The notes beneath the pieces are model-generated. The model ran no database searches and was not told the DNA's origin. It worked only from the letters and a program-made list of their open reading frames with translations. Positions 1 to 64,000 of a DNA stretch of 64,000 nt are shown piece after piece. A program made the translations under genes and the position numbers. Location of the stretch: the NCBI GenBank assembly GCA_029288895.1, contig JARIGK010000001.1, positions 134,682-198,681 on the forward strand. The letters run 5' to 3'. The first letter of the stretch is position 1, and every line of letters begins with the position of its first letter. Source of the stretch: Candidatus Adlerbacteria bacterium (GTDB lineage: Bacteria > Patescibacteriota > Minisyncoccia > Phycocordibacterales > SBAW01).

Positions 1-3399
<3,399 letters not shown>

Positions 3400-3420
3400 A
3401 ACTTAGATATACAAAGATTA

Positions 3421-3457
3421 AGGGCGCGCATTCCTTTCGGAATGCGCGCCCTTTTTC
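3421..3457. terminator. Intrinsic terminator (bidirectional) after rpoC
   Basis: Perfect 14-bp stem AGGGCGCGCATTCC / GGAATGCGCGCCCT with loop TTTCG, followed by TTTTT. Confidence 0.7.
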
Positions 3458-3464
3458 GTGGCTG

Positions 3465-3701
3465 CTAGCTTCGAGCAGCGACACGGCGATTGAACCTCAC
3501 ATGGCTCCAGTGCTGGAGCTCATCCTTCGCGATGTCGGCCACGATGGCGACGCCGACCAGGACGACAGCGAAGAGGGCGACGAAGCGGAACAGATTGTGC
3601 TTCGAGGTCGCGTAGTCGTTGAGGGGGAAGAAGTGCCAGGCAGCAAATGCGGCGATGGCGGCGATGACGAGAGCAACGACGACGGTGACGATGCGGGACA
3701 T
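3465..3701 (-). CDS. Small 2-TM membrane protein, hypothetical
   Basis: 78-aa ORF with two hydrophobic helices. Sits between the rpoC terminator and the dnaG promoter region. Confidence 0.4.
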   Translation of the reverse strand: MSRIVTVVVALVIAAIAAFAAWHFFPLNDYATSKHNLFRFVALFAVVLVGVAIVADIAKDELQHWSHVRFNRRVAARS

Positions 3702-3830
3702 ATGATTCTCCGTGGCAAAGCCTTAGGAAGGATTCCTTTGGCGAACTTTCAATGTATATTATATAGCATATATACTATATTGTCAAGTACTCCTGCGCGG
3801 AAGGGTAAAAACAGCTAGAATGAGTAGCAA

Positions 3831-5513
3831 ATGGATTCGCAGGTGCAGGAGATCAAAGATAAGTTGTCCATCAACGAAGTGGTGGGGCAGTATGTGAAGT
3901 TGGAAAAGGCGGGCCGGAATTGGCGTGCGCGATGCCCGTTCCACAAAGAAAAAACGCCGTCATTCATGATTTCACCCGAGCGCGGGAGTTACATCTGTTT
4001 TGGTTGCGGCGAGAAAGGAGATATTTTTACATTTACAGAAAAAATCGAGCACGTTGATTTCCGCACTGCACTCACGCAGCTGGCCGAGAAAGCGGGCGTT
4101 GTACTGAAGAACACCTACGTTCCAAAACAAGAAGACAAACAAAAAGAAGAGCAGCTGCGCGATGTGTGCGAAGATGCAACAAAGTTTTTCCAAAGCCAGC
4201 TCGAGAAGCGCCAAGATGTCCTCGAGTATATAAAGAAAAGGGCAGTGACAGACGAGACTATTGCGAGCTGGCGTATTGGGTACGCGCCTGCAAGCTGGCG
4301 GGATGTGGCAGAACACCTGGCAGGGAAAGGCTACAGTAAAGATTTGATTGTCGAGGCGGGGCTTGCTGCGCGTTCGCAAAACAAGCCAGGCGAGATTTAC
4401 GATAGATTCCGCGGCCGCATTATGTTCCCGCTGTTTGACGCGGGCGGGAAGGTGATTGCATTCTCTGGGCGCTTTTTTGAAAAAGTAGAAGGCAGTAAAG
4501 AAGAAGGCGAGCCAGCGAAGTATGTAAACTCATCCGAAACGCCAATCTTTAAGAAGTCGCGCGTGCTCTATGGGTTTGACCGCGCAAAGAATTTTATCCG
4601 CAAAGCCGACTGCATTCTGTTGGTTGAAGGGCAGTTCGATGTCATTCTCTCGCACCAGTCGGGCCTGTCGTTTGCTGTGGCATCGTCTGGCACTGCTATC
4701 ACCGAAGAGCATATGAACTTGCTCAGCCGTCTTTCGAAACGCCTGGTGTTGGCACTTGATGGCGACACGGCCGGCATCCGCGCGGGCCTCAAAACCGCGC
4801 TTATGGCACTGTCGATGGGTTTTGATGTAAAAATCCCAACCTTCCCGGACGGCAAAGACCCAGCCGACATGACAAAAGAAGACCCCGAGTTGTTGAAGGC
4901 AGCAATTCGTAGTTCAAAAACCGCCGTCGAATTCTTTTTAGACGCGTTGCGCCCGAATGCGCGTGACGAACGTGCCTATGCGAAGCTTGTCGAGGCACAG
5001 GTGCTGCCGCTTATTGCCGCAGTTGGAAGCAAAGTCGACCAAGCCCATTTTGTGCGCATTGTGGCGGGCCGCCTGCGTGTGCCCGAAACTGCCATTTATG
5101 CAGAAGTTGCTAAGCGCCCCGTGCTCCGCGAAAGCGAAGAAGAGGAGAGTGTTGTAAGAGAAGTAGTGTCTCAACCGTCTTCGGTTGAGCGTGCGGCGGC
5201 ACTGTTGCTCTCATACTACTCGCACGGCCCCGTACGCGAGACACTCGAGGCCCTGTTGGGGCAGGCCCGCCTCGGCGCCCTCGAGGCCCAATTTATGGGC
5301 GATGCAGAGAAGTTCCGTTTTGAATTTGAAGCCTTGGGCGATGATGCTGCTATGACGGCAACGGCCCTTTTAGAAAGCCTCGAGCGCGGTTTGATAGACG
5401 AACAGATGGGGCAGGTAATGCAGGAGATGCGTATGGCAGAGCCCGCGGCACAGCCGGGCCTCATTCAGAAGTTAGCCAGCCTCAAAAAACGCCAGCAGGA
5501 GTTGAGAAAATAG
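3831..5513 (+). CDS. dnaG: DNA primase
   Basis: N-terminal zinc ribbon (CPFHKEKTPSF...CFGCG) and TOPRIM domain (LVEGQFD, DGD). Confidence 0.9.
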   Translation: MDSQVQEIKDKLSINEVVGQYVKLEKAGRNWRARCPFHKEKTPSFMISPERGSYICFGCGEKGDIFTFTEKIEHVDFRTALTQLAEKAGVVLKNTYVPKQEDKQKEEQLRDVCEDATKFFQSQLEKRQDVLEYIKKRAVTDETIASWRIGYAPASWRDVAEHLAGKGYSKDLIVEAGLAARSQNKPGEIYDRFRGRIMFPLFDAGGKVIAFSGRFFEKVEGSKEEGEPAKYVNSSETPIFKKSRVLYGFDRAKNFIRKADCILLVEGQFDVILSHQSGLSFAVASSGTAITEEHMNLLSRLSKRLVLALDGDTAGIRAGLKTALMALSMGFDVKIPTFPDGKDPADMTKEDPELLKAAIRSSKTAVEFFLDALRPNARDERAYAKLVEAQVLPLIAAVGSKVDQAHFVRIVAGRLRVPETAIYAEVAKRPVLRESEEEESVVREVVSQPSSVERAAALLLSYYSHGPVRETLEALLGQARLGALEAQFMGDAEKFRFEFEALGDDAAMTATALLESLERGLIDEQMGQVMQEMRMAEPAAQPGLIQKLASLKKRQQELRK

Positions 5514-5537
5514 GTTTTTGTGATATACTAGTGAATA

Positions 5538-6797
5538 ATGGCAAAAACTAAGAAGGCGACCAAAAAGAAGGTGGCCAAGGCAGCGAAACGTCCCAAAGGG
5601 AACGTTGCCAAGGCGAAGAAATTCCGCGACGTTGCAGCAAAACGCCGCGCTAAACTTGTGCCCAAAAAAGCCCCTGCCAAAAAGGTAAAGGCCGCAGCTG
5701 CACCGAAGGTTAACCCTGCAGCTGCCAAAAAACAGAACGATCAAAACAAAAAAGCAGAACAGTTGATGGCGTCGGGCCGCCAGCGCGGCTTCGTTACGTA
5801 TGACGAAATTTTGAAGGCTTTCCCTAACATCGAAACCGATGTCGATTTCTTGGAAGAACTCTACGATAAATTCTCGACCGCACACATCGACGTGCTCGAA
5901 GGCGGCGGCATGCTCGAAATCGAAAGCGAGCCGCTCGAAAAAGGCTACTCTCGTAGCGATTCCAACTACGACTCTATCCAGATGTACCTGCGCGAAATTG
6001 GCCGCTACCCGCTGCTTAACGCGCAGCAGGAGCGCGACTACGCAAAGCGCATCGTCGAGGGCGACAACGAGGCGCGTAACTTGCTTGCACGCGCAAACCT
6101 CCGCCTCGTCGTTTCTATCGCAAAGAAGTATGTAGGCCGCTCACCAGACCTCACCCTCTTGGACCTCATACAAGAAGGTAACTTGGGCCTCTTTAAGGCC
6201 GTCGATAAATTCGACTACACCAAGGGCTACAAATTCTCGACCTATGCCACCTGGTGGATCCGCCAGGCTATTACGCGTGCCTTGGCCGACCAGAGCCGCA
6301 CCATCCGCATTCCGGTCCACATGGTGGAAACTATCGCGAAATACAAGCAGGTTTCGCGCCGCCTCTCACAAGACTTGGGCCGCGACCCGCTTGCAGAAGA
6401 AATCGCACTTGAAATGGGTGTCGATGTCGACAAAATCTACCAAATAGAAAAGATCGACCAGGACACTGTCTCCTTGGAAAGCCCAGTTGGCTCAGACGAT
6501 GATGACGGTAAGTCAGTACTTGGCGACTTTATCAAAGACGACAAAATCTTGTCACCTGACCAGGAAGTCTCGCGCCGCATCTTGGGCGACCAGCTGCACG
6601 AAATCCTCGACGAGCTTTCTCCAAAAGAACGCGAAATCCTCAAACTCCGCCATGGCTTGGAAGATGGCATTTACCACACGCTCGAAGAGGTGGGCAAGAA
6701 GTTTGGCGTCACACGCGAACGTATCCGCCAAATCGAAGCAAAAGCCCTCGAGCGTATCCGCACGCACGACAAAGCAAAACGCCTCCGCAGCTACTAA
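5538..6797 (+). CDS. rpoD: RNA polymerase sigma-70 factor RpoD with a lysine-rich N-terminal extension
   Basis: Regions 1.2-4 are conserved ([43 protein letters not shown]). Residues 1-80 are histone-H1-like Lys/Ala-rich repeats. Confidence 0.9.
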
Positions 6798-6822
6798 AAA
6801 ATCCCCTCCGGGGGATTTTTTG
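6796..6822. terminator. Intrinsic terminator after rpoD
   Basis: AAAAAATCCCC TCCG GGGGATTTTTT forms a perfect palindromic stem, flanked by A-run and T-run, and overlaps the rpoD stop. Confidence 0.7.
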
Positions 6823-6834
6823 TATACTGGAGCC

Positions 6835-7716
6835 ATGGCTAAGAAGCGACAAGAGAAGAAGGCAGAGCTGCCGATAAAGCACTGGAGCCACAGCTCGCTC
6901 ATGGCGTATTTGCGGAACCCGCTGGCGTGGCACAAGCGCTATGTGGAGCTTGTGTACGACATGCCCTCGAACCCTTCGTCTGTGATTGGCCGCGCGGCGC
7001 ACACGGCGCTACAGCACTTTTATGGCGGCATTGATAAAGAAGGTGCAATAGCCTTGGGTATGGAATATTTGCGCAATGTCGCAGACTTTGAAATTAACTT
7101 CGGCAAAAAAGTTAAGTCGAACCTTGCAAAGAAAAAGAAGCGCGAGCAGATGGAACGCGAATACATCCAAGCCATCAATTTTTATTTAGAGAAGCCGCCA
7201 AAGTATAAAAAGATACTTGGGGTCGAGTATGTTGGCATGGCACAGGTCGAAGGCTTGCCGCTGCCTATTAAGGCGGTGTCGGACCTGGTGGTGCAGTCGG
7301 CCGTGGACCCAAAAGGGTTGGATATTATCGACCACAAATTTGTCGACATATTTTCGGGGAAGGGGGCAGACAAAACCCTGTTTGTGATGCAAGCGATTTT
7401 TAACTACTACACAGTTAAGAAGAATTTCGGCAAACCGGTACGCCGCTTTATTGTGTGGGAGTGCAAGAAGTCGCGCAACGCCGATGGTTCGCCGCAGATG
7501 CGCAAATACATCATCGACTTCCGTACCTTTAAACAAGAATTTATTATCTTTAACCGCCTTATCCGCGACGCCACGGCAACCATCACAGTGCTGATGGGCA
7601 CAGGGATCTTTTTGCCTAACCCATCCGACATGTTCGAAGGCGAAAACTCCTTCGATATTTACCGCATCAACTTGGCCCCCGAAGACTACGACGCTCACTT
7701 CAAACCCGACGAATAA
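6835..7716 (+). CDS. PD-(D/E)XK nuclease superfamily protein (Cas4/RecB-like fold)
   Basis: N-terminal WSHSSLMAYLRNPLAWHKRYVELVYD is typical of this family. The ATG at 6835 follows the rpoD terminator. The ORF-track extension 6487-6834 overlaps rpoD and is rejected. Confidence 0.55.
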   Translation: MAKKRQEKKAELPIKHWSHSSLMAYLRNPLAWHKRYVELVYDMPSNPSSVIGRAAHTALQHFYGGIDKEGAIALGMEYLRNVADFEINFGKKVKSNLAKKKKREQMEREYIQAINFYLEKPPKYKKILGVEYVGMAQVEGLPLPIKAVSDLVVQSAVDPKGLDIIDHKFVDIFSGKGADKTLFVMQAIFNYYTVKKNFGKPVRRFIVWECKKSRNADGSPQMRKYIIDFRTFKQEFIIFNRLIRDATATITVLMGTGIFLPNPSDMFEGENSFDIYRINLAPEDYDAHFKPDE

Positions 7717-7771
7717 TTGACAAATCCCGATTTTTACTGTATTTTCTATTTCAGAACGATGGGAGAACATC

Positions 7772-8296
7772 ATGTTTCTATATCATCGAGTCCCGCGCAC
7801 TATGGCTGGGACGACGCTGTACCCGCTCAATACGCTTAAAGAGTTGCACCCGCGGCTCTACGAAGAGTACCTACAGAAATACGCCGATCGGCGCGGTCTC
7901 ATGAAGAGAAATGTTCCGCAGCTTAATTGTTTGTGGAATGACGTACTCTTTACCATGGCACTTGCGCCCGCCGAATTGTACAAGGCGTACAAGAGTTTCA
8001 ACTTTCCGGGTCGTTACCCTCCGCGATTCTATAAAATCCCCTTGGAGCGACTGGACCAGCACCAGATTGTTGTTCTGACCAAGATGGGGGCTGGCGGGAC
8101 AGTCTACGAAGACTTTTCGGCCAGAAGGATGCAAGCGTACGCGACTCTGCCTCAAGAGACGTTGTTGTATTGGGAAGAGCGCAAGAAGGCAAACGATGAA
8201 CGGCCGCTCCTTTTTATGCACATCCCGCATGTGATGTATAAAGGAACGATTAATATCGAAGGCCTTGAAATTGTGTCAGTAAAAACCCCGGAGTGA
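7772..8296 (+). CDS. Hypothetical protein
   Basis: 174-aa ORF with an SD site (GGGAGAA) 6 nt upstream and a terminator immediately after the stop. Confidence 0.45.
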   Translation: MFLYHRVPRTMAGTTLYPLNTLKELHPRLYEEYLQKYADRRGLMKRNVPQLNCLWNDVLFTMALAPAELYKAYKSFNFPGRYPPRFYKIPLERLDQHQIVVLTKMGAGGTVYEDFSARRMQAYATLPQETLLYWEERKKANDERPLLFMHIPHVMYKGTINIEGLEIVSVKTPE

Positions 8297-8312
8297 TCCG
8301 GGGTTTTCTTTT
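8281..8312. terminator. Bidirectional intrinsic terminator
   Basis: AAAAACCCCGGA GTGA TCCGGGGTTTTCTTTT: 7-bp stem between an A-run and a T-run. Confidence 0.65.
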
Positions 8313-8328
8313 TACCTATGGTGTTCTC

Positions 8329-9048
8329 TTACTGCGCGGAGGTGGAGGAGCCTGTCGAGCCGGTGACTGGTGTGTTGCCAAGGACCGCGTCGATAGCGGC
8401 GCGCATCGAATCGTACGGCTGCGCACCCTGGAGAGTGACAGCTTCCGAGCCGATCATGACCAAGATAAACGGTGTACCCTGGCCGCCTTCGTTAATTGCC
8501 TCAGTGTAGCTGTCCTGGATCTTTTTGGTGTACTTGCCACTTGCCAAGCACTGATTAAACGTATCGACGTTCAACCCATTTTGCTTTGCAATAACCGGGA
8601 GCTGGGCCAAGTCGAGATTATTTTCTGACGGCGTAACTGCGTAGACTGCGTCGATATATTTGTAGAACGCCGCGTCGCCGCCCTGGTCTGCAGCACACTC
8701 TGCTGCCTCTGCCTCTTTAGGAGCCTTTGAGTGCAACTGTGCAAGCGGGAATGGGCGATACACCCATGCAACTTTGCCCGACGCACCGTAGTAATCCATA
8801 ATCTGGTGCATGGTCGTGTTAAACGTTTTGCAGAACGGGCATTCCAAGTCTGCGTATTCGACAACCTTTACCTGTGCATTTGGGTTGCCCAAAATATGGT
8901 CAACCTTTGGGTCGTATTCGCGCGCTGTCTCTTTTTGCGAGCCAGGAGTCGTCGGCGTGGAACCATTTTTACCGACCAAAAAGACCGCACCTGCAATAAG
9001 CGCACCTGCGACCACGATAGTAATGGGGAGTACGTATTGGGATTTCAT
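8329..9048 (-). CDS. DsbA-family thiol:disulfide oxidoreductase (membrane-anchored)
   Basis: N-terminal TM anchor, thioredoxin-fold CPFC active site (LECPFCKTF), and ~240 aa. Confidence 0.75.
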   Translation of the reverse strand: MKSQYVLPITIVVAGALIAGAVFLVGKNGSTPTTPGSQKETAREYDPKVDHILGNPNAQVKVVEYADLECPFCKTFNTTMHQIMDYYGASGKVAWVYRPFPLAQLHSKAPKEAEAAECAADQGGDAAFYKYIDAVYAVTPSENNLDLAQLPVIAKQNGLNVDTFNQCLASGKYTKKIQDSYTEAINEGGQGTPFILVMIGSEAVTLQGAQPYDSMRAAIDAVLGNTPVTGSTGSSTSAQ

Positions 9049-9136
9049 GTTTCTATTCTACAAAATTTGGAGGCCCAGCAATAGGGTTGACTAAAGGCTT
9101 TAGTTTTAGCACTATTTTGGCAGTTCTTTAAATAGG

Positions 9137-9189
9137 TGAGGCGAGCTTTTTGTACCGCATATACTATGAGATATAAAAAGCTCGCCTCA
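9137..9189. promoter_or_regulatory. Perfect 15-bp inverted repeat (hairpin) in a divergent intergenic region
   Basis: TGAGGCGAGCTTTTT - 23 nt loop containing TATACT - AAAAAGCTCGCCTCA. No T-run follows on either strand. Confidence 0.3.
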
Positions 9190-9274
9190 TTAAGAGGTGG
9201 GCCGTTCCCTGGACGAGTCAGGTTCTCGAGGTGCTGGTAGCCCTTAGGTGGGTCAAAGGCATAAGGAGAATGTT

Positions 9275-10045
9275 ATGTCTCAATATTGGACAGATGTCCC
9301 GTTTGGTGATGGCCTCCAAGCGGTTTCGAATCTTCTTTCGGGCGCTGGGCCACACGGCGGCAGAGTGCTGGGAAAGCTCAAAGATACGGGGTACGCCAAG
9401 AAAGTTGCGTGGAGTATCGCTGCAGACACTGTGAGAGAACACCCGCTGCATGAACGGGCGCGGGCAATTATGGGACGGAGTTTTTTCGGTGTGCCGGAAA
9501 ACGTAAAGTATTTTGGTGTCCACCCTCTGTCCTTGCATCTTGGTAGGCTCGATCAGGATCCGTTTCCGTTTTCTGACGAGACGCTTGCGTTGCACGTACA
9601 CTCGCACTTCTTGGTTGCTTTTTTTCCTCTGTCGATCATCGAGTTGATTAAGAAGTTGGAAGACGTCTACCCTGTGTTTGGTATGGACAGGTGGTATGAA
9701 CGTGAAGGATTTGCCAACGCTCCAGTAAAATGTCGCTGGGCCCTCATTAGAAAAGGAGGTATTAAGAATACACAAGACGACACGCTTAAAGGCCAAAGAA
9801 AAGAGCTCAGGCCAGATGAGTCGGCAGCATCTGCACCAGTGCTTTTCTATTCGACCTTGGCGTGGTTGTTGCTCAACAAAGAGCCTCTTTTCCACAACAA
9901 TAGGGCTCGCTCGGCAACGGTCGACGTTCCTGGTTCCACGCACGCTGCAATCGTTGTGCGTGAGGACAAGCTGTACATTGAGCCTTGTCGTGACGATGAA
10001 GACTCATCGTATCTTAGATTAGGTTCAATGCGCACAAAAGGTTGA
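9275..10045 (+). CDS. Hypothetical protein
   Basis: SD site AAGGAGAA 6 nt upstream of the ATG at 9275. A terminator hairpin follows the stop. Confidence 0.45.
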   Translation: MSQYWTDVPFGDGLQAVSNLLSGAGPHGGRVLGKLKDTGYAKKVAWSIAADTVREHPLHERARAIMGRSFFGVPENVKYFGVHPLSLHLGRLDQDPFPFSDETLALHVHSHFLVAFFPLSIIELIKKLEDVYPVFGMDRWYEREGFANAPVKCRWALIRKGGIKNTQDDTLKGQRKELRPDESAASAPVLFYSTLAWLLLNKEPLFHNNRARSATVDVPGSTHAAIVVREDKLYIEPCRDDEDSSYLRLGSMRTKG

Positions 10046-10054
10046 TGTGTACGG

Positions 10055-10089
10055 GCTTCGGCATGCAAATGCCGAAGCTTTTCTTTTTT
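10055..10089. terminator. Bidirectional intrinsic terminator
   Basis: GCTTCGGC ATGCAAAT GCCGAAGC followed by TTTTCTTTTTT. Confidence 0.65.
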
Positions 10090-10660
10090 AGAAGGGAAGG
10101 GTGTGGTTTATAGCTGCCTGTTCGCCCAACGTTTCCCAGCCCGACGGATTAATTTTGATTTCGCGGATGCCCTCGTAGTCTTTGTATTTCACGCTTTTGT
10201 GCTTTTTGATGTAGTCGTAGAGTTCGCGCGTGATTGCGACGTCTGCCAAGCAATATTCGCGAATGAGGTCGATTTTGCCCTCGTCCCACCACTTCATGGC
10301 CTGCAAGCCATCAGCCGTTTTATTTTTGCCGAGCGTTGCCTCGGCCAAGTTGTCGAGTTTGAGGCGGCGGCCAAGGACGTTCCGGATCTCTTTCAGGAGG
10401 TCGATACTTTTGATGCGCGTAAGGTCGCCCGCGTAATATTTATTTAAAATCGGAATGTCGAAGTGGTCGCTGTTGTAGCCCACGAGTGCGTCGGCGCTTT
10501 CAAGCAAGGGCCACAGCTGAGGGAATTCCTCGCGCGTATAGCTCGTGAGTTTTTTGGTTTGTGAATCGTGTACGCCAACGACGGTGATTTCCAAGTTAGA
10601 AAAATCGCCGTTGCCGCGGAATTCGCCCGTTGTTTCAATGTCAAAGGTAATGACTCTCAT
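10088..10660 (-). CDS. DEDD-type 3'-5' exonuclease (RNase H-like fold)
   Basis: Begins with the FDIETTG Exo I motif. Later HFDIPIL and YCLADVAITRELY carry the Exo II/III acidic residues. Confidence 0.6.
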   Translation of the reverse strand: MRVITFDIETTGEFRGNGDFSNLEITVVGVHDSQTKKLTSYTREEFPQLWPLLESADALVGYNSDHFDIPILNKYYAGDLTRIKSIDLLKEIRNVLGRRLKLDNLAEATLGKNKTADGLQAMKWWDEGKIDLIREYCLADVAITRELYDYIKKHKSVKYKDYEGIREIKINPSGWETLGEQAAINHTLPF

Positions 10661-10681
10661 AGTCTGCGTATGTTTTTCTAG

Positions 10682-11917
10682 TTAGCGCTCCAGGAAGAAC
10701 GAGGCGAGCTCGGCACGTGAGGCTGGCGTCTCGTTGCCGTTGCTCAAATCACGCACCATAAAGGTGCCTGATGTGATTTCGTTTTGGCCAACGACGACAA
10801 GGTAGGGGACGCCGTTTTTTGCGGCATTTTTAATTTGGTCGGCAAGCTTTTTGTCGCCGAAGTCTGATGCGACATGTACCCCGTGCTCGCGCAACTCTTG
10901 CGCCAACTGGAGCGCGTGCGGCACCTCAGCATCTGATGCCACGGCCAAGTACACGTGCGTAGGTGCGTGGTAGGCCGGCAGGAGGCCGCGCACTTCGAGG
11001 AAGTCGTGCATCGTGACATCGCCCATGCCAAAGCCAACGCCAGTGATGCTTTCGTTGTCGAACATAGCGGTGAGGTTGTCGTAGCGGCCGCCGCCAAAGA
11101 GCGAGCGGTTGTTGTCTTCGTGCGTGTCGAATACTTCGAACACAACGCCCGTGTAGTAGGCAAAGCCGCGCACAATGCTTGGGTCAAACTTTGCATTGCC
11201 AATGCCGACCGCGGAAAGGATGTCGAGGACTGCTTGGACATCTGCAGGGACATGAGCAGCGGAGAGTTTTTCGCTTGGGACGCCAAGCTCCGCCAAGCCC
11301 TGTTCGAACTCTGCCTTTTCTATTTTGTTTTTGCGGTCGAGGAGGCCGACGAGCTTTTGTGCCGCATCTTCGTCGAGATCAAGTTCGGTGATAAGTGCGT
11401 TGATGTACGCGCGGCTGCCAATTTTGATAACGAAGTCGCTTTCATTGGCACCGAAGGCCTTCATCAATTCGTACGAGACCTGGATGATCTCGGCATCTGC
11501 GGCGCGCGACTCTGAGCCAAAGAGGTCGACGTTAAGCTGCCAGTGTTCGCGCAGGCGGCCGCGCTGGGGGCGCTCGTAACGGAAGACGTTCGGGATAGAA
11601 AAGAGGCGAAGGGGGAAGCCAAATTCGCGGCGCTTTGCCGCAACCATGCGCGCCACGGTAGGCGTCATCTCTGGGCGCAGCGTTACTTCGCGGCCGCCGC
11701 GATCCAAGAATGTATAGGTCTGTTCGCTGACCATTTCTGCATTTTCGGCGCCCTTTGCTTTGTACAATTCTGAAGGCTCCAGAATCGACGCGTGATATTC
11801 GGCGTAGCCAAATTTCTTTGCGACGTCGCGGTACGTTGCGAGAAGATAATTTAAAAATTGCTGATCCTGAGGGTAGAAGTCACGGACACCTTTGTAGCTT
11901 TCAGTCGAGAGTTTCAT
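10682..11917 (-). CDS. hisS: Histidine--tRNA ligase
   Basis: Class II aaRS motifs (GVRDFYP, FRYERPQRGRLREHWQ, GGGRYD) and a C-terminal anticodon-binding domain. Confidence 0.9.
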   Translation of the reverse strand: MKLSTESYKGVRDFYPQDQQFLNYLLATYRDVAKKFGYAEYHASILEPSELYKAKGAENAEMVSEQTYTFLDRGGREVTLRPEMTPTVARMVAAKRREFGFPLRLFSIPNVFRYERPQRGRLREHWQLNVDLFGSESRAADAEIIQVSYELMKAFGANESDFVIKIGSRAYINALITELDLDEDAAQKLVGLLDRKNKIEKAEFEQGLAELGVPSEKLSAAHVPADVQAVLDILSAVGIGNAKFDPSIVRGFAYYTGVVFEVFDTHEDNNRSLFGGGRYDNLTAMFDNESITGVGFGMGDVTMHDFLEVRGLLPAYHAPTHVYLAVASDAEVPHALQLAQELREHGVHVASDFGDKKLADQIKNAAKNGVPYLVVVGQNEITSGTFMVRDLSNGNETPASRAELASFFLER

Positions 11918-11932
11918 GAAGATTTTTTGCCG

Positions 11933-12787
11933 ATGGGGCGTACATCTAGTATTCTAGCAGAAATGCCCGAGACAAACGACCGCCCGAAAGACCCGAAAGA
12001 TACGGACGTCCGGCCCCGCACAGTAGGCGGCAAAGTACTTAACTTATACAAACAGCAGGGCGAAACGCCGGCCGAAAGGTTGGAGCGCCTCCGTATCCAG
12101 AAGCCCGAGTATAAGCACGAAGTATTGTCCTACGCGGGGCGCCTCGACCCCATGGCCGAGGGCGTGATGATCACGCTCGTGGGTTCGGCCAACAAAATGC
12201 GCGATGCGTATTTGGACATGAGCAAGGAATATGTCGTCGATATTTTGTTTGGCTTTGCCACAGATACCTACGATGTACTCGGCCGCGTGATGGAAAATGG
12301 CGACACGGCATCGATCACCAAAAAAGCAGTCGAGCAGGGGTTAAACGAATATCGCGGCCACGTTGCACAAGAGTACCCGCCGTATTCGTCGAAGACCGTA
12401 GAAGGGAAGTCGCTCTTCCAATGGGCGCGCGAAGGTGCTATTGGCGCACTTGTGTTGCCGAAGAAGACAGTCACCGTCTATGACATTACGCTTGAAGGGA
12501 TGTACAAACTCAAAGAAGCTCAGTTACTTTCGTATATCGAACACGGCATCGAAAAAGTAAACGGCGACTTCCGCCAAGATGAGATTATCAATACGTGGAA
12601 GCGCAATTTGCGCAAAGAGGGTACGCGCGAGTTTCCTTGCGTCACCGTGCGTATATCGTGCTCCTCGGGCACCTACGCACGCTCTATAGCCCACGGCCTG
12701 GGCCAGGACCTTGGCGTCCCCGCATTGGCCCTCCATATCCTCCGCACCAAAGTCGGCGACTACGAAGCCTCAAAAAGCCTTAAATAG
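11933..12787 (+). CDS. truB: tRNA pseudouridine(55) synthase
   Basis: Catalytic Asp motif AGRLDPMAEGVMI (TruB: GTLDPLATGVL). ATG at 11933 or 11963; the track ORF start at 11858 overlaps hisS. Confidence 0.75.
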   Translation: MGRTSSILAEMPETNDRPKDPKDTDVRPRTVGGKVLNLYKQQGETPAERLERLRIQKPEYKHEVLSYAGRLDPMAEGVMITLVGSANKMRDAYLDMSKEYVVDILFGFATDTYDVLGRVMENGDTASITKKAVEQGLNEYRGHVAQEYPPYSSKTVEGKSLFQWAREGAIGALVLPKKTVTVYDITLEGMYKLKEAQLLSYIEHGIEKVNGDFRQDEIINTWKRNLRKEGTREFPCVTVRISCSSGTYARSIAHGLGQDLGVPALALHILRTKVGDYEASKSLK

Positions 12788-12804
12788 TAGCATTTTCATA
12801 GTAC

Positions 12805-12833
12805 TTGACATACTCTATATTTAAGAGTATAAT
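12805..12833 (+). promoter_or_regulatory. Consensus sigma-70 promoter
   Basis: TTGACA (12805-12810), 17-nt spacer, TATAAT (12828-12833), about 38 nt upstream of the next ATG. Confidence 0.55.
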
Positions 12834-12871
12834 AGTATTTGAGAATTCACGAGTTAACCCAGGAGGCTTTC

Positions 12872-13222
12872 ATGCTCACTCGCGCTCTCACGTTCGCCGC
12901 TCTTTTCATCACCTTCTCGTCGGCTGCGTCGGCAGAAACCATCGGCCAGTGGGCCCGTGGGATCGAAGTCAAGCTGCAGGACAAGATCGAGACGTTCTGC
13001 CCAACGGCTAAGTACTCTGAACTGTGCCGTGCGGACTTCACCGAAGTCCAGACGATTTCGCTCATCACCCAGTTGAAGTTTCAGCGGATGATGGTGCCGC
13101 TGAACAACTTGAAGGACAAGCACGTCACCGATCTTGATCCTGTCGTTCGACTGGATGTCAGGGCCTACAAAACCCTGCTTCAGAACGAGCTGGCCAAGCT
13201 CGAAGAAAAGTACGGCAAATAA
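12872..13222 (+). CDS. Small secreted protein (signal peptide), hypothetical
   Basis: SD site AGGAGG 6 nt upstream of the ATG at 12872. N-terminal signal peptide MLTRALTFAALFITFSSAASA; 116 aa. Confidence 0.5.
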   Translation: MLTRALTFAALFITFSSAASAETIGQWARGIEVKLQDKIETFCPTAKYSELCRADFTEVQTISLITQLKFQRMMVPLNNLKDKHVTDLDPVVRLDVRAYKTLLQNELAKLEEKYGK

Positions 13223-13230
13223 ATAGCGGT

Positions 13231-13280
13231 GCCCCGAAAAGAAGATCGAAAAGGTCTCACTCTTCGGGGCCTTTTCATTT
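13231..13280 (+). terminator. Putative intrinsic terminator
   Basis: GCCCCGAA ... TTCGGGGC stem with a long structured loop, then CTTTTCATTT. Confidence 0.4.
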
Positions 13281-13332
13281 ATTGACCTTTTGGTCTATGT
13301 AGACCACAATCACGCCAGAAGGGAGGTGCGTC

Positions 13333-13632
13333 ATGCCCAAAGACCCTCTGTTTTGGTTTGATGTCTGGTTTGTCCTGACTGCGATTGCGCTTATTTGGTT
13401 GCTGTGCACCTTTGATAGTATTCGCGAAACAGAAGGGCGCGAGCGCACCTGCAATATGGCACTCCTGGTGCTCCTGGCTGTGGCTACGTTGAAGTTGCAC
13501 AAGTACGCAGAGAATGACAACTTGCTGTGGTGTGGCGGAGCACTCGTACTATTGGCTTTGATACAGCTGTATCGTTCAATCGAATATACGCCGCACAAAG
13601 CGCCGCCCGAAAATCAAAACCCCGACTCGTGA
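13333..13632 (+). CDS. Small membrane protein, hypothetical
   Basis: SD site GGGAGG upstream. Two or three hydrophobic helices; 99 aa. The stop lies inside the terminator hairpin. Confidence 0.4.
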   Translation: MPKDPLFWFDVWFVLTAIALIWLLCTFDSIRETEGRERTCNMALLVLLAVATLKLHKYAENDNLLWCGGALVLLALIQLYRSIEYTPHKAPPENQNPDS

Positions 13633-13650
13633 TAGTCGGGGTTTTCTTTT
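13620..13650. terminator. Bidirectional intrinsic terminator shared with nrdB
   Basis: AAAACCCCGACT CGTGAT AGTCGGGGTTTTCTTTT. Confidence 0.65.
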
Positions 13651-14641
13651 ACCAATCCAATTCTCCTGTCTTGTATTCAGTGACGCGGGTTTCGAAGAAG
13701 TTCTTTTCCTTTGCGACGTCGATAATTTCCGACATCCACGGGTAAGGGTTTTCTTTGTGGTACTGGCGCTCAAGCCCGATGCGCTCCAAGCGGCGGTCGG
13801 CAATGTGCTCGACGTACTGCTTTACGGTTGCAGGTACGAGGCCGACGATGCCGCGAGGCAATGATTCATCGACATAATTCTTTTCAAGCTCCACGCCGCG
13901 CTTAATATTGTCGACAAGTGTTTGTTTAAACTCTGGTGTCCAGATCTGCGGGTTTTCTTGCACGATAGTGTTGATGAGGTCTGCGCCGAACGAAAGGTGT
14001 ACTGACTCGTCGCGCAAGATAAATTGGAACTGCTCGCCAATGCCCACCATGCGGTTTTTGCGGAGCATCGAAAGCATCATCACAAAGCCCGCGTAGAAGA
14101 AGATGCCTTCCATGATGACGTAGTAGCCTACAAGGTCGTGCACAAAGCGCTGGATGTTTTCGGTGCCTTCGGTCGTAAAGCTCGGGTCAAACACCGACTT
14201 GGTCATCTCAACCACGAACTCGTCCTTGGCTTTGATGCCAGGGATGGTTTCGTACATGTTGTAGATCTCGTCTGGGTTCAAACCAAGCGTGTCACAGCAG
14301 TAGATAAACGTGTCGGTGTGCACGGCCTCTTCGTATGCCTGGCGCAAGATGTACTGGCGGGCCTCAGGGTTGGTGATGTGGCGGTAAATTGCCAACACAA
14401 GGTTGTTTGCAGTGAGAGACTCAGCGGTAGAGAAAAAGCCAAGGTTCCAGAGGATCATGCGGCGCTCGTCTTCCGACAATGCACCTGGCTTCTTCCACAG
14501 CTCGACGTCTTGCTGCATGGAGACTTCTTCTGGCACCCAGTTGTTTGCGACGCCTTTTTTGTAGTGCGTGCGCGCCCACGGGTATTTCATCGGAAGGATT
14601 TTATTTGGATCTGTCGAGCTGGCGCCGTTGATGATACCCAT
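13649..14641 (-). CDS. nrdB: Ribonucleotide reductase class Ia beta subunit (R2)
   Basis: Ferritin-like di-iron/tyrosyl-radical protein (EAVHTDTF, radical-site FFYAGF). C-terminal tail ends ...YKTGELDW. Confidence 0.9.
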   Translation of the reverse strand: MGIINGASSTDPNKILPMKYPWARTHYKKGVANNWVPEEVSMQQDVELWKKPGALSEDERRMILWNLGFFSTAESLTANNLVLAIYRHITNPEARQYILRQAYEEAVHTDTFIYCCDTLGLNPDEIYNMYETIPGIKAKDEFVVEMTKSVFDPSFTTEGTENIQRFVHDLVGYYVIMEGIFFYAGFVMMLSMLRKNRMVGIGEQFQFILRDESVHLSFGADLINTIVQENPQIWTPEFKQTLVDNIKRGVELEKNYVDESLPRGIVGLVPATVKQYVEHIADRRLERIGLERQYHKENPYPWMSEIIDVAKEKNFFETRVTEYKTGELDW

Positions 14642-14702
14642 ACGTTAGTGAGTGAAAGAAATAAATTTATTTTTAAATGCCCTGATAGTCTACTGAACAG
14701 AT

Positions 14703-17609
14703 CTATGCGCTGCAAGATTCGCACGCTTCGCCAATGATTTCGACGCGGCCGCGAACTGATGGTTTCTCGGCGCCTGCAAATTGCGGGACGCCCGAAGTCA
14801 TAAGAATGGGGGACGGAGTCGGCTGTTCAGCAAGCACTTCTACAGCAGCAACGGTCGTTACTGTTTCTTCAACCACGACTGCCGTTGAAGCTCCGCCTGA
14901 CTGTACTGCGCTGTCTGTCTTAGATGTGCCGCCAAACTTTGCCAAGTTAACGGTCGATTTTTCGATGCGCGACGCGCCCAAGGTGCGGAGGTAGTACGTG
15001 GTCTTGAGGCCGAGGCTCCATGCGTAGCGGTAAATGTCAGAGAGTACTTTGCCCGAGGTGCCGCCGTAGAAGATGTTGAGCGACTGGCTTTGGTCGATCC
15101 AGCGACCGCGGTATGCAGCAGCTTTAATGAGCCACGCTGAGTCAATTTCGAATGCTTCTTTATATTTTGCGCGCAGCACTTCAGGGATCTCGGTGATGTC
15201 TTGGATAGAGCCGTCATAGTACTTGAGCTTCTCGAGCATGTCGGCGTTCCACAAATTCAATTTCTTCAAATCCTCGACGAGGTATTCGTTGACGACCATA
15301 AAGTCGCCGGCCATGTTGGACTTCACGTACAAGTTTTTGTAGATAGGCTCAATGGTTGGGTAGCAGCCAGCGATGTTTGCAGTTGATGCTGTCGGCGCGT
15401 TTGCCATCGTGTTGGAATTGCGCATACCCCAGGTGCGGACTGCTTCGCGGACAAGCTGCCAGTTGAGGGTTTCGTGGCGGGGGACGTCGATCTTCATGCC
15501 GCGCTCTTGCTCGAGCAAATTGAGCGTATCTTGCGGAAGGATACCGCGGTCCCACTTGGAGCCCTTGTAGGTCTCGTAGGTGCCGCGCTCTTTTGCCAAG
15601 AGTGCCGATGCAAGGATGGTGTGGTACGAGATGCACTCCATGCTCTGGTCGCTGAAGCGGACTGCCTCATCTGAGTCGAAGTTCAAGTTCAATTTGTAGA
15701 GCGCGTCCTGCAACCCGCGAAGGCCGAGGCCAACAGGGCGGTGGCGCATGTTGGAGCGCTTCGTTTCTTCCGTTGGGTAGAAGTTGATGTCGATAACGTT
15801 GTCGAGCATGCGCATCGCAACCGGGATAATGCGGGCAACAAGTTCGCGGTCAAACTTGCCGTCGGTGACGAAGCTGCCGAGGTTAATAGAGCCCAAGTTG
15901 CAGACGGCAGTTTCTTGCGCCGAGGTGTTGAGCGTGATTTCAGTGCAGAGGTTCGAAGAGTGGACGACGCCGACATGGTCTTGCGGCGAGCGGACGTTAG
16001 ATGGGTCCTTCCACGTGATCCAAGGGTGGCCCGATTCAAAGAGCATGGTGAGATGCTTCTTCCACAAATCAGCTGCGCGGATCTTGCGGTACATACCGAG
16101 TTTGCCTTCCTCGCCCAACTTCTCGTAGCGGACGTAGGCCTCTTCAAATTTCTTGCCGTAGAGATCGTGCAAATCAGGCACGTCAGACGGGGAGAAGAGC
16201 GACCACTGGCCATCTTCTGCCAAGCGCTTCATAAAGAGGTCGGGGATCCACGTTGCAGTGTTTAAGTCGTGTGCGCGGCGGCGTTCGTCACCGGTGTTTT
16301 TGCGGAGCTCGATGAAGTCTTCGATGTCGGCGTGCCAGTACTCGAGGTACACAGCAGCAGCGCCGCGGCGGCGGCCCGAGCGGTTGATAGAAATGGTGAC
16401 ATCGTTTGCGATCTTCAAGAATGGGATGACGCCCTGGCTTTCGACACCAGTTGCCTTTACGAGCGAACCGGTTGCGCGCACTGGGGTCCAGTCGACACCC
16501 AAGCCGCCTGCGTACTTCAAGAGCTGTGCGCCGTTTGAGTATTCTTTAAAGATAGAGTGGAGGTCGTCGGGTACGGTCGAGAGGAAGCACGACGAAAGCT
16601 GGGCCAATTTGAGGCCTGCGTGATAGAGCGTAGGAGACGATGGCATGTAGTACATCGCCGACATGATTTCGTAGAACTCGATAGCCTGTGCGTTGCGGTC
16701 TTCCTGCGTCTTTTCTGCCAAGGCACACCCCATGGCCACGCGCATCCAGAAGATCTGCGGTGTTTCCATCAACGTGCGGGTTGCATGCTCTTTGGAGAGG
16801 TAGTTTGCCTGGAGCGTCTGGAGGCCGAGATAGTTAAATTCGCGGTCGCGTTCAAGTACGAGCGCGTCGCCGAGCGCTTTCAAATCGAACTCTGTCATGC
16901 GCGGGTCAAACTGGCCGATCTCGACGCCGCGGTGGATAGTACGTGCAAATGCCGAGCGGTACTCTTCTTCGAATTTATCGTATTCAATCACGCCGAGCAC
17001 CGTGCGGTACATAGTTTGGAGCAACAGACGTGCTGCGACTTTCGAATATGCCGGGTCGCGCTCGATAAGTGAACGGGTCGTCATAATAAGGACGTCCTGG
17101 ATGTCCTTGGTCTTGATGCCTTCGTACATTTCCTGGCGAACACGACCAATAATAGAGGCAACGTCGACAACATGTTCAAAGCCTTCTGCAGCGCGGGCGA
17201 GGGTTTTGGTGAGCTTTTCTTCGCTAAAGCGCTCGGTCGAGCCGTCGCGCTTCACAATAAGGAGCGAATTTTCCTGGATTTTCTCTGCGACTACTTCTTT
17301 TTGCTCTTGGCGGACTTTGTCGTGCTCGTAGCGGTAGATGATGTAGGACTTTGCAACGTTGAAGTAGTTGCGGACCATGAGCGCGGTCTCAACCAAGTCC
17401 TGGATGTCTTCGACAGAGGGGATGAACGCGGTGTTCCCATACTGGAGGTCGATGGAGTCTGCGACCACGCGGGTGATCTCTTTCGCATCAGCTTCGTGGG
17501 CATCGCCAAGCACTGCAGCGAAGGCTTTTTGGACGGCTATCGTTACTTTGTCGGGGTGGAAATCAACGATTTCTCCATTGCGCTTCTTGATCTTCTTGAC
17601 GATAGCCAT
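14703..17609 (-). CDS. nrdA: Ribonucleotide reductase class Ia alpha subunit (R1) with an N-terminal ATP-cone
   Basis: ATP-cone (VKKIKKRNGEIVDFHPDKV), catalytic core (NLCTEI, PTASTANI), and C-terminal CESC redox pair; 968 aa. Confidence 0.9.
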   Translation of the reverse strand: MAIVKKIKKRNGEIVDFHPDKVTIAVQKAFAAVLGDAHEADAKEITRVVADSIDLQYGNTAFIPSVEDIQDLVETALMVRNYFNVAKSYIIYRYEHDKVRQEQKEVVAEKIQENSLLIVKRDGSTERFSEEKLTKTLARAAEGFEHVVDVASIIGRVRQEMYEGIKTKDIQDVLIMTTRSLIERDPAYSKVAARLLLQTMYRTVLGVIEYDKFEEEYRSAFARTIHRGVEIGQFDPRMTEFDLKALGDALVLERDREFNYLGLQTLQANYLSKEHATRTLMETPQIFWMRVAMGCALAEKTQEDRNAQAIEFYEIMSAMYYMPSSPTLYHAGLKLAQLSSCFLSTVPDDLHSIFKEYSNGAQLLKYAGGLGVDWTPVRATGSLVKATGVESQGVIPFLKIANDVTISINRSGRRRGAAAVYLEYWHADIEDFIELRKNTGDERRRAHDLNTATWIPDLFMKRLAEDGQWSLFSPSDVPDLHDLYGKKFEEAYVRYEKLGEEGKLGMYRKIRAADLWKKHLTMLFESGHPWITWKDPSNVRSPQDHVGVVHSSNLCTEITLNTSAQETAVCNLGSINLGSFVTDGKFDRELVARIIPVAMRMLDNVIDINFYPTEETKRSNMRHRPVGLGLRGLQDALYKLNLNFDSDEAVRFSDQSMECISYHTILASALLAKERGTYETYKGSKWDRGILPQDTLNLLEQERGMKIDVPRHETLNWQLVREAVRTWGMRNSNTMANAPTASTANIAGCYPTIEPIYKNLYVKSNMAGDFMVVNEYLVEDLKKLNLWNADMLEKLKYYDGSIQDITEIPEVLRAKYKEAFEIDSAWLIKAAAYRGRWIDQSQSLNIFYGGTSGKVLSDIYRYAWSLGLKTTYYLRTLGASRIEKSTVNLAKFGGTSKTDSAVQSGGASTAVVVEETVTTVAAVEVLAEQPTPSPILMTSGVPQFAGAEKPSVRGRVEIIGEACESCSA

Positions 17610-17920
17610 ACAGTACGTGGTTACTTTATAAAATTAATTTCTAGACTCCTAGTGGGAAATACATTATACGCCCGGAGCAGTTTTCTTTTATGAAAAATTT
17701 CGATTTTTTGCTGTGCATAAGCAAGCGGAGAACTGTTTTTGCAAAAAAGCAACACACAAATCGTGACTTCTCTAAAAAAGCTGCTATTTCTTCATTTTTT
17801 GACCCTCATTTTTGCCCCAAAATGAACTTTTTCTCCCACCGCACATGTTGGAAAATGTCCTGTGCACAGACCAGCGATATGTTTGACTTATATAAATTTT
17901 ATATGTAGAGATAAAGGTAG
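17610..17920 (-). promoter_or_regulatory. Long AT-rich leader/promoter region of nrdAB
   Basis: About 310 bp non-coding stretch upstream of nrdA. Contains the near-palindrome TTATATAAATTTTATATG and the inverted repeat GCACA-N15-TGTGC. Confidence 0.3.
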
Positions 17921-18418
17921 TTGAACACCCATATGGGAGAAGGGCGGTCTATGTTTATATCAAAAAATGTGCCTGTGTCGGAAATCTGTGTTGCTGGGGC
18001 GAGGAGCTTCATGTGGTCGACCGATCTGAACTTGTTCGGGTTCGTCGATATCGAATGTATTGATGCGCCTGTACACTCGTTTCTCTGCGAGGGTAGGGAG
18101 GAGGAGGTCAAGCAGGGACGTCTGACCATGATTTCTGCGCTGTCAGGCATGAGCGGCCCCGTTTTTTCTGCGTGGGAGGAATCTACCCCAATCGCGAGGA
18201 CGCACTTCGCCCAAGTCCTCGCGCGCCAAGGCAGAGGTCAAGAAGAAGGCGAGCTGCTCGTTAACGGTACGGGCAACCTCTTTGTTGTCGGCAATAAAGA
18301 GGCCCACGTGGCTATCAAAGCATCGTGGGGGCAGGCAGGATGGCTTCTGGCGAAAGCAGACAGCTGTCTCCCGGGTGAGCGCTATGCCGCAGTGCGTGTA
18401 CGGAGTCCGAGCGTGTAA
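17921..18418 (+). CDS. Hypothetical protein
   Basis: 165-aa ORF. The stop TAA lies in the loop of the downstream terminator. Confidence 0.35.
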   Translation: MNTHMGEGRSMFISKNVPVSEICVAGARSFMWSTDLNLFGFVDIECIDAPVHSFLCEGREEEVKQGRLTMISALSGMSGPVFSAWEESTPIARTHFAQVLARQGRGQEEGELLVNGTGNLFVVGNKEAHVAIKASWGQAGWLLAKADSCLPGERYAAVRVRSPSV

Positions 18419-18438
18419 CGCTCGGACTTTTCTTTTTT
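18404..18438. terminator. Bidirectional intrinsic terminator
   Basis: AGTCCGAGCG TGTAA CGCTCGGACT followed by TTTCTTTTTT. Confidence 0.65.
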
Positions 18439-18985
18439 AAAACTTCAGTGGGATTTGGAGAGTTTTTTCGCGAGATGGGTCGCCCGAAGGGTTGTCGTTG
18501 TGGAGGACGAGGGTGCCCATAGAGCCTTTAGGCTGGGCAGGGAAAGTGACAATTGCTTTGAACGGGACGAAGTCGTCTGTCATCCACTCGCCCTGTGCTG
18601 TGACATGTCCTTGGGCAATAACATTGCCTTGTGCATTGCGGAGCTCGTACGGTGCCGACGCTTCAAAGTACCATGCGCCGCGTGCCTGGCCGGTGATAGT
18701 AAGAGGTGAGGCAACGGTGCTGCCAATAAGCGGTGCGGTGACTTCGATAATGTTATCTATTTCTGCCACCGAGCCGGCGTGATTCGAGCCACTGCTGTTA
18801 GCCTCTACAGAACCCTCTGACGTCGTTTGGGACGACGCATCCGGGTTCTGCGCCGGCGTCACATCGTGCTGTTGGTTCTGCGCAGGCTCGGTATGACGTC
18901 CTGGCAAGGTAAATACACCGATAAATCCAGCTACAAGAACTATAAACAGCACAACCGCCAAAATAAGCCCATTTCTATTGTTCAT
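18437..18985 (-). CDS. Gmad2 immunoglobulin-like domain protein, membrane-anchored
   Basis: N-terminal TM segment and low-complexity linker. C-terminal domain carries WYFEASAPYELRNAQGNVIAQG...EWMTDDFVPF...GTLVLHNDNPSG, the typical Gmad2 pattern. Confidence 0.55.
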   Translation of the reverse strand: MNNRNGLILAVVLFIVLVAGFIGVFTLPGRHTEPAQNQQHDVTPAQNPDASSQTTSEGSVEANSSGSNHAGSVAEIDNIIEVTAPLIGSTVASPLTITGQARGAWYFEASAPYELRNAQGNVIAQGHVTAQGEWMTDDFVPFKAIVTFPAQPKGSMGTLVLHNDNPSGDPSREKTLQIPLKF

Positions 18986-18994
18986 ACTATTGAG

Positions 18995-19657
18995 TTATGC
19001 CTCGTCCGATATGAATAATTCATGATCACGCGGGAAGAGCCACAGCGCGATATGGTAGATGCCGTACGTGATGAAGAACGCTGACATAACGTCGATGGAA
19101 TAGTGGATGTGGCCCAACAGCACGATTGTGGCAAAGAATACCGAGCAGGCGAGGAATATATAGCGCCACAACTTTTCGTGCCAAAAGGCCAAGGCGGCGA
19201 GGAATGGCAGGCCGGTGTGGCCGGAGAAGAAGAGGTCGCCGCCAAAGAACGCACGGTTAACGGACGCGCCAAAATCGTCGGCTATGTGCGGCGCAAACGG
19301 CCCCAAATGTGTCAGTGATGTAAACCCTGAACGAATGAGAAAGAAAAGCCCTGCTGTTTTGAACATAAATGCAATACGCTTGGGGTGCGAAAATGCTAAG
19401 CCAACGCTCACAACAGCAAGAGCAATGGTGCCCCAAATAAACAAGTTGTCGACTGGAAGTGCGGGCGTATTAGAGAGAATTATGTCGGGTACCGCATTGC
19501 CTGCACGTTCTGTCGCAAATTGGATAGCCAATTCGTTGATGTAGTAACACAGCGCGAAGAAGATAAGCGAAAACACCGCTGAGGTAACAAACTCACGCTT
19601 GGAGACGTGCTCTTTATAGTGCTGTAGAAACTTGCTACGCATTATTGTTCTTTCCAT
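18995..19657 (-). CDS. PAP2-superfamily membrane protein (sphingomyelin-synthase / head-group transferase-like)
   Basis: Six TM helices; SGHT and HYSID motifs resemble PAP2 C2/C3 motifs. Overlaps the upstream GT4 gene. Confidence 0.45.
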   Translation of the reverse strand: MERTIMRSKFLQHYKEHVSKREFVTSAVFSLIFFALCYYINELAIQFATERAGNAVPDIILSNTPALPVDNLFIWGTIALAVVSVGLAFSHPKRIAFMFKTAGLFFLIRSGFTSLTHLGPFAPHIADDFGASVNRAFFGGDLFFSGHTGLPFLAALAFWHEKLWRYIFLACSVFFATIVLLGHIHYSIDVMSAFFITYGIYHIALWLFPRDHELFISDEA

Positions 19658-20825
19658 TATGGGTGCGAAGTGCTTCGCGGTAAAAATCCTCGAAGGTTTC
19701 TAATGTCGTATTTATATCATGCCCTGCAATGATTTCGAGGCTATGTTCGGCCATATTTGCGCGTTTGGCGCCATCGGACAACACGTCAACGATGTGCCCC
19801 GCAAGCTCTACAACATCGCCGGGGCGGAAGAGGTATCCGTTTTTGCCGTGGTGGATGAGCTCGGGCAGGGCGACTGCATCGGCACCCAAGACGGGCAGTC
19901 CGGTTGCCATCGCCTCCATCGCAACGATGCACTGGAGCTCTGCAATACCTGCGTTTACGAAACAATCGGCCGCAGCGTAGAGCGAGGGGAGTATTTCGTC
20001 GGGTACAAAGCCGCAGAACGTGACATTTTTTTCAATCCCGAGCTCGCGCGCTAATTTCTCCAACTTTTTGCTTTCGGCGCCATGGCCTGCGATAGCGAAG
20101 TGGAACTCAACTTTTTTGAGCGCCAAAGCTGCGGCACGCAAGACGACGTCGACGTTCTTTTCTTTGTCCAAGCGGCCAACAAACAAAAGCACCGGTTTGT
20201 CTGTTGGGAGTTTGTACGTTTTTTGTGCAGGTGTGGGGTCGTTAGTTGGATTAAAACGTACGAGGTCGATGCCGTTTGAGATGGCCGGCAAAGTGCGGCC
20301 GATCCACGGTTCGATAAAGGTATTTGCGGTTTTGGTGGGCGAGGAAACGGCGTAGGTTTTGCCCAGCACGCGCACCGCGTCCTTCCATGCGAGCGCGTTG
20401 ATGCCATTGCGGACAAACTGCGGCACAGGCAGATAGTGGCTCAAGTTTTCGGGCATAAAGTGGTTGGTAGCAACGACAGCGATGCCTTGTTTTTGCGCGG
20501 CAGCGAGTGCGGTGCGGCTTACCAAAAAATGCATCTGGATGTGCACGATGTCTGGCTTAAATTCACGGATGGCTTGGGCAATGCGGCGGTTGATGATCCA
20601 TGGCAACACAAAGCGAAATTTAGGCACAATAAGTACAGGGAAGGAGCGTACTCCATACACTTTGACGGCGCCGCGCATAAAGGTGTCGTTGCCTATGCTC
20701 AGCGACGGGGAAATGACGGCAACCTCGTGGCCGCGTTTGGTCAATGCGTCGGCCAAGCGCTGGGTAAAGTAGGATGCGCCGTTCACGTGCGGGTAGTAGG
20801 TGTCGGATGCGATTAAGACTTTCAT
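19635..20825 (-). CDS. Glycosyltransferase family 4
   Basis: GT-B fold with N-terminal KVLIASDTYYPHVNGAS and a C-terminal EX7E-like region (IAELQCIVAMEAMATGLPV). Confidence 0.8.
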   Translation of the reverse strand: MKVLIASDTYYPHVNGASYFTQRLADALTKRGHEVAVISPSLSIGNDTFMRGAVKVYGVRSFPVLIVPKFRFVLPWIINRRIAQAIREFKPDIVHIQMHFLVSRTALAAAQKQGIAVVATNHFMPENLSHYLPVPQFVRNGINALAWKDAVRVLGKTYAVSSPTKTANTFIEPWIGRTLPAISNGIDLVRFNPTNDPTPAQKTYKLPTDKPVLLFVGRLDKEKNVDVVLRAAALALKKVEFHFAIAGHGAESKKLEKLARELGIEKNVTFCGFVPDEILPSLYAAADCFVNAGIAELQCIVAMEAMATGLPVLGADAVALPELIHHGKNGYLFRPGDVVELAGHIVDVLSDGAKRANMAEHSLEIIAGHDINTTLETFEDFYREALRTHNGKNNNA

Positions 20826-21487
20826 CGGGTTTCTCTATACCGGAAATACCATAGTAGCAGCCCTATAACGGCCAAGCCAATGATGATTTCGGCTGCGTAA
20901 TTGAAGTAATGCTCGATTTGGTGATATGCCTGGCCAAACAAAACACCCACGCCAAGGAACACTGCCGACTGCGCCAGCGTGACAATAAGGCATGCAAGCA
21001 CAAAGAGAGGGTAGGAGACGCGCACCATACCTGCTGCGATAAAGCCGGCGAAGCCGATACCCTGCGCAAATTTAAAGAGCATGGTCGTTTTAAAACGATT
21101 GCGCTCCATTTTTTGCTTGGCCTGTTCGATGGTTGATTGTTTGATACCGAATACCTTTTCCAAAAAGCGGCTGATTGGCCCGCCGCCAAAGCGCCCAACG
21201 CTGTACCAGAAACTGTCGCCGACGATGTCGCCTGCGACAACCACTGCATAGACAATAAGGGGGTTAAAGATACCTGATGTTACAAAAAGCCCTGCAATGA
21301 TCGTAATAATAGGGCCTTCAATAATCGCTAAGGGGAACAATACGAAATAGCCGTACTGCTGCAGCAACAAGACTGCGTGGTCGAGGGACATACAATAAGT
21401 ATAGCGCTTATCTATTGCCCTTTCTTTTTTATAAAACTGTGGTATACATATGCCGAAAACGGTTCTTCTCACGAAAGGCGGGCACAC
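20822..21487 (-). CDS. DedA/VTT-domain membrane protein
   Basis: LLQQYGYFVLFPLAIIEGPIITIIAGLF is the DedA signature; multi-TM. Overlaps the GT4 gene by 4 nt. Confidence 0.75.
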   Translation of the reverse strand: MCPPFVRRTVFGICIPQFYKKERAIDKRYTYCMSLDHAVLLLQQYGYFVLFPLAIIEGPIITIIAGLFVTSGIFNPLIVYAVVVAGDIVGDSFWYSVGRFGGGPISRFLEKVFGIKQSTIEQAKQKMERNRFKTTMLFKFAQGIGFAGFIAAGMVRVSYPLFVLACLIVTLAQSAVFLGVGVLFGQAYHQIEHYFNYAAEIIIGLAVIGLLLWYFRYRETR

Positions 21488-22160
21488 CGTGCTTGATTCA
21501 TACTTTTATGGGAGCCAACGGCTCTTGAGAAAGTTGCCAATCTCTGTGACGGGCTTTATTCTCATGATTTTTACGACGGATGTGCTGTACCCCGGGCGCG
21601 AAATCCTGGAGGGCATCCCATACAACGTTTCGTATGCATCGCTTTTGGCCGACGTTGGCCTCGGTCTCGTCATTGTCATCGGCGCTGAGATCTTCAAGGA
21701 CGACCACCTCGTAAAGATTTTGATGAAGGCCCCGCGTGGATTCATCTACAGCAAGGGGTACCACGTACTGGTACTTCTGGTGGCTGCATGTGTCGCAGCG
21801 CTGCTTGAAGTGGTGCCGTCGCCACTTAACAAGCCACAAGTGATGGACATCTATCACAACATCGTCGTTGTGCCGCTGTTCATGTATCTTCTCGCAACGA
21901 CGTACCCGGCCATTGTTTCGCTTGGGAATATGAGACAGCGGAGATTTGCCTTCTGGCTGCTTATGTTATGGGCGGCGGCCATGGTGTTCGATATGGCAAC
22001 CGACCGTCTGGCCCAGCGTCCCTGGCTCGAGCGTCACGGAATGCACTTTTCAGAGCTTCATAACCAAGCCCCGTCTCCCAAGACTGGGCTTTTTCTTTGC
22101 CTAGACGGCCAAATTGAGCAATGTATACTTGAGGTACAGGGCTTTTACCCGTTTATATAA
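21450..22160 (+). CDS. Hypothetical membrane protein
   Basis: Five to six hydrophobic helices. Start uncertain (21450 overlaps DedA; an alternative ATG is near 21534). Confidence 0.4.
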   Translation: MPKTVLLTKGGHTVLDSYFYGSQRLLRKLPISVTGFILMIFTTDVLYPGREILEGIPYNVSYASLLADVGLGLVIVIGAEIFKDDHLVKILMKAPRGFIYSKGYHVLVLLVAACVAALLEVVPSPLNKPQVMDIYHNIVVVPLFMYLLATTYPAIVSLGNMRQRRFAFWLLMLWAAAMVFDMATDRLAQRPWLERHGMHFSELHNQAPSPKTGLFLCLDGQIEQCILEVQGFYPFI

Positions 22161-22165
22161 TTAGA

Positions 22166-22330
22166 ATGGCAGAAGTTGCATATTGTGTTAAGTGCAAAGA
22201 GAAGCGCGAAATGACCGACGCAAAGGAGGTCTCATTCGCAGGGAAGGGCGGTGGTGACCGCCGTGCGATGTCGGGTGTATGCCCGGTTTGCAGCACGAAG
22301 ATGTTTAAGATCCTCCCGAAGGCTAAATAA
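22166..22330 (+). CDS. Small zinc-ribbon protein (CxxC...CxxC), 54 aa
   Basis: MAEVAYCVKCKEKREMTDAKEVSFAGKGGGDRRAMSGVCPVCSTKMFKILPKAK. Below the ORF-track size cutoff. A strong terminator follows. Confidence 0.5.
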   Translation: MAEVAYCVKCKEKREMTDAKEVSFAGKGGGDRRAMSGVCPVCSTKMFKILPKAK

Positions 22331-22345
22331 AGCCTTGGCACTTAC

Positions 22346-22376
22346 AAAAAGCCCCCAGACGGGGGCTTTTTGATTT
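22346..22376 (+). terminator. Intrinsic terminator
   Basis: AAAAAGCCCCC AGAC GGGGGCTTTTTGATTTT. Confidence 0.7.
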
Positions 22377-22439
22377 TGCTGTACATCCATTCGGCTCTGT
22401 GCTTTATTGAATTTAGAAGCAACAGGAAAGGAAAGAGAG

Positions 22440-23240
22440 ATGACACTTCCCATCGACCTCGTGTTTTTGAGGCACGGTCAGTCTGAGGGTAACCTCGCTA
22501 AGCGCCGCTCAGAAGCTGGCGAACACGGCGTATATGACGCCATACACGCGGGCCGACATACAAGGAGCTTCCGTCTCACGGCAGATGGTCGTCGACAGGC
22601 AATGATGGCAGGCGAGTGGTTGCGGAAGGAGTTCGGTTTCTTCGACCGCTATATGGTGTCCGACTATGCTCGGGCAATCGAGACCGCGGCGTTGCTCGAT
22701 TTTGAAGGTGCCTCGTGGCGCATCAACGACCTCCTGACGGAGCGGAGTTGGGGCGAACTCGATAGGTGCTCAGAACAAGAACGGGCACAGAAATTCGCCA
22801 GCGTGCTGGATATGCGCGATATTGAGCCCTTCTACTGGAGTCCTCCTAGCGGTGAATCGCTTCAATTGCTGCGAGTACGTCTCGACCGTGTCTTGGGAAC
22901 GCTACATCGAGAATGCAGCGATAAGAAGGTTATCCTTACCTGCCATGGTGAGGTGATGTGGACCTACCGGGTTATGCTCGAGCATATGCCGCAGGGGGAA
23001 TTCAGACGGTTGCATCTGTCGAAGAATCCTTTGGACAGACTCCACAACTGCGAAATCTTGCACTATACTCGCCGCAATCCTGCCACTAATGCTCTGTCGC
23101 CGCATGCCGACTGGGTGAGGAGGATCCGACCGTCTGATAATCCGATCTGGGTTTCTAACTGGAAGAAGATCGAGAGAAAGCAGTATACCAATGCAGAGCT
23201 GCTCGGCATTCTCGATCAGTATCCGGCAGTAGTGAGTTAG
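22440..23240 (+). CDS. Histidine phosphatase family protein (phosphoglycerate-mutase-like)
   Basis: RHG motif (LVFLRHGQSEGN). SD site AAGGAAAG upstream of the ATG at 22440. Confidence 0.65.
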   Translation: MTLPIDLVFLRHGQSEGNLAKRRSEAGEHGVYDAIHAGRHTRSFRLTADGRRQAMMAGEWLRKEFGFFDRYMVSDYARAIETAALLDFEGASWRINDLLTERSWGELDRCSEQERAQKFASVLDMRDIEPFYWSPPSGESLQLLRVRLDRVLGTLHRECSDKKVILTCHGEVMWTYRVMLEHMPQGEFRRLHLSKNPLDRLHNCEILHYTRRNPATNALSPHADWVRRIRPSDNPIWVSNWKKIERKQYTNAELLGILDQYPAVVS

Positions 23241-23248
23241 ATAACGTT

Positions 23249-23279
23249 AGGCCTGACAGCAATGTCGGGCCTTTTCTTT
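23249..23279. terminator. Bidirectional intrinsic terminator
   Basis: AGGCCTGACA GCAA TGTCGGGCCT followed by TTTCTTTTT. Confidence 0.55.
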
Positions 23280-24323
23280 TTATGCGTGCGTGTTGGGGTA
23301 TTCGCGGTGGACGTCGGCGATGTCTACGAGTAGTTCAGGCGGGAGGGTGATGTTGCCTCCTTCGATGTCGACGGCAAGCTGCTCGATGCTCGTGGCGCCA
23401 ATAATGGTCGATGTGGTAAATGGACGCGACGTAGCAAAGGCAATAGCCATTGCAGCTGGGTCGATGTTGTATTTCTTTGCCAAATCGACATAGCGCTGGA
23501 TAGCGGCTTGCGACTGCGGCGGGTTGTAGTGCGCATTGCGGTCGGTCAACGCCAAACGTGAGCCTGCTGGGCGGGCACCACCCAAGTATTTACCCGTCAG
23601 CGAGCCCATCGAAAGTGCCGAGTAGGGGAGCAGCCCAACATTTTCGCGCAAACACATTTCGGAAAGGCCGATTTCAAATTTGCGGGAAAGAAGGGAGTAC
23701 TGATTTTGAATAGTCGAGATTTTTGTCATTCCTTTTTCTCGCGCCAGGTTCAAGTACTCCATCACGCCCCACGGGCTTTCGTTCGAGACGCCGATGGCGC
23801 GCACTTTGCCTTCTTTTACCAGTTCGGTAAGCGCCGAAAGCGTCTCTTCTATTGGTGCGCCGTCTTGAGAGGTGTCCACATCTTCGACACCATAGCGGCC
23901 CCAGACGTTGGTCTGGCGGTCGGGCCCATGTACTTGGTAGAGGTCGAGATAGTCGGTTTGGAGACGCTCAAGCGAGCCATTAATAGCTTCGCGGATGCGT
24001 TCGCGCGTAAGCGTGCCTCCTTCGCGGGTACCCATCGAACCTTTCTGCAGCATGCACGAGACCTTGCTTGCGATAATCAAATCCTTTCGTTTGCCGCTTT
24101 TTGCCAACCATGTACCAAGATAGCGTTCCGTTGTGCCTTGTTTAGAACGGTCGGGCGGAATAGGGTAAATTTCTGCTGTATCAATAAAATTGATACCGTG
24201 CGATGTGGCGTAGTCGAGCTGCTCGTGTGCATCGCTTTCGGTATTTTGTTGGCCCCAGTTCATGGTGCCTAAGCAAATTGAAGATACCGACATCTCTGTG
24301 CCGGGAAGTTTTCTGTAATCCAT
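23280..24323 (-). CDS. Aldo/keto reductase (Tas-like NADP-dependent oxidoreductase)
   Basis: AKR TIM-barrel with ICLGTMNWG, IDTAEIY, and the catalytic Tyr/Lys region; 347 aa. Confidence 0.85.
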   Translation of the reverse strand: MDYRKLPGTEMSVSSICLGTMNWGQQNTESDAHEQLDYATSHGINFIDTAEIYPIPPDRSKQGTTERYLGTWLAKSGKRKDLIIASKVSCMLQKGSMGTREGGTLTRERIREAINGSLERLQTDYLDLYQVHGPDRQTNVWGRYGVEDVDTSQDGAPIEETLSALTELVKEGKVRAIGVSNESPWGVMEYLNLAREKGMTKISTIQNQYSLLSRKFEIGLSEMCLRENVGLLPYSALSMGSLTGKYLGGARPAGSRLALTDRNAHYNPPQSQAAIQRYVDLAKKYNIDPAAMAIAFATSRPFTTSTIIGATSIEQLAVDIEGGNITLPPELLVDIADVHREYPNTHA

Positions 24324-24344
24324 AAGGACCTAGTATAGCAAACA

Positions 24345-24566
24345 CTACCCGCGCGACATGTAGTGCGAAGCGTCTTCTTTTTTTAGGTCGTCTTCTTCAA
24401 GTTTTATGACCTCTTGTTGTTCCTGTTCTAATTCTTCGGGGCTCTCGTGCTCGATCTCTTCTTTTTCTTCATCGGCTATTGCTAACGCGCCAGACGACCA
24501 AAAAAAGAGGCCCAAAAAGAGGAGCAGGACTGCAACCACTATGCCTCCTAGTGTTATCCATACCAT
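24345..24566 (-). CDS. Small membrane protein with an acidic C-terminal tail, hypothetical
   Basis: 73 aa with one TM helix followed by an E/D-rich tail. Confidence 0.35.
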   Translation of the reverse strand: MVWITLGGIVVAVLLLFLGLFFWSSGALAIADEEKEEIEHESPEELEQEQQEVIKLEEDDLKKEDASHYMSRG

Positions 24567-24592
24567 GATGCCTTCATTATAGCATTTCTCTG

Positions 24593-25588
24593 CTATTTGC
24601 CCTGCCCGAAGTACTTCTTTAAAAGGGCTACGTGGCCCTCGTAGGTGTCGCTGCAGTGGAAATTCCCGCGAGAATCATGGAAGTAGTAGAGACAGGTGGT
24701 CTTTTTTGGGTTCAGTGCCGCAAGCACAGCAGCAACCGATGGCTCGGCAATAGGGGCAGGCGGGAGGCCGTCATTTTGGTAGGTGTTGTACGGCGAGTCG
24801 ATATATTTATCTTTTGGCACGACCTGCGGCCACCATACACCCGAGTGGCCCGTTGCTTTTGCATACTGCAAGGTCGAGTCCATCTGCAACTTCATTCCAG
24901 AAAATATACGGTTCCAAATAATGCCGGAGATAATGCGCATTTCGTCGGGGTCGGACGTCTCGCGTTCCAAAATCGATGCGATGGTAAGACCTTCGTCGAG
25001 CGGCACAACTTTTTGTATTGCGGGCGTGTAGCGCGAAAGGATCACATCATTAAAACGCTGGCGCACATTTGTTTGCACTTCAAGCACTGACGTGCCATCG
25101 GCAATACTGTAGTCGCCCGGAGGCACCGTGCCGTCGTTTAAGTCTTGGTTTGAAACAGGCGGCAGGTCGGTAAACATCTTTTCGGTATTAGTGTTCCAGT
25201 TGAGAGCGTCGCCAAATGCCGCAGCAACTTGTTCTTTGCGCCAGCCCGGTTGGATAGTAACGACATCAGGCACGGCGCCCGTGACAGCGGCCATTTGGTA
25301 GAGGTGCGTGCCGCTGATCACGCGCGCTAGTGCGGCAAAGAAACCGCCGGCACCTTGTGCTGCGGCTTGGAGCGGCCCCGCTTGGCCATGGAAGTAGTTA
25401 TCCGCCGCGGGCTTTTCGATTATTTTTTTATTTTGCGGGTCGACGCCAATGGGGAATGGCTCGCGTGCGCCCGCGCCTTGCTGCCAGACAGTGATGCTTG
25501 GCAATACAAAAAAGAGCAGCGACAAGAGGGCGCACAGCATGATAAATGCGTAGAGCAACTTCAAACGTCTGTCACGCTTTCGGCGCAT
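24593..25588 (-). CDS. mltG: Endolytic murein transglycosylase (YceG/MltG family)
   Basis: N-terminal TM anchor. YceG-like motifs LQMDSTLQYA and SPYNTYQNDGLPPAPIAEP. Confidence 0.8.
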   Translation of the reverse strand: MRRKRDRRLKLLYAFIMLCALLSLLFFVLPSITVWQQGAGAREPFPIGVDPQNKKIIEKPAADNYFHGQAGPLQAAAQGAGGFFAALARVISGTHLYQMAAVTGAVPDVVTIQPGWRKEQVAAAFGDALNWNTNTEKMFTDLPPVSNQDLNDGTVPPGDYSIADGTSVLEVQTNVRQRFNDVILSRYTPAIQKVVPLDEGLTIASILERETSDPDEMRIISGIIWNRIFSGMKLQMDSTLQYAKATGHSGVWWPQVVPKDKYIDSPYNTYQNDGLPPAPIAEPSVAAVLAALNPKKTTCLYYFHDSRGNFHCSDTYEGHVALLKKYFGQGK

Positions 25589-25595
25589 GGTGTGT

Positions 25596-26297
25596 TTATT
25601 CTACCTCAAGAATCAGCGGCAAATGGTCAGAAATCTCGATAGTTGGGACAGTAAACTCTTTCACCTGTACATCTCCTTTGATAAAAATATAGTCGCTGTG
25701 ATAGAGCTCGTTGCCCGGGTGTTGTTCCCATGCATAGCGATTCCGTGTTGTTGCTATACCGAACTCGCGTATCACATCTCGATAGCCTGCAGCGCGAAGT
25801 AGCTCTAAGCTTTTAGTATCAGGCAACATATTAAAATCGCCACCGATAATTTTGACGCCGTCTTTTTGCTCCATATATTCGAGGAACGCGCGGGACTGCT
25901 CCATGCGTTGCTCTGTGTCGAGTTTGCCGGGCCACGGGAAGCCGTGCACGTTCAGTATATGGATGTCTTTGGTGCCCAGTGTGTGGTGCGTATAGAGTCC
26001 GACGCCGGTGCCGGTGCCCGCATCTGCCAGCACTGCGTTGTGCGCGCGTACGGGACATGAGGCTGCGGCATAGGTTGCTTGCTCGATGACGTGGACGGCG
26101 TTGTTGGATGGTTTAAGGATGTCTTTTCTGAGAAATGCCTCTGTGTGGTGGGGTAGAGTGCGGGTGCATATCTCACGCACCGTATGTGACGCTTCTTCTA
26201 AACACCAGATGTCGGTGCTGCTCGCGTGTTCTCTAAAGAATGCTTCGAGCGGTTCTTTGAGGGTGCCCAACCAGGCGTTTAAAAATATGATCTTCAT
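25596..26297 (-). CDS. Endonuclease/exonuclease/phosphatase (EEP) family protein
   Basis: Starts MKIIFLNAWLG; internal GGDFN and C-terminal SDHLPL motifs. The ORF-track N-terminal extension is discarded. Confidence 0.6.
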   Translation of the reverse strand: MKIIFLNAWLGTLKEPLEAFFREHASSTDIWCLEEASHTVREICTRTLPHHTEAFLRKDILKPSNNAVHVIEQATYAAASCPVRAHNAVLADAGTGTGVGLYTHHTLGTKDIHILNVHGFPWPGKLDTEQRMEQSRAFLEYMEQKDGVKIIGGDFNMLPDTKSLELLRAAGYRDVIREFGIATTRNRYAWEQHPGNELYHSDYIFIKGDVQVKEFTVPTIEISDHLPLILEVE

Positions 26298-26334
26298 AGA
26301 AAATATGCGGGATATACTAGTATACATACATAGA

Positions 26335-26718
26335 ATGAGTAGGAAATTTTTGAAACGCCGCAGCACATGGCGCGGAACATATATCGACCTCTGGAGCGTG
26401 CCGCACGTCATTTCAGGCGTCGTGCTTGGGTACCTCGCCTACTTCTCGTCACTTTCATTTTGGAATGGGTTCTGGATAGCGCTGTCTGTAGGCATCGGGT
26501 GGGAATTATTCGAGCGCATTACGCGGCTGTCGCGCACAGAAGCCTACACTAACTCGCTTGGCGATATTGTCTGTGCACAAGCGGGGTTTGTTGCTGCATT
26601 TCTCCTACTTCAAAAATTTAATAACCCGGCGACAGAAAAGTTCGTCGTCATCGCGCTGTGTATCATCTTCGGCATCTTGTGCCTCCTCGGCTTCCGCGCT
26701 TTTAAATATTACGGATAA
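26335..26718 (+). CDS. Hypothetical membrane protein
   Basis: 127 aa with three or four TM helices, transcribed divergently from the EEP gene. Confidence 0.4.
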   Translation: MSRKFLKRRSTWRGTYIDLWSVPHVISGVVLGYLAYFSSLSFWNGFWIALSVGIGWELFERITRLSRTEAYTNSLGDIVCAQAGFVAAFLLLQKFNNPATEKFVVIALCIIFGILCLLGFRAFKYYG

Positions 26719-26744
26719 AGAAAAAGGCCGCCCGTAGGCAGCCA

Positions 26745-27185
26745 TTATTTATCAGGATCGTACCGCCCAAGTATTTCCGGTGTGACATAGACCACCATGG
26801 AAACGAGCTTTGGCGGACCTTCCTTGAGGTTGAACTTCTTTTCGACCACAGGCTCGTCAAGATCGTCCTCGCACTGCACGATCTTGAGCTTGTACGTCAC
26901 GTGGGTGACTATGTGGGAAAGGCTCTTTTCGAGCTTGTCCAGGTTCGCTCGCTGTTGTGCGGTGAGGCTTGTGACCTCAACGTTGGGAGCATTCTCCCAA
27001 TTCTTGCAGACGACAGGGTCGAGCGACGCAGGCCGCTGTTGCGCGTGAGATTTTCGCGGGTTGAGTACCGCGGCGACCGCACACACAACAAGGAGGAGGA
27101 TGGCAAAGATCAGCCATCTCCGCCAGCCGCCAGGTACCCTCAGATTTTCGTCCGGAGACCCTTCAAGGGTTTGCCGATCGTACAT
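26745..27185 (-). CDS. Hypothetical membrane-anchored protein
   Basis: 146 aa with one N-terminal TM helix. Confidence 0.35.
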   Translation of the reverse strand: MYDRQTLEGSPDENLRVPGGWRRWLIFAILLLVVCAVAAVLNPRKSHAQQRPASLDPVVCKNWENAPNVEVTSLTAQQRANLDKLEKSLSHIVTHVTYKLKIVQCEDDLDEPVVEKKFNLKEGPPKLVSMVVYVTPEILGRYDPDK

Positions 27186-27254
27186 AATGAACTTCTCCCA
27201 TTTCTATTGGAGTGATACTAAAAACACCATACGCTCAAAATGAGCGATGTCAAA

Positions 27255-28244
27255 TCACAGGATGGGTTCGTGGCCGTGTTTTTTGAGGAAGTAGCCTTCA
27301 AGAGAGAAGCGGTCGTAGCCGTAGCAGATGAAGGAAAGCGGGATGCCGATCAAGATAAGATGCGGCCAGACAACTTCGCCAAAATAGACAAGCGACAGCG
27401 AAAGCCAAAACAAGAGGAAGATCGAGGTCCAGCGGATTTCAATGCCAAAGATAAAGAAGAGGCCGATGAGGATTTCGATAAGTGCGGCGCCCAAGACAAG
27501 GAAGTGCGGTTCAAACCCTAGGTAGTGGGCAATGGGGTACGGGTGCCCCGCAAGCGGCAACGACGCCACCTGCAGCGCCAAATCGTTATGCAAAATTTTT
27601 GCATAGTACGAGGCATAGATAAGCGCCGTGCCAAAACATACGCGCGCCACAAGGAAGCCGTACGGTGCCCATTTTTTGCGGAACAAAAATGCCAACGCCA
27701 GCGCCTCGCCCAGGTAGTTGGTATAGGTCAGCATGTACGCACCGTGTTTGAGGACTTCGGTAAAGAAGAGAACCAATAATGCGAGCGCTGCGAGCTCTGC
27801 ATAAAAATTAAAGATAAAGCAGACGCCAATAATGACGAGCAACACGCGCACGGCGTTGGTGAGCAGCCCAAACGTGCCTTCGATGGGGAGTTCTGGTCCA
27901 AAGAGCGAGCCGAAATAGGAAGCACCTAAAAGCGAGACGCCAACTGTGATGCGGCTTATGGTTGGTGCATAGGGCGGGAGTTTTTTGAACAAGCCTCCGA
28001 GATTTTCTTCTACGATGTGCCAGAAGGATGTAAAGAAAATGGTAGTGACAACAATAACCACGACAAGCGCCCAAAACATAAATTGGTGCATATTGCTCGT
28101 AGCAACCTGCAATTCAGAAAATGGCGCTGCAGTAAGGCCTGTTTGTATTTGCTCGGGTGAAAGTACGTACACCTCGTGTGCCGAGGCGAGCGCGGGGAAA
28201 AGGGCGCCGAGCGCCGCTGTACATATATAGATGAGCTTCCGCAT
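27255..28244 (-). CDS. Polytopic membrane protein, hypothetical (co-transcribed with the RR-HK pair)
   Basis: Signal peptide plus about nine TM helices. Lies 13 bp downstream of the hybrid HK stop. Confidence 0.45.
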   Translation of the reverse strand: MRKLIYICTAALGALFPALASAHEVYVLSPEQIQTGLTAAPFSELQVATSNMHQFMFWALVVVIVVTTIFFTSFWHIVEENLGGLFKKLPPYAPTISRITVGVSLLGASYFGSLFGPELPIEGTFGLLTNAVRVLLVIIGVCFIFNFYAELAALALLVLFFTEVLKHGAYMLTYTNYLGEALALAFLFRKKWAPYGFLVARVCFGTALIYASYYAKILHNDLALQVASLPLAGHPYPIAHYLGFEPHFLVLGAALIEILIGLFFIFGIEIRWTSIFLLFWLSLSLVYFGEVVWPHLILIGIPLSFICYGYDRFSLEGYFLKKHGHEPIL

Positions 28245-28256
28245 ACGCGGATTGTA

Positions 28257-30326
28257 TCACCCTTCGACCGAGGCGGCGGCTGTGGAGGAGAGTGCTTTTT
28301 TGAATGCCTTCTCTAATTCTTTGAGGCCCACGGGTTTGGTGAGATGATAGTGGAAACCTGCTTCGTGCGCTTTTTCTTTATCTTCTGTTTGGCCGTAGCC
28401 GGTAAGAGCGATAAGCGCTGCGTTTGTTGCGTTGTCTTGTTTCAAGCGGCGCACTACTTCGTAGCCGTCGATGTCGGGCAAGCCAATGTCGAGCACAAGG
28501 ATGTCATGGTCGGCCATACGTGCCGCTTCGAGCGCGGCCAACCCCGAGTAGGCCACGTGTACTTCATGACCGCGCAACTCAAGCAGCCTCTTCAGTGCAT
28601 GCGCTGCTGCCTCGTTGTCGTCAACAACTAAGATGCTGCGTTTATTGCGCACTGCACGCAAGGTACGATTTCCTGTGCCCGTGAGTATAGGTTTTTTTGC
28701 GGGCTTCTCGACGCGACCGCGGATAAGCGGCAGGCGCACGGTAAATTCCGACCCTTTTCCTTCGCCCTCGCTTTTCACTTCAATCGTGCCGCCGTGCATC
28801 TCGACCAGCTGGCGGGTGAGCGGTAGGCCGACGCCCAAGCCCTCTGTCGGTAATTTGCCGCGTTGCACCTGGAAGAAGGGTTCGAAGATGCGCTTTTGCA
28901 TCGTGCGCGAAATACCAATACCGTTATCGCGGAGCGTAAGCACAGCCATGTTTTTATCGTCGCGAAGCGAAAGTTCGATCGTGCCGCCAGGGTTTGTATA
29001 CTTCGCTGCATTGTTTAACAGATTGACGAGTATTTGTTCGACGCGGATAGGGTCAGCTTCCATATAGAGCGGCTCTTCTGGTTTGTGTACATGCAAACGG
29101 TGGCCGCGGCTTTGGAGAAGCGGTTTGGTCGACTCAACAGAGCGGTCGACGATATCTTCGACAAAGACCACTTCTTTGCGCAGCGCCAACTTATTGCGCG
29201 AGATGCGCGATATGTCGAGTACGTCATCGAGCATGCCGCGCATCGCGTTGACGTGCTGGCCGATGGTATTAACGAGTAAGGCCGACTCGCTGTGCTCGTG
29301 GCTTTCCAAGCGCAGGAGCTCTGCAGATGAGAGAATGGCTGCCAAAGGGTTCCGTAGTTCGTGCGCCAGCATCGCAAGGAAATTTTTCTTTGCTTCGTCT
29401 TCGGAGCTAATTTTACTGAGCGTTGTCTCAAGTTCTGTCACGTGGCGTGCGAGTTCTTGTTGTGCATGTTTGCGCTCTTCGACGATTGCCGTAAAGGTCA
29501 AAAATACCGTGCCCATCGTTGCGCTAAAGATCGCAAGCTGGAAGAGCGAGCCATTGGCAAAGGGGCCGTGGCCAAGCAATGTACCGCACAGCGCAACAAG
29601 CGCGGCAAGTGCAATAGAGAGACTCATGCCGCGCGGGCCCGTGCGCAGCGCCACCCACGTCAGCGGGATAAACACGTAGTAGGTAAAGTATGAGCTTTGC
29701 GGCAGCCAAAAAATAAACAGCGACGTGGCAAAGACGAGCAGGGTAAGCAGCGTAAGTTCGATGTATTGGCCGGCCGTACGCTCAAATCGCGGGCGAGAGA
29801 ACCACTTCAACAAGAGCGGTGCCAAAATAAGGATGCCCAATGCGTCGCCCGCCCACCACGCACCCCACATAGAGGGCAGCTCGGTGATGCGTCGTGCGCC
29901 GCTGGCCCACAGGCTTGCGATGCCAATGCTTGCACTCAAGAGCGGTGCAATAAACGCGGTTGCAATAATGCCGATGTTGTCACGCAGCCGAAGTAAAGAG
30001 GGTTGGAAGCCCACGTAGTAGTTTAAAAAATACGCGCCAGCGAGTGCCTCAAGTGCGTTACCTGCGCCTATCATCAGCGCGGCGAATATCGTTGCGCCGT
30101 CAGACAGGTTGACGAGTGCGGCGCCAATAAAGACTGCAGGCCAGAGCCGGTACCCCCACAGGAGAAGTGCTGCAAGTGCCACGGCGCTTGCCGGCCACAC
30201 AAACGTCGCGAAGGTGCCGACGGGTTCAATGCTTAATCCGAGACGCCCCGCCAGGAAGTAGACAAGTGTGAGAAGAATGTAGGGTTCGTATCGAAAGAAG
30301 AGGGTGATAAGGGCTCTTCTATTCAT
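28257..30326 (-). CDS. Hybrid sensor histidine kinase/response regulator (membrane sensor - HisKA - HATPase_c - REC)
   Basis: About 300 aa of multi-TM sensor domain (MASE1-like). H-box LAHELRNPL, the N/G1/G2 ATP-lid boxes, and a C-terminal receiver (LVVDDNEAAAH...DIGLPDIDG). Confidence 0.85.
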   Translation of the reverse strand: MNRRALITLFFRYEPYILLTLVYFLAGRLGLSIEPVGTFATFVWPASAVALAALLLWGYRLWPAVFIGAALVNLSDGATIFAALMIGAGNALEALAGAYFLNYYVGFQPSLLRLRDNIGIIATAFIAPLLSASIGIASLWASGARRITELPSMWGAWWAGDALGILILAPLLLKWFSRPRFERTAGQYIELTLLTLLVFATSLFIFWLPQSSYFTYYVFIPLTWVALRTGPRGMSLSIALAALVALCGTLLGHGPFANGSLFQLAIFSATMGTVFLTFTAIVEERKHAQQELARHVTELETTLSKISSEDEAKKNFLAMLAHELRNPLAAILSSAELLRLESHEHSESALLVNTIGQHVNAMRGMLDDVLDISRISRNKLALRKEVVFVEDIVDRSVESTKPLLQSRGHRLHVHKPEEPLYMEADPIRVEQILVNLLNNAAKYTNPGGTIELSLRDDKNMAVLTLRDNGIGISRTMQKRIFEPFFQVQRGKLPTEGLGVGLPLTRQLVEMHGGTIEVKSEGEGKGSEFTVRLPLIRGRVEKPAKKPILTGTGNRTLRAVRNKRSILVVDDNEAAAHALKRLLELRGHEVHVAYSGLAALEAARMADHDILVLDIGLPDIDGYEVVRRLKQDNATNAALIALTGYGQTEDKEKAHEAGFHYHLTKPVGLKELEKAFKKALSSTAAASVEG

Positions 30327-30332
30327 GCGCTG

Positions 30333-31007
30333 TTATGCGACAAATCGGTATCCGACGCCGCGCACTGTTTCAAAGCGGGGCGACATTTCTGTGCGTTCGA
30401 GTTTTTTGCGCAAGTTTTTCATGTGGACGTCGAGCACGTTGCTCCACGTCATAGAGTTAAAGTCCCACACATGGCTCGAGAGTTCTTCGCGGGTAAATAC
30501 TTCGCCTGGGCGGCGCAAGAAACATTCAAGTAGTGCGTATTCTTTCAGCGTAAGAGAAATTTCTTCACCATCGACATAGACTTTGTGCGTTGCAGTGTCG
30601 ATGGTAATGTCGCCGACCGTATGCACGACGGTGGGCATGGTTTGCGGGCGGCGGGAGACTGATGCGATGCGGGCAATAAGTTCTTCGTGTGAAAAGGGTT
30701 TGACGACGTAGTCATCGGCACCAGCGTTCAGGAGCTCCACTTTGGTAGTGGTGTCGGACGAGCCAGTCAAAATAATGATAGGGGTCTTGATCTCCGCTTC
30801 GCGGATTTTTTTGGTCAACGCCAGGCCGCCCATGCCAGGGAGCCCCAAGTCCATAATCATCACGCCGTAGTCGGTGTGGTAGAGCTGGGCGCGGGTAAAA
30901 GCTTTGTCGCCGTCATCGACCCAGTCCACTGCAAAACCCTTTAATTCTAATATCTTGGTAAGGTTAGCCCCGAGCTGCTGCTCGTCTTCGACAAGTAGTA
31001 ATCTCAT
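30333..31007 (-). CDS. OmpR-family response regulator (REC + winged-helix)
   Basis: MRLLLVEDEQQL...DLGLPGMGG receiver, and a C-terminal trans_reg_C (ETVRGVGYRF). Confidence 0.9.
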   Translation of the reverse strand: MRLLLVEDEQQLGANLTKILELKGFAVDWVDDGDKAFTRAQLYHTDYGVMIMDLGLPGMGGLALTKKIREAEIKTPIIILTGSSDTTTKVELLNAGADDYVVKPFSHEELIARIASVSRRPQTMPTVVHTVGDITIDTATHKVYVDGEEISLTLKEYALLECFLRRPGEVFTREELSSHVWDFNSMTWSNVLDVHMKNLRKKLERTEMSPRFETVRGVGYRFVA

Positions 31008-31016
31008 ATATACAGC

Positions 31017-31163
31017 CTACTCTATAGAGGTCTCCATGAACATATCATGAAGAAAGTATTTTTCGGTAGCCTGTAAGGCTTCTTCGCGGTTTTTGCACTC
31101 ACGGCAAAAGCGGGCGAATACCTCGTCCGCTTCACGCTCAAATCGTGCCAGATATGGTTCCAT
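31017..31163 (-). CDS. Small CxxC protein (48 aa), hypothetical
   Basis: MEPYLARFEREADEVFARFCRECKNREEALQATEKYFLHDMFMETSIE. Its ATG overlaps the 3' end of the upstream 64-aa gene and it ends 10 bp before the RR start. Confidence 0.3.
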   Translation of the reverse strand: MEPYLARFEREADEVFARFCRECKNREEALQATEKYFLHDMFMETSIE

Positions 31164-31332
31164 ACAAGTTGTTTGGCACTACCTTGTACATGCGCATGAT
31201 GCGCTCTGCCATGCGCGGGTGGGTGCGCTTGACGTGGTTCCACATCTTGATCTTATTCATAAGTGGCTTGGCTTCGGAGCCCAGCTCCTTGTACCCGCAC
31301 TCGCTGCAAATAAGTGTGACGTTCATAGACAC
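31138..31332 (-). CDS. Small CxxC protein (64 aa), hypothetical
   Basis: MSMNVTLICSECGYKELGSEAKPLMNKIKMWNHVKRTHPRMAERIM...; same orientation as the downstream RR-HK operon. Confidence 0.35.
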   Translation of the reverse strand: MSMNVTLICSECGYKELGSEAKPLMNKIKMWNHVKRTHPRMAERIMRMYKVVPNNLYGTISGTI

Positions 31333-31357
31333 ACAGTATAGAAGGGGGCGGGTGATA

Positions 31358-31564
31358 TTAAAGTGAAGACCTAACGTCGTCGACGCGTTGCTTCAAAAGC
31401 TGCTCCATGTCGGTAATAGCTTTGGTGATTTCTTTTGCAGTGTCATGCGCTTCGCCGCTTTTGCCTTCGAGTAAGAGCTCCAATAATTGCGCTTGGCTGT
31501 AGAGCACCGACAGCGCATTGCGCAGGTCGTGGTTGAGCTTTGAAATCTTTTCTGGCAATTCCAT
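31358..31564 (-). CDS. Stand-alone DHp/HisKA-like mini-protein (69 aa) with an H-box
   Basis: MELPEKISKLNHDLRNALSVLYSQAQLLELLLEG...; NHDLRNAL matches the HisKA H-box. TATACT lies about 12 nt upstream of the ATG. The upstream part of the track ORF looks non-coding. Confidence 0.35.
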   Translation of the reverse strand: MELPEKISKLNHDLRNALSVLYSQAQLLELLLEGKSGEAHDTAKEITKAITDMEQLLKQRVDDVRSSL

Positions 31565-31625
31565 CGTGTGTGCAGTATAGCAAAACGAAAGACGGCGACC
31601 AGTGTAGTACTGGCCGCCGTTGTTT

Positions 31626-31961
31626 TCACAGCAGCATGAGCTGCCGAACTTTTTTGTATTCCTCCAAAGGTCTGAGGTTGCTGCGTTGCGCATCGTATTG
31701 GACCCAGTGCCGCTGTTCGGGCGTGGCTTGCATGACCCACGCTGCAATCTCACACATTTGATCGTATTGTTTTTTCGGTATCCAGTCGCGGCCAGCTTTT
31801 GCCACCACTGGTAATGCATGAGTCTTGCGGGCGAAGGTTCTAAAGCTCTTCACCAGTACGAAGTAGTGTTCATGTCCTCCGAAGAGGAATGAGCACGTCG
31901 TGTCCGTTGGGGGATTGGTCTTCCAGCAGAGATCAGCTGCTGTGATGTTTGCCAAGGGCAT
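31626..31961 (-). CDS. Hypothetical protein
   Basis: 112 aa from the internal ATG (MPLANITAADLCW...). Confidence 0.3.
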   Translation of the reverse strand: MPLANITAADLCWKTNPPTDTTCSFLFGGHEHYFVLVKSFRTFARKTHALPVVAKAGRDWIPKKQYDQMCEIAAWVMQATPEQRHWVQYDAQRSNLRPLEEYKKVRQLMLL

Positions 31962-32039
31962 GCGTACGCTCCATTTTTGGTTAGAGAATACTTGAACTCT
32001 AGTAATTATTATCCTAAAGTTTGAATGAAATGTCAATGA

Positions 32040-32435
32040 TTGAATGAAAAACCCATGCAGGACAAGGGTTTTCCACAGATACAAAATTGTACATATCCAA
32101 CCTCATCTGGTATACCCAATATAGACGCACACAAAAATGGAAAGGGTAGCGTAATGGTTCCATCAACTGCCTCTAAAGAGAATACTGAGCCACGGGCCAA
32201 TCGTCTCAGTATTGCGGACGCTAATCGTCCGCCGCGCAAACATGGCAGTCGATGTTGTCGCAAAGGTTGCAAAGGCACAATAGGCATTTACGTGCCGCAG
32301 TCCATTTTCGTTTGGACACGGCAATTTTGCTCTCGTGAATGTCGCGATATTCACGACAGTAAAATAGCGCGCCCTTTGTTCCTTCCCGCGTCGACAGCTA
32401 TGTTCCTCCTTCTCTCATCGTGCGTCTCGTCTTAG
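32040..32435 (+). CDS. Hypothetical Cys-rich protein
   Basis: Contains CCRKGCKGT...CSRECRD (possible zinc finger). Start uncertain (alternative ATG at 32154). A terminator follows. Confidence 0.3.
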   Translation: MNEKPMQDKGFPQIQNCTYPTSSGIPNIDAHKNGKGSVMVPSTASKENTEPRANRLSIADANRPPRKHGSRCCRKGCKGTIGIYVPQSIFVWTRQFCSRECRDIHDSKIARPLFLPASTAMFLLLSSCVSS

Positions 32436-32458
32436 GACGGGGCGCTTTTTTTATGTAA
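32430..32458 (+). terminator. Intrinsic terminator (with G-U wobbles)
   Basis: CGTCTCGTC TTAG GACGGGGCG followed by CTTTTTTT. Confidence 0.45.
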
Positions 32459-32465
32459 AGAAAAA

Positions 32466-32492
32466 GGCCGCGCTACATGCGCGGCCCAGAAC
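32466..32492 (-). terminator. Intrinsic terminator overlapping the stop codon of 32473..33189
   Basis: GGCCGCGC ATGTA GCGCGGCC with a T-run (TTTTTCTTTAC) on the minus strand. Confidence 0.6.
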
Positions 32493-33189
32493 TCCGTAGT
32501 TGAAACTCATCTTCTGGGAGAGGAAATATATCCTTCCAAAAAGGGAGTGGGTTATGCCCTGCAGGGTCACGTTTCGATTCAGGCTCCCATTCGCCGAAGA
32601 CTTCAACAGCGTCATCGTTAATGTAGAGCCTTTCATTCCATCGTGCCGGCCGTGCTTCCCGGTTCAAGATAAAACGAGTCGTCATCGTCGCGCGCCACAT
32701 GCCCAAATAGACGCTAGACTCATGGCGGTTGCGTGGGTCGGCGAAATCTCGAATTTCAGGCGTGCTGATTTGCACCAGCTCACCTCGGGCTACTTTTACC
32801 CGGCCTTCGCCCCACATGCCGCGGATGGCAGTCGTCTCGGCTGTTTCGCCGTAGATGCCGGTCTCGCTTGTGGTGCGAATGACCGCGTCTTCTCCCTCTC
32901 GTGTAGTTGGAATGATTCTGCCGGCAACGATGCGATAGTGTTCGATGAGCTCCATTCCGGCAACGCGCAGCAACACTTCGGATTTTTTCGAACAGCACAC
33001 GCAATTGCCGTTATCGAGACGGGCGAACTCAATCTCCCGTTTTTGATTAATGGCCTTTGCCAAGTTCGCCAATTTGCGCGGACTACTTCGCTCAAACTCC
33101 TCGAGGTCAAAAGGCTTCCCGTCGAATGTTGTGCATCCAACCAGAAAGACTCGCAGATCTTTAATGGAATCGAATGTATAGAACTTCAC
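32473..33189 (-). CDS. Hypothetical protein (downstream of the second hybrid kinase)
   Basis: 238 aa, soluble, with CVCC and several conserved-looking Arg/Trp residues. Confidence 0.4.
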   Translation of the reverse strand: MKFYTFDSIKDLRVFLVGCTTFDGKPFDLEEFERSSPRKLANLAKAINQKREIEFARLDNGNCVCCSKKSEVLLRVAGMELIEHYRIVAGRIIPTTREGEDAVIRTTSETGIYGETAETTAIRGMWGEGRVKVARGELVQISTPEIRDFADPRNRHESSVYLGMWRATMTTRFILNREARPARWNERLYINDDAVEVFGEWEPESKRDPAGHNPLPFWKDIFPLPEDEFQLRSSGPRM

Positions 33190-33291
33190 TTGGGCCTCCT
33201 AAAACGTTGCGTAGTAGGATAACCCCCCGGACTCTGTACCCACACTATCGTTTTTTAAAGAAAAAGTGAAGCTCAGCAGTAGATGAAGGAT

Positions 33292-35352
33292 TTATCCTTG
33301 CACACGGCCCAGCGCCGTTTGAAGATCGCTGAGGCTAATAGGCTTAACGAGGTATTGGTCGAACCATTCGCGCGCATCCATGCGTCGCGAATCGCCCAGC
33401 CCATAGCCCGTCAGTGCGATAAGAGTGCCGCGATAGTTCTGGCCTCGCAGCATGCGCGCCACGTCGTAGCCGTCCTGGTCGGGGAGGCCGATATCCAAGA
33501 AGATGAGGTCGGGCGAAATGCTGCGTGCTTTGGCGAGACCCTGCGCACCATCGTAGGCGTACTGCACGCGTGCACCGTGGAGTTCGAGCAGGCGCCCAAT
33601 GCCGGCCGCCGCGGCATCATTGTCGTCGATAATAAGGACAAGCGGTTGTTTTGATTTGGGTTGGGACCCTGGCGTGCGGATATCCGTGGCGCGCGCCTCG
33701 CGTTTTGGAAGCATCGTGTTGCCCGAGCGCATCAGCGGTATAGTCACTACAAAGCGGCTGCCGAGCCCGGCGCCATCGCTGTATGCCTCGATGGTGCCGC
33801 CGTGGAGTTCGACGAAGTTGCGTACGAGTGTAAGCCCAATGCCGAGACCTTTTTTATTGCGCGCATCTTGCTCGACCTGGTGGAAGGGGAGGAAGATGGT
33901 CTCAAGTTCGTTCGGGCGAATACCAATGCCGCGGTCGGACACTTCGATGCTTGCATTGTGGCCCTCTTCGCGCATCGAAAGCGTAATTGTTGTACCCGAT
34001 GGCGAGTATTTCGACGCGTTCGTCAGCAAGTTGGAAAACACTTGCTCCAAACGCACTGCGTCGCCAAGCACATGGAGTTGCTGTTTTGGCATATTCAACA
34101 CCAAACGCTGATGCAATTCTTTGCGGTGATGTTCGGTCGAAAGCACAGCGCGTTTCAGTACGACATCGAGCGATACCTGTTCGCGCTTCAAATCGACTTT
34201 GCCTTCCGAAATGCGGGAGATGTCGAGGAGGTCGTCGAGCAGGCGGCGGATAGTGTCCATCCGGTTTTCCATCATGGTAAGCAATTCGGTATCTTCTGCG
34301 TCGCGGCCGCCTTTTAATTTCATCAAATCGATGGATGAAATAACAGGCGCCAGCGGGTTGCGCAATTCGTGCGACAAAATGGCAATAAAATCATTTTTTG
34401 CTTTCGACTCTGAACTTTCGCGCGCCACAGCGTTGCGAAGTGTTGCCAACTGCGAGTGCATGATGTTGGTGTTGACGCGGCGATCTTCTTCAAGCGAGGT
34501 GATGATAAAAAAGAGCAGCGTGAGCATGATCAGCAACAGTTCTGTCTGGAATAGGTAGTCGACAACTAGGGGGGCTGGCGAATACAGTGCAACGCTCGTA
34601 ATGGCAAAGCATGAGGTGAGTAGCAGTGCGAGCGTAATAAATCGCGGCCGCATTTTAAGTGCGATGTAGAAGAGGGGTGCCATCAAAAAATATACCGTCG
34701 GAATGCCGCCAAGCGTCCCCATTTGGCGGACAAACAGCAAGTAGTCGAGCCCAAGCAGCGCCACGAAGACAAGTACGAGCTCGACCATTTCGCCAGCGTT
34801 GCGCGAAAAGCGCGGCTTGGCCAACCAGCGCAGCAAGAACGGCGTCATGATAAGGAAGCAGAAGAGTGTCGCGACATAGGAATGCTCCCACGTAAGCCCT
34901 AAATCGGAGAGGCCGCGATATGCGCGCACCAAAAGTCCGAGCGTTGGCGAAATAAGAGAGATGCACACTGCTGTTGCCATAAAGAAGAACGTGTCGCGAT
35001 ACCGTCGGAAGAGCGGGTCGATGCGTGCCTCAAGCAAGAGCCATGCACCCGCCAACCCTTGCAACACTTCAAATATCGGCAAGAAAATAATTGAAAGGAG
35101 AGAGCCGCCTGTCGCGATGTTTGCGACAAGCGCCGAAAGGTAGACGACGGGCCATAGGCGCGTACCGGCGAAGTAGAGTGCGGCCAGTGCGATGCCCGAT
35201 GCCGGGTTAAAGCGGGCCATGGGTGGAAGCACGACGCGAGCAAGCGCAAAGACAGCAACATAGAACACAAACAGGGCTGCTGCCGCGCGCCATTCGCGGA
35301 TACTATAGACTCCCGCTAATGCCCGGAGGCGTTTATTCATTGCTTCTACCAT
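33292..35352 (-). CDS. Hybrid sensor histidine kinase/response regulator, paralog of 28257..30326
   Basis: Same architecture as the first hybrid HK: multi-TM sensor, H-box LSHELRNPL, HATPase_c, and a C-terminal REC (LVLIIDDNDAAA...DIGLPDQDG). Confidence 0.85.
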   Translation of the reverse strand: MVEAMNKRLRALAGVYSIREWRAAAALFVFYVAVFALARVVLPPMARFNPASGIALAALYFAGTRLWPVVYLSALVANIATGGSLLSIIFLPIFEVLQGLAGAWLLLEARIDPLFRRYRDTFFFMATAVCISLISPTLGLLVRAYRGLSDLGLTWEHSYVATLFCFLIMTPFLLRWLAKPRFSRNAGEMVELVLVFVALLGLDYLLFVRQMGTLGGIPTVYFLMAPLFYIALKMRPRFITLALLLTSCFAITSVALYSPAPLVVDYLFQTELLLIMLTLLFFIITSLEEDRRVNTNIMHSQLATLRNAVARESSESKAKNDFIAILSHELRNPLAPVISSIDLMKLKGGRDAEDTELLTMMENRMDTIRRLLDDLLDISRISEGKVDLKREQVSLDVVLKRAVLSTEHHRKELHQRLVLNMPKQQLHVLGDAVRLEQVFSNLLTNASKYSPSGTTITLSMREEGHNASIEVSDRGIGIRPNELETIFLPFHQVEQDARNKKGLGIGLTLVRNFVELHGGTIEAYSDGAGLGSRFVVTIPLMRSGNTMLPKREARATDIRTPGSQPKSKQPLVLIIDDNDAAAAGIGRLLELHGARVQYAYDGAQGLAKARSISPDLIFLDIGLPDQDGYDVARMLRGQNYRGTLIALTGYGLGDSRRMDAREWFDQYLVKPISLSDLQTALGRVQG

Positions 35353-35379
35353 AGCTCTATCGTAGAAAAATGCAAAAGA

Positions 35380-35410
35380 CTCGGGGTCGCACGATGTGCA
35401 ATACCCCGAG
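35380..35410 (-). terminator. Putative intrinsic terminator between the surface-protein genes and the hybrid kinase
   Basis: CTCGGGGT - 15 nt loop - ACCCCGAG, with TCTTTTGCATTTTTCT on the minus strand. Confidence 0.4.
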
Positions 35411-35431
35411 CCGTTTGCAGATTACCTGCTG

Positions 35432-35971
35432 TTATGCGGATGTTCGTTTGAGGAGATAGCCCGCGCTCCCAAGAACCGCTACCCCAGAAAGGATGAGCGA
35501 AATGATAGTGGGGAGTGGGTCACCGCCCTCGCCCGTGTTTGGGACCCCAGGAATGGCTGTGGTCGATGTGCCCAATACTACGCCGCCCGAGCCCGAGGAG
35601 CCGCCTGTGGTGCTTGGCGTATTGGTGATGATGCCACCACCACCGCCCCCGCCACCGCCGCCAGACGAGCTACTGCCGCCGCCTGAACTTGGTGAGCTAA
35701 CGACGCTGCCGCCAAGCGAGCCTCCAGGTGAGGATGTTACCGTGCCGCCAAGCGAGCCGCCCGATGACGTTGCGACGCTACCGCTAAGGCTGGAACCCGT
35801 CGTGCTTGCGCTTGGGGTGCTCGTTGTTGTTGTCGATGTCGTCGTCGTTGACGTGGACCCTCCCGCACTCAAGGTGCCGGTGATCTCGGAGGCGCTTGCG
35901 ACGCTCGCCATACTTCCTGCGATGAGCAGTGCGGAGAGAATTCGTGCTGTGCTCTTAGTCATGAGATGCAT
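35432..35971 (-). CDS. Secreted Ser/Thr/Gly-rich protein with a C-terminal sortase-type sorting signal (VPNTG + TM + KRTSA)
   Basis: Signal peptide. Low-complexity T/S/G tracts including G12. C-terminus is AIPGVPNTGEGGDPLPTIISLILSGVAVLGSAGYLLKRTSA. Confidence 0.5.
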   Translation of the reverse strand: MHLMTKSTARILSALLIAGSMASVASASEITGTLSAGGSTSTTTTSTTTTSTPSASTTGSSLSGSVATSSGGSLGGTVTSSPGGSLGGSVVSSPSSGGGSSSSGGGGGGGGGGIITNTPSTTGGSSGSGGVVLGTSTTAIPGVPNTGEGGDPLPTIISLILSGVAVLGSAGYLLKRTSA

Positions 35972-35995
35972 TGCGTTTACTTGCTAATACGATTG

Positions 35996-37105
35996 TTAGA
36001 ACGGAGTTGTGGTCGACATTGCGCCGAAGGTTGTCGTGTAGTTGCCAGTTGGCGTACCAGACGGTACTGCTGCCTGGATGTAGACATCGATCTGGCGTCC
36101 CGGCGTTGTCGACGAGGTGTCACCGACGAGCATCATGTTGCCGCTGTAGTCGTTATTTGCCTCAAGCATCGAGGACGCGGTGGTCGATGCGTTCGATGAC
36201 TGTGGAGACCAGATGCGGATGTGATTTGCTGTCGCAAAGGTTGTCGACGAATTTGCCGTGTTGATGAAGTCGCCGAACTTCATAGCGAAGTTGCTTTCGG
36301 TGTCCGGAACAACGAGGTGGAGTATCCACTCCCACCCATGCTCAAACGTTCCATCTGCTGTGGCGCTCGTCTGCACGCTGTCGACACCTGTCACTGCAAG
36401 TGGAGTAGTTGATGTTGATGTCGTTGTTGTGCTCGTGCTCGAAGATACTGGTTGCACGTAGTAGGAGTTTGATGCCATGAGGCCACTCGTGCGGCCAGTT
36501 GCCGTGATCGCTGCCGGGCCCACTGCAAGTGACGGCACTGTCATGCTCTGTGTAAAGTTGCCGCTTGCGTCAGCAGAAACGGTCGTTGTTGCGCCGCCGA
36601 ACATAATGTCGACTTGCTCGGACGAATTGAAGTTTGTACCGAGCGCGTTGAACATGGAACCTGGTTCGCCGCTGTAGGAGCTCAGCGCCAAGAACGCGGT
36701 TGATGTTGCAGCCGGCGTGTAGCTGAAGGTCAGCATGTTGGATGCCACGTTGCCCGTCGATGATGCGGTCGACGACGAAACATCAGCACCGACCATAACC
36801 GTCACTGTGCCCGACGCCGTTGGCATCACGTTGAAGGTAAACGTCGTGCCGCTGCCCGACACTGTGCCAACGGTGGCATTAGTTGCCGTGATGTTCGCAC
36901 TGGTGAGGCCGTTTACCGCTTGCGAGAACGTTGCAGTGACGGGGATAGTCGTCGCTGACGTACTCGAGGAGACGGTCGAAGAAAGAACTACCGTTGGGCC
37001 GCCCGAGGCTGCCGACGAGAGGGATGCCAAACCTCCAAGTACTGCAACCGCCGCTATCATGGCGACTGCCATGCTTGAAAGTATCCCGATAGATTTTGCT
37101 TTCAT
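35996..37105 (-). CDS. Secreted S/T-rich surface protein (Ig-like repeats), hypothetical
   Basis: Signal peptide (MKAKSIGILSSMAVAMIAAVAVLGG); 369 aa rich in S/T/A/N. No C-terminal sorting signal. Confidence 0.45.
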   Translation of the reverse strand: MKAKSIGILSSMAVAMIAAVAVLGGLASLSSAASGGPTVVLSSTVSSSTSATTIPVTATFSQAVNGLTSANITATNATVGTVSGSGTTFTFNVMPTASGTVTVMVGADVSSSTASSTGNVASNMLTFSYTPAATSTAFLALSSYSGEPGSMFNALGTNFNSSEQVDIMFGGATTTVSADASGNFTQSMTVPSLAVGPAAITATGRTSGLMASNSYYVQPVSSSTSTTTTSTSTTPLAVTGVDSVQTSATADGTFEHGWEWILHLVVPDTESNFAMKFGDFINTANSSTTFATANHIRIWSPQSSNASTTASSMLEANNDYSGNMMLVGDTSSTTPGRQIDVYIQAAVPSGTPTGNYTTTFGAMSTTTPF

Positions 37106-37167
37106 ATAGTAATACCTAATACCTAGTTAATAAGTTTCGAACGAGGCTTCAGTAAAACAGGCGAGTA

Positions 37168-37205
37168 GTGAACGCTCGGTGAAAAGCCGCGTGAAGCACT
37201 TCACG
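37168..37205. promoter_or_regulatory. Direct-repeat array (GTGAA x3 at 11-12 bp spacing) ending in the 16-bp palindrome CGTGAAGCACTTCACG
   Basis: Lies in the divergent intergenic region between the surface-protein gene (start 37105) and the sortase gene (start 37238). Confidence 0.35.
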
Positions 37206-37237
37206 ATTGCTTTATAAAAAACCCGCACACTAGGTAT

Positions 37238-37840
37238 GTGTCAGCACGAATACCATATGGTGCAGCGATAGCCGTCATTGTTGTGGCGGCGTTCGTGTTT
37301 GTTTTTGTGTTGTGGCATGCAGTGTGGGGCGGCGGGGAGGAGAGCGATATCGTCCCGGCGAATATGCCTGCAGCGGTCCTTGCTGCGACAACCTCGATGC
37401 CTGCGCGTTTAGAAATACCCGTGCTGCATGTTGATGCGCGCGTGCAATACGTCGGTGTGACATCAAAAGGCACCATGGGTGTGCCGAGCAACTTTACCGA
37501 TGTTGCGTGGTACAAGTACGGCGCGGTGCCGGGGCAGGCGGGCAGCGCTGTCATGGACGGTCATGTTGATAACGCGCTGTCGTTGCCAGGGGTGTTTAAA
37601 CATTTGGCCGATATCCATGTCGGCGATGATCTCTATGTTCAAACGAATGATGGCAGCACACTGCACTTCCGTGTGTACGATGTCGAGACGTACCCGTACG
37701 ACCAGGTGCCGATGCAAACCGTGTTTGCACAAACGCGCGATGCGCACCTCACGCTTATCACGTGCGGCGGTACCTGGGTGCAAAGCAAAAAAACGTACGA
37801 CCATCGCGTGGTGGTGTACTCGGCATTGGTGGGGAGTTAA
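37238..37840 (+). CDS. Sortase (class E/F-like transpeptidase)
   Basis: N-terminal TM anchor, LEIPVLHVDARV, catalytic His (MDGHVDN), TLxTC (LTLITCGG), and Arg (RVVVYSAL). GTG start. Confidence 0.8.
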   Translation: MSARIPYGAAIAVIVVAAFVFVFVLWHAVWGGGEESDIVPANMPAAVLAATTSMPARLEIPVLHVDARVQYVGVTSKGTMGVPSNFTDVAWYKYGAVPGQAGSAVMDGHVDNALSLPGVFKHLADIHVGDDLYVQTNDGSTLHFRVYDVETYPYDQVPMQTVFAQTRDAHLTLITCGGTWVQSKKTYDHRVVVYSALVGS

Positions 37841-38376
37841 CGGCGCGCGAGCGAGGATTGTTGCGTACCAAAAAATTCGACGATGATGGTTGTTTGTTTG
37901 CCTTGGTAGATTCCGCGTGCGATGCCGATACCCATATCTTTGTACTTCGCGTTGATGATATTTGCGCGGTGCGTTGGCGAATTCATCCATGCCATTTCGA
38001 CACTCGCGGCGTCAGAAAAATCCATCGCTAAATTTTCTGCGGCATAGAGGTATGTGTAGCCATTTTGTATAAACCATTTCCATGGCGCCTGGCCCTCGGG
38101 GGATGTGTGCGAGAAATACTGGCGGGCGAGCATATCGTCGGCGCGTTTTTGTGCAGCCTGGTCGAGCAGCGCATTATCTTTCACGGCGCCGATGTGCTGC
38201 GAAGCACGGTCAGTATTGGTGAGTGTAATAATTTGGCTGGCGAGCGCTGTGTCTAGAGGAGGCCGTGTTTGTACCTGCGCAAGTACAGGGATTGGCCCTG
38301 CAGTAAAAAATGCGAGAGCGAAAAGAAAGGTCGAGAAAGAGGAGAGTGTGCGCGAATACATGAGAGTACTCATCAA
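37837..38376 (-). CDS. CAP/SCP/PR-1-like secreted protein
   Basis: Signal peptide. NTDRASQHIGAVKDNALLDQAAQKRADDMLARQYFSHTSPEG...HRANIINAKYKDMGIGIARG is the typical CAP-domain pattern. Confidence 0.7.
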   Translation of the reverse strand: MMSTLMYSRTLSSFSTFLFALAFFTAGPIPVLAQVQTRPPLDTALASQIITLTNTDRASQHIGAVKDNALLDQAAQKRADDMLARQYFSHTSPEGQAPWKWFIQNGYTYLYAAENLAMDFSDAASVEMAWMNSPTHRANIINAKYKDMGIGIARGIYQGKQTTIIVEFFGTQQSSLARR

Positions 38377-38439
38377 TTGTAGATGAGTTCATACTCAATT
38401 CATATTCACATCGATGAAGAGGTCAGCTAGATGAAGAGC

Positions 38440-38967
38440 CTAGCGAAAGATTTTTTTCGAGAGCCACACAAAAGCAGCGCCAGTAAGAATGCCAAGTACT
38501 ATGCCGCCGAGGATATCAGACGGGTAGTGCACACCTGCGGCAACGCGCGCGGCACCGATAAGGAGGCCTGTTGCCATGAGCGCCCACCCAAACTTTTTAT
38601 TGAAGTGAAGAATGACCGTTGCGAGCGCGAACATAAATATGGTGTGGCCCGATGGAAAGGAATACGCCGAGTCCGCCACCAGATGGGGGATGTTGAGTGC
38701 AGAAAATGGACGTGCGCGGTGCCAGAAGTGGCGTATGAGGGATGCAATGCCGTAGCGTGCAACGAGCGCTGCCACAAGTGCAAGGCAATAGCCCATGACA
38801 TGTTCGCGTTCGCCTTTCTTCCACGCGAGTGCGAATGCTGCCACTACGCCAAGCAGCACAGCGTAGATGAGATATTCGGCGCAGACGATGATCGCCGTAT
38901 CAAGAAGCGCGCTCTGTCCTGCGAGGTTGTGGAGTGCGTAGAAGAGTGAGAGGTCGAGTTGCTGCAT
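38440..38967 (-). CDS. PAP2-family phosphatase (undecaprenyl-diphosphatase-like)
   Basis: KX6RP (HRARPF), PSGH, and SRX5HX3D-like (GVHYPSD) motifs; 4-5 TM helices. Confidence 0.75.
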   Translation of the reverse strand: MQQLDLSLFYALHNLAGQSALLDTAIIVCAEYLIYAVLLGVVAAFALAWKKGEREHVMGYCLALVAALVARYGIASLIRHFWHRARPFSALNIPHLVADSAYSFPSGHTIFMFALATVILHFNKKFGWALMATGLLIGAARVAAGVHYPSDILGGIVLGILTGAAFVWLSKKIFR

Positions 38968-38973
38968 ATGTCG

Positions 38974-39369
38974 TTAGTGGAAGTACCCGAGGATCGCGGC
39001 ACCCGCGATAATCGTGATGAGGCTGCTGAAGATGCCAAGCCAGAATACGGTCATTTTGCCGCCCCAGAGTGCGTCACCCAATTTCATCGGGGCGATAAAG
39101 CCAACCCATGCCCAGACACCAATAGCAATGGCATTGAGAGGCGAGAGGCCTTGCGTTGCGCGCGCAAGCACATAGAACATCACCAAGCTTGCGATAAATT
39201 GCCAGATGTAGCTTGTGGCCATAGCCTTCTGCATCTGTTTTTTTTCTGCGGTACTCTTGTTTTCCCAACCCATGGCGCGAATATAGACTTTGCCAAAGAG
39301 CGGGCCGTACCAGAGAGCGCCTATAACCATGGAAGCGACCGCAGCCGCCAGAATCGCGATGTAGTTCAT
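38974..39369 (-). CDS. DUF1761-family membrane protein
   Basis: ALWYGPLFGK N-terminal signature; 131 aa with four TM helices. Confidence 0.5.
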   Translation of the reverse strand: MNYIAILAAAVASMVIGALWYGPLFGKVYIRAMGWENKSTAEKKQMQKAMATSYIWQFIASLVMFYVLARATQGLSPLNAIAIGVWAWVGFIAPMKLGDALWGGKMTVFWLGIFSSLITIIAGAAILGYFH

Positions 39370-39373
39370 ATAG

Positions 39374-39856
39374 TTATGCTAGCACGGGGCTGCACGAATT
39401 GCAGAGGCAGCCTTTTGGCTTGATAAATTCGTCAAAATACTCGGTATCGTAGTCGTAGGTGAGCTCCTCGCCGGGCTTAATAGTTCGCTTTGCGAAGATA
39501 AAGACGCGTTTGTTTTTAATGTCGATTTCGCAGTTGGGTTTGCAGGCATGGTTCACATACTTGGCGATGTTGCCCGGCACGTTGCCATCGATCATCGAGT
39601 GTTTGCCCGTCTCGAAAAAGTACTTGCCACTTTTGTTGTGCTGCTCCCAGTCGTTGAGTGCGCGGCCAGTGTATTCGAGTATGCAGGCACCTTTCGGGAT
39701 TTTTTCTTCAGCAAATACGCCCTTTCCGGTGCGTGATTTTCCAACGCGCACCTTAAAATCCCCCGGCGTAAATCTCTTCGGTAATTTTTTCATCCAAACA
39801 GTATACATCTTAAGTAAATCTTCATAATTCGACTGATACCCTTCTTTATACATCAA
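39374..39856 (-). CDS. SET-domain protein lysine methyltransferase
   Basis: GKGVFA...IPKGACILEYTG...NHACKPNC...IFAKRTIKPGEELTYDY, plus a post-SET CLCNSC. Confidence 0.8.
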   Translation of the reverse strand: MMYKEGYQSNYEDLLKMYTVWMKKLPKRFTPGDFKVRVGKSRTGKGVFAEEKIPKGACILEYTGRALNDWEQHNKSGKYFFETGKHSMIDGNVPGNIAKYVNHACKPNCEIDIKNKRVFIFAKRTIKPGEELTYDYDTEYFDEFIKPKGCLCNSCSPVLA

Positions 39857-39894
39857 TCGGTTATCACACCGGTCGAAGCGGGGAGTTCTTTCTA

Positions 39895-40767
39895 ATGCAG
39901 AATAACGGGCAGGGTTCGAACGTCTATCACACGATGTCGTTCGGGGGGCTGTATCCCATAGCTAACGAATTGCTCGGGATGAGCGTATTGTTCGCCTCCT
40001 GGCAGTCGACAATAATACGCATGCACAAAAAAGACGGGACACCAGTCTCGAATGCCGACAAAAACATCCAACGGTTCGTAAAGAACTGTTTGCTAACCGC
40101 GTATCCCGAGATACCGGTCTGCGGCGAGGAAGATGATTGCTTGCCGTCGCGCATGGTACGTGCAGGGACACATTGGTCCGTCGACCCTATCGACGGTACG
40201 CGCTACTACGAGGCAAAGAAGGATGAGTGGTGTATTTCCATCGCACTTATTGTTGCTGGCGTTCCATATGCGGGCATAATCATCCAGCCAAGTCTTCGCG
40301 AATGTTTTATCGGCATCCGCGGTAAAGGTGTGCAGTCGCGTTCGCACGAGACGGCGTGGGTAGCACACAGCAAAATGCTATGGGCGGATGTAAGTACGCC
40401 CATGCTGATTGTGCCGACGTCGCAGTCGGTGTTTCGAAACCAGTCATATGTGGAGCAAGCTGGCCGTCTGACGCTTGCGTACGAAAATACCTTTAGCGCG
40501 CCGTCAGTGTCGGCGGGTCTCGAAATTGTGCGCGGGCGTGCGTGGGGGTGGGCGAGCCTCTTTGAGCCGTGGCACTGGGACATCGCCGCAAGCTACATCT
40601 TGGTGAAGGAGATTGGCGGAGCAGCCCTATGTGCAAACGGCCAGGAGATCCCATGGCACAAGGACCGTATGCCGCCAGTTGTTTTCGCTCGGACACAGAA
40701 AGAGGCAGAAGAAATCTGTAGCGTTCTTCGGGGCGAGCACATTCAATCACGACAGGCCGTCTCATAA
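39895..40767 (+). CDS. Inositol monophosphatase / CysQ-like family protein
   Basis: WSVDPIDGT metal-binding motif and an ...EE.D... upstream motif; 290 aa. Confidence 0.65.
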   Translation: MQNNGQGSNVYHTMSFGGLYPIANELLGMSVLFASWQSTIIRMHKKDGTPVSNADKNIQRFVKNCLLTAYPEIPVCGEEDDCLPSRMVRAGTHWSVDPIDGTRYYEAKKDEWCISIALIVAGVPYAGIIIQPSLRECFIGIRGKGVQSRSHETAWVAHSKMLWADVSTPMLIVPTSQSVFRNQSYVEQAGRLTLAYENTFSAPSVSAGLEIVRGRAWGWASLFEPWHWDIAASYILVKEIGGAALCANGQEIPWHKDRMPPVVFARTQKEAEEICSVLRGEHIQSRQAVS

Positions 40768-40862
40768 GACGGCCTTTTTCTTTGCATATACAAGAGAAAA
40801 GCGTAGGATGGCACACAGACGCGGTTACGCCGCCCGTTCTTACTCTTGTGGAGGACTATGCA

Positions 40863-41831
40863 ATGATCGTTCGTCTACTCGCTCTTGTGTGCGCGCTACT
40901 CGTTCCAGGGTTCGCGAATGCAGAGGTCTATCCGGCCAAGCCTGTGCGGCTTATCGTCGGCTTTCCGCCCGGAGGGCCAACTGATGTGCTTGCGCGAATC
41001 GTCGCCGAGAGTCTTTCGGCGAAGTTGGGTGTGCAGGTGCTTGTCGAGAACAAGCCCGGCGCTGGCACCATCCTTGCAATCAAAGAGGTGATTGCAGCGG
41101 CGCCCGACGGCTACACACTTTTGTTTGGCAGCCCGAACGTTGCCACCAACGAAACACTCTATCCAAATCGCGGGTACGAATTTCTGCAGAGTACTGAGCC
41201 TGTTGCGCTCGTTGCCCGAGGGCCAGTCGCATTGTATGTAAAGCGCGGCACTCCTGATGAGGATCGTTTCCAGACGTTGGATAGTCTTATCGGGTTCGCA
41301 AAGGCACATCCGTGGAGGCTCAACATGGCATCTCCGGGCAACGGCACAGCGAGCCATCTCATCGGCGAACTCTTCCAAATGCGGGCGGGCGTCACCATGA
41401 CGCACGTTCCGTACAAAGGCGGCAGCCAGGTGATGCCAGACTTGCTCGCAGGGAGGGTTAGCCTGACCTTTGATACGACGACGTTGGCGCTCCAGTATGT
41501 CCGTGATGGGCGTTTGCGCGCGCTTGGGGTTACAACCAAGCAACGCGTCAGCGTCTTGCCGGACACGCCCGCCATTGCCGAGGTCCTTCCTGGGTTCGAG
41601 GCAAGTAACTGGTGGGGCATTAGCGCGCCAAAAGGAACTCCAGCGTCGGTTGTCGCGCGGCTTAACAGTGCGATCAACAGTGTGCTCGGCGAACAGGAAA
41701 TGCAGAAGAAGCTCACTGAGTTGGGGCTTATCCCCGCGGGAGGCACGCCGTCTGAGTACGGCACCTTCATTGCGGCGGAGACGCTCAAGTGGGCGGACGT
41801 CATCCGCTACTCTGGAGCTACGCTCGATTAA
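40863..41831 (+). CDS. TctC/Bug-family tripartite tricarboxylate transporter substrate-binding protein (orphan)
   Basis: SD site GGAGGA upstream of the ATG at 40863. Signal peptide, PVRLIVGFPPGGPTDVLARIVAE, and the periplasmic binding fold. No tctA/tctB nearby. GC-rich codon usage. Confidence 0.7.
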   Translation: MIVRLLALVCALLVPGFANAEVYPAKPVRLIVGFPPGGPTDVLARIVAESLSAKLGVQVLVENKPGAGTILAIKEVIAAAPDGYTLLFGSPNVATNETLYPNRGYEFLQSTEPVALVARGPVALYVKRGTPDEDRFQTLDSLIGFAKAHPWRLNMASPGNGTASHLIGELFQMRAGVTMTHVPYKGGSQVMPDLLAGRVSLTFDTTTLALQYVRDGRLRALGVTTKQRVSVLPDTPAIAEVLPGFEASNWWGISAPKGTPASVVARLNSAINSVLGEQEMQKKLTELGLIPAGGTPSEYGTFIAAETLKWADVIRYSGATLD

Positions 41832-41845
41832 AAGACACACTACAA

Positions 41846-41882
41846 CGCCAGCTCCTCGCGAGCCGGCGTTTTTTCTTAGCAA
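41846..41882 (+). terminator. Intrinsic terminator
   Basis: CGCCAGCTC CTCGC GAGCCGGCG followed by TTTTTTCTT. Confidence 0.55.
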
Positions 41883-41987
41883 TTATTACGGTAATGGGCG
41901 TTTAGGAGTAGAATCTTTTTCTATTACCCGTTTGATAGTTTTCACGATGCAACATTGTATAAAAAGAAAAGCTGTCCCGGAGGACAG

Positions 41988-42359
41988 CTAGTGTAAACGA
42001 AACTGATGCTGTACAAATTTTAGCTCGGCTGGTCGGATCAACCGCGAATGCGCCACACTCACTTTGTGGAGTTTGCCATCCAAATTCTTCTCCCAGAATT
42101 CCAAAAACCCAGTAAGTTTTGGAAAGCGAGGATGAAGATCCGTGTCCTGCCAAACATAACTCTGCAGAATATGTTTATGGTCGGGCATCCAGTAGAGAAT
42201 TTCTGCTGTTGTAATTCCGAAGCCCTTAAACAGTTCTACGAAATCTTTTGAGACAGATGCAGGCATCGTATGTCCCTCGCTCGTTGCTCCCGCTATAAGT
42301 AAAGCGCCGAACCTGTTCATCGTCAAAACGATCCTGTGAACTGTGTGGCCCGTGTTCAT
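41988..42359 (-). CDS. Usg-like family protein (tentative)
   Basis: ITTAEILYWMPDHKHILQSYVWQDTDLHPRFPKLTGFLEFW...LHKVSVAHSRLI resembles the Usg-like domain. Start may be the internal ATG at 42266. Confidence 0.4.
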   Translation of the reverse strand: MNTGHTVHRIVLTMNRFGALLIAGATSEGHTMPASVSKDFVELFKGFGITTAEILYWMPDHKHILQSYVWQDTDLHPRFPKLTGFLEFWEKNLDGKLHKVSVAHSRLIRPAELKFVQHQFRLH

Positions 42360-42397
42360 GACAACGAATGGTTTAGTAGAGCCCTGTCGTGGTGATA

Positions 42398-42430
42398 AAA
42401 AGAGCCCTACAAAGTAGGGCTCTTTTACTC
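42398..42430 (-). terminator. Intrinsic terminator
   Basis: AAAAAGAGCCCTAC AAAG TAGGGCTCTTTTACTC. Confidence 0.6.
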
Positions 42431-42446
42431 TGCAGTAGTAATAGAA

Positions 42447-42710
42447 TTAATTACCTTGGCAGTTGGTGTGCGAGTTGTTGTAGCCAGTTGCGCCAGCGTC
42501 TTGGCCAGTTGCGCCGCCGTGATATCCAGGCGTTCCGCCAGCTTGGCCGAGGAAGCCGAAATTCCCGTTAACGTCAGCGAAGGCGCCATGTGATGCTCCG
42601 CATGCAGATGCGTTTGAACCATCACCTGCGGCAAATGCAGGCATTACTGCCGCTCCGAACAAAAGTGCGCTTGCGCCCGCGCCCAACACTGCTTTCTTGA
42701 AGGTACCCAT
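42447..42710 (-). CDS. Small secreted Gly-rich protein, hypothetical
   Basis: Signal peptide (MGTFKKAVLGAGASALLFGAAVMPAFA) followed by a Gly/Ala/Asn-rich 60-aa region. Confidence 0.45.
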   Translation of the reverse strand: MGTFKKAVLGAGASALLFGAAVMPAFAAGDGSNASACGASHGAFADVNGNFGFLGQAGGTPGYHGGATGQDAGATGYNNSHTNCQGN

Positions 42711-42808
42711 AGATTGCTTAAGAAGTTAACGAATATTTTCCCAGTATACGTACCCTTCATTAATAACGTATGAAATAGAGGAGGTTGAACCTGCCTGCAT
42801 AAAAGAGA

Positions 42809-42843
42809 AATCGCCCACACGGAGCAGATTTCCGTTGGGCGAT
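42809..42843 (-). terminator. Intrinsic terminator
   Basis: ATCGCCCA(C)ACGGA GCAGATT TCCGTTGGGCGAT with a T-rich tract on the minus strand. Confidence 0.55.
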
Positions 42844-42854
42844 TGTGCAACCGA

Positions 42855-43127
42855 TTAGGTGCGCCGGATAGGCTTGATGGTCACCCCCAAGCTTTGCAGG
42901 TGCTCAACCACACCTGCATCCTTGAGGATGCGGGCGTATGCGCCAGTGATGAAGTTGATCTTCGGCTGGTGTTGGACAAGGCCACCTTTCTCCTGCAGGA
43001 CTTCGTCCAGCTCCTCGGCAAGCTTTGTAGCTGTAGCCGCCAGCTGGATCAGCTCAGTGCGCATTCCCTCCGCTTTGCCGCGGATCGAGCGTTGCATCGG
43101 ATTAGTACCGTCGTTTCGACCGTTCAC
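42855..43127 (-). CDS. Small hypothetical protein (90 aa) with a consensus promoter, SD site and terminator
   Basis: GTG start preceded by AAGGAGA 8 nt upstream. Coiled-coil-like. Confidence 0.45.
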   Translation of the reverse strand: MNGRNDGTNPMQRSIRGKAEGMRTELIQLAATATKLAEELDEVLQEKGGLVQHQPKINFITGAYARILKDAGVVEHLQSLGVTIKPIRRT

Positions 43128-43158
43128 GTAAGGTATCTCCTTAATGTTCTTACCTATA

Positions 43159-43187
43159 TATTGTAACCTAATATAAAATATTTGTCA
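43159..43187 (-). promoter_or_regulatory. Near-consensus sigma-70 promoter
   Basis: On the minus strand: TTGACA (43187-43182), 17-nt spacer, TACAAT (43164-43159). Confidence 0.5.
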
Positions 43188-43277
43188 AATTTGCCCACCT
43201 TAGTGGACGACTTTAGAACCATTGATTGGGTGAGAGAGTACCCTGCGCCTGCATTCACGCTGCGACAGGTGCAGGAG

Positions 43278-45065
43278 TTACTGAGGTAGTGTCTCCGTTG
43301 TATCGACGCTTTCTACTACAGCTGGAATTGGTTCAGGCAATTGGACACCATGCATCTTAACGCGTCGCGCATTCAATCGATTTTCTTGGCCAATTTGTAC
43401 TAAAGCTTTTGCAGCTCTCTCAGCAATGGTTTCCGTGTCATCTGCAGTCCTGTTGTTCAGACCACGAGCAGCACGAACAATGCGATGCATTCTATCGCCC
43501 TTTTCAGCCTTAAATATTCTGTAAAAATCTTCGACACTGAGCTTGCTTATTAATTCAGTATCTTCTGGATTCCAGCCATGTTTAATAATCATATCTTCTA
43601 ACACGTCAGCTGGGTTGCGGTCATCAACAAATCTGCTACGCGCTGCATCGAATGCCTGCGCAAGTTCCTCATCTCTTTCTCCATCGTCAAATAGACTTTG
43701 ACGTCCATCGAACAAATCTTTCTCGTCCCTGCGTTCTGTAACGTATTTGGTTATAAGCTCCGTTGCTTCCGTGTTTCTTCCAAACTCTTTGAGCAGCTTA
43801 ACTGTTGAGTTTAGATTGGAAGGGTGAAGGACTCCAATATTTTCCATCGACGCACTAAAAATTTTGTCCATCACTTCTTTTTCGTTATCGTCAAAAGAGC
43901 CGTGGTATGCAGTCCAAGCATCGTGTATATCCTGCTCTTGTTGGGCTTTGTTGGCCACCTTACTTTGCTTCTCAGCTGCCTTTAGGAGAGCTTCTTCATC
44001 AAAGATTCCACTCTGCACGGTCTTATGGATAGCCAAGTCAAAGTCATCAGCACTAAAAAATTTATACTTTGCCATCAACTCAGACCACTTCCTGTCCGTG
44101 TCTGGAATTTGGTTATTATTTCGCAACATACCATGCAGGCGCCCCATATCTGTTAAGAACTCGAATGGCGGCGGTTCGCCGTCCTTCTGATATTTTTCCC
44201 AACCGAATAGCGTTGCCGAGTGAAAGGCTTGGTAGAAAAGCTCTGAATAATCAGTTTGTAATATCCCTTCGAGTCGCGCGCAAATTCTCTCTATCTTTTT
44301 GAGTACTCTGATGTTGGTGATACCAAGAGTGACGCAAAAATCATGCAGCAGTTTTTTGTTACCCGTTGCATCTGCGTCAGGGAAAGCAATGTCCGCTGCT
44401 TCTTGAGGAGTCGGATCAAATTGCAGATGGGTATCAACGACCTTTTCAAGTTGTTTATGGAAAACTTCCTTTTGTCCATCCGCAATTTCTTCTTCGTTGA
44501 GCAAGAGAACAACTTTACACTTGCGTTGTTCTTTTAGCATGGATATAAGTCCGAATACTTCTATGACGTCCAATCCGTTCCCAGCTCTTTCAAGGTCGTC
44601 TATGCATATGATTTGTTCGCCCACAGAGTGAAAGAGAAGTTTTTCAGCTAGTGCAGTTCCGATGTAACTTTGGACTACGGGATTCTGACCCGCCTGCGTT
44701 AACAGCCACCGCACGGAAGAGCCGAGCGTGTCTCGTAAATTTTTCGGCTCCAAAGCTCCTAGTGTCCACTCCTCTCCGATTTTTTCAACGGGTTTTGTAG
44801 CTTCATAGATTGCGTAGCGCAAGTCGTCAATTTTCTTTACTCCAAATAACGATACATATGCGTAGCGCGTTAACTTAATCTTCCCAGCATCTTTTGCTTC
44901 TTTAAGAAAATAGTTCCAACCGTATGTTTTGCCAACGCCCCATTTGCCGCTAATACAAAGCACTTCAGGGTCGGCTCTTTCCAAAAAACGAGTTATTTCT
45001 GCTTTTACAAGTCGTATAGACACGCCCCTATTGTAGCGATAAAAGCTCATGTGAAAAGAGCTCAA
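43278..45065 (-). CDS. KAP-family P-loop NTPase (PifA-like)
   Basis: Walker A ISGKWGVGKT, KAP-type Walker B ICIDDLER, and a long alpha-helical C-terminal half; 595 aa. Confidence 0.8.
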   Translation of the reverse strand: MSSFHMSFYRYNRGVSIRLVKAEITRFLERADPEVLCISGKWGVGKTYGWNYFLKEAKDAGKIKLTRYAYVSLFGVKKIDDLRYAIYEATKPVEKIGEEWTLGALEPKNLRDTLGSSVRWLLTQAGQNPVVQSYIGTALAEKLLFHSVGEQIICIDDLERAGNGLDVIEVFGLISMLKEQRKCKVVLLLNEEEIADGQKEVFHKQLEKVVDTHLQFDPTPQEAADIAFPDADATGNKKLLHDFCVTLGITNIRVLKKIERICARLEGILQTDYSELFYQAFHSATLFGWEKYQKDGEPPPFEFLTDMGRLHGMLRNNNQIPDTDRKWSELMAKYKFFSADDFDLAIHKTVQSGIFDEEALLKAAEKQSKVANKAQQEQDIHDAWTAYHGSFDDNEKEVMDKIFSASMENIGVLHPSNLNSTVKLLKEFGRNTEATELITKYVTERRDEKDLFDGRQSLFDDGERDEELAQAFDAARSRFVDDRNPADVLEDMIIKHGWNPEDTELISKLSVEDFYRIFKAEKGDRMHRIVRAARGLNNRTADDTETIAERAAKALVQIGQENRLNARRVKMHGVQLPEPIPAVVESVDTTETLPQ

Positions 45066-45279
45066 ATGAGAAGAGTTCTTCAGAACAGCGCCGAGTGCTT
45101 CTGCAACACCTGTTCTTGAATCTCACATTGAAGGACAAACAGACGACCTACACGCTGAAAAGCCCATCGAGATACTTTCGATGAGGGTTCAAGAGAAGCT
45201 CGACGCCCAGAAAAACTTCGAACTCCAAAAAACGCCTAAAAGTAAGGCTCGTCTAGAATCTGTTTCGAAAATCGACCCT

Positions 45280-45322
45280 TTGCTCCGCGCGATAGAGGAT
45301 GTTCGAACCTGTATTGCGGTAA
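45280..45322. repeat. Direct repeat A (att-like): TTGCTCCGCG + GATAGAGGATGTTCGAACCTGT...
   Basis: The first 10 nt (45280-45289) match the tRNA-Asn 3' end and flank (53311-53320). Copy A aligns with copy B at about 79% identity. Confidence 0.5.
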
Positions 45323-45371
45323 CTATCTGACTCAAGTAAAGTGGCAGACGGCAGTTTTGAAGGAGACGACA

Positions 45372-45659
45372 ATGACCGTGTGGTTCCCGCGTTACTGGTG
45401 TATGGGGTGCGGAGCACGCTTCGTGTTGGAAGCCGATGCTCTTGAGACCAACCTGACTCCTGAAATCATCCTCTCAGCAATGAGTGCAGGGGAGGGTCCT
45501 TTCAAGCAGCTCAGGACGCATCATGACTGCGGCTTGCATAAAGCGCAAGAAGCAGGGAAGGCGTTGGGAGCTGGTGGGCCCGGGCTCTACTCTTCCAACT
45601 TCGAGCCTTATTGGGGCGAAGCGAAGTTCTGCGGTATGAAGAAGAAAGTTCCAACCTGA
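45372..45659 (+). CDS. Small CxxC protein, hypothetical
   Basis: SD site GGAGA upstream of the ATG at 45372. Begins MTVWFPRYWCMGCGARF. A terminator follows. Confidence 0.4.
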   Translation: MTVWFPRYWCMGCGARFVLEADALETNLTPEIILSAMSAGEGPFKQLRTHHDCGLHKAQEAGKALGAGGPGLYSSNFEPYWGEAKFCGMKKKVPT

Positions 45660-45688
45660 TGACATCCTGCGTTACGAATTTTAGAGGC

Positions 45689-45722
45689 CGCTATCCGCAA
45701 GGAGCGGCCTTTTCTTTTTTGT
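45689..45722 (+). terminator. Intrinsic terminator
   Basis: AGGCCGCT ATCCGCAAGG AGCGGCCT followed by TTTCTTTTTT. Confidence 0.5.
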
Positions 45723-45791
45723 CTAATTATAAAAGTTTTGATGTCCAATTGGGGTATCTAAAATACCCTTGCAAAATAATCTCCAAAAAAT

Positions 45792-45832
45792 GGCTCCGCC
45801 TGATAGAGGACGTTCGAACGTGTTTAAGGTAA
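45792..45832. repeat. Direct repeat B (att-like): GGCTCCGCCTGATAGAGGACGTTCGAACGTGT...
   Basis: About 79% identical to repeat A. Contains the perfect palindrome ACGTTCGAACGT. Confidence 0.5.
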
Positions 45833-45850
45833 AAACCTCCACTTTATGTT

Positions 45851-46645
45851 TCAGACATTTTTTGATAGATAATCTTTCATGACTGCTTTAGCGGCAAAGT
45901 CAAAAGCCGAAGCTGTTATAGGAAGCTTTGCGGCTGCTTTCGCAATATTTTTCCAATCCTCAGGCAGTTCTCCATTCCCAAGTTCTTCTTGGTAAGCAAG
46001 TAGCTGAACGACAAAATCATAATGGCCAGTACTCAAGGTCATGGCAAGCATTAATGCTTTGTGAATTTCTAGCTTCGGACCATAATTGAAATGATATTTA
46101 TTTCCTTTACCGCGGTATCCGTAAAGCTGTGAACCAAATGCGCTTGCGTGAGAACTTTTGCTCAATATTCTAAATGCCTTTTTGGCAGGTTTTCCTCCGT
46201 GAGCAACAATATCTCTTTCAATCGTTCCCTCACTGAAAGCATCCTTAAAAGCTGGATTTTTCTGATAATCATCCTCTGTTTCTTTGAGAAACAAATCACG
46301 AAGTTCTGGATGTGAAAAAAGATATATCAGCATTGATAAATCACTCATTATGCTTCTTACGATCACAAACGCATCTCCGTACAACCCTCTTTCCATAAGT
46401 ATCCTTATCGTTTCAAGATGTTGAATAGACCTGTTCACCAACATAAGTTGGATCGTTTTGAATTTCGCTTCTTCGGTGCCCGGAGTCTCTTTTACTTCAT
46501 TAATCAGTAATGCGACTGCATCTTTCAGAACCCCTAGACCTTCCCAATAAATGGGATAAAGCAGACTGAGAGTCATTTTTGTGCTCTCTTTAATTTCTAG
46601 TTCCAGCGTTTCAAAGTCTCGTCTTCCTTCCACTGGTTTAGACAT
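45851..46645 (-). CDS. Hypothetical protein (third gene of the LexA-like / Y-family-polymerase operon)
   Basis: 264 aa, alpha-helical. Ends 32 bp downstream of the polymerase gene. Confidence 0.4.
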   Translation of the reverse strand: MSKPVEGRRDFETLELEIKESTKMTLSLLYPIYWEGLGVLKDAVALLINEVKETPGTEEAKFKTIQLMLVNRSIQHLETIRILMERGLYGDAFVIVRSIMSDLSMLIYLFSHPELRDLFLKETEDDYQKNPAFKDAFSEGTIERDIVAHGGKPAKKAFRILSKSSHASAFGSQLYGYRGKGNKYHFNYGPKLEIHKALMLAMTLSTGHYDFVVQLLAYQEELGNGELPEDWKNIAKAAAKLPITASAFDFAAKAVMKDYLSKNV

Positions 46646-46677
46646 ATTTATGTAGATCCTAGCATGTTTAAGAGCGA

Positions 46678-47982
46678 TTATTTAACCTCACCAAGCATCG
46701 GTATTCCTATGCGTTGACGTCTATTTTCACCTTTGAATAGTTTAGATGTGCGACCTGGGGCATCGCCTCGTTCGTTTGTGTGAGCGCCCCGCTTCATGGC
46801 TTTCATAGTGGAACCTAGGTAGACAGTGTGTTTGCCGAACTTACTGTCCATTGCATCAACTGCCGCATAGACGGGCTTCCATTTAATAATCTCAGATACT
46901 GCCCCAAATAAGTCCATCTGTATTTCTTTATTGTGCTCAAGCCCCATCAATACAACGCCAGTAGCACGGTAGGGTGTGCGAGGGCGATACACCTTATCAA
47001 ACGACTCACGCACAAGGCGAATAAACTCGTTAGGTAATGATTGAGGAGTGGCAAGTGTTAATTCAAGTCCTGAATAGCGAAACTCTTGAGTCTTAAGAAA
47101 GAAGAATATCTTCTTAGGCGCAAGCTCATACCGACGCGCCTTGATACAGGCATTTTCAATATTCTTTGAGAGTTGGGAGAACACGAACTCTTTGTCAGCA
47201 GATGCAGGAGTAAATGTTTTGGTTTTACTTATGCTCTGGTAGTCGTGCTTTTCCTCAGTTGTGAGGGGGTACACAAACTCTCCACGTAGCTCGTGCCATA
47301 TCTCGCGATACGGTTTGCTCATGTTCGCGTCTATCCACTCAACGGGCTTTTGAGCGTATTGGAGAGATGTCTGAATGCCGTGTTGTTTCAAGAAAGCAGA
47401 TGTCTGTGGGCCAATGCCCCAGATTTTATCTATCGGGAGTTTGCTTAAGTACGTCTCTACTCTGTTTGCAGGGATAATAGTCAGCCCCGATGGTTTCTTC
47501 CACTTGGAACCTACCTTTGCAAGCACCTTATTTGGTGCGAGGCCGATAGAAAAGGTCATTCCAAGTTCTGTGTCCAAGTCGTGCTTTATGGCCTCTGCTA
47601 TGGCCTCATATGACATCCTGAGAGACCTGCGCATGCCTGTTAAATCAGCAAAGCATTCATCAATACTGTATTCCTCAACAGCCTCTGTATATCGCCTCAC
47701 AATGGCGTACATACGCTTAGAGAAGAGACTGTAGGTCTCGTAGTCAGAAGGGAGAATGATGACCTCGGGGCATATCTTTTTAATCTCTCGCAGAGACATG
47801 CCACGCTTCACGCCCATAGCCTTCAGCTCGTAGCTCATGGAAGATGCGATGCCGCGTTCTTTGCCAGTAACCACAGGTTTGCCTTTAAGTGCTGGGTTTA
47901 CGGCGGCTTCGCATGACGCAAAGAACGAGTCCCCATCAATATGTATTATTGCGCGGGGGAATGAGCGGATAGAGAGCGGCAT
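46678..47982 (-). CDS. Y-family DNA polymerase (UmuC/DinB-like)
   Basis: HIDGDSFFASCE (Y-family motif I), SIDECFADLTG, and little-finger region; 434 aa. Confidence 0.85.
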   Translation of the reverse strand: MPLSIRSFPRAIIHIDGDSFFASCEAAVNPALKGKPVVTGKERGIASSMSYELKAMGVKRGMSLREIKKICPEVIILPSDYETYSLFSKRMYAIVRRYTEAVEEYSIDECFADLTGMRRSLRMSYEAIAEAIKHDLDTELGMTFSIGLAPNKVLAKVGSKWKKPSGLTIIPANRVETYLSKLPIDKIWGIGPQTSAFLKQHGIQTSLQYAQKPVEWIDANMSKPYREIWHELRGEFVYPLTTEEKHDYQSISKTKTFTPASADKEFVFSQLSKNIENACIKARRYELAPKKIFFFLKTQEFRYSGLELTLATPQSLPNEFIRLVRESFDKVYRPRTPYRATGVVLMGLEHNKEIQMDLFGAVSEIIKWKPVYAAVDAMDSKFGKHTVYLGSTMKAMKRGAHTNERGDAPGRTSKLFKGENRRQRIGIPMLGEVK

Positions 47983-47983
47983 A

Positions 47984-48544
47984 TCAGTATTTACGGATTA
48001 CAGCTTGTACAACAGCTTCTATTGTGAGTTCGTTCTCAGGATAAATATCTTTGAATTTTTTATTTGCCGCTTGGAGAAATACTTTGTTTCCTTCCTTGCG
48101 GTAGTACTTCATAGTGTACTCGCCGTCTACTTGGGCAATGACAATCTGCCCTGGCTTTGGGGTTTTACCACGTTCAACCAGCACCATATCTCCCTCCATA
48201 ATTCCTGCATCAATCATTGAGTCACCTTTAACTTTGAGCATAAAAGTTGCCTCTTTATTTTTTATCAAGTATTCATCCAAGCTCATCGTGTCCACCAACT
48301 CTTCTTCAGCAGGGGAAGGGAAGCCTGCTTCTACTGTGCCAAGAAGAGAGACAGTATTTAGAAGATCGCGAGGGATGAGTTTACCTTTCTTGTCTTTGCT
48401 AACAACTCCAGAATCTATGAGTTTTTGAACTGCATATTGGGTTGCGCCCTTGCTTTTATATCCAAGCAGCAGAGACAACTCGCTGTATGAGGGCATACGA
48501 CGATGTTTTTTGTAGAAGGAAAAGAGTTTGCTTTGAGGCGTCAT
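47984..48544 (-). CDS. LexA/UmuD-like S24 peptidase with an N-terminal wHTH
   Basis: N-terminal DNA-binding domain. GDSM Ser nucleophile and a downstream Lys (MKYYRKEG). Ends 2 bp before the polymerase gene. Confidence 0.75.
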   Translation of the reverse strand: MTPQSKLFSFYKKHRRMPSYSELSLLLGYKSKGATQYAVQKLIDSGVVSKDKKGKLIPRDLLNTVSLLGTVEAGFPSPAEEELVDTMSLDEYLIKNKEATFMLKVKGDSMIDAGIMEGDMVLVERGKTPKPGQIVIAQVDGEYTMKYYRKEGNKVFLQAANKKFKDIYPENELTIEAVVQAVIRKY

Positions 48545-48601
48545 CCCCTCAGTATATTAGTACGTTCGTACTAGTGTCAAACTCAGCTTATCTTAGCGTT
48601 T

Positions 48602-49606
48602 TTACCAGAACTTGAGCCAATTAAAGATGCTTTGCCATATAGGTCTTTTTGGAAATCCAGGTATTGTCGTTGTGGTAGAATTTTTAACCGCCGACACTGC
48701 TGAGGTACTGACAGAGCTAGATGCAGATTTCTTTATGGAACCAGCTGAAAAATCTTTTAATTGTGAAGGCGCTTTAATCGTTGGCGGCGGTGTTGAGACG
48801 GGTAAAGTCACTGATTGGGAACCTTCCTCGACACAGGTCGTTTGATCTGCGTTGAGTTCGTACCCTTCAGCGCAACTACATAGATTCTGGCCCGCAACAA
48901 TCCCATGCGGACCTAGCTTTTGATTACAAAGTTCGATGGGGTCTGGGCCGGAAGGAACACAGGATGTCTTGCTGGAGTCCATCTTATAACCCTGATCGCA
49001 GTAGCAGCCAGCCCCTGTATTGGTGGAATTTGGTGGACATGAGGATGTGGGCACAGGTTGTGTGACAGCTTTTATCTGCGAGGAATATTGTTTATAAAAA
49101 TTTGCTTGTTGTTGGAGAAATTCCGTATCTCCTAAGGCATAGCATTCTGTGTACGCTTGGTTAGAAGCAACTCTGTAGTTGCCAAGGGCGATTTGCATAA
49201 TACTTGAAAGCTTTAAAGCATCAATTGCTTTTTGACGGTCGCAAAAAGATTGAGTATCTCCTTGGCAGGGAACGTAATAAGAAGCAATAACCGCATCTGC
49301 TGCATCTCGAGCTTTATTTGCCAAGCTATCGAGATTATATTTTGCATTTATAGATTGAAATTCGCTGGCAGTGCAAAGATGCAGCGAGTCGGTACATTCG
49401 TTGGTACTCCAATACGAAACAGTGCTATCAGCCCAGCCATCATTACAAATTACGCTTCCATCCCAATCTGATCCCGCCCTACAATTCACTCCGCCGTGGT
49501 AAGAGCAGGCTCCAGAAGTTGCGAAGGTATGATTTGAAAAACTTAAAAAAAAGAGTGCCAGAAATAGTCCCGTAAAGACTGCTTTTCTCATTCTGCAATA
49601 GTGCAT
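48602..49606 (-). CDS. Secreted cysteine-rich protein (EGF-like Cys spacing), hypothetical
   Basis: Signal peptide. More than 20 Cys in repeated CxxxC / CxC contexts, with a C-terminal S/T-rich tail. Confidence 0.45.
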   Translation of the reverse strand: MHYCRMRKAVFTGLFLALFFLSFSNHTFATSGACSYHGGVNCRAGSDWDGSVICNDGWADSTVSYWSTNECTDSLHLCTASEFQSINAKYNLDSLANKARDAADAVIASYYVPCQGDTQSFCDRQKAIDALKLSSIMQIALGNYRVASNQAYTECYALGDTEFLQQQANFYKQYSSQIKAVTQPVPTSSCPPNSTNTGAGCYCDQGYKMDSSKTSCVPSGPDPIELCNQKLGPHGIVAGQNLCSCAEGYELNADQTTCVEEGSQSVTLPVSTPPPTIKAPSQLKDFSAGSIKKSASSSVSTSAVSAVKNSTTTTIPGFPKRPIWQSIFNWLKFW

Positions 49607-49680
49607 GTTCTCTTCACAAAAGTACAGGGACTCAAGTGAATACTCGAAATCATCCTTTTATTGGGCTATATTAACGACAA

Positions 49681-50592
49681 ATGAGTATGAGATGGCCTAA
49701 AAAAAGGAGGACGGCATATTCTGTAACATCTCAGGCAAAAAATCATTTCTTTTCTTATATAGACAGCCTTAAGGTGAGAACTTTGATCGATGAGTTAAGA
49801 AGGGAGTTTGGCATTCCAAAAAATGGGTTCAGACATAGACCCAAAAAAGAAAATTCAGAAAGAAGGCCTTATTATCCCGATGAATACTGCATATATGTCT
49901 CTCCCTCGGGAGTTCTTTCGCCAGAACAAAGAAGGCTTTATAAGTTGATGAATGAAAAAGAAAAGGTGCTGGAAAAAGCCCTTGATAAATTAATGGAGAA
50001 ATTTGAGATTTGGCCCCATGATTTCTGGAGGAACGTTTTCTCTATCTATTTATTTCATGGTGAAGTTCCTGAAAAGTACTTCAAATACAGTTATACAAAA
50101 GAATTTTCGCCTGGTGGATTAATTCCGGACATTTGTTATGTCTATCCTCTTAACGATAGATTGCTCATAGAACTGAGAGATTGGGAGAAGCTAGGCGAAG
50201 ACGATGAAGTCAAAGTTTGGTACTTCGACGCCTTAAAAGAAGTTGCTCACAAATACCCTGTAGGGATTTTATTGTCACCATACATATCACTGACTCAGCT
50301 AAAAGCCTACATTTCTAAACAGTGGCCGGTAATTGAACGACAGCTAGATAATGCGTATATGCAGAAAGCATATGCAGACAATGAGGTCTTACAAAATTGG
50401 TCATTAGGTCGCACAAAACCGCGTGTTCTTCGGGAAAGAGATTCTTTCATAATGAAGTTACATCTCGAAGGTAAAGATCGAAAAACTATACTAGCAAGGG
50501 TGGTGAAGCGCTACGGAAAAAGAAATATGGATGCAAATTATATAAGCACAATTATTGCTCGAGAAAAGAAACACAACAGCGACCGTTCATAG
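49681..50592 (+). CDS. Hypothetical protein (island cargo)
   Basis: 303 aa, basic N-terminus, AT-rich codon usage unlike the core genes. Confidence 0.4.
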   Translation: MSMRWPKKRRTAYSVTSQAKNHFFSYIDSLKVRTLIDELRREFGIPKNGFRHRPKKENSERRPYYPDEYCIYVSPSGVLSPEQRRLYKLMNEKEKVLEKALDKLMEKFEIWPHDFWRNVFSIYLFHGEVPEKYFKYSYTKEFSPGGLIPDICYVYPLNDRLLIELRDWEKLGEDDEVKVWYFDALKEVAHKYPVGILLSPYISLTQLKAYISKQWPVIERQLDNAYMQKAYADNEVLQNWSLGRTKPRVLRERDSFIMKLHLEGKDRKTILARVVKRYGKRNMDANYISTIIAREKKHNSDRS

Positions 50593-50637
50593 TTATTGTT
50601 GTCGCCATAGAGGGTTCGCTGGGAATATAGTTTTCCC

Positions 50638-50898
50638 ATGCTGAATGAAAATGACCTGTTCGAAACCAGCGATCTGCCACTCGTAGCAGCTCTCCTTTCG
50701 CATGGGGCAAAGATTGAGTTTCTGGAGCGAAATGGTGGCCCACGGGTCAGCTTCTATTTCCGCCGAGAACGGGCTCTAGATAAGCTCGTAGAGGCCTTTT
50801 GGGCGCACTCACTTACAGTTGAGCCACTCCAGTATTTTAATGCCTTGAAAGAAGCGAAAACGCGCCTTTATGGTGTGCCTATAATCTATGGAAATTAG
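50638..50898 (+). CDS. DUF5659-like small protein
   Basis: LFETSDLPLVAALLSHGAKIEFLERNG...FYFRRERALDKLVEAFW...ALKEAKTRLYG fits the DUF5659 pattern. Confidence 0.45.
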   Translation: MLNENDLFETSDLPLVAALLSHGAKIEFLERNGGPRVSFYFRRERALDKLVEAFWAHSLTVEPLQYFNALKEAKTRLYGVPIIYGN

Positions 50899-51039
50899 CC
50901 TGGAAAAACTAGAGGAATTTATAGCTCTATATCGCCAGGAATATGGATTGGATCTAACTCCGGCTGAAGCTCTGGAGCAGGCAATTCCTTTAATTTTACT
51001 CGTGCAAATTGTTAAGAATTGATAAGTTCCGAATGAAAA

Positions 51040-51522
51040 ATGAATATGGAACCGATTAAAAACTTTGTACCTTTCCCTCGTCGAATCTTAAGCGACGTTC
51101 TTAATGGACGCATGAGTGGTCCAGAGTTTTTTGTATATGCGTGGATACGTGGCAAGGGCAATCCTTATGCAGTTTCCCAAGTATCAATCCCGGAAATTAG
51201 GGCTGCCTACCCTGGCACAGTCAGCGACAATCATATCTATAAACTCATTCGCTCCTTACGAAAGAAGAAGTACCTTTACTACCCGGACCGTGCTGGACGT
51301 AGAGGTTCGTTCGAGGTGCATATGGGCGAATGGACACTACCTGACGGGAGTTTTAAGACTCTGGAAAGATTCTTTGTGCAGCAAACAGTCAGAACTTCAC
51401 AACCGGCGTCACCTCCAGTTCGCCCAGAGGTTAGGGATGAAAACAAAGACGTTAATCAGGGGTTCGAAATGATGAAAAAACATATGGCAGAACGTTTTAA
51501 ACTACCTCCTTCGAATGAATGA
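51040..51522 (+). CDS. Hypothetical protein (possible DNA-binding/replication function)
   Basis: 160 aa, basic. Confidence 0.35.
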   Translation: MNMEPIKNFVPFPRRILSDVLNGRMSGPEFFVYAWIRGKGNPYAVSQVSIPEIRAAYPGTVSDNHIYKLIRSLRKKKYLYYPDRAGRRGSFEVHMGEWTLPDGSFKTLERFFVQQTVRTSQPASPPVRPEVRDENKDVNQGFEMMKKHMAERFKLPPSNE

Positions 51523-51737
51523 ATCAGAGCTTACTAGAATGAGAATAAGAAAAAGAAAAATATATCTTTGTCGAACTTATTCGCCTCTTTTTGGCTTTGA
51601 TTCTTTGATTAAATATCAAAATAATCAAAATTTATTCCGCCATGGAATTATCGGACATTATGGGAGGCTTTTTGACACTATAAAAAGGGATTTTTGGGAG
51701 CAGTACGCGCGTAGAAGCGAGAGATATACTTAACGTT

Positions 51738-53352
51738 ATGGAAGGTGCCAAGAAATACATTTTGTACGCTCGTAAAAGCTCCGAGTCTGAAGATAGACAA
51801 ATGGCCTCGATTGATTCTCAGGTACAAGAGCTTCAAAAACTCGCTGCAGAGCTTCGTTTAGAGGTCGTAGACGTGCTTTCGGAGTCTCAGTCTGCCAAAG
51901 CTCCGGGCAGGCCTGTTTTTAATACCCTGCTCGCTCGGATTCAGGCTGGAGAGGCCGATGGCATCCTTTGTTGGAAGATTAATCGTCTGGCTCGTAACCC
52001 GATAGATGGCGGACAGATAAGCTGGTTGCTCCAGGGCGGAACGCTGAAGCATATACAGACCTTTGGTCGAGGCTATTACTCCACCGACAATGTCATCATG
52101 ATGGCGGTGGAGCTTGGTATGGCGAACCAGTTTATCCGTGACCTAAGTACTGACACAAAGCGTGGATTGAAAGCCAAGGCAGAGCGCGGCTGGTATCCAA
52201 CTTTTGCTTCCATCGGGTATATGCACAATCCTTATAAACACAAAGGGCAAAAAGAAATAATCGAGGATCCAGAACGTTTTGATTTGGTGCGGAAGATGTT
52301 CGACTTTATGCTCACGGGCAACTACACTCCGCCCAAGATTTTAGAGCTGGCCAACGATCAGTGGGGTCTTCGAACTCGCCAGGGCAATAAAATAGCTCGA
52401 AGTAATATCTACCGTATTTTTTCTGATCCCTTCTACTACGGCGAATTTGAGTACCCCAAAGGCAGCGGTAACTGGCACAAAGGACAGCACAAAGCGATGA
52501 TAACAAGGCAGGAGTTCGACCGAATCCAGTTTTTTGATTGGACGCAAGGATTCAATACGACCCAAGACCTATGAATTTGATTTCAGAGGACCAATCCACT
52601 GTGGTGAGTGCGGAGCAATGATCACCGCAGAACATAAACTCAAGCGCCAGAAGAATGGGCTGGTTCGAAGCTATATTTATTACCACTGCACAAAACGCAA
52701 ACAGATTGCCTGCTCCCAGCCGTCAATCGAAGAAAAAGAGCTAAATCGGCAGATATCTGAAATCGTTGGAAGATTGGAAATACCCGAATCGTTTTATAAG
52801 TGGGCCATGGACATCCTTAGAGAACAAAACGCAGTGGAGTCCAAGGGCAGAGAGCAGATCGTCGCCCGACAAAGAAAAGAATACGATTTAGTAATGGAGA
52901 AAATAGATCGACTGATCGATCTGAGGTCTGCAGGGGAAATCACGGCAGATGAGTTTGCGGACAGGAAGCGCTTTTTAAACGGTGAAAAAAGCGCTCTGGA
53001 GGCTCTCTTGGCCACGACAGCCGCCGGGGTCAGTGAGTGGCTAGACACCGTCGATAAGTATTTTTCATTTGCTGAAAGTGCCAAGCGCGCGTTCGATCAC
53101 GGCACTCTGGAGATAAAACGGGAGATTTTAGGGGCTCTTGGTTCGAACCTTCTTTTGAAAGATAGGAAATTGAGCGTCAGTCTCGCTAAACCTCTGACTC
53201 TTATCGAAACGGTAGCTTCTGAAGCTCGCACTATTAGCCAAATGTTCGAACCTCTAGACACCGTTGTTAAACAACGTGATATCAGACAAATCTACTCTGA
53301 AAATCCTAACTTGCTCCGCGACCAGGACTCGAACCTGGAACCAACTCCTTAA
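51738..53352 (+). pseudogene. Large serine recombinase (integrase), disrupted by a +1/-1 frameshift in a T6 run
   Basis: ORF1 (51738-52574) is the resolvase catalytic domain (YARKSSESEDRQ) plus recombinase domain. ORF2 (52534-53352) is the zinc ribbon (CGECGAM...C) plus coiled-coil. Deleting one T at 52530-52535 fuses them. The 3' end overlaps tRNA-Asn by 39 nt. Confidence 0.8.
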
Positions 53353-53385
53353 CAGGGAGCTGCTCTACCATTGAGCTATCGCGGA
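53314..53385 (-). tRNA. tRNA-Asn (anticodon GTT)
   Basis: Cloverleaf folded by hand: 7-bp acceptor stem UCCGCGA/UCGCGGA, D-arm GCUC/GAGC, anticodon loop CUGUUAA, variable loop UGGUU, T-arm CCAGG-UUCGAGU-CCUGG, discriminator G. CCA is not encoded. Confidence 0.85.
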
Positions 53386-53591
53386 ATGTTTTTGACCGCT
53401 TGCGCGGCTGTGAGAAATATAGCGTATTTAGGGCAAGAAGAAAACCCTCCCTGCGCGGTTGAGGGTGTGGGGTACATTTCTAACCGCTGCCTACGCGGGA
53501 TTTCTGTTTTTCAATTTATATAAATTTTATAACTATTTGATGCACTATCTGCTAGGGTCAAAAAAGAGGGAATACGGGAAAGCGAGGGGGA

Positions 53592-53813
53592 ATGAATGCG
53601 GAAAAACTGCTTGAGTTCTATCGCTATCAAGAAAAGTTTTATTCGAGTAAAATCGAAGAAACGCGCGCCATAGCGAAGGACGCCCATACTGCAGTAGTTA
53701 AAAGAGGATGGGAGGTGTTGATCCAGCATTGGGAGCGCATGCATACAAACGCTCAGGCCCAGATCTGTGCATTAGAAAAACAGATAGAGGACCAACGCCA
53801 CAGTAGGCAGTAG
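53592..53813 (+). CDS. Small hypothetical protein
   Basis: 73 aa with SD-like GAGGGGGAATG upstream. Confidence 0.3.
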   Translation: MNAEKLLEFYRYQEKFYSSKIEETRAIAKDAHTAVVKRGWEVLIQHWERMHTNAQAQICALEKQIEDQRHSRQ

Positions 53814-53849
53814 GTCCTCTTTTTCTGTCTCACGTTGTGTGTTGTTTTT

Positions 53850-54527
53850 TTACTGCACAACTATTGTTGCCGTTGCAGTGTCGCCGCCAGTGCCAAGGAA
53901 GGTGTAGGTGTACGTGCCGGGGATGCTCGGGAGGCGGACGCTGCCTGTCGAGAAGTTGCCGCCGCCATCTGCGTGTGCGTGTGCCACCTGCATACCACTC
54001 ATCATAACCATGACATCTTCTTCAGCCATAAAGTTGTGACCGCCGAAATCAATTTGGTCGCCCGCTGCTTTCATCATGCCCTGTTGGTCGATGTGCGCGA
54101 CGCCCATCATTGGTGGAGTTGTGGTGCCGCCGTCTGGCATTGTAGTGGTACCCATGCCAAGGAGGTAATGGATAAACCATTCAAGTTGCGAGGTGAAGTT
54201 GGGGAAGGTAGGTTCGAGCCCACGCAATGCACTGATAAACGAATTCAAGTCGCCGGACGTTGGCGGAGTTGTAGTGCCTGTGGTGCTTGTGCCTGTTGAT
54301 GTGCTAAAAACAGTGCCCGTGAGCATACCTTGGAGCATGCTGCTTGTTGTGGACGACGTTGTTGTTGCAGTTGTCGATGTTGCTGTTGCAGATGATGCGT
54401 CAATAACAGTCCCTGTTAATGTGTTCGATGTCGAAGTGGCTTGTTGTGCATGAGCGAGCGCAGTAGTGCTACCAATACCAATAATGAGCGCCGCACTCAT
54501 GAGCCACAGTATGTTCTGTGCTCTCAT
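53850..54527 (-). CDS. Secreted Ser/Thr-rich protein, hypothetical
   Basis: Signal peptide (MRAQNILWLMSAALIIGIGSTTALAHA), T/S-rich linkers, and a Met/His-rich segment. Confidence 0.45.
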   Translation of the reverse strand: MRAQNILWLMSAALIIGIGSTTALAHAQQATSTSNTLTGTVIDASSATATSTTATTTSSTTSSMLQGMLTGTVFSTSTGTSTTGTTTPPTSGDLNSFISALRGLEPTFPNFTSQLEWFIHYLLGMGTTTMPDGGTTTPPMMGVAHIDQQGMMKAAGDQIDFGGHNFMAEEDVMVMMSGMQVAHAHADGGGNFSTGSVRLPSIPGTYTYTFLGTGGDTATATIVVQ

Positions 54528-54675
54528 CGAACAACTCTACGCCTCGCGTAGTAAATGGTGGGTGAACCCATGCGCACAAAGTTGCTTTTTTTCAAAAGTA
54601 ATGTAGAGTTTTGGGCGGATAGACTCCCGCGGTGCGTATGTGTCGCCGTGCAATCTGGGTGAGGGAATACATACT

Positions 54676-55443
54676 ATGTGGACCTTTTTCAAAGCGTTTG
54701 GCGCTCTTCTGGCGTTCAAATACTTAGTGTTTTGGATGGAAACGAAGTATCACTTCGTGGCCAACTTCATCGCGAACTCGCAGGGTATCATCGCGCAGAA
54801 GGTGCCGTCCGTCCTAGGGCTTCCTGTCACTGCGATGTCTGTCGCGTTTGCGGCCAGTATCGTCGTGGCAGTGGTCTGCTCGATCAGGTGGCCAATGCTT
54901 ATGCCAGCACTTATCGTCATGAGTGTTGTCGAATTGCTGGCGTTCTTTCCGCAGATCAACCAGCACTTCGACAATCCGCAGACGGCGTTCTGGTCTCTGA
55001 ACGGCGCGATCTCAATCGTGGTCTCGGCGTTCCTGCTCGACCGCCGCGAGATGTGGCACGTCTATAGCTTCTGGCGAGTGGTTTCCAAACTGGTCTTGCC
55101 GGTTGCTTTCGTCGCGATCAACTTCGCGCTGTCTCTGATCTATGCCAACGTCGCGTTCAACGATAAGCGCTTCTGGATCTCGGGTCTGCTTATCGTGGCC
55201 TCCTGCACGACGGTGTTCTTCACCAGCCTTCTGGGCCTCGAAGATCTGGCGTTCTCGATCCGTAACGCGAGGCGCCTGCCCAAGATCGAGGATGATCTGA
55301 AGAAAGCCAACGAGGAAGTCGTCCGTCTGCAAGGGTTGGTCTCCAAGCCGACGCTTGTTCCTGAAACGCCGGCTCCTCCGGCAGCTCCTACCACTCCAAC
55401 TCATTTGAAGGCCGTTACAATCGAACGGGCGCGGGCGAGTTAA
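54676..55443 (+). CDS. Hypothetical polytopic membrane protein with a coiled-coil / Pro-rich tail
   Basis: SD site GAGGGA upstream of the ATG at 54676. About six TM helices. Confidence 0.45.
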   Translation: MWTFFKAFGALLAFKYLVFWMETKYHFVANFIANSQGIIAQKVPSVLGLPVTAMSVAFAASIVVAVVCSIRWPMLMPALIVMSVVELLAFFPQINQHFDNPQTAFWSLNGAISIVVSAFLLDRREMWHVYSFWRVVSKLVLPVAFVAINFALSLIYANVAFNDKRFWISGLLIVASCTTVFFTSLLGLEDLAFSIRNARRLPKIEDDLKKANEEVVRLQGLVSKPTLVPETPAPPAAPTTPTHLKAVTIERARAS

Positions 55444-55472
55444 TCTCAAGCTCGAGTCGATTTTTCTGCCTT

Positions 55473-55510
55473 GGCCGGACCCTTCACGGGGCCCGGCCTT
55501 TTTCTTTTTT
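55473..55510 (+). terminator. Intrinsic terminator
   Basis: GGCCGGACCC TTCAC GGGGCCCGGCC followed by TTTTTCTTTTTT. Confidence 0.6.
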
Positions 55511-55604
55511 CAAAAGCTTGCAAAATTTAATAGTTGTGGTATTAAATATATTGTTGAGTTCTCTATAGTAGAAGCCCAAAAAGGGCAGAAAGGCAGAGTG
55601 AAAA

Positions 55605-56351
55605 GTGACAGATGCAACCGTGCCGGGCGCCAAAGAGGCCCCGGCTGCTACGCCGCTCCCGAAGGTTCTTCGGGAGAAGAAGGTCATCGAATTCGTGCAT
55701 TGCTATTCGCACGGGCTCGCGATCTACTACTGGCCGCTGTTCGTCGTGCCGCTGATTATGGGCGTGCTCGTCCATTTCGGCGTCGTCGGCGGCAAGGCCG
55801 CATGCTGGACGGTGATTTTTGCCTACTACCTGGTCGGCAACGTCGCCTTCGACCTCTCAAGGACGGCCGCTTTCGCGCTTGGCGCGTTGGTGTTCGGTCT
55901 TGTGATGGCCGCGCTCTTCGCCCAGGCGCAGTGGCAGATCCCGTTCTTCCACTGGCTCGGCGTCCAGCTCTCGTCCATTCCGATGGATTGGACATTGGAG
56001 GTGCAGGGTATTTTCTTCACCCTCGCGGCGATCTTCTTCGGCCTCTGGTGCTACGAAATCGTGGATTCCATCACGGACGGCAAGTGGGTGTTCTCGCGCA
56101 ACGAGTTCGTCCACGATCAGTGGGGTCGTCGTGACAAGAGCCTGGCTCGCGGCCAGTGCACCGTCACGGTCTCGACGCCCGATCGCTTCAAGTGGCTTCT
56201 CGGCTTGGGCGGCGCCCAGATCGAGATCCATGCTGCGGAGGACAACAACCGCGTCCATGCGATCATCCCGAATGTGATCTTCGGCGCCCGCAAGGGCCGG
56301 CAGATCCATGCACTACTGCAAGCGTTGCAGGTGGTCAAGCTCTCATCGTAG
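55605..56351 (+). CDS. Hypothetical membrane protein (4 TM + soluble C-terminal domain)
   Basis: GTG start. GC3-rich codon usage. Confidence 0.4.
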   Translation: MTDATVPGAKEAPAATPLPKVLREKKVIEFVHCYSHGLAIYYWPLFVVPLIMGVLVHFGVVGGKAACWTVIFAYYLVGNVAFDLSRTAAFALGALVFGLVMAALFAQAQWQIPFFHWLGVQLSSIPMDWTLEVQGIFFTLAAIFFGLWCYEIVDSITDGKWVFSRNEFVHDQWGRRDKSLARGQCTVTVSTPDRFKWLLGLGGAQIEIHAAEDNNRVHAIIPNVIFGARKGRQIHALLQALQVVKLSS

Positions 56352-56373
56352 GGCTTCGGCGCACAAACATAGA

Positions 56374-56408
56374 GCCGGTATCCCACAAGGATGCCGGTTT
56401 TTCTTTTT
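56374..56408 (+). terminator. Intrinsic terminator
   Basis: CCGGTATCC CACAA GGATGCCGG followed by TTTTTCTTTTTC. Confidence 0.5.
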
Positions 56409-56470
56409 CTATACATGATCTTGACAAAAGGGGATAGATAGTTGCATAGTATTCTCAGGAGGACATAGAT

Positions 56471-56650
56471 ATGCTCAAAAAGGTCTCGGAGTTTCTGCTC
56501 AAATGCTTGGGCAAGCTCGCGCTTTCGACCATGGTCATCGGGCTCTGTTTCCTGGTCGCCGTGGTGTTTTCAATGATCGGCGCTTCAATTGAATCGCTTG
56601 GCCACACCATCGAACACGCGGCCCAGCAATTTGAAGTGGGCACGCACTGA
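56471..56650 (+). CDS. Small membrane protein (59 aa), hypothetical
   Basis: SD site AGGAGGA 7 nt upstream of the ATG. One TM helix. Below the ORF-track cutoff. Confidence 0.35.
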   Translation: MLKKVSEFLLKCLGKLALSTMVIGLCFLVAVVFSMIGASIESLGHTIEHAAQQFEVGTH

Positions 56651-56662
56651 AGGGAGAAGGAC

Positions 56663-56971
56663 ATGGTTTCTGCAATCCGCAGATGGTATCTGTATGATCG
56701 ACGCAACGCCAGGCAGGGCATCTTCTTAATGGTGGCGACCGCGCTTTGTTTGGGTGGTGCGTACATGTTGCCACGCCCAGAAGAGACGGGGCCGCTGCCC
56801 GAGCCGACGACGTCCAGTTGGACCATCAAGTGTTATGAGGCGAGGAGCCTCGAGGTGGATCAGCTGATGCGCAAAATCGCGCAGTCGCAGACCATGCGGG
56901 GGTATAGATACCTCGGCAATGGCTATGGCTGCAATGATGCGCACGCCGTGGCGGAGTACATCATCGATTAG
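56663..56971 (+). CDS. Small membrane-anchored protein (102 aa), hypothetical
   Basis: SD site GGGAGAAGG upstream of the ATG at 56663. One TM helix. Confidence 0.4.
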   Translation: MVSAIRRWYLYDRRNARQGIFLMVATALCLGGAYMLPRPEETGPLPEPTTSSWTIKCYEARSLEVDQLMRKIAQSQTMRGYRYLGNGYGCNDAHAVAEYIID

Positions 56972-57094
56972 CTGGGCAACCAGCGCAAACAAAAGGCTCA
57001 GGCGAAATCCTGGCCTTTTATTTTTTCAGTACCCTTGACTATTTTAATTTTTAAAGTATAAATACATCGGAAACTTTCACAAGGAGGAACAGCC

Positions 57095-57865
57095 ATGGAG
57101 CTGTCGCATTTACTGCTGTATTTTTCGGAACTGATGTGCGCCCTGGTCTGCTGGGAAATGCTCAAGTTGGGCATGGACCACCAGACCGCGAAGTGCCGCA
57201 TCGCACAGGGTGCTGAAGGTGCGCATGAAGTCGGGCAGTTCGCTCCCGGCTACTTCACCTTCCTCACCGTCCAAACCTTCCCGCTATTGTTAACAGGGGT
57301 GGTCATCGGCGATGTGTTCATCACACTCACGCGTAGCGCTATGCTCGGCATCGCGCTCGTGACGTATGCCCTGACGATCAGCGCTGATGGTGCGCTCGAT
57401 AATAAGCGCATGCGGTGGTGGGCACGCTTCTGGATCATCGCGCTCATATTGGGCACGATGGTATGGAAACAGTCTCCGGAAGTGCGCGGCTTCGTGCACG
57501 ACTGGGAGAAGTGGATTGCGGCGGCATCGGTAATCACGATGCTCGTATTTTTCTTCTTCGGCCAGCTGCGCGTGGGGTTACAGCTCTGGCGCCACTTCCT
57601 TGGTGGCAACACCACAAACAAGCGTCTGAGCATCCAGTTCAAGCGCCTGCTCTACTTCGCACCGCAGGCCATCTTCTATGGGATGGTGCCGTCGTCGGCG
57701 GACCCGATCAGCCTCCCGTTCCTGAGCTTCTTGGGGACGTTCGATCCGATCTTCTTCAATGGTGTCACCGGCACCCTCGGCGTCATCTTCGTCCTCGCGC
57801 TGGCCTTCTTTGGCAAGCTGTTGGGCGCAGGCAATCGTACGCAAGATACGATGGCGCGAGCCTAA
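57095..57865 (+). CDS. Hypothetical polytopic membrane protein
   Basis: SD site AAGGAGGA upstream of the ATG at 57095. Six to seven TM helices. Confidence 0.45.
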   Translation: MELSHLLLYFSELMCALVCWEMLKLGMDHQTAKCRIAQGAEGAHEVGQFAPGYFTFLTVQTFPLLLTGVVIGDVFITLTRSAMLGIALVTYALTISADGALDNKRMRWWARFWIIALILGTMVWKQSPEVRGFVHDWEKWIAAASVITMLVFFFFGQLRVGLQLWRHFLGGNTTNKRLSIQFKRLLYFAPQAIFYGMVPSSADPISLPFLSFLGTFDPIFFNGVTGTLGVIFVLALAFFGKLLGAGNRTQDTMARA

Positions 57866-57871
57866 TACATG

Positions 57872-57917
57872 GGCCGCAGAATGAATTCATACTTCATTCT
57901 GCGGCCTTTTCTTTTTG
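57872..57917 (+). terminator. Strong intrinsic terminator
   Basis: 14-bp stem GGCCGCAGAATGAA / TTCATTCTGCGGCC followed by TTTTCTTTTT. Confidence 0.75.
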
Positions 57918-58015
57918 GAAATACACTCTCAGGGAAGAGCTAGACATTTCAAAAAATTATGCTATAACTACGTCAGACGATAAAATTCAAATTCAAGCAA
58001 GAAGGAGAAGGGACC

Positions 58016-58861
58016 ATGAGTCCTGAACAGGAACAGTTGCTAATGGACCAGGAGTCCAGAACCAGGCTCCCGGACCCCGACGAGGTGCTCAACTTCGGTT
58101 ACTCGATCTACGTGGCCGACGATGACTCTTCGACCCCGCAGTCGCGGTTGGTCGCCAGACACAACGTGCGGCGACATCGCATGACGCAGCCCCGAAATGA
58201 TGTCGAGAGAGCATATCTTCTCTCGGCTCATGATATCGCCGTGGCATTCAGCCGTTCGCTGAGCAGGCGCAAGGGGCTCTGGCTCCAGGAGATACGGGAC
58301 GCTCGAGAAGAATACGATTTCGAGCGACTGAGACTGGCGGAAGCCAGAAAGGAGATGGCGTTCTTCACCATCAGCTGGGGTCTCGTCAAGATGGCCGCTG
58401 TGGCCCTGCTCGGGTACGTCACCGCGCAGGTCATTGGGTTCTTCATCCCTGCAGACATCGCCAGCGAAACTGGGAGTAAAATCCCTGGCATCCTTGGCGG
58501 CCTAGTCTTCGTCTGCTTCTTTCGCTGGCTCGTATCAACCTTCAACGACCAACGTCGCGGCGAAGTCGACAGTCGGTATCGTCAGCGTATAACGGAAGCG
58601 AACGATGTCTACGACGAGGGCAAACTTTCGGAGTTCCGCCTCTACCAGGCGAAGCTCTGTGAAGCCTGGCTCCAGTACACCGCGGAGGAGTACGTGAGTA
58701 AGATCTCGTACGTCGATGTCATGGAGAGCGATCTCCGTGCTCGTCGTCAGATCCAGCGCCGGTTGAACAACAGCCGCACGCTCACGGTCGCTCTTCGAGT
58801 GTTCCGTCTGCAGAAGGCCATCCTTGTGCAGATCACACGCAGGCGTCGCGCTGTCGCCTGA
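58016..58861 (+). CDS. Hypothetical protein with two central TM helices
   Basis: SD site GAAGGAGAAGG upstream of the ATG at 58016; 281 aa. Confidence 0.45.
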   Translation: MSPEQEQLLMDQESRTRLPDPDEVLNFGYSIYVADDDSSTPQSRLVARHNVRRHRMTQPRNDVERAYLLSAHDIAVAFSRSLSRRKGLWLQEIRDAREEYDFERLRLAEARKEMAFFTISWGLVKMAAVALLGYVTAQVIGFFIPADIASETGSKIPGILGGLVFVCFFRWLVSTFNDQRRGEVDSRYRQRITEANDVYDEGKLSEFRLYQAKLCEAWLQYTAEEYVSKISYVDVMESDLRARRQIQRRLNNSRTLTVALRVFRLQKAILVQITRRRRAVA

Positions 58862-58868
58862 ATCTTTG

Positions 58869-58910
58869 GCCGCATCAGGGGTAACACCTTGATGCGGCTT
58901 TTCTTTTTTA
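58869..58910. terminator. Bidirectional intrinsic terminator
   Basis: GCCGCATCAGG GGTAACACC TTGATGCGGC followed by TTTTCTTTTTT. Confidence 0.55.
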
Positions 58911-59768
58911 CTGAGTGCTGCGTACGTAGTCGTCGTACGGCATTTCTTTTTTGCCTTCGGGGATGACTTTCAAGAGTGTGAGGGTGCCATCTTCGACTAC
59001 TGCATCAGTAATGATGACGCGTTTGTTATCGCTCGTGATGAAATGCGCGCGCGGGTTTTTGTCGAATGCGCGGATTTTGAGAAGTTGCTGGTGTGCGTCG
59101 CCATTGAGGTCGATGCGCGAATCTGCATCGCTAAATTTGCGAGTGAATGTCGCAGCAGACTCGTCCTGCTCTTCGGCATCAATCTGTCCCGCGAGCCAGT
59201 GGGGAATAGTTTCCGCAAGCAAATTGCCACCTTCGGTTGCCAAGAGTTCTTCAAACTCGCTGCCTTTTGGCGGCCACTGTTCTGCTTCAAGCTCAATTCG
59301 AGCCTGCGAGATAATAGGCCCCGCGTCCATCTTTTCTGCCATCTGCATAATGGTGACGCCAGTTGCGCGCTCGTCGGCCAATATTGCTGAGAGTGCAGGC
59401 GAGGGGCCCCGGAATTTTGGCAGGAGTGATGGGTGTACGTTGAGGCATTTGCCAGCGGGCATATCGAGCAAATTTTTTGGAATCAGTTTTGCGTACGCTG
59501 CAACGACGAAGAGGTCCCATTCTGTGTTTTGAAGTTCTGCCAAAAAATCTTCATCTTTGAGTGTTGTGGGCGTCAGTACATCGATCCCACGTTCAAGCGC
59601 CCACTGCTTGGCAGGGGATGGAGTTAATTTCAAACCGCGGCCCTGAGGTTTGTCGGGCGCTGTGACAACGAGTGCGGGCAGCATGCCGTGGCGCTCAAGC
59701 GCGTCCAACACAAAGACCGAAAATTTCGGTGTACCAAAAAATGCAAAAAGAGGTTGCTTAGTGTTCAT
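58908..59768 (-). CDS. fmt: Methionyl-tRNA formyltransferase
   Basis: N-terminal formyl-transferase domain (FAFFGTPKFS, HPSLLPKFRG) and C-terminal domain. Overlaps def by 11 nt. Confidence 0.9.
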   Translation of the reverse strand: MNTKQPLFAFFGTPKFSVFVLDALERHGMLPALVVTAPDKPQGRGLKLTPSPAKQWALERGIDVLTPTTLKDEDFLAELQNTEWDLFVVAAYAKLIPKNLLDMPAGKCLNVHPSLLPKFRGPSPALSAILADERATGVTIMQMAEKMDAGPIISQARIELEAEQWPPKGSEFEELLATEGGNLLAETIPHWLAGQIDAEEQDESAATFTRKFSDADSRIDLNGDAHQQLLKIRAFDKNPRAHFITSDNKRVIITDAVVEDGTLTLLKVIPEGKKEMPYDDYVRSTQ

Positions 59769-60297
59769 CGTCGGTTTCTTTTGAATCTTCCAAGGTCACT
59801 GCCTTGTCTATATATAGTATGCCGTCCAGGTGGTCGACTTCGTGCTGGAAGATATGCGCAATAAGGCCCGAGCCATGGTACGTAAAGGGTTTGCCTTTTT
59901 CATCCCATGCTTCGATCGTCGCTTTTTCGTGGCGCATCACCGTGCCATATTTGCCGCGCACCGACAAGCATCCTTCGCCCATCTCTTTCTTCTTTTTCGA
60001 AAGGCGTTTCAGAACTGGGTTGATAAAAACAGTGGGGTACACCTTCGCAGGAATTTCTTCTGGCGTCTCAGTTTCCTCCTCGTCTTTTTTGTACGACTTC
60101 GGAGCAACAACAAAGACGCGTAGTGCGCTGCCGACTTGTGGCGCGGCAATGGCGACGCCGTGCGGCTCGTTCGCGAGTGTGTCTCTCATTTTATTGATGA
60201 GGGAGGAGAGTTCTTTTGTGCCGATGTCTTTTTTGAGTACGGCTCGTGCCTTTTCGCGTAATACGGGGGCGCCATCTTGGACGACGGGGTCTTTCAT
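59758..60297 (-). CDS. def: Peptide deformylase
   Basis: GIAAPQVG, EGCLS and HEVDHLDG metal-binding motifs. ATG at 60297; the track's N-terminal extension is discarded. Confidence 0.9.
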   Translation of the reverse strand: MKDPVVQDGAPVLREKARAVLKKDIGTKELSSLINKMRDTLANEPHGVAIAAPQVGSALRVFVVAPKSYKKDEEETETPEEIPAKVYPTVFINPVLKRLSKKKKEMGEGCLSVRGKYGTVMRHEKATIEAWDEKGKPFTYHGSGLIAHIFQHEVDHLDGILYIDKAVTLEDSKETDDEH

Positions 60298-60652
60298 GTG
60301 TGAAGATATAATGCAATATTTTTGCGAAAAAGGAAAGGGTTTCGAGAGAAGTTGTATACTGGAGCCATGGACCATATCGGCTCGCACATGAAGGGATTTG
60401 TCCGAGGAAAATCGCGTGCAACAGAGCGCGGCGAGCTGATGGAATATTTTATACAAAAACTCAATGCGTCGCGTGCACAAGACGGTTTGGCGCCGATGAC
60501 TATGGGCCGCATGGGGCGCGTGCTTGTCGGCATCCCCACCAAAGACCTCTACTTTTTAAAGAGCGTGTGCGACGATGCACAAAAGCGAAATGGCGTGAGT
60601 GCGTTTTCTAAAAAATTTTGGTGGGAAGTAAAACCTAAAGATACAAAATAAT

Positions 60653-61930
60653 ATGGCTGAGCGATTTATCGTCGAAGGGCTCGGCGGCAAAAAAGTATTG
60701 AAGGGCGAAATTAAAGTTGGTGGCGCGAAGAACGCCATCTTAAAAGGCCTCGCAGCAACTATTTTGTTTGAGGGTGATGTGGTGCTTACGAATGTGCCCG
60801 AGATCGAAGATGTCGGAGCCGAGTGCGCAATTTTGGAAGAGTTGGGGGCCACGGTCGTGCAAAAAGATGCACATACATACGTAGTTAATACCGACGGCAT
60901 TACGCATTCTGATTTGCCCGACGAGTTGGCGCGCAAAATTCGCGCATCGATTGTATTTGCAGGGCCACTGCTCGCACGCTTTGGGAAGGTTGTCTTCCCG
61001 CACCCCGGTGGTGATGTTATAGGTCCGCGCCCCATCAACCTTTTCTTAGATGGTTTTGCAAAGTTGGGCGCCACGGTGGTGCTCGAGCACGATTCGTACA
61101 CGGTCACTGCAGACAAATTGCACGGTACCGATATTAATTTCGAACCAATCAGCGTCACAGCTACAGAGACATTGATGATGGCGGCGGTGTTGGCAGAAGG
61201 CACAACGATTTTGAACAACGCTGCGCGCGAGCCCGAGATCACCGACTTAGCTTTTTATCTAAATGAGTGCGGTGCGCAGATCACGGGCGCAGGCACAAGC
61301 ACGATCACAATTGTGGGTGGTGGTATGTTGCATGCAAACGGCATTTCGTACGACACGCCGCCGGACCGTATCGAGGCGGGCACGTTTGTGTTGCTGGGAG
61401 CGCTCGCGGGCGAGAAAGTCCTCGTATCAAATTGCGTGCCCGAACATATCGAAGCGCTTACGACACTTTTGAAAAATTCTGGAGTGAAGATGGAGATAGG
61501 GAGTACTTATATAGATGTAGAAGGGTGCGAGGCGCCCAAGAGCTTTGATGTGACGACGGCAGAATATCCGGGCCTCGCGACTGACCTGCAGCCGCCGCTT
61601 GTTGTGTACCTTACGCAAGGCACGGGTGTAAGCAAACTTACAGAAACAATTTGGAAGGGGAGGCTTGCGTATACGGCAGATATTGTTGGCATGGGTGCCA
61701 AGATTGAATTGGCAGATTCGCAGCATGCGACCATTGCAGGCCCGACACCACTCCGTGCAGCAGAGCTTAAAAGCCCCGATATCCGTGCGGGGCTCGCCTT
61801 CCTTATGGCAGCGGCTATCGCTGAGGGGACATCCACAATCGACAATGTCTACCACATCGACCGAGGCTACCAACATATAGAAGAGCGCCTGCAAAAGCTC
61901 GGGCTTAACATCACGCGCGAACAAGCGTAG
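60653..61930 (+). CDS. murA: UDP-N-acetylglucosamine 1-carboxyvinyltransferase
   Basis: EPSP-synthase fold (KVGGAKNA); 425 aa. Confidence 0.9.
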   Translation: MAERFIVEGLGGKKVLKGEIKVGGAKNAILKGLAATILFEGDVVLTNVPEIEDVGAECAILEELGATVVQKDAHTYVVNTDGITHSDLPDELARKIRASIVFAGPLLARFGKVVFPHPGGDVIGPRPINLFLDGFAKLGATVVLEHDSYTVTADKLHGTDINFEPISVTATETLMMAAVLAEGTTILNNAAREPEITDLAFYLNECGAQITGAGTSTITIVGGGMLHANGISYDTPPDRIEAGTFVLLGALAGEKVLVSNCVPEHIEALTTLLKNSGVKMEIGSTYIDVEGCEAPKSFDVTTAEYPGLATDLQPPLVVYLTQGTGVSKLTETIWKGRLAYTADIVGMGAKIELADSQHATIAGPTPLRAAELKSPDIRAGLAFLMAAAIAEGTSTIDNVYHIDRGYQHIEERLQKLGLNITREQA

Positions 61931-61942
61931 AATAGCTACGCA

Positions 61943-62956
61943 ATGTCGTTTTTTACTCCAAAGCTTGGGATCGATTTGGGTACTGCAAACACGCTCGTGT
62001 TTGTGCCAGGCAAGGGCGTTGTGTTGAACGAACCGTCGGTCGTTGCCATTTCTGAAATTGATAAACGCATCTTGGCTGTTGGCAACGACGCAAAAGAAAT
62101 GATCGGCCGCACGCCGGGCGAAATTATCGCGTATCGCCCACTCAAAGACGGCGTTATCTCCGACTACCGCGTCACACAAGCGATGCTCCGCTATTTTATT
62201 GGCAAGGCATTGGGTAAGTGGCAATTCTTCCGCCCTGAAGTGATGGTCTCGGTGCCCACGGGTGTAACGTCAACAGAGCGCCGCGCCGTTGTCGAAGCTG
62301 CGGTGCGCGCAGGTGCAAAAAATGCGTATGTGGTTAAAGAGTCAGTCTTGGCCGCAATCGGTGCCGGCATTCCAATTCAAGAGCCGCGCGGCAACATGGT
62401 CGTCGACATTGGCGGCGGCACATGCGACGTGGCGGTGATATCGCTTGGCGGCATTGTTGCATCAACGTCGGTAAAGTTTGGCGGCGACAAACTCGACCAC
62501 GCCATCGCCGACTATATAAAGAAGACATACAACCTCGGTATCGGCGAAAAATCAGCAGAAGATGTAAAGATTGCCATTGGCTCTGCGGTGCCGATGGAAG
62601 AGGAATTGGTGATGACCGTGCGCGGCCGTGATTTTATTACCGGCCTCCCGCGCTCGGCAGAATTGAAGACAAACGATTTAGTCAAAGCGATGGGCAAAGA
62701 ATTGCGCGAAATTATCAAAGCGATACGCGATGTGTTGCAAGAGACGCCGCCTGAGTTGGCGTCCGACATTATCGACCGCGGCATCATCATGACAGGCGGC
62801 ACGTCACAGCTTCGCTACTTCCCAGAGTTAGTATTGCGCCGCACAGGCGTCAAAGCACGCGTCGCGGACAACCCCTTGTTTTGTGTAGCGCGCGGCACAG
62901 GCATCGCACTCGACCACTTGGACACGTACAAAAAGGCCATCATCGCCAAGCGCTAG
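61943..62956 (+). CDS. mreB: Rod-shape-determining protein MreB
   Basis: Actin-fold ATPase with GIDLGTANTLVF and DIGGGTCD motifs. Confidence 0.9.
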   Translation: MSFFTPKLGIDLGTANTLVFVPGKGVVLNEPSVVAISEIDKRILAVGNDAKEMIGRTPGEIIAYRPLKDGVISDYRVTQAMLRYFIGKALGKWQFFRPEVMVSVPTGVTSTERRAVVEAAVRAGAKNAYVVKESVLAAIGAGIPIQEPRGNMVVDIGGGTCDVAVISLGGIVASTSVKFGGDKLDHAIADYIKKTYNLGIGEKSAEDVKIAIGSAVPMEEELVMTVRGRDFITGLPRSAELKTNDLVKAMGKELREIIKAIRDVLQETPPELASDIIDRGIIMTGGTSQLRYFPELVLRRTGVKARVADNPLFCVARGTGIALDHLDTYKKAIIAKR

Positions 62957-62962
62957 CTGCCT

Positions 62963-63661
62963 ATGCATCACGCATATATATATGAAGGGCCTATGTCGTT
63001 GCACGAGCAGTTGGCCTTTGATGCGTGTACACGATTTCAATTTGAACGGAACCCCTCGACTGCGCTCGGGGCAAGTAACCCGGATGTACATATCGAACAG
63101 TGGGAGAAGTTTGGTATCGACGAAGCGCGCGAATTAAGCCAGCAGGCGGCGTTGAAAAGCACGGGCGGCCGCGGATTGTTTGTGCTTAGCATTGCACAAA
63201 TCACGAGCGAGGCGCAGCAAGCGCTTCTCAAATTATTTGAAGAGCCAGTGCAGGGGACGATATTTGTGGTGCTCGTACCGCACGGCACACTACTGCCAAC
63301 ACTCCGTTCGAGATTTATCGAATATCCGCTACTCTCCGCGCAAATTCCCTCTGCTACGCTGCAGGGCAAGAGGGAACGCTCCGCAGAGGGAATTTCCGCT
63401 ACGGAAGAGTTTTTGGCTTCGTCGTATGCGAAGCGCAGTGCGTGGGTGACAGCGTTTTTGAAAGACGAAGAAAACGTTCGTGAGCGTGCGCGAGACTTTT
63501 TGAATGAGGTGGAAACTCTGTTGCACCCTAAGATTGCGCAAAAAGACGTGCGCGAGGCATTGGCCGATATTGCACACTTCCGCAATTATCTGTCCGACCG
63601 TGCACCATCTTTGAAGATGATTCTTGAACACTTTGCTGCGACTCTGCCACAGGTGAAATAA
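62963..63661 (+). CDS. holB: DNA polymerase III delta'-like clamp-loader subunit (degenerate, no Walker A)
   Basis: HAYIYEGP and LLKLFEEP...LPTLRSRF match the AAA+ sensor region of HolB/DnaX. The P-loop is absent. Confidence 0.5.
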   Translation: MHHAYIYEGPMSLHEQLAFDACTRFQFERNPSTALGASNPDVHIEQWEKFGIDEARELSQQAALKSTGGRGLFVLSIAQITSEAQQALLKLFEEPVQGTIFVVLVPHGTLLPTLRSRFIEYPLLSAQIPSATLQGKRERSAEGISATEEFLASSYAKRSAWVTAFLKDEENVRERARDFLNEVETLLHPKIAQKDVREALADIAHFRNYLSDRAPSLKMILEHFAATLPQVK

Positions 63662-63662
63662 C

Positions 63663-64000
63663 ATGACCCCGAAGAAATGTGCCGAGAGAAAAGAAAGACT
63701 CAAGAAATTAGACAGAGCACTTAAGAAGCTTTATCCAACGGCAGAGATAGAGCTTAACTTCAGCAACCCGCTTGAGTTGCTTATTGCGGTGCAGCTTTCG
63801 GCGCAGTCGACAGACAAAAACGTCAACAAAATCACAGAGAAACTTTTTAAGAAATACAAAACTCTGGAAGATTACGTGCACGCAGGTAAGACGCAGAAGG
63901 GGAGGAATGAGTTTGAGCGTGATATTTTTGCCTCGGGGTTTTATCGTGCCAAAGCAAAAAATATTTTAGGTACAGTAAAAATGATCAAAGAGGATTTCGG
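63663..64000 (+). CDS. nth: Endonuclease III (3'-truncated by the window edge)
   Basis: ELNFSNPLELLIAVQLSAQSTDKNVN is the Nth HhH-GPD N-terminus. No stop before the window end, so it is absent from the ORF track. Confidence 0.75.
   Translation, partial: MTPKKCAERKERLKKLDRALKKLYPTAEIELNFSNPLELLIAVQLSAQSTDKNVNKITEKLFKKYKTLEDYVHAGKTQKGRNEFERDIFASGFYRAKAKNILGTVKMIKEDF

Follow-up and report, generated by a model that had tools for sequence, protein, structure and literature searches.

Genes of the block between fmt and tRNA-Asn

The window, i.e. the whole stretch of 64,000 nucleotides analysed here, comes from the genome of a Candidatus Adlerbacteria (CPR) bacterium and holds a 4.2-kb block between fmt and tRNA-Asn with six ORFs (g1-g6), all on the + strand (Table 1). 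An earlier reading of the sequence, the original prediction, had proposed six co-oriented genes for membrane and micro-proteins at this place, and this is borne out both by the ORFs, which encode 255 (or 267), 248, 59, 102, 256 and 281 aa, and by hydropathy analysis, which gave at least one TM segment in each of the six proteins. The longer form of g1 results from an alternative GTG start at position 54640 (54640-55443). Coiled-coil or Pro-rich tails had also been proposed and can be seen in g1, where at least four TM segments are followed by a coiled-coil-like stretch and lastly a Pro-rich tail. The C-terminus of g2 consists of a strongly conserved, putatively beta-rich domain of ~90 aa. In g6 a cytoplasmic N-terminal region of ~113 aa is followed by a 2-TM hairpin with the conserved loop sequence PAxIAxETGSKxPG and by a C-terminal part that is basic and helical. 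No paralogy was found among the six proteins in an all-against-all BLAST, nor between them and the rest of the window. Identical NCBI proteins exist for g5, g6 and P0001.

Searches of Pfam, NCBIfam, PHROGs and PADLOC revealed no significant family for the six proteins and two neighbours (in PADLOC, no protein matched any family at E up to 1), the soluble domains of g2 and g6 taken by themselves matched no family and searches of PDB sequences with profiles of g2, g5 and g6 came back empty. The suggestion that none of the proteins resembles a known family thus holds at the level of sequence but not at the level of fold, since g5 is predicted to be SWEET/PQ-loop-like (see below). A bacterial PH domain (bPH_2/YdbT-like) was considered for the C-terminal domain of g2. 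The isolated domain has no Pfam match; the structure model of g2 has the order strand-strand-strand-helix, at a pLDDT of 46 that is too poor to trust.

Table 1. Positions in the window of the genes and putative expression signals of the block and of the neighbouring tRNA.
Feature	Position	Strand	Description and basis
tRNA-Asn (GTT)	53313..53385	-	Rfam scan
g1	54676..55443	+	255 aa; NCBI product P0031, ATG at 54676
Intrinsic terminator of g1	55473..55510	+	Imperfect GC-rich hairpin, then TTTTTCTTTTTT; inner part in scan; tail family D1
Candidate promoter-like site of g2	55518..55545	+	TTGCAA, 16 nt, TATTAA, TG ahead; by eye, absent from scan list
g2	55605..56351	+	248 aa, 4 TM helices; ORF and hydropathy
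Intrinsic terminator of g2	56371..56410	+	Terminator scan and strict scan
Promoter-like site of g3-g4	56421..56450	+	TTGACA, 18 nt, CATAGT; scan, 10/12 matches
g3	56471..56650	+	59-aa micro-protein, single TM; ORF and hydropathy
g4	56663..56971	+	102 aa, TM anchor at N-terminus; ORF and hydropathy
Intrinsic terminator of g4	56995..57026	+	Sequence; inner stem in scan; tail family D1
Candidate promoter-like site of g5	57035..57062	+	TTGACT, 16 nt, TATAAA; by eye, absent from scan list
g5	57095..57865	+	256 aa, 7-TM, predicted SWEET/PQ-loop (MtN3-like) fold
Intrinsic terminator of g5	57871..57917	+	14-15-bp stem, then TTTCTTTTT; scan, repeat I11, strict scan
Candidate promoter-like site of g6	57941..57968	+	TAGACA, 16 nt, TATAAC; by eye
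g6	58016..58861	+	281 aa; ORF and hydropathy
Intrinsic terminator of g6	58868..58909	+	Sequence and scans; abuts stop codon of convergent fmt

Expression signals

Shine-Dalgarno sequences were read upstream of g3 (AGGAGGA), g4 (GAAGGGAGAAGG), g5 (AAGGAGGA) and g6 (GAAGGAGAAGG), in agreement with those quoted earlier. The proposal that several genes have their own terminators was likewise confirmed, as intrinsic terminators follow g1, g2, g4, g5 and g6, that of g5 with a perfect 14-bp stem (57872-57885/57893-57906). In the strict scan, 3 of the 11 strong terminators of the whole window fall within the block, and the terminator scan counted 18 terminator-like sites where shuffled sequences gave 6.9±2.5. 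An operon is expected to have one promoter and no internal terminators; here five terminators were found together with promoter-like boxes upstream of g2, g3, g5 and g6, and the positions of these signals suggest five independent transcription units, predicted as g1, g2, g3-g4, g5 and g6. Parts of this arrangement are found in homologous loci (see below), with an equivalent hairpin 3' of the g2 homologue in locus L015 and an aligned CTGGACA box upstream of the g6 homologues in L015 and L016.

Composition and insertion site

The GC content at third codon positions (GC3) of the six genes is 0.72-0.82 (0.73 in g1), compared to a mean of 0.616 (sd 0.047, max 0.73) in 40 core genes, giving z = 2.2-4.4 and a Mann-Whitney p = 8e-5. 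The G/C-biased third positions described in the original prediction distinguish the block from all else in the window, def, fmt and murA included, and a composition indistinguishable from the core genes, which had been named as a finding that would speak against the prediction, was not what this comparison gave.

One explanation would be a native set of genes, specific to the lineage and expressed at a high level, with GC3, Shine-Dalgarno sequences and terminators all reflecting selection for expression. It is in line with the terminator tail TTTCTTTTT, which is of a style found genome-wide, with the ORFs of highest GC3 outside the block, which reach 0.69-0.73, and with the high GC3 of homologues on other contigs. 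The codon shift in the block is, however, not monotonic: TTC, ATC, AAG, GCG and CTG are used more and CGC, GAC, CAC and TAC less, so that for Arg, Asp, His and Tyr the core preference is reversed rather than intensified, and the hydrophobic membrane proteins of the core have an ordinary GC3 of 0.55-0.63. Together with the absence of the genes from the corresponding site in relatives, described next, this makes native origin rather unlikely. As the terminator tails are in the genome's own style, a long residence of the block in this genome is possible.

When about 10 related loci were compared at fmt, the relatives of fmt (74-81% identity) were found in Adlerbacteria/Paceibacterota MAGs where the synteny mreB-murA-def-fmt is kept. 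In the closest relative, L002, tRNA-Asn starts 40 bp after fmt, and the 10 kb to either side of fmt in L002-L011 contained no homologue of g1-g6; the block is therefore regarded as an insertion. Its absence at the syntenic site of related Adlerbacteria and its deviant composition both fit the lateral acquisition that had been proposed, and we infer that foreign DNA was inserted laterally in a strain- or species-specific manner.

The tRNA-Asn gene, the sole match of the Rfam scan, is indeed a neighbour of the block as had been stated, separated from g1 by 1.25 kb that contain two further ORFs. At its 3' end it overlaps the end of a large serine recombinase gene, which is split and belongs to a separate low-GC3 island, while the block lies on its 5' side. 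The recombinase island also carries a KAP NTPase. With tRNA-linked genomic islands the block shares deviant composition, absence from close relatives and a position adjoining a tRNA at which integration is proven; it differs from them in having neither an integrase or recombinase of its own (none within 53386-58907) nor attachment repeats at the 3' end of the tRNA, and in lying on the 5' side. No repeat of the tRNA sequence flanking the block was found and no mobility gene marks its route of arrival.

These features also bear on the idea that a prophage or another mobile element left the block behind at a tRNA-Asn integration hotspot, its genes resembling morons. The moron-like layout of each gene, the serine recombinase island across the same tRNA and the recombinases situated downstream of fmt in L006-L008 are consistent with it. 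The block, however, lies 5' of the tRNA with the recombinase element abutting the 3' end, flanking repeats and PHROG matches were not found, scans of IMG/VR gave no matches, and neither did phage and plasmid collections at the protein or DNA level. A remnant of this kind is thus very improbable, and the homologues of g2, g5 and g6, which consistently sit among chromosomal genes, are taken to refute it.

Homologues and conserved neighbourhood

Among 5.8 billion proteins a word-index search with g1 returned a self match only (P0031, 255 aa), and no homologue of g3 or g4 is present in any retrieved locus. The word-index searches, which gave self matches, one g2 relative and one chimeric fragment of g6, missed homologues of 47-50% identity that came to light through the surroundings of g5 relatives, and the orphan status is therefore conservative for g1 only. 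Scans of JGI metagenomes gave no matches.

Homologues of g2 show 66% (P0004, L013) and 50% (L015) identity. In L015, a CPR-like contig, the order is a g2 homologue (50%), a terminator, a 45-aa ORF with a single TM, a g5 homologue (56%), a terminator, a promoter and a g6 homologue (47%) cut by the end of the contig. The 45-aa ORF occupies the position of g3, yet the two do not align and show no detectable similarity. The g5-g6 pair recurs on two further contigs: in L016 a g5 homologue (45%) is followed by a promoter, a g6 homologue (49%) and a terminator, and in L023 a g5 homologue of 27% identity is paired with a distant g6 homologue (hhalign probability 93.6%, E 2e-7). A 185-aa ORF of L023 shows no relation to g1 or g2. 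Single genes are also found, g2 without g5 or g6 in L013 and g5 in the non-CPR contigs L018-L022, where g6 is missing; the protein listing of the contig with P0007 contains no neighbour of ~280 aa.

To the original prediction the six genes looked like an envelope or transport-adjacent system of lateral origin; taken as one system, its parts would cooperate. That they are contiguous and co-oriented, all encode membrane proteins with GC3 raised in common, and that three of them are also found together elsewhere in this order would favour such a system, but the claim fails for the set of six: g1 has no relative but itself, g3 and g4 have none in the retrieved loci, L015 lacks g4 and L016 lacks g2, g3 and g4 beside g5-g6, g2 and g5 are found alone elsewhere and each unit has a terminator and a promoter-like site of its own. 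A single six-part system is hence clearly unlikely. What stands of the co-occurrence that was looked for is a neighbourhood kept for part of the block, with the order g2-(micro-ORF)-g5-g6 in L015 and g5-g6 in L016 and L023, and what stands of the relation to transport is one gene, g5, with a predicted transporter fold.

Some of the genes might also encode effectors that act at the membrane in phage defence or exclusion, and g6, for example, would then be a SLATT-like 2-TM pore former. Its 2-TM hairpin with flanking helices and the location in a variable region beside an island with a KAP NTPase would suit such a role. The SLATT profiles of Pfam match neither g6 nor its two homologues, however, PADLOC gives no match, a sensor or enzyme partner is absent and g6 is instead linked to the protein of transporter fold, which leaves this as the least probable of the explanations considered.

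Fold of g5 and the SWEET/PQ-loop superfamily

In the structure model of g5 (pLDDT 92.7) the seven TM helices form two bundles of three, joined by a linker helix (3+1+3), which is the arrangement of the MtN3-like clan. Foldseek searches with this model showed agreement with SWEET/PQ-loop structures in the PDB, at TM-scores of only ~0.45-0.55, and with viral PQ-loop proteins. By sequence, no match to MtN3_slv or PQ-loop Pfam families was found for g5 or any of 21 family members (E up to 1), nor any match of g5 in the PDB (E up to 10). An internal repeat is not significant when comparing residues 1-100 with 135-256 (hhalign probability 0.25%, E 0.24), and in the local alignment Q60/Q191 and D73/D217 are in register. 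Based on the model, g5 has its 7 TM helices in one chain and shares the 3+1+3 fold with SWEET, PQ-loop and KDEL-receptor proteins, and it is probably a carrier.

SemiSWEET and PnuC are the usual prokaryotic members of the superfamily, the former being a dimerising 3-TM half-unit of about 100 aa. From this g5 differs as a full 7-TM chain of 256 aa, and with PnuC (4qtn) it aligns poorly (Foldseek E 1.9, TM 0.15), so that it belongs to neither type. With the eukaryotic SWEET sugar uniporters OsSWEET2b (5ctg) and AtSWEET13 (5xpd) the identity is 8-14%, the MtN3_slv match being absent from g5. Unlike the PQ-loop carriers (cystinosin, 7zk1/8dke, and giant-virus PQ-loop repeat proteins), g5 has no PQ-loop Pfam match and no significant internal repeat and is a protein of bacteria rather than of lysosomes or vacuoles. 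SemiSWEET and PnuC have been placed in a common structural superfamily with SWEET/PQ-loop proteins (Feng & Frommer 2016, as cited in PMC5972207). Bacterial 7-TMH MtN3-like proteins are rare, 3-TM SemiSWEETs being the bacterial norm, and the 20 reported all have a detectable MtN3_slv motif (PMC5972207). From these and from SWEETs the g5 family is distinguished by its own invariant residues R80, G99 and R184.

Discussion

The explanation preferred here, with a probability of roughly 0.55 as a whole, is a foreign insertion of five transcription units that is a mosaic around a core g2-(micro-ORF)-g5-g6, in which g5 is a putative carrier accompanied by g6. Compositionally foreign DNA would have been inserted between fmt and tRNA-Asn in the chromosome of this Candidatus Adlerbacteria, and the block would be a mosaic rather than one machine, with g1, g3 and g4 as orphans. 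The core may be an inherited module common to a few other Patescibacteria-like genomes. Judging from its fold, g5 would use an alternating-access mechanism to move a small solute through the membrane, and g6, which accompanies g5 and has a 2-TM hairpin and long helical arms in the cytoplasm, may be an accessory or regulatory partner, with g2 as a possible third and looser associate.

The fmt/tRNA-Asn junction in Adlerbacteria is, as this locus shows, a two-sided hotspot, with a low-GC3 recombinase island set against a high-GC3 block of membrane protein genes. CPR/Patescibacteria have tiny genomes, depend on hosts for many metabolites and have a membrane proteome that is mostly unannotated. It is a tentative and rather speculative idea that g5 and its relatives are an unrecognised prokaryotic family of full-length 7-TM carriers of the SWEET/PQ-loop fold which in Patescibacteria, together with g6 as a dedicated 2-TM partner and often g2, form a small, horizontally shuffled uptake module by which episymbiotic, auxotrophic CPR cells would obtain a host metabolite. 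Should the transporter function not hold, the block would be no more than a run of hypothetical membrane protein genes specific to the lineage. If it does, a full-length 7-TM protein of MtN3-like fold missed by sequence profiles would extend the superfamily in bacteria, and g5, next to which a partner gene recurs, would be a concrete candidate for the uptake of metabolites.

Gene layout and transcription signals

ORF calls agree with all six reading frames of the original prediction for the block, the co-oriented genes g1-g6 between fmt and tRNA-Asn. The Shine-Dalgarno sequences quoted for them were found in the sequence, hydrophobic segments occur in all six proteins, in keeping with their proposed membrane character, and a comparison of the six with one another revealed no paralogy. 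Hairpins followed by a T-tract, proposed for several of the genes as terminators of their own, were identified 3' of g1, g2, g4, g5 and g6, and the 14-bp stem among them is perfect. The block region holds 18 terminator-like sites compared to 6.9±2.5 in shuffles, and in a stricter scan of the whole window three of 11 strong terminators fell within the block's 4.2 kb. Promoter-like -35/-10 pairs, one from a scan and the others read by eye, lie 5' of g2, g3, g5 and g6 and together with the terminators suggest five predicted transcription units: g1, g2, g3-g4, g5 and g6.

An interrupted T-tract, TTTCTTTTT(T), is common to strong intrinsic terminators genome-wide and in related contigs (e.g. L015 and L016, which carry g5 relatives) and looks like a lineage-wide terminator style.

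Features of the window and of related contigs (contig coordinates where a contig is named)
Feature	Position	Strand	Remarks
g1	54640-55443	+	NCBI product begins at ATG 54676, 255 aa
g2	55605-56351	+	248 aa
g3	56471-56650	+	59 aa
g4	56663-56971	+	102 aa
g5	57095-57865	+	256 aa
g6	58016-58861	+	281 aa
Perfect 14-bp terminator stem	57872-57906		
Putative inserted DNA	53386-58907		high-GC3 portion 54640-58861
Orphan ORFs	53592-53813; 53850-54527	+; -	between tRNA-Asn and g1
tRNA-Asn	53313-53385	-	
Low-GC3 island	43278-53352		mean GC3 0.42
Recombinase frames	51738-52574; 52534-53352		overlapping
TctC-family gene	40782-41831	+	Pfam E 1e-64
Terminators with TTTCTTTTT(T) tail	10053-10090; 18402-18440; 23249-23282; 41960-41989		examples
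L006, tRNA-Asn 5' end copy	11714-11800		
L001 (ENA ERZ28570778)	1-821		g6-like fragment
L013 (Logan SRR15461344)	1-4798		g2 homologue

Composition

The G/C bias claimed for third codon positions was borne out, GC3 being 0.72-0.82 in g1-g6 (z = 2.2-4.4) against a mean of 0.616 (sd 0.047, max 0.73) in a reference set of 40 core ORFs (Mann-Whitney, p = 8e-5). Membrane amino-acid content was ruled out as the source, since hydrophobic core proteins have an ordinary GC3 of 0.55-0.63. TTC, ATC, AAG, GCG, CTG and CCG are raised in the block while CGC, GAC, CAC and TAC, all preferred by the host, are lowered; the shift is not a mere strengthening of host bias, and the explanation that these are native genes under high expression is weakened. 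The GC3 and codon data therefore divide the window into three compositional classes, the core, the low-GC3 island and the high-GC3 block, with tRNA-Asn flanked by both deviant classes. Homologues of g2, g5 and g6 on other contigs are likewise GC3-rich (0.69-0.82), the sole exception being a truncated g6 fragment in L015 (0.43).

The low-GC3 island codes for a large serine recombinase as well as a KAP-family NTPase, DUF5677 and proteins resembling UmuC and UmuD; the recombinase gene overlaps, by 40 nt at its 3' end, the 3' end of tRNA-Asn. This recombinase is split in two frames, either as a frameshifted pseudogene or by sequencing error; no such split is present in its L006, L007 and L008 relatives, which are 546-583 aa long. 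Elsewhere in the window a TctC-family solute-binding protein (tripartite tricarboxylate transporter receptor) is unexpected in a reduced CPR genome.

Proposed insertion site

The fmt relatives (74-81% identity) belong to Candidatus Adlerbacteria/Paceibacterota MAGs, and in all these loci the order mreB-murA-def-fmt is kept. A tblastn search with g1-g6 and with both ORFs lying between tRNA-Asn and g1 found no relative in any fmt-relative locus. In the closest relative, L002, 40 bp separate fmt from the start of tRNA-Asn, in L006 two unrelated small genes lie between them, and in other genomes the DNA downstream of fmt varies genome by genome. Relative to L002 the region would thus be inserted DNA. 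No repeats, recombinase or tRNA fragments were found flanking the block, which lies on the 5' side of tRNA-Asn; the 3' end of the tRNA adjoins the serine-recombinase island. A prophage remnant, as an alternative origin, is weakened, nothing similar being present in phage, plasmid and IMG/VR collections.

Of the two orphan ORFs, one encodes a 73-aa helical protein; the product of the other, 225 aa long, has an N-terminus resembling a signal peptide and contains long tracts rich in Thr and Ser. The GC3 of both (0.53-0.55) is core-like. In L006, where a serine recombinase also overlaps the tRNA-Asn 3' end, 14 nt covering the 5' end of tRNA-Asn and the bases before it (ACATTCCGCGATAG) are duplicated ~60 nt upstream of the tRNA gene itself. 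A GC-rich palindromic insert lies between the two ACATTCCGCGATAG copies, and the duplication may therefore have been left by an insertion in the past.

Relatives and the g2-g5-g6 module

In an index of 5.8 billion proteins g1 matched only itself, and g6 only itself and a 93-aa stretch within a chimeric-looking 821-bp contig, L001. In the 247-aa protein called there, a middle part resembling g6 (77% identity over 93 aa) is fused to the C-terminus of a 3-methyladenine glycosylase (Adenine_glyco), which is best explained by chimeric assembly or by a gene call that read through. For g2 one 66%-identical protein was found, on the 4.8-kb contig L013, among unrelated orphans. All ORFs of this contig are orphans with GC3 of 0.66-0.84 throughout, and it could stem from an organism or element of higher GC that exchanges genes with CPR bacteria.

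The g5 family is small, an exhaustive search giving 26 representative clusters (245-310 aa). L015 (2.2 kb) carries a g2 homologue (50%), a terminator, a 45-aa single-TM ORF, a g5 homologue (56%), a terminator, a promoter and a g6 homologue (47%, cut by the contig end). In L016, which has further genes in common with Adlerbacteria-type loci, a g5 homologue (45%) is followed by a promoter, a g6 homologue (49%, 296 aa), a terminator and ordinary chromosomal genes. The contigs also align at the terminator hairpins, at the -35 box of g6 and in the leader of g5, AACTTTCACAAGGA..GGAACAGCCATG. In L023, adjoining rpoA-rpsD-rpsK-rpsM-infA, a g5 relative (27% identity) and a remote relative of g6 (hhalign probability 93.6%, E 2e-7) form a pair, divergently oriented and with one TM ORF in between. 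Remoter g5 relatives are solitary among housekeeping genes on contigs of 62-65% GC. These contexts point to g2-(micro-ORF)-g5-g6 as an inherited module with g5-g6 as its tight core, and suggest that the six genes as a whole are not a conserved unit; the conserved neighbourhood thus holds for the module (L015; g5-g6 in L016 and L023) and not for all six together, which weakens the alternative of a single six-gene system.

Fold and interpretation

The statement that none of the proteins resembles a known family stands at sequence level and fails for the SWEET/PQ-loop fold of g5. Profile and PDB sequence searches gave no match for g2 or g6, and no sequence method (Pfam, PDB sequence searches) linked g5 to SWEET/PQ-loop families; Pfam families were absent from 21 of 21 g5 family members scanned, and the internal repeat of g5 is not significant at sequence level. 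The g5 family has its own invariant (R80, G99, R184) and near-invariant residues (D73, Q157, Y195). In bacteria, 7-TMH MtN3-like proteins are uncommon and, in contrast to g5, a MtN3_slv motif can be detected in each of the 20 described (PMC5972207), which argues that g5 represents a family new in sequence whose modelled fold is a known one. The g6 protein has ~113 aa N-terminal to a 2-TM hairpin, whose conserved loop reads PAxIAxETGSKxPG, and its C-terminal region is helical and basic. In g2, four TM helices are accompanied by a C-terminal domain of very high conservation (the g2 structure model, pLDDT 46, was unusable).

CPR genomes commonly encode membrane proteins that lack annotation. The original prediction was confirmed as an observation; as an interpretation it keeps the foreign-looking composition and insertion, the partial g2-g5-g6 synteny and the g5 carrier fold, and loses the six-gene unit. 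A role as defence effectors is likewise weakened. The best reading would be an insertion of compositionally foreign DNA, its membrane-protein genes transcribed independently of one another, with a conserved core of g5 as probable MtN3-like-fold carrier, g6 as accessory hairpin protein and often g2, to which g1, g3 and g4 would be lineage-specific additions; transport by g5, the partnership and the mode of acquisition are what we infer. New here is a family with a predicted SWEET/PQ-loop fold and a recurrent partner.
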